A stretch of DNA of 17,340 nt, from NCBI GenBank assembly GCA_964625365.1, contig CAZVDA010000019.1:1-17340 (forward strand). Reading direction: 5' to 3'. The notes below the pieces were generated by a model. It worked only from the letters and a program-made list of their open reading frames with translations. It did no database searches and was not told the origin of the DNA. Made by a program: the position numbers and the translations under genes. Origin of the DNA: an uncultured Thiopseudomonas sp. GTDB lineage: Bacteria > Pseudomonadota > Gammaproteobacteria > Pseudomonadales > Pseudomonadaceae. Positions 1 to 17,340 of the stretch are shown piece after piece. Numbering within the stretch: the stretch's first letter is position 1; every line of letters starts with the position of its first letter.

Positions 1-725
1 CAGCCGCGCTGGGCCTGTTTCATCAGGGCGTCGGTGATCTGGATTTCGCCGCCCTTGCCGGGTTCGGTTTGTTCGATCAGCTCGAAAATGTCGGGGGTGA
101 GGATATAACGGCCAATGATGGCCAGATTGGATGGTGCCTCTTCGGCTTTGGGCTTTTCGACCATGCTGTTGACCCGGAAGATGTCGTCACGGATCATTTC
201 GCCGGAGATCACGCCATATTTGTGGATGTCTTCGCGGGGTACTTCCTGCACGGCGACAATCGAGCAGCGGAATTGTTTGTACAGTTGCACCATCTGACTC
301 AGCACGCCGTCGCCTTCGAGATTCATGCACAGGTCGTCGGCCAGGATCACGGCAAAGGGTTCGTCGCCGATCAGGCGGCGGCCGGTGAGGATGGCGTGGC
401 CCAGTCCCTTCATTTCCAGCTGGCGGGTATAGGAGAAGCTGCAGTTGCTCATCAGGTGACGGATGCCGCGCAGGTAGTCTTCCTTGTCGGTGCCCTGGAT
501 CTGGGTTTCCAGCTCATAGCTGATGTCGAAGTGGTCTTCGATGGCGCGCTTGTTGCGGCCGGTCACGATGGCCATGTCGGGAATGCCGGCAGCCAGCGCT
601 TCTTCCACGCCAAACTGGATCAAGGGCTTGTTGACGATGGGCAGCATTTCCTTGGGCATGGCCTTGGTAGCCGGCAGGAAGCGGGTGCCGTAGCCGGCAG
701 CGGGAAACAGGCATTTCTTGATCAT
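1..725 (-). CDS. galU: UTP-glucose-1-phosphate uridylyltransferase (GalU), 3'-truncated by the window edge
   Basis: The minus-strand start ATG is the complement of 723-725. Translation gives MIKKCLFPAAGYGTRFLPATKAMPKEMLPIVNKPLIQF..., the classic GalU N-terminus with the G-x-G-T-R nucleotidyltransferase loop. It matches E. coli GalU ([25 protein letters not shown]...VEKP...PSNLAIVGRY). The SD is AAGGAG about 8 nt upstream. The plus-strand ORF 69..743 is its antisense shadow. Confidence 0.88.
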   Translation of the reverse strand, partial: MIKKCLFPAAGYGTRFLPATKAMPKEMLPIVNKPLIQFGVEEALAAGIPDMAIVTGRNKRAIEDHFDISYELETQIQGTDKEDYLRGIRHLMSNCSFSYTRQLEMKGLGHAILTGRRLIGDEPFAVILADDLCMNLEGDGVLSQMVQLYKQFRCSIVAVQEVPREDIHKYGVISGEMIRDDIFRVNSMVEKPKAEEAPSNLAIIGRYILTPDIFELIEQTEPGKGGEIQITDALMKQAQRG

Positions 726-762
726 GGGTGGTGCTCCTTGTAGCCGCATGCGGCCAGTTGGC

Positions 763-1557
763 TTAGCCCAGTAGCAGGGCGTCGTCGCTGATTTTTTCGC
801 CGCGTACTTTTTCAAACATGTCCAGCAGGTCGGGGATCTGCATGCCCTTGCGCTGTTCGCCAGATACATCCAGTACTACCTGGCCCTGGTGCAGCATGAC
901 GGTGCGGTCGCCCACGTCCAGCGCCTGGCGCATGCTGTGGGTGACCATCATGGTGGTGAGCTGTTTTTCGCTGACAATGCGCTGGGTCAGTTCCAGTACA
1001 AAGTCGGCGGTGCGCGGATCAAGGGCGGCGGTGTGTTCGTCCAGCAGCAGGATGCGTGACGGCTGTAGCGCGGCCATCAGCAGGCTGACTGCCTGGCGCT
1101 GGCCGCCGGACAGCAGGCCGATACGATCGGCCAGGCGGTTTTCCAGGCCCAGGCCAAGGCGTGACAGTTGATCACGGTAAAAGTCGCGCTGGTCGGCCTT
1201 GACCGCCCAGCCCAGCCCGCGCTTGCTGCCACGGCACTGGGCCAGCGCCATGTTTTCTTCGATGGTCAGGTCTTCGCAGGTGCCGGCCATCGGGTCCTGG
1301 AAAACGCGGGCGACGCGGGTGGCACGTGCCCAGACCGGCAGGCGGGTGACGTCGGTGTCGTCGATCAGGATGCTACCGCTGTCCACGCGCAGGTCGCCGG
1401 AGACGGCGTTGAGAAAGGTGGACTTGCCGGCACCGTTGGTGCCGATCACGGTGACAAACTGGCCGGTGGGGATTTCAAGTGACAACCCTTGCAGGGCGCG
1501 GGTTTCGATGGGCGTGCCGGGGTTGAAGGTGATTTTGAGGTCGCTGGCTTTGAGCAT
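763..1557 (-). CDS. ABC transporter ATP-binding protein, COG1101-type partner of the COG2984/COG4120 uncharacterised ABC system
   Basis: The track ORF 763..1692 is trimmed to Met46 (MLKASDLKITF...). That start (complement of 1555-1557) sits 1 nt after the permease stop. Walker A is GTNGAGKST, the ABC signature is LSGGQRQ and Walker B is LLLDEHTAALD. The stop is TAA (complement of 763-765). Confidence 0.85.
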   Translation of the reverse strand: MLKASDLKITFNPGTPIETRALQGLSLEIPTGQFVTVIGTNGAGKSTFLNAVSGDLRVDSGSILIDDTDVTRLPVWARATRVARVFQDPMAGTCEDLTIEENMALAQCRGSKRGLGWAVKADQRDFYRDQLSRLGLGLENRLADRIGLLSGGQRQAVSLLMAALQPSRILLLDEHTAALDPRTADFVLELTQRIVSEKQLTTMMVTHSMRQALDVGDRTVMLHQGQVVLDVSGEQRKGMQIPDLLDMFEKVRGEKISDDALLLG

Positions 1558-1558
1558 G

Positions 1559-2449
1559 TCAGGCACTCCGGCGGCGCGCCAGGCGCTGTTTGAACAGGGG
1601 GATGACCAGGGCCACGGTGACCAGCAGGGCGGTGACCAGGTTGAGGTCCTGGGCCTGCAGGCCGATGAAGTCGCTTTCCAGCGCCAGCGCAATGAAGAAA
1701 CGGTAGACGATGGCGCCCAGGATAACCGACAGGGTCAGGACAAATAGCTTGCGCGAGGGCAGAATGCTTTCGCCGACAATGACCGCAGCCAGACCGATAA
1801 CGATGGTACCAATGCCCATGGAAATATCGGCACCGCCCTGGGTCTGGGCAAACAGTGCGCCGGCCAGACCGACCAGACCATTGGAAATCGCCATGCCGAG
1901 AATGATCATGGCACCGGTGTTGACGCCCTGCGCACGCGCCATGCGCGGGTTGGAGCCGGTGGCGCGGATGGCCAGGCCCTGCTGGGTGGAAAAGTAGGCG
2001 TCCAGCGCCAGCTTGGCCAGTATCACCACCGCCACCATGATCAGCGGGCGGCCTACGTAGTCGGCCAGCCAGTCGGGCTGCAGGACGGTGAAGACGGTCG
2101 GTTCGCTGATGATGGGAATGTTGGGGCGGCCCATGATGCGCAGGTTGATGGAGTAGAGCGCAATCATCATCAGGATGCTGGCCAGCAGGTCCATGATTTT
2201 CAGGCGCACGTTGAGCAGGGCGGTGATGATGCCGGCGGCGGCTCCGGCCAGTGCGGCCAGCGCGGTGGCCAGAAAGGGGTTCATGCCGCTGGCAATGCAC
2301 ACGGCACCGACGGCACCGCCCAGTGGAAAGCTGCCATCGACGGTGAGGTCGGGGAAACGCAGCAGGCGAAAGGAAATGAAAACACCCAGGGCGACCAGGC
2401 TGAAGATCAGGCCGATCTCAAGCGCGCCGAAAAAAGAAAACCAGGACAT
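1559..2449 (-). CDS. ABC transporter permease (COG4120-type, single polypeptide)
   Basis: The 296-aa product is very hydrophobic. Its N-terminus MSWFSFFGALEIGLIFSLVALGVFISFRLLRFPDLTVDGSFPLG is typical of this permease family. It is translationally coupled to the downstream ATPase. The SD is weak. Confidence 0.82.
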   Translation of the reverse strand: MSWFSFFGALEIGLIFSLVALGVFISFRLLRFPDLTVDGSFPLGGAVGAVCIASGMNPFLATALAALAGAAAGIITALLNVRLKIMDLLASILMMIALYSINLRIMGRPNIPIISEPTVFTVLQPDWLADYVGRPLIMVAVVILAKLALDAYFSTQQGLAIRATGSNPRMARAQGVNTGAMIILGMAISNGLVGLAGALFAQTQGGADISMGIGTIVIGLAAVIVGESILPSRKLFVLTLSVILGAIVYRFFIALALESDFIGLQAQDLNLVTALLVTVALVIPLFKQRLARRRSA

Positions 2450-2554
2450 GCGGATTAGGCTTCACAGCTGTGGGAAATTAAACGGGCGATTATACCCGCC
2501 GAAAGCTGTAAAGGGGTAGGGTGGAATCAAGAAGTGGCAGAAAGCTGCCCGGTG

Positions 2555-2577
2555 CGGCCGCCCGCAGCGGGCGGCCG
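2555..2577. other. GC-rich intercistronic stem-loop between the substrate-binding-protein and permease genes
   Basis: The arms cggccgcccgc (2555-2565) and gcgggcggccg (2567-2577) are exact reverse complements, giving a stem of about 9 bp with a loop of a few nt. No U-tract follows on either strand. It lies in the 137-bp gap 2450..2586. Confidence 0.4.
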
Positions 2578-2586
2578 GCTGCGGGT

Positions 2587-3564
2587 TTAGCGGATAATTT
2601 CCGTGGCGCGTTGCAGCAGCTCTTCGCTCAGGCGCACGCCCTGCTTTTCGGCGGCGGTTGTGTTGATGTATAGCTGCAGGTTGTCGCTGGTTTGCGGGGC
2701 AATGTCGCCGGGCTGTTCGCCATTGAGGATACGCACCACGATGCGGCCGGTTTGCTGGCCGAGCTGGCGGTAATCTACGCCCATGGCGGCAATGGCACCG
2801 CGTTTGACGCTGTCGGTATCCGAGGCAATCAGCGGGGTTTTGGTATCGTTGCCGACCTTGGCCAGTGATTCGTAGGCGGATACTACGTTGTTGTCGGTGT
2901 TGGTGTAGATGACGTCAACCTTGCCGGCCAGGCTGAGGGCTGCGTTGCGCACGTCAACGGTACGGGGTGCGGCAGCTTCGACCAGTTGCAGGCCGTGTTC
3001 GGGCAGCAGCTTTTTAAAGGCCTCAACCACGGCTACCGAGTTGGCTTCGCCAGGGTTGTAGACCATGCCGACTTTCTTGACATCGGGAATGATTTCCTTG
3101 ATCAGCTCGATTTGCTTGTCCAGCTCCAGCAGGTCGGACACGCCGGTGACGTTGGTGCCGCTGGCGTCCCAGCCGGACGTAAGCTGGGCCTGTACCGGAT
3201 CGGTCACCGCAGTGAATACCACGGGGATCTGTTTGGTGCCGGCGACCAGCGCCTGGGCGGTGGGGGTGGCGATGCCGACCAGAACGTCGGGGCGGTCACC
3301 GATAAATTTGCGGGCAATCTGTGCGGCGGTGCCGGTGTTGCCCTGTGCGCTCTGGTATTGCCATTTGAGATTCTGGCCTTCGGTGTAGCCGGCTTCCTTG
3401 AGGGCGTCGAGTACGCCGTCACGGGCGGCATCCAGCGCAGGGTGTTCGACAATGGCGGTAACGGCGACGGACTTGACCGCTTCCTTGGCGATGGCGATCT
3501 GGGTACCCATGGCCAGCGTCAGGGCGCTGAGGGTGAGGACAGCAGATTTTGGAAGCTTCAGCAT
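2587..3564 (-). CDS. periplasmic substrate-binding protein of the uncharacterised ABC system (COG2984 / ABC_sub_bind family)
   Basis: The track ORF 2587..3615 is trimmed to MLKLPKSAVLTLSALTLAMGTQIAIA-KEAV..., a Sec signal peptide with an AxA cleavage site. The SD is AGGAG about 8 nt upstream (rc of 3570-3580). Order and coupling with the permease and ATPase genes fit a single operon. Confidence 0.82.
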   Translation of the reverse strand: MLKLPKSAVLTLSALTLAMGTQIAIAKEAVKSVAVTAIVEHPALDAARDGVLDALKEAGYTEGQNLKWQYQSAQGNTGTAAQIARKFIGDRPDVLVGIATPTAQALVAGTKQIPVVFTAVTDPVQAQLTSGWDASGTNVTGVSDLLELDKQIELIKEIIPDVKKVGMVYNPGEANSVAVVEAFKKLLPEHGLQLVEAAAPRTVDVRNAALSLAGKVDVIYTNTDNNVVSAYESLAKVGNDTKTPLIASDTDSVKRGAIAAMGVDYRQLGQQTGRIVVRILNGEQPGDIAPQTSDNLQLYINTTAAEKQGVRLSEELLQRATEIIR

Positions 3565-3657
3565 GGATGGGACTCCTGCGGTAATTTTTATTGTGTAAAA
3601 AGGTGTTGGTAGCAAGGGAAAGCGTGTATGGGTGTTTCAGCATCTGCCGGGCATGGA

Positions 3658-3688
3658 TTCTGCGATTGCCCTTGCGGGCAACGCAGAA
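3658..3688. repeat. Long imperfect inverted repeat (13-bp arms with one bulge, loop TTGC) in the gap between the valS stop and the ABC-operon start. It may be a valS terminator-like hairpin without a U-tract, or a protein-binding palindrome.
   Basis: ttctgcgattgccc (3658-3671), ttgc, gggcaacgcagaa (3676-3688). The arms are reverse complements apart from a single unpaired nt. There is no T-run on either side. Confidence 0.45.
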
Positions 3689-3728
3689 TGACGGGGCTGG
3701 CTCACTACTGAGACTTCAATGGTTGTCC

Positions 3729-6584
3729 TTACAAACTCGCCATTTTCTCCCGCTGTTCGGTGAACTGGGCTAGCGCCTGTTCATATTCGGCCTGTTTGGC
3801 GCGCTCTTTTTCAATCACGTCGGCCGGGGCCTTGGCGACAAAGCCTTCATTGCCCAGCTTGCCGGCAACGCGCTTGATCTCGCCTTGCAATCGGGCGATT
3901 TCCTTGTCCAGTCGGGCCAGTTCGGCGGTGGTGTCGATCAGGCCGGCCATGGGCACCAGCACCTGTAGATCGCCGACCAGAGCGGTGGCGGACATGGGCG
4001 CTTCCTGACCGGCACCCAGGGTGCTGATGGATTCCAGCCGGGCCAGCTTGCTCAGGGTGGTTTCGTTGACCTGCAGGCGGCGGCGGTCTTCGGCGCTGCT
4101 GTTGGCCAGGTACAGCGGAATGGGCTTGCCCGGACCGATATTCATTTCGGCACGGATGTTGCGCACCGCCAGCATCACGCTTTTCAGCCATTCGATATCG
4201 CCTTCGGCCTGTGCATCCACTTTGTCGCCTTCGCTGGACGGGAAGGGTTGCAGCATGATGGTGGAGCCTTTTTTGCCGGCCAGCGGCGCAATGCGCTGCC
4301 AGATTTCTTCGGTGATGAACGGCATGAACGGATGCGCCAGTCGCAGGGCGGCTTCCAGTACCCGCACCAGCGTGCGGCGTGTACCACGGGTACGGGCGGC
4401 CGGGGCGTTTTCGTCCCACAGCACCGGTTTGGACAGCTCCAGATACCAGTCGCAATACTGGTTCCAGATGAATTCGTACAGGGCGTTGGCGGCCAGGTCG
4501 AAGCGGAACTGGTCCAGCTGGCGGGTGACTTCCTGCTCGGTGCGCTGCAACTGGGAGATAATCCAGCGGTCGGCCACCGTCAGTTCGACCTCCTGCTCCG
4601 TACCCAGCCCCACATCCTTGTCTTCGCACTGCATCAATACGTAACGCGCGGCGTTCCAGATTTTGTTGCAGAAGTTGCGATAGCCTTCTACCCGGCCCAT
4701 GTCGAACTTGATGTCGCGGCCGGTGGAGGCCAGTGAGCAGAAGGTAAAGCGCAGGGCGTCGGTGCCGTAGCTGGCAATGCCGTCGGCAAACTCTTCGCGG
4801 GTCTGCTTTTCAATGGCGGCGGCCATTTGTGGCTGCATCATGCCGCTGGTGCGTTTTTTTACCAGTGACTCAAGGTTGATACCGTCGATGATGTCCAGCG
4901 GGTCCAGCACGTTGCCGCGGGACTTGGACATCTTGTGGCCCTGGCTGTCGCGCACCAGGCCATGGACATAGACGGTTTTGAACGGAATCTGCGGGCTGCC
5001 GTCTTCATGTTTGACCAGATGCATGGTCAGCATGATCATGCGGGCAACCCAGAAGAAGATGATGTCAAAACCTGTCACCAGCACATCGGTGGGGTGGAAG
5101 GTTTCGAGGAATTCGGTCTGTTCCGGCCAGCCCAGGGTGGAGAAAGTCCACAAGCCGGAGCTGAACCAGGTATCAAGTACGTCTTCGTCCTGGCGCAGTG
5201 CGAGGTCGGCTGCCAGGCTGTATTTTTCCCGCACCTCGGCTTCGGTACGACCGACATAGACCTTGCCGGATTCGTCATACCAGGCCGGAATGCGGTGACC
5301 CCACCACAGCTGGCGCGAGATGCACCAGTCCTGGATGTCGCGCATCCAGCTGAAATACATGTTTTCGTATTGCTTGGGCACGAACTGGATGCGGCCGTCT
5401 TCCACGGCGGCAATCGCCGGCTCGGCCAGCGGCTTGGTGGACACGTACCACTGGTCGGTCAGCCATGGCTCGATGACAGCACCGGAGCGGTCGCCGCGCG
5501 GAGTTTTCAGTGCGTGCGGCTCGATTTTTTCCAGCAGACCTAGGCTTTCAAAGGCGGCGACAATACGCTTGCGGGCCTCGAAGCGGTCCAGGCCGGCAAA
5601 CTGCGCCGGCAGGCTGGCGTCCAGCTCAGCGTTGTGGCTGCCATCGCTGTTGAAGATCTGCGCGGTGGCCAGAATGGCGGCGTCCTGATCGAGAATGTTG
5701 ATCATGGGCAGCTGGTGGCGCTTGCCGACTTCGTAGTCGTTGAAGTCATGGGCGGGGGTGATTTTTACACAGCCGGTGCCGAACTCGGGGTCGCAGTAGT
5801 CGTCGCCGACAATCGGGATGCGGCGGCCCACCAGTGGCAGTTCAACAAAGCTGCCGATCAGCTCTTTATAACGTTCGTCCTCCGGGTTTACCGCTACGGC
5901 GGTGTCACCGAGCATGGTTTCCGGACGGGTGGTGGCGACTACCAGATAATTTTTGCCATCGGCGGTGGTGGCGCCGTCAGCCAGCGGGTAGCGCAGGTTC
6001 CACAGGCTGCCCTGCTCGTCATGGTTTTCCACTTCCAGGTCGGAAATGGCGGTATGGAATTTCGGGTCCCAGTTGACCAGCCGCTTGCCACGGTAAATCA
6101 GGCCGTCGTTGTACAGGCGGACAAAGGCCTCTTTAACCGCTTCGGACAGGCCGGCATCCATGGTAAAGCGCTCGCGGCTCCAGTCCACCGAGCTGCCCAG
6201 CCGGCGGATCTGGCGGGTGATGGTGCCGCCGGACTGCTCTTTCCACTGCCAGACCTTGTCCAGAAAAGCCTCGCGGCCGAGGTCGTGACGGGTTTTGCCC
6301 TGGGCTTCCAGCTGGCGCTCAACCACCATCTGGGTGGCGATGCCGGCGTGGTCGGTGCCGGGCTGCCACAAGGTATTGCGGCCCTGCATACGGCGGTAGC
6401 GGATCAGCGCATCCATGATGGCGTTGTTGAAGCCGTGACCCATGTGCAGGCTGCCGGTGACGTTGGGCGGCGGAATCATGATGGTGTAGGGGTCGCCGGA
6501 ACCCTGGGGGGCAAAATACAGATTGCTTTCCCAGTTCTGGTACCAGATGGCTTCGATGGCGTGCGGCTGATAGGTTTTATCCAT
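3729..6584 (-). CDS. valS: Valyl-tRNA synthetase
   Basis: The track ORF 3729..6659 is trimmed to [24 protein letters not shown]..., which aligns with E. coli ValS [24 protein letters not shown].... It has [21 protein letters not shown] (HIGH motif) and [15 protein letters not shown] (KMSKS), and the C-terminal coiled-coil tail typical of ValRS. The stop is TAA (complement of 3729-3731). Confidence 0.96.
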
Positions 6585-6753
6585 GGTTTGGCAAAAATCC
6601 CGATAACAAAAGGGCTTGAAGAAAGGGTCGGAGTATACATTTAAATGGCGGCAAGCCAAAGAAGTGACCCTCCCTTCCTGTATGAGCAGGCTTGCCCTGC
6701 GACTGGTTGTTTATTCTCGCGGGGCAATCCCGCTTGATACAGGGGCGGTACAA

Positions 6754-9700
6754 TTATGGCTTGCTGGCGGGTTTGTCGGCCTGTTTTTGCCGCTCGCGGC
6801 GTTCCTGCTGGCGTATGTGGTTGAGGGTGACTACCAGGGCGGAGCGCAGGAAGCGGTCGGAGCGTTGCTGGTCGCTAATCAGCTGTTCGGAGCGCTCCAG
6901 GATGTCGGGCCAGGGTATGCCCTGTTCGGCAGGCCGGCTGCTGCGAGTGGCGGTGACCAGATCGACCAGCTGGGCAACGATCTTGCCGCCGATATCTCCG
7001 TCGGCACCGCCAATGCTCTGGTTGCGCTGGAAGTTGCGCTTGATTTCGGCCCAGCGTGCCTGCTGGCTGTCGTTCAGGGTGTTGCGCAGCTCGCCCAGCT
7101 TGAGCAGGTTTTCTTCGGCACCCAGCGTCAGCAGCTGGGCTTCGCCGCGGTAGTGGTCGTCCAGCAGTTGCTGCATTTCCTGGTCGTTCATGACGGCGGT
7201 CACCTTTTCCGCCAGTTTGTTCATGTTGCGGTAGGAGCCCTGCAGCTTGAACGGTGGTTCGGTGCGGTAGGCGTCGGCCTGGGCGGCGCTGGCGATGTAT
7301 TGCTGGTTGATGCGCCACAGCACTTCGCGCACGGTCAGCAGGCGCTGCAGGACGGCTTCGATTTCGCGCAGTTCGGCGGCGCTGTAGTCGTGGCTGAGGG
7401 CGTTGCCGGACACTTCGTGGCCACGGGCCTTACTGACCAGCAGGTGCAGGTCGTTGAGGTCGCGGTTGGCCAGCGGGGCCAGTACCGGGTTGCTGGTGAG
7501 GCTGTTTTCAATGTAGCTGAGCTTGAAGGTTTCTTCCTGGCCGCCCAGCACGTCGCCGAGGTTATAAATGTCGGCACGGTTGGCCAGCATGTCGGGAATT
7601 TTGAACACTTCTCCGGACTCGGTATAGGGGTTGCCGGACATCACCAGGCAGAATTTTTTGCCGCGCAGGTCGTAGGTTTTGGACTGGCCCTGCCAGATAC
7701 CTTCCATGCGGCGGGTACCGTCGGCCAGCGAGATGAATTTTTGCAGAAATTCGGGGTGGGTGTGCTGGATGTCATCGACATAGAGCATGACGTTGTTGCC
7801 CATTTCCAGCGCCAGGTTGAGTTTTTCCAGTTCGCGGCGGGCGGCGCTGTCGGGTGCGCGGGCGGGGTCGATGCTGCGTACTTCGTGCCCCAGCGAGGGG
7901 CCGTCGATTTTCATGAACACCAGCCCCAGCCGGTGGGCGACATATTCCATCAGGGTGGTTTTGCCGTAACCGGGGGGCGAAATCATCATCAGCATGCCCA
8001 TCAGGTCGCTACGCTTGTTGTTGCCGGCGGTACCCATCTGTTTGGCCAGATTGTCGCCAATCAGCGGCAGATACACCTGGTCGATCAGCTGGTTGCGGAC
8101 AAAGCTGGTCATGGGTTTGGCCTTGAAGCTATCCAGCTGCAACTGCTGGCGCTGTTCGCTGGTGATGCGCTGGCGCAAGGCCTGATAGGCCTGCAGGCCG
8201 GGCTGGTAATGCCGCTGGTGCCACAGGGCATTGCTGGAAAAACCGTCAACCGACAGCAGCAGTTCGCCATCCTGGATGCGCGGGTGCTGGCTGAGCAGGC
8301 CGGTGACGCGGGTGTGCAGCTGCATCGGCACGATCTGGCGTGGCAGGGCAGGGTCCAGCAGCAACAGGGCGGCGGCTTCCAGCGCATAGGGGGCGTTGGC
8401 GTGCTGTTCCGGCTGGCTGGCCAGCGCATTGAGCCAGTGCAGGGCTAGCTCCAGCCGCTGGTTGAGCGCCAGTGCCGGGTTGCCCAGCGAGGCGTGCAGG
8501 CTATGCCAGCTGCCGTCGGCTTCCAGGGTGGCCTGCAGCAACTGGGTCAGCTGTTCGGCGTGACTGGAGAAGTGGAAACTGTGGGTGTCGTAGGCCAGCT
8601 CGTCGGCCAGGTAGCGGGCGGCTTCGTGGCTGAGGGTGTCCAGCGGGGTATCGGCGTGACAGGTGAAGGGCGTCAGGTGTGCCTGTTCGGCAAACCGGCC
8701 CAGCACCGCGGCGATATCGCGTACCAGTGCCTGGCCGGCGAGCCGGCTGCCCATGACCCGCTGCAGCATGCGGGCGCTGGTGGCACGTACCGGCCAGTGT
8801 GCGGCGTCATCGTTGTCGCCTTGCTGGTTCCAGAACAGTACGGCCAGCGCCCGGGCGCTGGCATCGTGGGCCAGTACGCCGGCCACTTCGCGCAGCGGCA
8901 GCAACGCTTGCAGAATCAGGGCGGCGTCATGGTCGTGAATGCCCCGTTCATAGCCGTCACGGTAGCGGGGGGCGGCAAAGTTGCGGACGGCACGCACCAG
9001 CTCGTCCGGCTGGTGCATGAGCTCGGCCAGCTGTTGCGAACTGATGGCCGTGTTGTCGCCAGCAGCGGGCTGTTCGGCGCTGTTGATGACCTGCAGTGCC
9101 AGGTATTCGGCCCGGCTGAAACGGTCGGACTCGGAGGCGAAGGTGGCGTCCCAGAAGGTGCGCAGGGCGTCCAGCTCGGGGTGGATGACCGGTTGCATGT
9201 AGTCGGTGCCGACCAGATGGGTATACAGGTGGTCACCGCGTGGCATCAGGGTCAGGTCCAGCGGCTGGGTGTTGACCGAGAAACGGTGCCGGCCGAGCCG
9301 GATGATGCTGCCGCCTGCTTCGAACAGGGTGCTGCGGTCGGACTGCAGGCGCAGCGCCTGGTCCTGTACCGCCTTCAGGCGGGCGCTGATGTCGTCGGCC
9401 TTGACGCTGTCCTGCAGGGCTCGCAGGCGGTCGGCCAGATCGTGCAGCTTGAGGATTAGCGCATCGCTGGCAAAAAAGCTGTTGAGGGCGTCACGTTCCT
9501 GCAGCCGTTCGGTGCGCCGGGGCAGACCGTCGAGAATGCGCAGGGCGGCATCGTACAGGGTCTGGGCGCGGCGCTGGCGTTCGTCGAGCAGGGTTTGTTT
9601 GCGGCTTTCAAAGGCTTCCAGCAGGGCTTCGCGCTTGGCCAGAATATCGGTGAGGAACTGTTCGTGCTCGCCATACTGGCTTTCCAGTTCTTCCAGCAGC

Positions 9701-11925
9701 ACCTGTTGGTGGGCCAGCTGTTCGTCACAGCTTTCCGGGTCGCTGGCCAGGGCCAGTGCGCTGGCCATGCCTTGCTCGAACAGGGTGAACTGGGCACCAA
9801 ACTGGGCGCTTTGCTCGGCGCTGCCCAGAGTTTTGCGTTTTTGGTCGGCGCGGGCGCGGCTCTGGTTGAGCTGGGCATAGATTTCGGAAATACCTTCGAC
9901 AATGCGGGTGCGCAGGGCAGGGTCGTCAATGCGCAGGGCAGCCATCAGTTCGGACAGGGTATCCAGTTCGCTGGCCATGTCCTGCAATTCGCCGAGTACC
10001 GCGTCCAGTTGCGGGGTGTTTTCGGCGGCGGCGATGGCGGCACCCTGATCTTTCAGGGCGTCGTGGTAGGGCACCAGCGAAGCGTCGTCGGCCAGGAAAT
10101 CGGCGGTCCGGGCGGCCACTTCCTGCTGGGCCTGTTCGAGTTGCTGTTGCAGGTGCTCCAGCGCGGGCTGATCCAGATAACGCAGGTCGCGCAGGCTGAT
10201 CAGGCGGCCACGTTGCTGACTGATGCGCGCCAGTGCCTGGGCAAAGTCCCGTGCAAGGTTCCAGCTGGCGTGGCGGATATCGGTCAGCATTTGTTGCTGG
10301 CGGGCGGTCGCTTCGGCCAGCTGGCGGGCAGTATCGGCCTGGATGCTGGCGACTTTTTCGTACTCGTCCAGCACCGCTTCGCCGCTGGCAATGATGGTGT
10401 CCAGTAGCGGTGCCAGAGCCGGCTCGGGGCCGTTGGCCTCCATCCAGTGGTGATGCTCGGTCAGCCGGCGGGTGGTAGCGATCAGCCGCTCGTAACGCTG
10501 GCTGGAAATTTCGTTGCTGTGGATGTCCTGGGTCAGGCTGAACAGCTCGGAAATGCCGCGTACCAGCTCGGCGTTGCCAATGCGCCCCAGCGGGGTGTCC
10601 CGTTGCGGGGCGCTGGCGGCATAGTCGTCACTGATAAAGGGCGTTTGCCAGATTTGCATCGGATGGGTGCGGGTGGGCTCGCTGGTGTCGTCGTTGAATA
10701 CCGCCATGCGGCCGTCTTCGAGCAGGGCGTAGCCGCTGGCCAGCACCGGGCGCTGCAGGGCCCGTTCGATCAGGTTGTAGGTAAAGAGGGCAAAATTGCC
10801 GCTTTCCGGCTCGCGGAATACATAGAGTACGTCTTCGCCGTTGGGTGAGCGGCGCATGCGGCGAAAGCGCATGCCGGCCATGTCCTGATCAAAGGCGTGC
10901 ACTTCGCCGCTTTCCAGTACATAACCGCCGGGAAAGATGATGCCGTGGTCTTCCGGCAGCTGCCGGCAGGCCAGGCCGATGGCGTCGTTGCGGATAACCT
11001 TGCCGGTCAGGGGGTTGAACACCAGATAGCGCCACTGTTCCTCGCGGTACGGCAGGATTTTCAGCAGAATCAGGCTGCCAACCCTGGCGTATTCGATGCG
11101 GGCATCGCCCAGTGCCTGGCTGGTATCGCTGACTGGCTCGCGCCAGATGCCGAGGCCGTCTTCGGTGTTGTTTTCCACCTTGATGGTCAGGTCGCCGCCA
11201 ACGGCTTCAACAAACAGGCTGTCGAGAATGTTGATGTGGGGGTGGCGGCCCTGGACTTCGTCTTCGCGGCGGGTGGCGGTCCATTCAAAGTCAAAGGCGG
11301 GTGGCGCTGCCAGGTCGCGCTCGCCGCGGTTGTCGATGTAGCGGATGGCGCTGGCATCGGCGGCAACTTGCCAGCGGAATACCCGCATGTCGGTGGCCCG
11401 CTCGCCAATCTGGAAGCCGGCCAGCAGTTTGTTGTCGAGCACGGTCATGTGGGTCAGCCGTGCGCCCTTGTAGTAGGCATAGAGTTCGGTAAAGTCACGC
11501 ACAAAACCGGGGTCGTCGAGAAAGCTGCCGGCCAGCGGCAGCGGCTTGACGTCATAGCCGTTTTCATCGTCTTGCAGCGCGTACAGGGCAAATACATCAT
11601 CGACCCGGGTGGTGGTTTTCAGGCCGATAAAGACGTTATAGCCAAACAGCAGATACCCGCCCACCTGCACGATATCGCGGCCAATGCAGTTGTTTTCGGT
11701 ACGCACGCGAAAGCGTCCCAGCAGCTCGGAGCGGCTGCTGCCAAACTCTTCCAGCCGCAACTGGTTGAGCCGGAGTGCCAGCTCGTGCAGTTGCCGGCCC
11801 TGGCCGTGCAGGCGCTTTTGCAGAACTTCATAGGCACCGCCACGGGCCACGCCTTCATCTACGGAGGTGAGGGACGGCTCTGAATGGCTGGAGTCGGTGG
11901 GGCGTGGATCGGCCATGGACATCAT
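6754..11925 (-). CDS. Giant (1723 aa) uncharacterised multidomain protein with a C-terminal AAA+ (AAA_5/MoxR-like) P-loop ATPase domain, and the last gene of the PspA/flotillin cluster
   Basis: The minus-strand ORF is uninterrupted. The N-terminal region of about 480 aa looks beta-rich. Residues about 480-900 form a long Q/L/A/E/R-rich predicted coiled-coil or helical region. Residues about 1300-1480 carry Walker A ISPPGYGKTT (nt 7954-7977) and Walker B NNVMLYVDDIQH (DD at 7771-7776), then a sensor-like CLVMSGNPY segment. The last 250 aa or so are a helical tail with a basic C-terminus. Codon usage matches its neighbours. The start is uncertain (MMSMADP...), with no clear SD. Confidence 0.8.
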   Translation of the reverse strand: MMSMADPRPTDSSHSEPSLTSVDEGVARGGAYEVLQKRLHGQGRQLHELALRLNQLRLEEFGSSRSELLGRFRVRTENNCIGRDIVQVGGYLLFGYNVFIGLKTTTRVDDVFALYALQDDENGYDVKPLPLAGSFLDDPGFVRDFTELYAYYKGARLTHMTVLDNKLLAGFQIGERATDMRVFRWQVAADASAIRYIDNRGERDLAAPPAFDFEWTATRREDEVQGRHPHINILDSLFVEAVGGDLTIKVENNTEDGLGIWREPVSDTSQALGDARIEYARVGSLILLKILPYREEQWRYLVFNPLTGKVIRNDAIGLACRQLPEDHGIIFPGGYVLESGEVHAFDQDMAGMRFRRMRRSPNGEDVLYVFREPESGNFALFTYNLIERALQRPVLASGYALLEDGRMAVFNDDTSEPTRTHPMQIWQTPFISDDYAASAPQRDTPLGRIGNAELVRGISELFSLTQDIHSNEISSQRYERLIATTRRLTEHHHWMEANGPEPALAPLLDTIIASGEAVLDEYEKVASIQADTARQLAEATARQQQMLTDIRHASWNLARDFAQALARISQQRGRLISLRDLRYLDQPALEHLQQQLEQAQQEVAARTADFLADDASLVPYHDALKDQGAAIAAAENTPQLDAVLGELQDMASELDTLSELMAALRIDDPALRTRIVEGISEIYAQLNQSRARADQKRKTLGSAEQSAQFGAQFTLFEQGMASALALASDPESCDEQLAHQQVLLEELESQYGEHEQFLTDILAKREALLEAFESRKQTLLDERQRRAQTLYDAALRILDGLPRRTERLQERDALNSFFASDALILKLHDLADRLRALQDSVKADDISARLKAVQDQALRLQSDRSTLFEAGGSIIRLGRHRFSVNTQPLDLTLMPRGDHLYTHLVGTDYMQPVIHPELDALRTFWDATFASESDRFSRAEYLALQVINSAEQPAAGDNTAISSQQLAELMHQPDELVRAVRNFAAPRYRDGYERGIHDHDAALILQALLPLREVAGVLAHDASARALAVLFWNQQGDNDDAAHWPVRATSARMLQRVMGSRLAGQALVRDIAAVLGRFAEQAHLTPFTCHADTPLDTLSHEAARYLADELAYDTHSFHFSSHAEQLTQLLQATLEADGSWHSLHASLGNPALALNQRLELALHWLNALASQPEQHANAPYALEAAALLLLDPALPRQIVPMQLHTRVTGLLSQHPRIQDGELLLSVDGFSSNALWHQRHYQPGLQAYQALRQRITSEQRQQLQLDSFKAKPMTSFVRNQLIDQVYLPLIGDNLAKQMGTAGNNKRSDLMGMLMMISPPGYGKTTLMEYVAHRLGLVFMKIDGPSLGHEVRSIDPARAPDSAARRELEKLNLALEMGNNVMLYVDDIQHTHPEFLQKFISLADGTRRMEGIWQGQSKTYDLRGKKFCLVMSGNPYTESGEVFKIPDMLANRADIYNLGDVLGGQEETFKLSYIENSLTSNPVLAPLANRDLNDLHLLVSKARGHEVSGNALSHDYSAAELREIEAVLQRLLTVREVLWRINQQYIASAAQADAYRTEPPFKLQGSYRNMNKLAEKVTAVMNDQEMQQLLDDHYRGEAQLLTLGAEENLLKLGELRNTLNDSQQARWAEIKRNFQRNQSIGGADGDIGGKIVAQLVDLVTATRSSRPAEQGIPWPDILERSEQLISDQQRSDRFLRSALVVTLNHIRQQERRERQKQADKPASKP
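7485..8030 (-). other. AAA+ ATPase domain of the giant protein (approximate extent)
   Basis: GYGKTT is encoded at 7954-7971 on the minus strand and the LYVDD Walker B at about 7770-7785. The spacing and the downstream hhhhSGNP motif resemble MoxR/AAA_5/dynein-like ATPases rather than the Vps4/FtsH classic clade. Confidence 0.6.
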
Positions 11926-11952
11926 CTCGCAAAAGGGGCGGTGAACAGGAAG

Positions 11953-11973
11953 CGCCCGCCGTGCTGGCGGGCG
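11953..11973 (-). other. 8-bp all-GC stem-loop in the 59-nt gap between the flotillin and giant-protein genes. It may be an attenuator or partial terminator.
   Basis: The arm cgcccgcc (11953-11960) pairs with ggcgggcg (11966-11973), with loop gtgct. On the minus strand it is followed by CTTCCTGTTCAC, which is only weakly U-rich. Confidence 0.35.
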
Positions 11974-11984
11974 TTCGATGCAGG

Positions 11985-13994
11985 TCAGGCCTGGCTGGAA
12001 GGGTTGCCGTCGGCCGGGAGGGCGGCCGGTTCGATGGCGGCGCTGTTGGTCTGCTGGGCCTGGGCCAGCATTTCAGCCACTTTGGCACCGCCTCCCAGAC
12101 GTTGCAGTACATCACCCACCAGCGGGCTTTTGCTGGTCAGGCCGTCGAGGAATTTGCCCATCGACAGGCCGCCGGCAAACTTGTCGAAGAAGGCCCCTTC
12201 GCCGCCAACGATATCAATATTGGCGTTGGACAGTGCGGCCGCCATGGTTTGCGCCTGGTCGTGGGCAATAGCCTTGCTGGCGGCAATGCTGGCCATGGCC
12301 TGCTCGAAGGTTTTCTCCAGCTGCATGCGGAACTCTTCGTGGGCGCGGGCAGTGTCGCCGAGCTGGTCGAGGGCGGCAAACTTCTTGACCAGACCCTCGG
12401 CTTCGGCGAGCAGCTTTTCGCGGGTGACGCCGGCTTCGGCCTGACCCACATCCTGGGTGACCTTGGCCTGGGTGCTGCCCACCTGCTGTTCGCCACGGGC
12501 CTGGGCCAGCAGCTTTTCTTCCAGCACCCTGGCTTGTGCCAGGCCCTGTTCCTGCTCGACACGGGCTTGCGCAAGGCCTTCTTTTTCCAGTGCGGCAGCG
12601 CTGACTTCGCGTACTTTGGCGTCGGCCAGACCGGGCGCGGCACGCTCGGCCTGGATGCCTTCGGCCAGGCGCTTCTTGGCTTCGGCCTGCTGGGTGGCTG
12701 CATCCAGTTCGGCCTGCGCCAGTACGGTAATTTTGACCGCCTCGTGACGGGACGCCTCTTCGTCAGCTTCGGCCTGCTTGATTTGCTTGACCAGCGACTC
12801 TTCGGCTTCGGCCTTGGCCTGCAATACCACCACCTGGCGGTCACGGTCGGCGGCAGACACTTCACGCACTTCCTTGATGCGCTCTTCTTCCTGGGCGACG
12901 GTTTTTTCTACCATCACCCGCTCGCGGATGACGTTGGCAATAGTGGCCTTTTCGGTTTCCAGCGCTTTTTCCTTTTCGATGCGCTGCAGCTCGACTTCAC
13001 GTTCGCGGGCGACAATTTCCAGCTCGCGGGCACGGGACACCTTCTCGATTTCGATGGCGACTGCCCGCTGTCGGTTTTGCTGGGCCACTTCAACTTCGCG
13101 CTGGCGGTTTTCCTCGCGCACTTCCACCAGCTCCTGGGTGGTGATGCGGGCCTGTTCGGCTTTTAGGCGCTCTTCTTCCTGTACTTTCAGGGTTTCGGCT
13201 TCCTCGCGGGCGCGGATGCTGGCAATTTCACGGGCCTGGCGGGCTTCGGCATCGGCCTTCTGGCGCTCCAGCGACAGCATGGCTTCACGGGTTTCTACGT
13301 TTTTCTTGGTGATGGCCAGCTCTTCGTTGCGCGAAATTTCGTTGGTGACAATATTTTGCGCGGCGGTCAGCTCGGTAATCTTGCGGATACCCTCGGCGTC
13401 GAGAATGTTGGCCGGGTCGAGTGCTTCTTTTGGCGTCTGCTCGATGTAGTCGATGGCCACGTCTTCCAGCGCATAACCGTTCAGGTCCTGGCCGATGACT
13501 TCGATGATGCGGTCACGGAACTGCTGGCGGTTTTCAAACAGTTTGACAAACTCGGTCTGCTTGCCCACGGTTTTTAGTGCTTCGGAGAACTTGGCATTGA
13601 ACAGTTCGTTGACCGCATCCTTGTCGGATGCGCGGTCAGCGCCCAGTGATTTGGCTACCTTGAGCACGTCGGCGGCGGTTTCGTTGACCCGCAGGTAAAA
13701 CGCCACGGTGATGTCGGCACGCATGTTGTCCTGACAGATCAGTCCCTCTTTACCGCGGCGGTCAATGTAGAGGGTGAGCAGCGAGATTTTCATGAATTCT
13801 TTTTTGTGGATGACCGGCCAGACCAGGCCGCCGGTAAAGCGCACCTTGGGCGTGCTGCTCAGGTCGTTGATGATCAGCGCGGTCCCTTGCGGTACCTTGA
13901 TGTAGAACGCCTTGAACAGCAACAGGATGGCGATGATGAACAGCAGCAGGACAAAACCTGCGGTCAGCAGCGGGGCCAGGATACCCATGTTCAT
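11985..13994 (-). CDS. Flotillin-family SPFH/band-7 protein (YqiK-like) with an extended Glu/Ala/Arg-rich repeat region
   Basis: The 669-aa product has an N-terminal TM helix MNMGILAPLLTAGFVLLLFIIAILLLF, then an SPFH domain (VRFTGGLVWPVIHKKEFMKISLLTLYIDRRGKEGLICQDNMRADITVAFYLRVNE...). A long EA-rich coiled coil follows, with 11-aa repeats (GLAQARVEQEQ / GLAQARVLEEK / LLAQARGEQQV). The SD is AAGGAAA about 8 nt upstream. Confidence 0.9.
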   Translation of the reverse strand: MNMGILAPLLTAGFVLLLFIIAILLLFKAFYIKVPQGTALIINDLSSTPKVRFTGGLVWPVIHKKEFMKISLLTLYIDRRGKEGLICQDNMRADITVAFYLRVNETAADVLKVAKSLGADRASDKDAVNELFNAKFSEALKTVGKQTEFVKLFENRQQFRDRIIEVIGQDLNGYALEDVAIDYIEQTPKEALDPANILDAEGIRKITELTAAQNIVTNEISRNEELAITKKNVETREAMLSLERQKADAEARQAREIASIRAREEAETLKVQEEERLKAEQARITTQELVEVREENRQREVEVAQQNRQRAVAIEIEKVSRARELEIVAREREVELQRIEKEKALETEKATIANVIRERVMVEKTVAQEEERIKEVREVSAADRDRQVVVLQAKAEAEESLVKQIKQAEADEEASRHEAVKITVLAQAELDAATQQAEAKKRLAEGIQAERAAPGLADAKVREVSAAALEKEGLAQARVEQEQGLAQARVLEEKLLAQARGEQQVGSTQAKVTQDVGQAEAGVTREKLLAEAEGLVKKFAALDQLGDTARAHEEFRMQLEKTFEQAMASIAASKAIAHDQAQTMAAALSNANIDIVGGEGAFFDKFAGGLSMGKFLDGLTSKSPLVGDVLQRLGGGAKVAEMLAQAQQTNSAAIEPAALPADGNPSSQA

Positions 13995-14032
13995 GGTGAT
14001 GTTTCCTTTTGGGGTCAGTAATGGGGTGTCAG

Positions 14033-14647
14033 TCAGAGGCCACGAAATTCGTGTTCGCTGACCACGCGCCAGGCATCGCTGCCGGGCAGTTGTTCGATCA
14101 GGACAATGCGGCTGCCAAGGGGCAGCTCTTCGCCGCTGGTGCGTACCTGCAGAATCAGCCCTGCACCGCCGTCATCAATGCTGGCATGGCCGTATGCGGC
14201 GGTTGCCGTGCTGCTGCGCACCACGCCACTGCGGCCGGCCAGCACCTTGGGGGCGTGTCCGCCGCTGGCGCGGTGCAGCAGGCGGCGTACGGGGCGCAAC
14301 ACCAGGGCAGTCAGGAAGGTGCCAACGACAAAGGCGGCCACTGCAATCAGGCTGCCCAGCAACAGGGTGCTGAAGCTGCCCGGCATCAGTGGCAGTGCCA
14401 GCAATACCATGAAGTAGCAACATAGCCAGCCCAGCAGGGCCATCAGGCTGAGCACGATGGTCAGCGGTACGCCGCCCAGCCCCAGGCGTGACAGCAGGCC
14501 GGTGGCATCGCCCAGGCTGTCGCCGCCATCGGCGGTATCGCCGGCCAGACCGGTCATCGCAATCAGCCAGTAGGCCACGCTGACGGTCAGCCAGGCGGTG
14601 AACAGGGCGGTGGGGTAGCTGGAAATAATGCTGAGAAACACGTCCAT
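14033..14647 (-). CDS. YqiJ/NfeD-like inner-membrane protein, the usual partner of the flotillin YqiK
   Basis: The track ORF 14033..14701 is trimmed to MDVFLSIISSYPTALF..., preceded by GGAGAG. The N-terminal half is multi-TM. The C-terminal soluble domain (VLAGRSGVVRSST...ILQVRTSGEELPLGSRIVLIEQLPGSDAWRV) looks like an NfeD-like OB-fold. It sits immediately upstream of the flotillin gene, as in the E. coli yqiJK pair. Confidence 0.72.
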   Translation of the reverse strand: MDVFLSIISSYPTALFTAWLTVSVAYWLIAMTGLAGDTADGGDSLGDATGLLSRLGLGGVPLTIVLSLMALLGWLCCYFMVLLALPLMPGSFSTLLLGSLIAVAAFVVGTFLTALVLRPVRRLLHRASGGHAPKVLAGRSGVVRSSTATAAYGHASIDDGGAGLILQVRTSGEELPLGSRIVLIEQLPGSDAWRVVSEHEFRGL

Positions 14648-14708
14648 TATGGGCTCTCCGGCACGGCAGTGTGTCATGGACCGGCCTGGAAGCCGGCCCA
14701 TGGCTGGG

Positions 14709-15419
14709 TCAGTTGTCGGCCGCTTGTTGGCTGTTCTGGCGGGCCTTGAGGCGGGCCAGCACCGAGTCGGCGCTTTGGGTTTCGGTCAGGATGCCGGCCT
14801 GGCGCAAGCGCTGGTTGAGGCTGTCGCCGTTGCTGTCGCGGGCTATTTCGCTGGCCGCTTCCAGCCGTGCGCTGCGCTCGGCCTGCTGCTGCTTGATGCG
14901 CTCCAGCGAGTCCAGTGCGGTTTGCAGGCGCGAGTCGGTGCCCTGATAGCGCTCGGCAACTGCGGTTTGTGCACGCTGCACGCTCTCGGTCGCCTTGACT
15001 GTATCAGCCTGCTGCTTGAGGCGGCGGATATGGCTTTCGGCCTGGTTGATGGCGTCGCGCAGCTGGCTGGCGCTGTTGCCCAACTGGTCGGCCAGCTGTT
15101 GTTCTTCGCCCAGCTGGGCTTCCAGTGTGGCGATACGGCCGGCGACTTCCAGCGCCAGGGTTTCGTCGCCCTGCTCTAGTGCCCGGGTGGCGTAGCCTTC
15201 GTTGTTGGCAATCTGGCTGCGGGTTTCGGCCAACCGGGCCTGCGCCAGTTTTTCTTTGGCCATGAGGCCGGCCAGGGCCTCCCTGCTTTTGCGCAGGTCG
15301 TCGTCGGCATCACGGATTTCCTGGTCCAGAATGCGCAGGGCCTGGCTGTCAACCAGTGCTTCGCCGGCTTCGTGGGCACCGCCGCGCAAGGCGGTCAGCA
15401 ATTTGCTCCATACACTCAT
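14709..15419 (-). CDS. PspA/IM30-family protein (YjfJ-like; ESCRT-III superfamily)
   Basis: The track ORF 14709..15704 is trimmed to Met96 (MSVWSKLLTALRGGAHEAGEALVDSQALRILDQEIRDA...), which has AGGAGA 6 nt upstream. It is alignable with E. coli YjfJ (MGILKSLFTLGKSFISQAEESIEETQGVRMLEQHIRDAKAEL...QFEQQMEVVKATEAMQRAQQAV...QTRQAERQARLDAAAQL...VLARLQRQQ). No pspBC or pspF is present nearby. Confidence 0.85.
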   Translation of the reverse strand: MSVWSKLLTALRGGAHEAGEALVDSQALRILDQEIRDADDDLRKSREALAGLMAKEKLAQARLAETRSQIANNEGYATRALEQGDETLALEVAGRIATLEAQLGEEQQLADQLGNSASQLRDAINQAESHIRRLKQQADTVKATESVQRAQTAVAERYQGTDSRLQTALDSLERIKQQQAERSARLEAASEIARDSNGDSLNQRLRQAGILTETQSADSVLARLKARQNSQQAADN

Positions 15420-15438
15420 GATGTTCTCCTGCGTGTGC

Positions 15439-15885
15439 TCAAGGGGTTGGCTGGTTGAGACTGCTTTCAAAGGCTTCGGTAATTCGCACCACGTTGTCAG
15501 CCAGGGTGTCGATTTCGTAGAGGACGCTGTCAAGGATGGAGCCGGCGCTGAGTGCGCCGAACATGATGTAGGCGTCCTGCTGGTCTGCGGTGGTTTCAAT
15601 GCCGACCGAGGACAGCGGGAACAGTTTCTGCATTCGCAAAATCTGTTCGTTGAACTGCACCGGATCCTGCACCATGCTGACCGGCCACAGGTAGGCTTCA
15701 ACAATGATCTGGCCGCCCGCTACTGCCAGAAACAGGGGCAGTTCGCCATAGTCATGCATGCGAATCAGCAGGCTGGGCTCGGTGCCTTCGATCAGCTCCA
15801 GGGTTGCCCGCCCGTCGCGGGCCAGTGACGTACCGTTCAGTGCTTCAAGCAGTGTTTCTGTGGTCCATGTGGTCGTGCGGGTCAT
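15439..15885 (-). CDS. Small conserved hypothetical protein, YjfI/DUF2170-like by context. This is the first gene of the cluster. A possible N-terminal extension reaches 16065.
   Basis: A 148-aa form starts at MTRTTTWTTETLLEALNG..., with a strong GGAGG SD 5-6 nt upstream (rc of 15891-15895). The frame stays open a further 60 codons to an ATG at 16065 (MEQKTSAYYQRLYRQRLREQGLIKKELW...). That ATG sits 7 nt after a predicted -10 box, so a leaderless 208-aa form is possible. It is followed 19 nt later by the pspA-like gene. Confidence 0.6.
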   Translation of the reverse strand: MTRTTTWTTETLLEALNGTSLARDGRATLELIEGTEPSLLIRMHDYGELPLFLAVAGGQIIVEAYLWPVSMVQDPVQFNEQILRMQKLFPLSSVGIETTADQQDAYIMFGALSAGSILDSVLYEIDTLADNVVRITEAFESSLNQPTP

Positions 15886-16065
15886 GCTGTCCTCCATGAG
15901 GCGAGGGGTAAGGTGATCCTGTCCGGGCAGGCGCATCTGTTGCTCCAGTTCGGCAAGCTGTGCGCTGTATTCGGGAAGAATCCAGAGTTCTTTTTTAATC
16001 AGGCCCTGTTCGCGCAGACGCTGGCGATAAAGGCGCTGGTAGTAGGCTGAGGTTTTTTGTTCCAT

Positions 16066-16117
16066 GACGTGAATTTAAACTATCACATGTGATTTTTGCA
16101 ATATCTTACATGTGACG
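16066..16117 (-). promoter_or_regulatory. Sigma70-like promoter of the YjfI-PspA-YqiJ-flotillin-giant ATPase operon with an embedded palindromic operator
   Basis: The minus strand reads TTGCAA (16101-16096), a 17-nt spacer AAATCACATGTGATAGT, TTAAAT (16078-16073), then TCACGTC and ATG(16065). The spacer contains the perfect palindrome ATCACATGTGAT (16082-16093). A second near-copy TTACATGTGAC lies at 16106-16116, 23 bp centre to centre. An extra ATCACA half-site lies at 16121-16126. Confidence 0.4.
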
Positions 16118-16165
16118 TTGATCACAGATTTGTATTCAGGTGTGAAAACAATTTTTCAGGCTGCC

Positions 16166-16193
16166 TTGGTGGCCTGTGCAGTGGCCGTAGAAT
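16166..16193 (+). promoter_or_regulatory. Candidate sigma70 promoter for the riboswitch-rib operon
   Basis: TTGGTG (16166-16171), a 16-nt spacer, then TAGAAT (16188-16193). This is about 85 nt upstream of the riboswitch P1. An alternative is TTGACT (16201-16206) with a poor -10. This is low confidence. Confidence 0.25.
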
Positions 16194-16274
16194 GGCGGGG
16201 TTGACTGTTTGCCTGCTAATGCTTTTTTTCGCCTTTTGTGTTATAAAGCCGCCTTTCCACTTATATGGAAGAAA

Positions 16275-16440
16275 CAACGTTCTCAGGGCGGGGTGCAAGT
16301 CCCCACCGGCGGTGATGCCTGTCGCTGTAGGCCAACTACAGGCAGGACAAGCCCGCGAGCGCCTGTGCCGCTGTGTACAGGGTCAGCAGAACCGGTGTGA
16401 TTCCGGTGCCGACGGTGATAGTCCGGATGCGAGAGGGCGG
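16275..16440 (+). promoter_or_regulatory. FMN riboswitch (RFN element) aptamer in the ribE leader
   Basis: The conserved RFN blocks are all present: TTCTCAGGGCGGGGTGCAAGTCCCCACCGGCGGT, AGCCCGCGAGCGCC, and GGTCAGCAGAACCGGTGTGATTCCGGTGCCGACGGTGATAGTCCGGATGCGAGAG. The P1 arms are TTCTC (16280-16284) and GAGAG (16431-16435). A leader of about 110 nt follows, ending at the ribE SD GGAGA (16539-16543). Confidence 0.9.
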
Positions 16441-16549
16441 AACCTTCGTGCGGCCCCGTGCTGCGCGTTTTGCGTGCTTTATGTGCGCTTCCCTCCTGTT
16501 TTACCCCTGAACTAGCAACTTTTTTGCGCCTTGAGCGCATGGAGACGCC

Positions 16550-17206
16550 ATGTTTACAGGAATCATCGAAGCGGTTGGCAGCATTCGCAGCCTCACGCCC
16601 AAAGGCGGTGACGTGCGGGTGCAGGTGGCCACCGGCAAGCTCGATTTAAGCGATGTAAAGCTGGGTGACAGCATTGCCGTTAACGGCATTTGCCTGACGG
16701 CGGTGGAGCTGCCCGGAGACGGCTTTTGCGCCGATGTCAGCCGCGAGACCCTGGCGCGTACCGGCTTTGTCAATCTGCGTGAAGGTAGCGCGGTCAATCT
16801 GGAAAAAGCCCTGTTGCCCACCACCCGTCTGGGCGGGCATCTGGTTAGCGGTCATGTTGATGGCGTGGGCGAAGTGCTCAGCCGCAGCGACAGCGCCCGT
16901 GCGGTGGTTTTCAAAATCCGTGCGCCAAAAGAGCTGGCACGTTATATCGCCATGAAAGGCTCGATCACCGTCGATGGCACCAGTTTGACCGTAAATGCCG
17001 TCAATGGCAGCGAATTTGAGTTAACTATCGTGCCGCATACCTTGCAGGAAACCATCATGGCCAGCTATCAGGCTGGCACGCTGGTGAACCTGGAAATCGA
17101 TCTGATCGCCCGCTACCTGGAGCGCCTGCTGCAGGGCGACCAGGCCGCCGAGCCGCAGGGCGGCATTACCGAAGCATTTTTGGCCGAACACGGCTTTCTG
17201 CGTTAA
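16550..17206 (+). CDS. ribE: Riboflavin synthase (alpha subunit)
   Basis: [15 protein letters not shown]...[14 protein letters not shown]...GHVDGVGEV...[13 protein letters not shown] shows the two lumazine-binding repeats and the MFTGII start typical of riboflavin synthase (RibE; ribC in older E. coli nomenclature). The SD is GGAGA 6 nt upstream. The stop is TAA at 17204-17206. Confidence 0.92.
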
Positions 17207-17219
17207 CAGGAGAACTATT

Positions 17220-17340
17220 GTGGCGTTACACAGCATTGCCGAAATCATCGAAGACATGCGTCAGGGCAAGATGGTGATCCTGATGGACGATGAGGATCGC
17301 GAAAACGAAGGCGACATCATTATTGCCGCCGAAGCCTGCA
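17220..17340 (+). CDS. ribB: 3,4-dihydroxy-2-butanone-4-phosphate synthase (RibB or bifunctional RibBA), 5' end only
   Basis: A GTG start at 17220 is preceded by AGGAGA (17208-17213). Translation gives [40 protein letters not shown], which matches the conserved DHBP synthase N-terminus (RENEGD...). It continues beyond the window. Confidence 0.8.

What the first reader, a model, noticed from the sequence alone, without database searches (positions are those of the whole stretch)
6754..16065. One operon fuses YjfI/DUF2170, a PspA/IM30 homologue (YjfJ-like), YqiJ/NfeD, the flotillin YqiK and a 1723-aa AAA+ ATPase
In E. coli, yjfIJ (DUF2170 plus PspA-like) and yqiJK (NfeD plus flotillin) are separate loci of unknown function. 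Here they are contiguous, co-oriented and tightly spaced: gaps are 19, 61, 38 and 59 nt, and each gene has its own SD. They are followed by a giant P-loop ATPase. PspA/IM30 proteins are ESCRT-III-superfamily membrane remodellers, and flotillins scaffold membrane microdomains. An ATPase co-encoded with both suggests an energised membrane-repair or remodelling machine rather than a passive scaffold. From memory, Pseudomonas aeruginosa has a similar five-gene arrangement, the 'bac' biofilm-associated cluster PA3728-PA3732, whose large terminal gene has no assigned mechanism. If that recollection is right, the module is conserved across beta- and gamma-proteobacteria but mechanistically undescribed. 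No pspF, sigma54 promoter or pspBC is present, so regulation differs from the canonical Psp response.
Basis: partly seen in the sequence, partly recalled or inferred. Interest (0 to 1): 0.85.

Follow-up and report, generated by a model that had tools for sequence, protein, structure and literature searches.

The report
Known bac membrane-stress operon (PspA–flotillin–ATPase)
This five-gene cluster is real, but it is the already published "bac" operon of Pseudomonas-like bacteria (PspA, a flotillin and a giant ATPase); what the ATPase does is still unknown, and comparison with other genomes suggests a simple, so far undescribed self-repression switch in front of the operon.

Summary
Five co-oriented minus-strand genes lie at 6754-16065, with gaps of 19, 61, 38 and 59 nt. 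They encode BacA (DUF2170), BacB (PspA/IM30), BacC (3-TM NfeD/YqiJ-like), BacD (SPFH/flotillin) and BacE, a 1723-aa protein built of a beta-propeller, coiled coil, helical domain and AAA+ module.

It is not new. The contig comes from a Thiopseudomonas-like gammaproteobacterium and carries an orthologue of P. aeruginosa bacABCDE. Ravi et al. (2020/2024) described this operon class. Wallart et al. (2024) showed bacA-F co-transcription by RT-PCR. bacF (a PLD-family gene) is absent here; valS follows.

In 73 of 73 related genome loci, and 51 of 54 distant metagenome loci, the ATPase gene sits directly behind the NfeD-like and flotillin genes. PspA/DUF2170 accompany it in only 46 of 73. The core is therefore flotillin plus ATPase, with PspA as an accessory. 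An ATP-driven membrane-scaffold remodeller is the best reading, but it is untested.

One side result seems new. BacA has a conserved 46-aa N-terminal domain that was left out of the published crystal structure. Two TYACATGTRA palindromes bracket a sigma70 -35 box, and the bacA mRNA appears leaderless. The motif occurs only where this N-domain occurs, which suggests direct autorepression rather than sigma54 control.

The parts
16106..16115 (-). Distal operator-like palindrome O1 (TCACATGTAA on the coding strand), centred about -48 from the bacA ATG
   Evidence: TYACATGTRA occurs twice in the window against 0.02 expected (0 of 200 shuffles reach 2); the same motif sits at the same distance upstream of bacA in 41 loci and almost nowhere else.
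16096..16101 (-). Putative sigma70 -35 box (TTGCAA), lying between the two palindromes
   Evidence: Read. In related loci the inter-palindrome spacer carries TTGACA, TTGAAA or TTGATT. This is an inference from conservation; the consensus scan did not call it.
16083..16092 (-). Proximal operator-like palindrome O2 (TCACATGTGA), inside the -35/-10 spacer
   Evidence: O2 ends 15-20 nt (mode 17) before the ATG in 33 loci from different genera.
16072..16077 (-). Putative -10 box (TAAATT). It ends 6 nt before the ATG, so the bacA mRNA would be leaderless.
   Evidence: no SD precedes the ATG; related loci carry TAGTCT, TAGTGT or TAGGCT 6-7 nt before the ATG; a stop codon lies only a few codons upstream of the ATG in most loci. 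Inference; no TSS data.
15439..16065 (-). bacA: conserved basic N-terminal domain (aa 1-46), variable linker, then DUF2170/CesT-like domain (aa 63-202). An internal ATG at 15885 (M61) is preceded by GGAGG.
   Evidence: PDB 8q8o aligns with aa 63-202 only, E=6e-40..
14709..15419 (-). bacB: PspA/IM30 (ESCRT-III superfamily) protein, 236 aa
   Evidence: PF04012, E=3e-50, full-length match. SD GGAG.
14033..14647 (-). bacC: membrane protein with three hydrophobic segments and a C-terminal beta-rich domain (short NfeD/YqiJ-like), 204 aa
   Evidence: architecture. (only sub-threshold YqiJ_N/NfeD hits, and only in orthologues). The orthologue PA14_16160 is called a short NfeD in PMC13086221.
11985..13994 (-). 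bacD: SPFH/flotillin-like protein, 669 aa. N-terminal membrane anchor, Band_7 domain, long E/A/R/K-rich coiled coil and a weak Flot-like C-terminus.
   Evidence: The orthologue PA14_16180 is named PaFlo3 in PMC13086221.
11953..11973 (-). GC-rich hairpin (8 G-C pairs, loop of 5) 11 nt after the bacD stop codon. Possible partial terminator or attenuator ahead of bacE.
   Evidence: Not statistically distinguishable from chance (13 terminator-like sites found, 11.9 expected).
6754..11925 (-). bacE: 1723-aa soluble protein. N-terminal helix (aa 21-61), beta-propeller/DUF3686 (aa ~46-493), coiled coils including DUF7902 (aa ~445-869), confidently predicted helical domain with no PDB match (aa ~890-1260), single AAA+ module (aa ~1300-1500) and a helical C-terminus. 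The start may be M4 (11916).
   Evidence: Invariant motifs.
7426..8028 (-). AAA+ core of BacE: Walker A GYGKT (K1322), Walker B VDD (D1384-D1385), sensor-1 N1432 and Arg-finger candidate R1450 in NRAD
6660..6753 (-). Structured bacE-valS intergenic region, marking the end of the operon in this genome. No bacF/PLD gene is present.
   Evidence: -42 kcal/mol, z=-3.5, 0 of 200 shuffles as stable. (the next gene is valS). (no BacF match in the window's arrangement).

Best explanation
The region is the Thiopseudomonas-type orthologue of the published Pseudomonas aeruginosa bac operon. Here it is bacABCDE, the variant without the PLD gene bacF.

Shown:
- Five co-oriented genes with the same order and domain content as PA3732-PA3728.
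- This order is conserved across gamma- and beta-proteobacteria.
- In PA14 the genes are co-transcribed and co-regulated (literature).

Inferred architecture:
- The invariant core is BacC (short NfeD-like membrane protein), BacD (SPFH/flotillin scaffold anchored in the inner membrane with its bulk in the cytoplasm) and BacE.
- BacE is a soluble giant protein. Its beta-propeller and roughly 400-aa coiled coil would dock on or reach the scaffold.
- Its single AAA+ module is of the RuvB/MoxR-like pre-sensor-1 hairpin type, with all nucleotide-binding motifs invariant. It would use ATP to assemble, disassemble or turn over the flotillin lattice, or clients held in it.
- BacA-BacB is an optional add-on that links an ESCRT-III-like PspA polymer to this scaffold.
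- BacA's CesT-like domain binds PspA.

Regulation (my own inference):
- BacA's conserved N-terminal domain binds two TYACATGTRA palindromes that bracket the -35 box of a sigma70 promoter. BacA would thereby repress its own operon.
- The bacA mRNA starts at its ATG (leaderless).
- Envelope stress that draws PspA to the membrane would change BacA's occupancy and derepress the operon.
For: Identity:
- NCBIfam BacA equivalog above its cut-off.
- The same gene order with 52-70% identity in P. aeruginosa.
- PDB 8q8o, the BacA crystal structure, matches at E=6e-40.

Conservation:
- 73/73 genome loci have BacC-BacD directly upstream of BacE on the same strand, and 46/73 also have BacA-BacB. Of 68 loci with both flanks readable, 30 are ABCDEF, 15 ABCDE, 20 CDE and 3 CDEF.
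- In a distant clade (~30-40% identity), 51/54 loci have BacD and 49/54 have BacC.
- PspA turns up in several different positions: upstream without DUF2170 (7 loci), downstream of BacE (L077) and divergent (L153). Repeated independent linkage argues for a functional connection.

Literature:
- RT-PCR across every junction, and a 6-13-fold rise of BacB-F in a bacA mutant (PMC10948618).
- PA3728-PA3732 are co-induced by phage infection (PMC12041424) and rise together in a proteome study (PMC13637947).
- BacA-BacB interaction predicted by AF2 with probability 0.981 (PMC13092808).
- The operon class is described in PMC11237479.

BacE anatomy.

Regulation:
- The motif occurs twice in the window against 0.02 expected.
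- There are 72 matches in 41 of 163 loci, all but one just upstream of bacA.
- None of the 27 BacA-less loci has it, and none of the 4 loci with a short, N-domain-less DUF2170 has it.
- Xanthomonad BacA proteins with a divergent N-domain have a correspondingly divergent operator pair.
- The distance from O2 to the ATG is fixed (mode 17 nt), and bacA has no SD.
Against: - No experiment links BacE to BacD, BacC or BacB physically. No gene fusion was found; the one apparent BacD-BacE fusion (L044) was an artefact.
- Walker B is DD rather than the canonical DE, so hydrolysis competence is assumed, not shown.
- A paFlo3 (bacD) deletion in PA14 had only about a 20% biofilm effect (PMC13086221).
- The N-domain of BacA has only sub-threshold similarity to a DNA-binding-type family: PF11455 MazE-like, 16/23 members, best E=0.0013. 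It has no PDB match.
- The published model invokes a sigma54 promoter. The bacA mutant was a transposon insertion, so the rise of downstream proteins could be a polar or read-out effect (my inference).
- Both locus samples are the 'best 80' of larger hit sets, so the percentages are not an unbiased census.
Confidence: 0.55

Rival explanations
1. BacE is a Vps4-like disassembly ATPase for the PspA (ESCRT-III-like) polymer. On this view PspA is its true substrate and the flotillin only localises it.
For: - PspA and BacE are co-encoded here and in 46/73 loci.
- PspA is re-linked in several gene orders.
- Ravi et al. draw the Snf7/Vps4 analogy for PspA-AAA+ associations.
Against: - 27/73 genome loci and most distant loci (28/41) have BacCDE with no PspA in the neighbourhood.
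- BacE has no MIT-like domain by Pfam.
Confidence: 0.2
2. The cluster is an anti-phage or abortive-infection system. BacE would be the sensor or motor, and the PLD-family BacF (where present) a nuclease or phospholipase effector.
For: [quoted passage not shown]
- BacF matches PLD-type defence components such as DrmC in PADLOC (E=3.6e-9).
- Gene content varies between genomes (with or without AB, with or without F), and the neighbours differ.
Against: - None of BacA-E has a meaningful PADLOC hit. The only hits are weak LmuB/JetC matches to BacB (E=8e-4 to 3e-3), which I read as coiled-coil matches.
- The PLD match is generic for the HKD fold.
- bacF is missing here and in 35 of 68 loci.
- The Psp response is classically induced by phage and envelope stress without being an immune system (established knowledge).
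Confidence: 0.07
3. BacE is a DNA-repair ATPase, as most databases name it, and its position next to membrane genes is incidental.
For: - Pfam describes DUF3686 as 'ATPase involved in DNA repair', and NCBI names the homologues 'DNA repair ATPase'.
- Weak RuvB-like matches over the P-loop region.
Against: - No paper in the library supports the name.
- No DNA-binding or nuclease domain was found.
- The RuvB similarity is confined to the generic AAA+ core.
- Linkage to NfeD-like and flotillin genes is 73/73 and 51/54.
- Co-transcription with the membrane genes has been shown in PA14.
Confidence: 0.03
4. The palindromes upstream of bacA are bound by some other regulator encoded elsewhere, or the operon is sigma54-dependent as published. 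BacA would then regulate only through protein-protein contacts.
For: - The sigma54 site was proposed by two papers.
- The BacA N-domain has no significant match to a known DNA-binding fold.
- PA14_16190 is strongly RsmA-regulated (PMC8855297), so other regulatory layers exist.
Against: - No sigma54 consensus lies near bacA in this window.
- In what I read, the published site rests on sequence inspection only.
- The motif tracks the presence, and even the sequence subtype, of the BacA N-domain across 160 loci.
Confidence: 0.3

Closest known systems
Pseudomonas aeruginosa bac operon, bacABCDEF (PA3732-PA3727 / PA14_16140-PA14_16200; Macé 2008, Wallart 2024)
   Same: - Same gene order, strand and domain content for the first five genes. 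Protein identities to the window are 52% (BacA), 61% (BacB), 37% (BacC), 70% (BacD) and 58% (BacE).
- BacA passes the NCBIfam equivalog cut-off.
- The twin palindromes lie at the same distance from the bacA ATG.
   Different: - bacF (PLDc_2) is absent here and valS follows.
- All five proteins are closer to the Comamonadaceae versions, which also lack bacF, than to the Pseudomonas ones.
- No phenotype or transcript data exist for this organism.
CesT/Tir(DUF2170)-PspA + band-7/flotillin + AAA+ (coiled-coil, beta-propeller) + YqiJ/YuaF operon class of Ravi et al., mSystems 2024 (preprint 2020)
   Same: This is that class. Every component matches the published description, including the optional PLD and the 'abbreviated' flotillin + YqiJ + AAA+ operons. 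My survey reproduces it.
   Different: The paper gives no mechanism, no regulation and no BacA N-domain. My counts add that the ATPase is essentially never found without the NfeD-like/flotillin pair.
HflK/HflC-FtsH (an SPFH cage enclosing an AAA+ machine) and NfeD-stomatin operons
   Same: An SPFH scaffold is genetically and functionally coupled to an AAA+ protein. An NfeD-family gene lies immediately upstream of the SPFH gene (established knowledge; architecture).
   Different: - BacE has no protease domain and no TM segment.
- The bulk of BacD is predicted to be cytoplasmic, not periplasmic (inference).
- The BacE AAA+ module is RuvB/MoxR-like, not FtsH-like.
ESCRT-III/Vps4 and the classical E. 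coli PspF-PspABC system
   Same: - BacB is a full-length PspA/IM30 protein.
- An ATPase is co-encoded.
- Regulation probably involves a PspA-binding partner (BacA), as PspA binds PspF.
   Different: - No pspF, pspB or pspC is present.
- No sigma54 site was found.
- There is no MIT domain, and the ATPase is linked primarily to flotillin.
MoxR-type AAA+ remodellers (NorQ/NorD, CbbQ/CbbO, RavA/ViaA)
   Same: - Best Pfam AAA model is AAA_5.
- Best structural matches include NorQ and CbbQ.
- The motif GNPYTESGEVFKIPDMLANRA after sensor-1 resembles the MoxR 'NP...G...lP.AllDRF' signature (from memory of the family; the residues are invariant).
   Different: - No VWA-domain partner gene is in the operon.
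- BacE is about six times larger and carries propeller, coiled-coil and helical domains.
- Walker B is DD.
Bacillus subtilis pspA-ydjGHI and yuaF-floT
   Same: PspA is functionally tied to an SPFH protein, and a YuaF/NfeD-like protein to a flotillin (PMC8581546, from the listing; Ravi et al.).
   Different: Those Bacillus operons as listed (pspA-ydjGHI, yuaF-floT) include no giant ATPase gene. The accessory proteins are different, and there is no DUF2170.

Membership tests
Pseudomonas bac operon (bacABCDEF) | BacA orthologue (NCBIfam NF050185 equivalog) | tested here: met
   309.5 bits against a cut-off of 300, covering 1-205 of 206 model positions.
Pseudomonas bac operon (bacABCDEF) | Gene order DUF2170 - PspA - short NfeD - SPFH - DUF3686 ATPase on one strand | tested here: met
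   The order is identical in P. aeruginosa L001.
Pseudomonas bac operon (bacABCDEF) | Sixth gene bacF (PLD/HKD family) downstream of bacE | tested here: not met
   valS follows after 94 nt. bacF is also absent from 35 of 68 related loci, so it is not universal to the class.
Pseudomonas bac operon (bacABCDEF) | Single transcript through all junctions | not testable with these tools
   Shown only for PA14 by RT-PCR. Here the evidence is short gaps and one strand. A GC hairpin after bacD might attenuate read-through.
PspA/IM30 (ESCRT-III superfamily) | Full-length PspA_IM30 domain | tested here: met
   PF04012, E=3e-50, residues 2-229 on model positions 1-219 of 220.
Canonical Psp regulon | pspF activator, sigma54 promoter, pspB/pspC partners | tested here: not met
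   None of these genes is in the window. No sigma54 consensus lies within 210 nt of bacA. A sigma70-type promoter with twin operators is inferred instead.
SPFH / flotillin | Band_7 (SPFH) domain after an N-terminal membrane anchor | tested here: met
   Band_7 E=5.7e-9, above its cut-off, once the coiled coil was removed. Hydrophobic stretch at residues 1-37.
SPFH / flotillin | C-terminal Flot domain; orthology to E. coli YqiK | tested here: inconclusive
   Flot E=0.015 for the window protein, and 9/16 orthologues hit below threshold, best 0.005. No PDB sequence match. PMC13086221 states that PaFlo3 has no E. coli orthologue. A direct YqiK comparison was not run.
NfeD / YqiJ | NfeD or YqiJ domain detectable by sequence | tested here: inconclusive
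   No Pfam hit for the window protein. YqiJ_N hits in 4/19 orthologues (best 0.0018) and NfeD in 1/19.
NfeD / YqiJ | TM segments plus a C-terminal beta domain, encoded immediately upstream of an SPFH gene | tested here: met
   BacC precedes BacD in 73/73 loci.
AAA+ ATPase (pre-sensor-1 hairpin group: RuvB/MoxR/MCM-like) | Walker A, sensor-1 and Arg finger conserved; AAA+ fold | tested here: met
   - AAA_5 at 27.4-30.4 bits against a cut-off of 22.
- K1322, N1432 and R1450 are invariant.
- Assigning these residues to their roles is by analogy.
AAA+ ATPase (pre-sensor-1 hairpin group: RuvB/MoxR/MCM-like) | Canonical Walker B hhhhDE | tested here: not met
   The sequence is LYVDDIQH. D1384-D1385 are invariant in all homologues, including the distant clade.
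MoxR subfamily | Partner protein with a VWA domain encoded nearby | tested here: not met
   No VWA gene is in the window or in L001-L003.
Vps4-type ESCRT ATPase | N-terminal MIT domain plus classical-clade AAA | tested here: not met
   There is no MIT hit. The N-terminus is a helix followed by a beta-propeller.
Known anti-phage defence systems (PADLOC) | Any component matching a defence model | tested here: not met
   BacA, BacC, BacD and BacE have no hits. BacB gets only weak LmuB/JetC hits (E=8e-4 to 3e-3), which I read as coiled-coil matches.
'DNA repair ATPase' (database name for DUF3686 proteins) | DNA-binding or repair domain, or a repair gene context | tested here: not met

The most novel reading that the evidence does not exclude
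BacA is a two-part autorepressor, not only a chaperone.
- Its conserved 46-aa N-terminal domain is missing from the annotated and crystallised P. aeruginosa protein. This domain would bind twin TYACATGTRA operators that bracket the -35 box of a sigma70 promoter, and that promoter would produce a leaderless bacA mRNA.
- Its CesT-like domain holds PspA. Titration of PspA to a damaged membrane would then switch the operon on. This would be a PspF-independent, sigma54-independent partner switch.
- In parallel, BacE would be the first dedicated AAA+ remodeller of a bacterial flotillin lattice, because its gene is essentially never found without the NfeD-like/flotillin pair.
Probability: 0.35. Interest if true: 0.6.

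Novelty: already known. Interest (0 to 1): 0.33.

Why it matters
The cluster links the two main families of bacterial membrane-shaping proteins, PspA/ESCRT-III and SPFH/flotillin, to an energy source. In P. aeruginosa it affects biofilm formation, rhamnolipid production and virulence, and it is induced by phage infection. As a discovery it is not new, because the operon class and its co-transcription are published.

Two open points remain useful:
1. The biochemical role of the 1700-aa BacE ATPase is unknown, and databases still label it 'DNA repair ATPase'. The survey here says its obligate partners are the NfeD-like and flotillin proteins, which tells experimenters where to look first.
2. Regulation may be much simpler than the proposed sigma54 model. 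The evidence points to a self-encoded repressor domain, two operators and a leaderless transcript. This is directly testable with EMSA and 5'-RACE, and it would change how the published short-form BacA structure and the bacA mutant phenotype are read.

Tried and rejected
- Full-length BacD against Pfam and PDB sequences gave nothing. I attribute this to the coiled-coil composition, because the N-terminal fragment alone hits Band_7.
- A sigma54 consensus search in the window gave 104 matches at <=3 mismatches against 110 expected. None was usable upstream of bacA.
- The generic sigma70 scan missed the bacA promoter. The promoter is inferred from cross-genome conservation instead.
- An apparent BacD-BacE gene fusion in L044 would have been strong evidence of interaction. 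It was an artefact of my ORF-extension script: a stop codon at 9923-9925 separates the two genes.
- PADLOC found no defence-system match for BacA, BacC, BacD or BacE. BacB had only weak hits that I read as coiled-coil matches.
- The BacA N-domain profile against PDB gave only noise. Against Pfam it gave consistent but sub-threshold MazE-like/DUF3018 hits. The DNA-binding role therefore rests on co-occurrence, not on fold.
- A CRP/Vfr-like TGTGA-N6-TCACA at 16111-16126 overlaps O1, but I did not see it in the other upstream regions printed and did not search for it formally. I treat it as coincidence.
- The literature search for DUF3686 returned 0 papers.

Full report

Yes. The minus strand carries five consecutive ORFs:
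- 15439-16065 (208 aa)
- 14709-15419 (236 aa)
- 14033-14647 (204 aa; the ORF could start earlier, but this ATG has a GGAG SD)
- 11985-13994 (669 aa)
- 6754-11925 (1723 aa)

Pfam and NCBIfam give the following:
- DUF2170 (E=5e-49), plus the NCBIfam equivalog 'biofilm formation regulator BacA' above its cut-off (309.5 against 300 bits).
- PspA_IM30 (E=3e-50).
- For the giant protein, DUF3686 (E=4e-193), DUF7902 and AAA_5/AAA.

- The 669-aa protein gave no Pfam hit at all when scanned whole and no PDB sequence hit. Its first 234 residues alone hit Band_7 at E=5.7e-9, and its C-terminus hits Flot only weakly (E=0.015). Nine of 16 orthologues also hit Flot below threshold.
- The 204-aa protein has no Pfam hit. 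Only 4 of 19 orthologues touch YqiJ_N and one touches NfeD, all sub-threshold. Its architecture nevertheless fits a short NfeD: three hydrophobic segments, an acidic loop and a conserved C-terminal beta-rich domain, encoded directly upstream of an SPFH gene.

'Each gene has its own SD' holds for bacB, bacC and bacD only.

**2. Where does it come from, and what surrounds it?**

The window is a whole 17,340-bp contig. Its riboflavin synthase is in the same 90% cluster as that of Thiopseudomonas denitrificans, and the exact proteins are recorded from a gammaproteobacterial MAG. The host is therefore a Pseudomonadaceae-like gamma, not a beta.

Downstream of the giant gene lies valS, followed by an ABC transporter. 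Upstream and divergent lies an FMN riboswitch (16275-16442, 101 bits) followed by ribE. No pspF, pspB or pspC is present.

**3. It is a published system.**

- Macé et al. 2008 (PMC2587700) named PA3729-PA3732 the 'bac' cluster and noted that PA3731 is PspA-like.
- Wallart et al. 2024 (PMC10948618) showed RT-PCR products across every junction from PA14_16140 to PA14_16200. They renamed the cluster bacABCDEF and found BacB-F raised 6- to 13-fold in a bacA transposon mutant. They also solved the BacA structure, which has a CesT-like fold.
- Ravi et al. [quoted passage not shown] They note an optional PLD hydrolase and more widespread 'abbreviated' operons without the PspA dyad.

Further papers add:
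- PA3728-PA3732 are co-induced by phage infection and rise together in a proteome study.
- PA3728 is recurrently mutated in CF isolates.
- PA14_16190 is strongly RsmA-regulated.
- A BacA-BacB complex is predicted by AF2.
- BacD is PaFlo3 and BacC a short NfeD, and a paFlo3 deletion reduces biofilm by about 20%.

None of the papers I read assigns a mechanism to BacE. 'DUF3686' returns no paper, and Wallart et al. never mention an ATPase.

**4. Independent check of linkage.**

BacE has more than 6,400 homologues. The closest named ones are Comamonadaceae (63-66% identity), with Pseudomonas and Xanthomonadales at 58-60%. Most are labelled 'DNA repair ATPase'.

Gene neighbourhoods of three homologues:
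- P. aeruginosa and Lysobacter capsici have the same first five genes plus a PLDc_2 gene.
- Corticibacter has the same genes without PLD, and with an antisense GGDEF gene inserted before bacE.

A scan of one genome per species returned 80 loci from gamma orders (Pseudomonadales, Xanthomonadales, Enterobacterales such as Providencia, Xenorhabdus and Pragia, Orbales and others) and from beta Comamonadaceae. By tblastn with the window proteins:
- All 73 loci with enough upstream sequence have BacC-BacD directly upstream of BacE on the same strand.
- 46 of the 73 also have BacA-BacB.
- Among 68 loci with both flanks readable, 30 are ABCDEF, 15 ABCDE (the window's type), 20 CDE and 3 CDEF.

I then went to a distant clade. 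Its members are 30-35% identical to the window's propeller domain. They came from a search in which the family comprises 708 clusters at 50% identity. I scanned metagenomes with this clade and searched the flanks with HMMs built from the first set:
- 51 of 54 loci have BacD and 49 of 54 have BacC upstream.
- 13 of 41 have a PspA-like gene, and 6 of 41 have DUF2170.

PspA appears in several arrangements: upstream without DUF2170, downstream of BacE (L077) and divergent (L153). The obligate unit is NfeD-like + flotillin + ATPase, and the PspA dyad is a recurrent accessory. Both samples are the 'best 80' of larger hit sets, so the fractions are indicative only.

**5. Anatomy of BacE.**

AlphaFold2 on two overlapping halves, each with a 25-sequence alignment, gave the following.

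N-terminal half (mean pLDDT 74.6):
- A helix at residues 21-61.
- A beta-rich domain at residues 81-410. Foldseek matches only generic beta-propellers such as WD40, Kelch and prolyl-oligopeptidase propellers (E 1e-4 to 1e-3).
- Long helices from about 445 to 869, which include DUF7902 and have pLDDT of 80-90.

C-terminal half (mean pLDDT 76.4):
- A helical domain at residues ~890-1260, predicted with pLDDT above 90. It has no Pfam match and no convincing PDB match.
- One AAA+ module at ~1300-1500 with medium confidence.
- A helical C-terminal region and a poorly conserved charged tail.

- Walker A (SPPGYGKTT).
- Walker B, which is DD rather than DE (LYVDDIQH).
- GNPYTESGE.FKIPDML.NRAD, which contains the sensor-1 and Arg-finger candidates.

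BacE has no transmembrane segment. I found no second AAA+ module, no MIT domain, no VWA partner and no DNA-related domain.

**6. How it most likely works.**

Shown: the operon structure, its conservation, its co-regulation in P. aeruginosa, and intact nucleotide-binding motifs.

Inferred:
- BacD forms an SPFH/flotillin lattice on the cytoplasmic face of the inner membrane, with BacC as its NfeD partner.
- BacE docks through its propeller and coiled coil, and spends ATP to build, dismantle or exchange this lattice or the clients held in it.
- Where BacA and BacB are present, BacA chaperones PspA, and PspA adds ESCRT-III-like membrane sealing or remodelling at the same sites.

The nearest mechanistic precedents are HflK/C-FtsH (an SPFH cage with an AAA+ machine), ESCRT-III/Vps4 and MoxR-type remodellers. 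BacE fails the defining features of the last two as families (no MIT domain, no VWA partner). Their working principle may still apply.

I put identity at about 0.97 and this mechanism at about 0.35. Rivals:
- A Vps4-like role on PspA (0.2). It is weakened by the many PspA-less operons.
- A defence system (0.07). It has no PADLOC support.
- The database label 'DNA repair ATPase' (0.03). It has no support.

**7. A regulatory feature that I did not find in the literature.**

The bacA ATG at 16065 has no SD. In most related loci a stop codon lies only a few codons upstream of it.

The first ~46 residues of BacA follow the consensus MxxKSSAxYQRxxRQRLREQGLVKKEVWILPE...E..xRQP. They are strongly conserved in about 45 beta and gamma loci and are followed by a variable linker and then DUF2170. 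The crystal structure 8q8o covers only residues 63-202, and PA3732 was described as 16 kDa. This domain has therefore been left out of published work. It shows consistent but sub-threshold similarity to Pfam MazE-like/DUF3018 (16 of 23 members, best E=0.0013) and has no PDB match.

Immediately upstream lie two copies of the palindrome TYACATGTRA, at 16106-16115 and 16083-16092. That is two matches against 0.02 expected. Across 33 loci:
- The two copies are 22-24 nt apart.
- They bracket a TTGACA-like -35 box.
- The proximal copy ends 15-20 nt (mode 17) before the ATG.
- A TAGTCT/TAGTGT-type -10 box ends 6-7 nt before the ATG.

This is the geometry of a sigma70 promoter that produces a leaderless mRNA, with one operator in the spacer.

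Across all 163 loci held, the motif occurs 72 times in 41 loci, and all but one occurrence is at this position. It is absent from all 27 BacCDE-only loci. It is also absent from the four loci whose DUF2170 protein lacks the N-domain. Those loci carry a different repeat, GACAT-N4-ATGTC. Xanthomonad BacA proteins with a divergent N-domain have a matching variant operator pair, TTTCATGTAAG...CTTACATGAAAG.

Together with the published derepression in a bacA mutant, this points to BacA as a direct autorepressor. It argues against the sigma54 promoter, which was proposed from sequence inspection. This window has no sigma54 consensus there.

Caveats:
- DNA binding by the N-domain is inferred from co-occurrence only.
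- The mutant was a transposon insertion.
- There are no TSS data.

An internal ATG (M61, 15885) preceded by GGAGG suggests that a short, DUF2170-only isoform may also be made.

**8. Verdict.**

The finding is accurate but already explained at the level at which it was posed: a conserved operon joining DUF2170-PspA, NfeD-flotillin and a giant AAA+ protein. Its novelty as a scan hit is low.

What remains open is the biochemical role of BacE and the operon's regulation. My two contributions are:
1. The ATPase is tied to the flotillin pair rather than to PspA.
2. The BacA N-domain, twin-operator and leaderless-promoter model.

Noticed in passing
window 16083-16115 and 15926-16065 (minus strand); L001-L083, L128, L138, L150: BacA has a conserved ~46-aa N-terminal domain that is absent from the published crystal structure. 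Twin TYACATGTRA palindromes bracket a sigma70 -35 box, and there is no SD, so the mRNA is probably leaderless. The motif occurs only in loci whose BacA has this N-domain.
   Followed up: yes
window 15885-15905 (minus strand): An internal in-frame ATG (M61 of BacA) is preceded by GGAGG at a 5-nt spacing and corresponds to the short PA3732 annotation. Two BacA isoforms, with and without the N-domain, may be made.
   Followed up: partly
window 16275-16442 (+), with 16550-17206 (+): An FMN riboswitch (Rfam RF00050, 101 bits) with terminator-like hairpins at 16447-16477 precedes riboflavin synthase ribE. It is divergent from bacA and accounts for most of the 484-nt intergenic region.
   Followed up: partly
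window 11953-11973 (minus strand): A hairpin of 8 G-C pairs starts 11 nt after the bacD stop codon, ahead of the weakly SD-equipped bacE. It could lower the BacE:BacD ratio. It is not significant against shuffles, and its conservation was not checked.
   Followed up: partly
window 6660-6753 and 6584-6659 (minus strand): The bacE-valS spacer is very stably structured (-42 kcal/mol, z=-3.5) and has no U-tract. The valS start is ambiguous: TTG at 6659 with an AGGGAGGG SD, or ATG at 6584.
   Followed up: no
window 16111-16126 (minus strand): A perfect CRP/Vfr-type TGTGA-N6-TCACA overlaps operator O1. I did not see it in the other upstream regions printed and did not search for it formally, so it is probably coincidental.
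   Followed up: partly
window 6754-16065, compared with L002, L004-L006 and with L001, L007-L022: All five proteins are closer to Comamonadaceae (beta) versions than to Pseudomonas ones (for example BacB 65-73% against 58-64%, BacE 63-66% against 58-60%). Like those versions, the operon lacks bacF, although the host is a Thiopseudomonas-like gamma. Lateral transfer of the whole operon is possible.
   Followed up: partly
L145 5350-5500, L146 1090-1240, L153 (minus strand, upstream of 18262), L163 1200-1360: Loci whose DUF2170 protein lacks the N-domain carry a different repeated palindrome, GACAT-N4-ATGTC (for example TTGACATATTATGTCA), in front of the gene. The half-sites are similar but the spacing differs, which suggests a different regulator.
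   Followed up: no
L075 about 5700-5773: Pseudomonas sp. MF4836 has both operators changed in the same way, to TCACGCGTGA, and a BacA N-domain that is truncated or rearranged.
   Followed up: no
L077 14978-15676; L153 5886-7087; L097, L100, L104, L110, L111, L115, L135, L137, L139, L152: Alternative placements of PspA relative to the BacCDE core: downstream of BacE, divergent, or upstream without any DUF2170 gene. In the last group the PspA matches are only E=1e-8 to 1e-12, and coiled-coil bias was not excluded.
   Followed up: partly
L002 8421-9890; L004, L005, L053 between bacD and bacE: In several Comamonadaceae and other loci, 2-3.4 kb is inserted between bacD and bacE. In Corticibacter the insert is an antisense protoglobin-GGDEF gene, so co-transcription cannot be universal.
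   Followed up: no
window 7771-7776 (BacE D1384-D1385): The Walker B motif is DD instead of DE in every homologue examined, including the 30%-identity clade.
   Followed up: partly
[not shown]
   Followed up: partly

Follow-up and report, generated by a model that had tools for sequence, protein, structure and literature searches.

A BacE-type giant protein with a predicted MoxR-like AAA+ module is genetically linked to flotillin and may act on flotillin assemblies

MoxR ATPases usually have a VWA/MIDAS protein as partner, and HflK/C-FtsH pairs an SPFH cage with an AAA+ machine. The described system closest to the locus reported here is the Pseudomonas aeruginosa bacABCDEF 'biofilm-associated cluster', in which PA3728/PA14_16190 was named bacE in 2024; RT-PCR demonstrated its co-transcription with bacA-D, and six bac genes are co-transcribed (PMC10948618). 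The cluster is also co-regulated. BacB to BacF increased 6-13-fold in a bacA mutant, with bacE up 8.9-fold (PMC10948618), PA3728-PA3732 were jointly induced on infection by two virulent phages (PMC12041424) and in another proteome (PMC13637947), and osmotic shock induced PA3731 (PMC2587700). Biofilm formation, rhamnolipid production, and virulence are influenced by the operon, and recurrent mutation of PA3728 has been reported in cystic fibrosis isolates. Abbreviated flotillin-YqiJ-ATPase operons have been described as more widespread, in one published sentence with no clade assignment, and according to a 2025 review bacteria have no known Vps4-like ATPase (PMC7619361). The BacE family bears on the question of how flotillin microdomains and PspA/ESCRT-III-like polymers form and are removed in bacteria.

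We analyzed a window of 17,340 nucleotides from an uncultured Thiopseudomonas sp. (GCA_964625365.1, CAZVDA010000019.1:1-17340). The 1723-aa ORF that the initial annotation had reported was recovered, with an ATG start and a stop codon at 6754-6756 (Table 1). ATG occurs at codons 1, 2, and 4 of the gene; because the homologues all align with Met4 as the start and P0001, a 99%-identical protein, is 1720 aa long, translation may begin at Met4 (nt 11916, 1720 aa). The protein is colinear with P. aeruginosa P0085, and it resembles BacE in its Pfam architecture (DUF3686 + DUF7902 + AAA_5) and in its position after bacA, pspA-like bacB, bacC, and flotillin-like bacD (PMC10948618). On these sequence comparisons, the gene is almost certainly the orthologue of bacE (PA3728/PA14_16190). 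The P. aeruginosa locus runs DUF2170-PspA-213 aa-688 aa-giant-PLDc_2, and the published PA14_16190/16200 RT-PCR primer encodes LIKVMDR, found in the C-terminal sequence of P0085. A small ORF that some Pseudomonas loci have in the interval from the flotillin gene to the giant gene was considered as the bearer of the PA14_16190 tag, and was ruled out by the locus layout and the primer.

Table 1. Features of the analyzed window, in order of transcription; aa positions without a named protein are those of the giant protein.
Feature	Position (nt)	Strand	Basis or remark
bacA (DUF2170 / CesT-Tir-like), 208 aa, first operon gene	15439..16065	-	Pfam DUF2170
PspA/IM30 gene (bacB/PA3731 type), 236 aa	14709..15419	-	Pfam PspA_IM30, E = 9.5e-50
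NfeD/YqiJ-like membrane protein (bacC/PA3730 type), up to 222 aa	14033..14701	-	start codon uncertain
Flotillin-like gene (bacD/PA3729 type), 669 aa	11985..13994	-	
GC hairpin, 8 G-C pairs, 5-nt loop, then CTTCCTGTTC	11953..11973	-	
bacE-type giant ATPase gene	6754..11925	-	ORF; 58% identity over 1677 aa to P. aeruginosa P0085
N-terminal helices, aa 19-61 (one long, aa 31-61), before beta domain	11743..11871	-	AF2 model
Pfam DUF3686 (PF12458), aa 46-493	10447..11790	-	E = 4.4e-193, profile positions 2-448 of 448
All-beta, propeller-like domain, aa 67-427	10645..11727	-	~28 strands, AF2 model
A/L/Q-rich helical, coiled-coil-like region, aa 505-870	9316..10413	-	heptad score and composition
Pfam DUF7902, aa 616-698, within helical region	9832..10080	-	E = 3.2e-24
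Helical domain with small beta elements, aa 881-1260	8146..9285	-	AF2 model
AAA+ alpha/beta core, aa 1300-1480, AAA_5 (MoxR/dynein) type	7486..8028	-	
Walker A SPPGYGKTT, aa 1316-1324	7954..7980	-	K1322 = nt 7960-7962
Walker B MLYVDDIQH, aa 1380-1388	7762..7788	-	D1384 and D1385 = nt 7771-7776
Predicted pre-sensor-1 beta-hairpin, aa 1406-1419	7669..7710	-	DSSP on AF2 model
Candidate sensor-1 motif SGNP, aa 1430-1433 (N1432)	7627..7638	-	
R1450 in PDMLANRAD, candidate arginine finger	7576..7578	-	by analogy with the MoxR 'LDRF' motif
Helical lid / C-terminal subdomain, aa 1481-1640	7006..7485	-	helical in AF2 model
Candidate sensor 2, R1566 in LQGSYRNMNK (lid)	7228-7230	-	99.5% conserved
Variable C-terminal tail, aa 1650-1723	6757..6978	-	mildly basic in window protein only

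The initial annotation had held that no characterized family shares this architecture. That view stands only in part, as the architecture is catalogued in Pfam and the orthologue has been named bacE, while no characterized enzyme was matched; a confident whole-protein match to a characterized enzyme family was looked for, and none was found. The gene adds a further orthologue to a catalogued, briefly described, biochemically uncharacterized family with more than 6,400 database clusters at E <= 1e-5. As had been foreseen, database entries for this family read 'DNA repair ATPase' or 'hypothetical protein'.

The giant gene is the last of a bacA-pspA-nfeD/yqiJ-like-flotillin-bacE operon. The window bacA matched the NCBIfam model 'biofilm formation regulator BacA' (309.5 bits, cut-off 300), and the length of PspA was counted from the ATG following a GGAG. 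The NfeD/YqiJ-like protein has approximately three hydrophobic segments and, at its C-terminus, a soluble domain, and the product of the bacC-type gene has been classed as a YqiJ/YuaF-type 3TM protein (PMC11237479). The flotillin has one N-terminal transmembrane helix (aa 9-27), with its bulk predicted to be cytoplasmic. The window differs from the P. aeruginosa locus: P. aeruginosa has bacF (PLD/HKD), whereas the window lacks it and has valS 94 nt past the giant gene; CRP-type palindromes lie upstream of bacA in place of the sigma-54 site proposed for P. aeruginosa; and the tail of the giant protein is shorter and basic compared to that of BacE. A sigma-54 pattern search upstream of the window bacA gave 15 matches versus 15.1 expected, none of them rightly placed.

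The GC hairpin described ahead of the giant gene is present, in the 59-nt spacer that separates it from the flotillin gene. Among related loci placed by tblastn coordinates, 33 of 75 had a comparable hairpin at most 70 nt past the stop codon of the flotillin gene, compared to 2 of 75 control windows inside coding sequence. The element is likely a partial terminator or a transcript-stabilizing structure. Since RT-PCR in P. aeruginosa reads through from the flotillin gene into bacE, the hairpin, where present, is not a complete terminator. Its recurrence fits a lower expression of the giant gene, and it would probably act by reducing giant-gene expression relative to that of flotillin.

We built AF2 models of aa 1-510 (mean pLDDT 86.5) and aa 881-1723 (mean pLDDT 83.5) of the giant protein. 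The N-terminal model bears out the beta-rich region initially suggested; its strands would suffice for seven four-stranded blades, and we refer to the modelled domain as a divergent, propeller-like one. No WD40 or other named repeats were recognizable in the beta domain, it had no strong structural similarity to solved propellers, and structure comparison of the propeller and helical regions returned no informative match. The anticipated coiled coil of about 400 aa corresponds to a helical region of approximately 365 aa with a strong heptad signal (by a simple home-made score) and a composition of 16% A, 15% L, 10% Q, 9% D, 8.5% R, 8% E, and 4.6% P+G. This region is coiled-coil-like as judged from sequence, and may form either a rod or a helical bundle. 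Among close homologues, conservation is high over residues 650-870 (mean top-residue frequency 0.82-0.87). DUF7902 was also present in the distant homologues scanned, except one short (897 aa) representative. Full-length distant representatives that were scanned had the same layout, with the ATPase at approximately residue 1200-1300 in all full-length matches. The helical domain at aa 881-1260 is confidently modelled, and comparison with PDB structures found no recognizable relative. The giant protein has no predicted transmembrane segment and is therefore probably cytoplasmic. The proposed basic tail exists in the window protein, where the last 30 aa carry a charge of about +4 to +5, but it is not a family trait: the C-terminal charge of 126 homologues averaged -0.3 and was positive in only 36%, and sequence conservation collapses past aa 1650.

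Conservation in the giant protein is highest in the ATPase block, which has the alpha/beta core plus helical lid fold of the AAA+ superfamily. Both Walker motifs are intact, as the initial annotation had stated, with Walker A ending at nt 7980 instead of 7977; GYGKTT fits the pattern GxxxxGK[ST], and MLYVDD fits hhhhD[DE]. K1322 and D1384 are 62 residues apart, in agreement with the spacing of about 60 aa first estimated, and the downstream SGNP motif is where it was expected. Loss of Walker residues was looked for in orthologues and was seen in none of 195 homologues (30-67% identity), among which K1322, T1323, D1384, D1385, and N1432 are invariant, while R1450 and R1566 are each kept in at least 97%. 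By analogy, N1432, R1450, and R1566 are candidates for sensor 1, the arginine finger, and sensor 2, respectively. The post-Walker-B motifs …SGNPYTESGEVFKIPDMLANRA parallel the MoxR pattern …ATQNP…LPEAQLDRF, and we presume that R1450 matches the arginine finger through the 'LDRF' of that motif; AF2 pLDDT is below 50 for aa 1436-1455, around R1450.

A MoxR/AAA_5-like rather than Vps4-like class had been proposed for this module, and the profile searches agree. Pfam AAA_5 scored 27.4 bits with the whole protein and 30.9 bits with the domain alone (cut-off 22), matched profile positions 2-128 of 139 in the window protein, and was the top Pfam family in 30 of 30 orthologues. In contrast, PF00004 matched in the P-loop part only (profile positions 2-38 of 131), and the Pfam scan of the giant protein listed no further family, so that MIT and Vps4_C were absent. 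The giant protein resembles the MoxR family (CbbQ, NorQ, RavA; AAA_5/AAA_3) and midasin in its AAA_5 match and in the predicted pre-sensor-1 hairpin, whose two strands (aa 1406-1411 and 1414-1419, model residues 526-531 and 534-539) the AF2 model places between the post-Walker-B helix and the strand of sensor 1; CbbQ, NorQ, and midasin were among the top structural matches of the module. At the helix-2 insert position, the model has a 14-residue conserved loop (aa 1346-1359, GHEVRSIDPARAPD) and not a hairpin. No VWA domain was found in the operon genes of the window or of the loci examined. We consider it quite likely that the giant protein is an active MoxR-like AAA+ ATPase.

The label 'DNA repair ATPase' implies a coiled-coil protein of the SMC/Rad50/RecN kind. 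This reading takes its support from the PF12458 description, 'ATPase involved in DNA repair', and from the many entries so named, together with weak, sub-threshold P-loop matches to RuvB and the presence of recJ three genes downstream in P. aeruginosa. However, the giant protein has a single C-terminal AAA+ module with Walker motifs at most 70 residues apart, not an ABC head split between the termini, and Pfam and NCBIfam gave no SMC_N, AAA_23, or Rad50 match. The RuvB matches cover approximately 45 residues around the P-loop, at 18 bits against a cut-off of 282, and NCBIfam has no family for the giant protein beyond these sub-threshold hits. A whole-protein sequence search of the PDB likewise gave only P-loop-level matches (p97/Cdc48, RuvB, Rix7; best E 0.03), as did a 30-sequence profile of the ATPase core (best E 2.8e-4, approximately 34 residues). 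The conserved neighbours encode membrane proteins, not repair genes, and in the literature searched no paper mentioned DUF3686 and none connected flotillin with 'DNA repair ATPase'. We conclude that the label is unsupported for the BacE family, and consider a repair function of this kind highly improbable.

The Walker B motif of the giant protein ends in Asp-Asp in place of the usual Asp-Glu, and this pair is invariant. To judge from sequence, it might slow hydrolysis, which would make the protein a switch instead of a motor. A rival reading is that the protein is a nucleotide-gated scaffold or switch resembling STAND proteins, a long tether between flotillin microdomains and a cytoplasmic or membrane client bound by the propeller, whose assembly would be controlled by ATP binding and slow hydrolysis. 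The Asp-Asp pair, the very long and well-conserved helical regions, weak nSTAND Pfam matches of the NTPase core (best E 0.0036, 26 of 30 orthologues), and loop GHEVRSIDPARAPD, in which we read no evident aromatic pore-loop motif, are consistent with such a tether. On the other hand, the sensor-like propeller is N-terminal and the NTPase C-terminal, the reverse of the typical STAND order, AAA_5 outscores every STAND family, and the conservation of the arginine-finger and sensor-2 candidates points to a ring with catalysis between subunits. We regard the tether as improbable.

The tie of the giant gene to flotillin and PspA genes, proposed from the window, extends to a conserved linkage across loci. 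Most of 80 proteobacterial loci have the order BacA-PspA-NfeD-like-flotillin-giant, while Aquimonas, Gemmatimonadota, and some Lysobacterales have the NfeD-like-flotillin-giant triad without BacA and PspA. In Planctomycetota, Verrucomicrobiota, Bacteroidota, and Sumerlaeia, the gene immediately upstream of the giant one encodes a flotillin (39-46% flotillin identity, six loci checked); in Dysgonomonas the flotillin gene is two genes upstream, and the NfeD/YqiJ-like counterpart has a weak Pfam YqiJ_N match; in Streptomyces (Actinomycetota) and Deinococcus (Deinococcota), the upstream flotillin was judged by annotation or size only. For an Aureibacter homologue no flotillin was found within 8 kb, and in one Lysobacter MAG locus a two-HKD PLD protein replaces flotillin upstream of the giant gene. 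The conserved unit is an NfeD/YqiJ-like membrane protein, a flotillin, and the giant ATPase, found in eight phyla and often without PspA, which reproduces the published wider spread of abbreviated flotillin-YqiJ-ATPase operons. In the flotillin-linked loci examined across these phyla, the BacE-family protein is the sole ATPase encoded.

This distribution bears on the idea that the giant protein is a PspA-specific disassembly ATPase, the counterpart of Vps4, for which flotillin is merely a recruiting platform. PspA shares the operon in the window, in most proteobacterial loci, and in Hymenobacter (Bacteroidota); PspA contexts have been linked with AAA+ ATPases (PMC11237479); and a Vps4-like ATPase is apparently absent in bacteria, where PspA polymerization must be regulated otherwise (PMC7619361). 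However, the flotillin-giant pair occurs without PspA nearby, at the scope of the locus, in Planctomycetota, Verrucomicrobiota, Sumerlaeia, Dysgonomonas, and Aureispira, and also in Streptomyces, Deinococcus, Aquimonas, and Gemmatimonadota, and the giant protein combines the lack of an MIT domain with a module outside the classical Vps4 AAA type. PspA specificity is, in our estimate, as improbable as the tether considered above. The comparative data point to flotillin over PspA as the constant partner of the giant ATPase.

The induction of PA3728-PA3732 by two virulent phages could also indicate an anti-phage or conflict system, with the giant NTPase as infection sensor and the neighbouring PLD-family protein as effector. 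In Pseudomonas the next gene after the giant one encodes a PLD-family protein with a single HKD, proteins of this type can be nucleases, and defence systems commonly have large NTPases with repeat sensors. The PLD gene is missing from the window, however, and PADLOC returned no match for the giant protein, the flotillin, the NfeD-like protein, or BacA, with one weak coiled-coil match on the PspA ORF (LmuB, E = 3.8e-4). Homologues occurred in none of 50,697 phage records and in only 13 of 72,556 plasmid records, the majority of which were megaplasmids or chromids, and the locus order is kept across many genera and is not patchy. Induction by phage is also exactly how a classical phage-shock (envelope-stress) operon behaves. 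A defence role seems very unlikely.

The best overall explanation, to which we give an even chance, is that BacE-type proteins are MoxR AAA+ remodellers of flotillin assemblies and, in proteobacteria, also of PspA. The C-terminal modules would assemble into a ring, by analogy with other arginine-finger AAA+ proteins, with N-terminal arms of approximately 1300 residues pointing outward. The propeller and helical arms could then contact a cytoplasmic flotillin (SPFH) assembly, which would be built on the inner membrane by the product of the upstream gene with its NfeD/YqiJ-like partner. ATP hydrolysis would assemble, disassemble, or reshape this scaffold, in whichever direction remodelling runs. 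In lineages with the added BacA-PspA pair, a further target of the ATPase may be the ESCRT-III-like PspA polymer, which would work at the same membrane sites as flotillin, and the whole operon would constitute an envelope-stress and membrane-maintenance module. The role of motor or regulator for flotillin/PspA assemblies given in the initial annotation is one that we likewise infer. That the protein acts on or with the flotillin assembly is about an evenly balanced proposition; that it does so as a remodeller, and not as a scaffold or switch, we propose only tentatively. More speculative still is the possibility that BacE-type proteins are the missing ATP-driven remodeller of membrane scaffolds in bacteria, a MoxR-derived AAA+ ring with six propeller-tipped arms of approximately 1300 residues that docks on cytoplasmic flotillin (SPFH) cages and opens, disassembles, or recycles these and, in lineages that have them, the PspA/ESCRT-III polymers brought to the same sites of membrane damage.

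To the single published sentence on the flotillin-YqiJ-ATPase operons, this analysis adds the assignment to the AAA_5/MoxR type, the invariance of the Asp-Asp pair in Walker B, and the non-conserved tail, as well as the modelled helical domain (aa 881-1260) without a PDB relative and the recurrent hairpin past the flotillin gene. Once shown, the function of BacE would help to make flotillin and PspA dynamics tractable and would put right thousands of 'DNA repair ATPase' annotations, a systematic mislabel. A literature search on SPFH with MoxR returned nothing relevant, and the nearest parallels come from other AAA+ machines. HflK/C-FtsH is similar in that an SPFH scaffold is coupled genetically and functionally to an AAA+ ATPase at the inner membrane. 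FtsH, however, is a membrane-anchored classical AAA protease within a periplasmic cage, whereas the giant protein is a soluble ATPase of another AAA+ clade that lacks a protease domain, and the bulk of its flotillin is predicted to be cytoplasmic. As an AAA+ protein encoded with PspA, a member of the ESCRT-III superfamily, the giant protein is a possible functional analogue of Vps4 acting with ESCRT-III; it differs from Vps4 in its non-classical AAA clade, its lack of MIT and Vps4_C, and its facultative linkage to PspA. If the remodeller proposed above is real, BacE-type proteins in at least eight phyla would be the functional counterpart, in bacteria, of Vps4 or NSF, with flotillin and PspA as their targets.

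The giant gene opens with ATG at codons 1, 2 and 4. Since the homologues all align with Met4 as their start and a database protein 99% identical to ours (P0001) is 1720 aa long, the true start may be nt 11916. The Walker A and Walker B motifs lie within one codon of the positions in the initial annotation, with SGNP downstream of them and K1322 and D1384 separated by 62 residues. Pfam recognizes three families in the protein, and no transmembrane segments are predicted. The proline- and glycine-poor stretch ahead of the helical and ATPase regions gave a strong heptad signal with a simple home-made score, with which a rod and a helical bundle are both compatible.

Features of the giant protein, its operon and flanking sequence
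Feature	Position (aa)	Position (nt)	Strand	Basis or remark
Giant gene		6754..11925	-	ORF, 1723 aa
Walker A SPPGYGKTT	1316-1324	7954-7980	-	sequence motif
Walker B MLYVDDIQH	1380-1388	7762-7788	-	sequence motif
SGNP	1430-1433		-	sequence motif
A/L/Q-rich, proline-/glycine-poor segment	505-870	9316-10413	-	composition, heptad score
DUF3686 ("ATPase involved in DNA repair")	46-493		-	Pfam, E = 4e-193
DUF7902	616-698		-	Pfam, E = 3e-24
AAA_5	1312-1439		-	Pfam, 27.4 bits vs cut-off 22
GC hairpin, then CTTCCTGTTC		11973-11953	-	8 G-C pairs, 5-nt loop; in 59-nt spacer before giant gene
Flotillin-like gene		11985-13994	-	669 aa, one N-terminal TM helix
NfeD/YqiJ-like membrane protein gene		14033-14701	-	up to 222 aa, soluble C-terminal domain
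PspA/IM30 gene		likely start ATG 15419	-	after bacA; ATG preceded by GGAG
bacA		start ATG 16065	-	upstream of giant gene; DUF2170; NCBIfam "biofilm formation regulator BacA", 309.5 bits
Palindromes upstream of bacA		16111-16126 and 16082-16093	-	sequence
FMN riboswitch		16275-16442	+	Rfam RF00050, 101 bits vs gathering score 66
ORF downstream of riboswitch		16550..17206	+	218 aa; presumably riboflavin-related

The AlphaFold2 model of aa 1-510 (58 input sequences, mean pLDDT 86.5) has a long helix at aa 31-61, approximately 28 beta strands at aa 67-427, enough for seven four-stranded blades, and more helices past aa 433. A second model, covering aa 881-1723 (mean pLDDT 83.5), contains a helical domain predicted with very high confidence at aa 881-1260 (pLDDT mostly >90), an alpha/beta core at ~aa 1320-1480, a two-stranded hairpin at aa 1406-1419 directly before the sensor-1 strand, and a helical lid reaching ~aa 1640. 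Sequence conservation collapses beyond aa 1650. The basic tail described in the initial annotation is found in this protein, whose last 30 residues carry a charge of ~+4 to +5, but not as a family feature: across 126 homologues the last 30 residues averaged a net charge of -0.3, and in only 36% was it positive. Apart from the tail, the described architecture was confirmed.

Conservation was examined in 195 full-length homologues that were 30-67% identical to the giant protein (median 39%). Loss of Walker residues, proposed earlier as an argument against catalysis, was absent, as K1322, T1323, D1384 and D1385 were invariant in all 195. N1432 was likewise 100% conserved, R1566 (LQGSYRNMNK) was retained in 99.5% and R1450 (PDMLANRAD) in at least 97%, and aa 1270-1480 form the most conserved block of the protein. 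The second acidic residue of Walker B was always Asp and never Glu, which is unusual and could slow hydrolysis. Pfam ranked AAA_5 first for each of 30 orthologous ATPase cores, with the match spanning positions 2-128 out of 139 in the profile, while PF00004 matched the first 38 profile positions only and AAA_3 barely registered. The motif pattern after Walker B presumably resembles that of MoxR. Together with the AAA_5 match and the predicted pre-sensor-1 hairpin, it points to a place among the MoxR/dynein-type AAA+ clades with a pre-sensor-1 insert, in agreement with the placement first suggested. A search with the ATPase module against 1.84 billion representative proteins returned just 899 matches at E <= 1e-3 (380 at E <= 1e-30), and the best 150 were all members or fragments of the giant-ATPase family with the ATPase at ~residue 1200-1300; by this measure, the module forms an isolated clade.

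Homologues are overwhelmingly named "DNA repair ATPase", "AAA family ATPase" or "hypothetical protein" in databases. The protein had rightly been called uncharacterised and mislabelled. A true DNA-repair ATPase ranks lower as an explanation: its support is the name alone, the NTPase lacks an ABC/SMC-type split head, and similarity to RuvB is confined to ~45 residues flanking the P-loop, scoring 18 bits where the cut-off is 282.

We compared 80 giant-gene loci taken from species-representative genomes. In most loci with enough upstream sequence, the order was BacA-PspA-NfeD-like-flotillin-giant; a minority, including Aquimonas, a Gemmatimonadota MAG and some Lysobacterales, had NfeD-like-flotillin-giant alone. 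The family extends far beyond Proteobacteria, with the giant gene preceded by genes for 241-aa and 691-aa proteins in Novipirellula (Planctomycetota), 226 aa and 698 aa in Prosthecobacter (Verrucomicrobiota), PspA, 213 aa and 722 aa in Hymenobacter (Bacteroidota), a YqiJ_N protein, 728 aa and two extra genes in Dysgonomonas (Bacteroidota), 242 aa, a short Band_7 protein and 708 aa in Aureispira (Bacteroidota), and 702 aa in a Sumerlaeia MAG. The ~700-aa proteins of these six are 39-46% identical to the flotillin-like protein of the window over >600 residues. A "flotillin family protein" in Streptomyces (Actinomycetota) and the 652-aa protein that, with a 198-aa one, precedes the giant gene in Deinococcus (Deinococcota) were assigned by annotation and size. 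In Aureibacter no flotillin was found within 8 kb of the giant gene, one Lysobacter MAG carries a two-HKD PLD protein in the place of flotillin, and in a few loci genes for other membrane proteins separate flotillin from the giant gene. The constant partner of the giant gene is flotillin: across phyla the gene is tightly linked to flotillin and the NfeD/YqiJ-like partner, while linkage to PspA and BacA is facultative.

Accessory genes vary between loci, and the window carries none of those that follow in this and the next two sentences: Pseudomonas loci L063, L070 and L088 (~11450-13950) have a single-HKD PLD-family gene after the giant gene. Lysobacteraceae (L062:11551-13280, L077:11491-13336) instead have a 215-245-aa protein matching no Pfam family, whose start codon overlaps the giant-gene stop, followed by TelA (toxic anion resistance). 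An ORF of 79-86 aa between the flotillin and giant genes (L007:5847-6107, L070:5892-6131 and 8 other loci), also absent from P. aeruginosa, is conserved in some Pseudomonas and Lysobacter; it has no Pfam match, and its repeat pattern (M..RDYLEM.F.S.QCF.NDGRLD…IAERDG.ID.NE.RVL…) looks TerB-like. In Hymenobacter (L084:11094-13801), a GmrSD_N (DUF262-type) gene and an AAA_23/AAA_15 ATPase gene follow the giant gene; genes of this type are seen in defence islands, and here they are probably unrelated neighbours. Four MAG loci, L039 (labelled Chitinophaga pinensis) and L048, L064 and L066 (Gemmatimonadota/Longimicrobium), have ATPase cores 79-80% identical to that of the window. The full proteobacterial gene order of L039, at Lysobacteraceae-like identities, suggests mis-binning; the Gemmatimonadota cases could reflect mis-binning or recent transfer.

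In the window, bacA, PspA/IM30, NfeD/YqiJ-like, flotillin-like and giant genes follow one another on the same strand. The PspA ORF as listed, from a TTG at 15704, is too long and runs into bacA. The NfeD/YqiJ-like gene could start at any of three candidate ATGs, at 14701, 14677 or 14647. The flotillin-like protein had no Pfam match even at E <= 10 and, in NCBIfam, matched FloT only, far below threshold; its counterparts in other phyla have no precomputed Pfam family either. Current models for Band_7 and flotillin appear not to capture this flotillin subtype.

The GC hairpin noted before the giant gene is real. Counting any perfect stem of ≥7 bp that includes ≥5 G-C pairs and lies no more than 70 nt past the flotillin stop codon, we found a hairpin in 33 of 75 related loci, compared to 2 of 75 equal-length control windows inside the giant gene. 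Stem sequences vary by lineage, and recurrence with different stems suggests a conserved intra-operon structural element. It could act either as a transcription attenuator or as a stabiliser of the upstream transcript. The proposal that it lowers giant-protein stoichiometry gains some comparative support from its recurrence. In P. aeruginosa, RT-PCR detected read-through into bacE, the orthologue of the giant gene (PMC10948618), so termination there is incomplete.

Collectively, sequence and models describe a predicted soluble protein with a single MoxR/AAA_5-type AAA+ module whose catalytic residues are all conserved. We propose that the C-terminal module would form a ring, as in AAA+ proteins with an arginine finger, and that the cytoplasmic flotillin assembly would be bound by the long N-terminal arms, which carry the conserved helical domains and end in the propeller-like domain. 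ATP hydrolysis would then remodel the flotillin scaffold, by assembling, dismantling or recycling it, and in proteobacteria would remodel the PspA polymer active at the same sites as well. That the protein acts on or with the flotillin assembly we regard as an even bet. That it is a remodeller rather than a scaffold or switch is a more tentative proposal, and a somewhat doubtful one. Three features speak against it: Walker B is Asp-Asp, no aromatic pore loop is obvious, and there is no VWA partner of the kind with which MoxR proteins normally work. The initial interpretation as a whole is partly supported; the motor or regulator of flotillin/PspA assemblies first envisaged is a proposed role. 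A PspA-specific Vps4 analogue, which would match the loci that include PspA, ranks lower, given how facultative that linkage is. A defence system also ranks lower; phage infection increases PA3728-PA3732 jointly (PMC12041424), but the giant protein had no match in PADLOC, and its family had no homologue in 50,697 phage records and occurred in just 13 of 72,556 from plasmids, most of which were megaplasmids or chromids. If an ATP-dependent factor acts on flotillin and PspA assemblies in bacteria, the giant protein is the obvious candidate, which makes it a good experimental target.

In P. aeruginosa this operon is known as the "biofilm-associated cluster". Across 1677 residues, the giant protein shares 58% identity with its orthologue in that species (P0085), and the locus there reads DUF2170-PspA-213 aa-688 aa-giant (1746 aa)-PLDc_2. 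This layout, and the presence in the P0085 C-terminus of LIKVMDR, encoded by the published RT-PCR primer "PA14_16190/20_F", identify PA14_16190 (PA3728) as the giant gene. The closest named relatives of the window locus are Comamonadaceae, such as Lampropedia and Corticibacter. The initial annotation recognised no family with this architecture, which was incorrect: DUF3686, DUF7902 and AAA_5 are Pfam families, and PA14_16190 was named bacE by Wallart et al. 2024 (PMC10948618). The giant protein is thus an orthologue in a catalogued, briefly described and functionally uncharacterised family, and the locus is not a previously unknown kind of system. In the literature searched, we found no paper that mentions "DUF3686" and no biochemical or genetic study of the protein itself.

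In P. aeruginosa, bacA-bacF are co-transcribed, and a bacA transposon mutant contained 8.9-fold more BacE (PMC10948618). Ravi et al. 2024 described the same operon and reported that abbreviated operons without PspA are more widespread (PMC11237479). PA3728-PA3732 also increased together in an unrelated proteome, still as "ORFs of unknown function" in October 2026 (PMC13637947), and PA3728 is listed as mutated in three studies of cystic fibrosis isolates (PMC8190622). In that species, the giant gene is co-transcribed and co-regulated with its operon under envelope-type stresses.

Two palindromes lie upstream of bacA in the window, a perfect CRP/Vfr-type palindrome, TGTGATCAACGTCACA, centred ~53 nt before the start, and ATCACATGTGAT, and the FMN riboswitch is divergent from bacA. 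A sigma-54 promoter has been proposed for P. aeruginosa bacA, whereas the window has the CRP/Vfr-type palindrome and no convincing sigma-54 -24/-12 element upstream of the gene; this organism may regulate the operon differently. The 3' ends differ as well: in P. aeruginosa and other Pseudomonas the giant gene is followed by the single-HKD PLD-family gene bacF, whereas in the window, which lacks bacF, valS comes 94 nt after it (gap 6660-6753).
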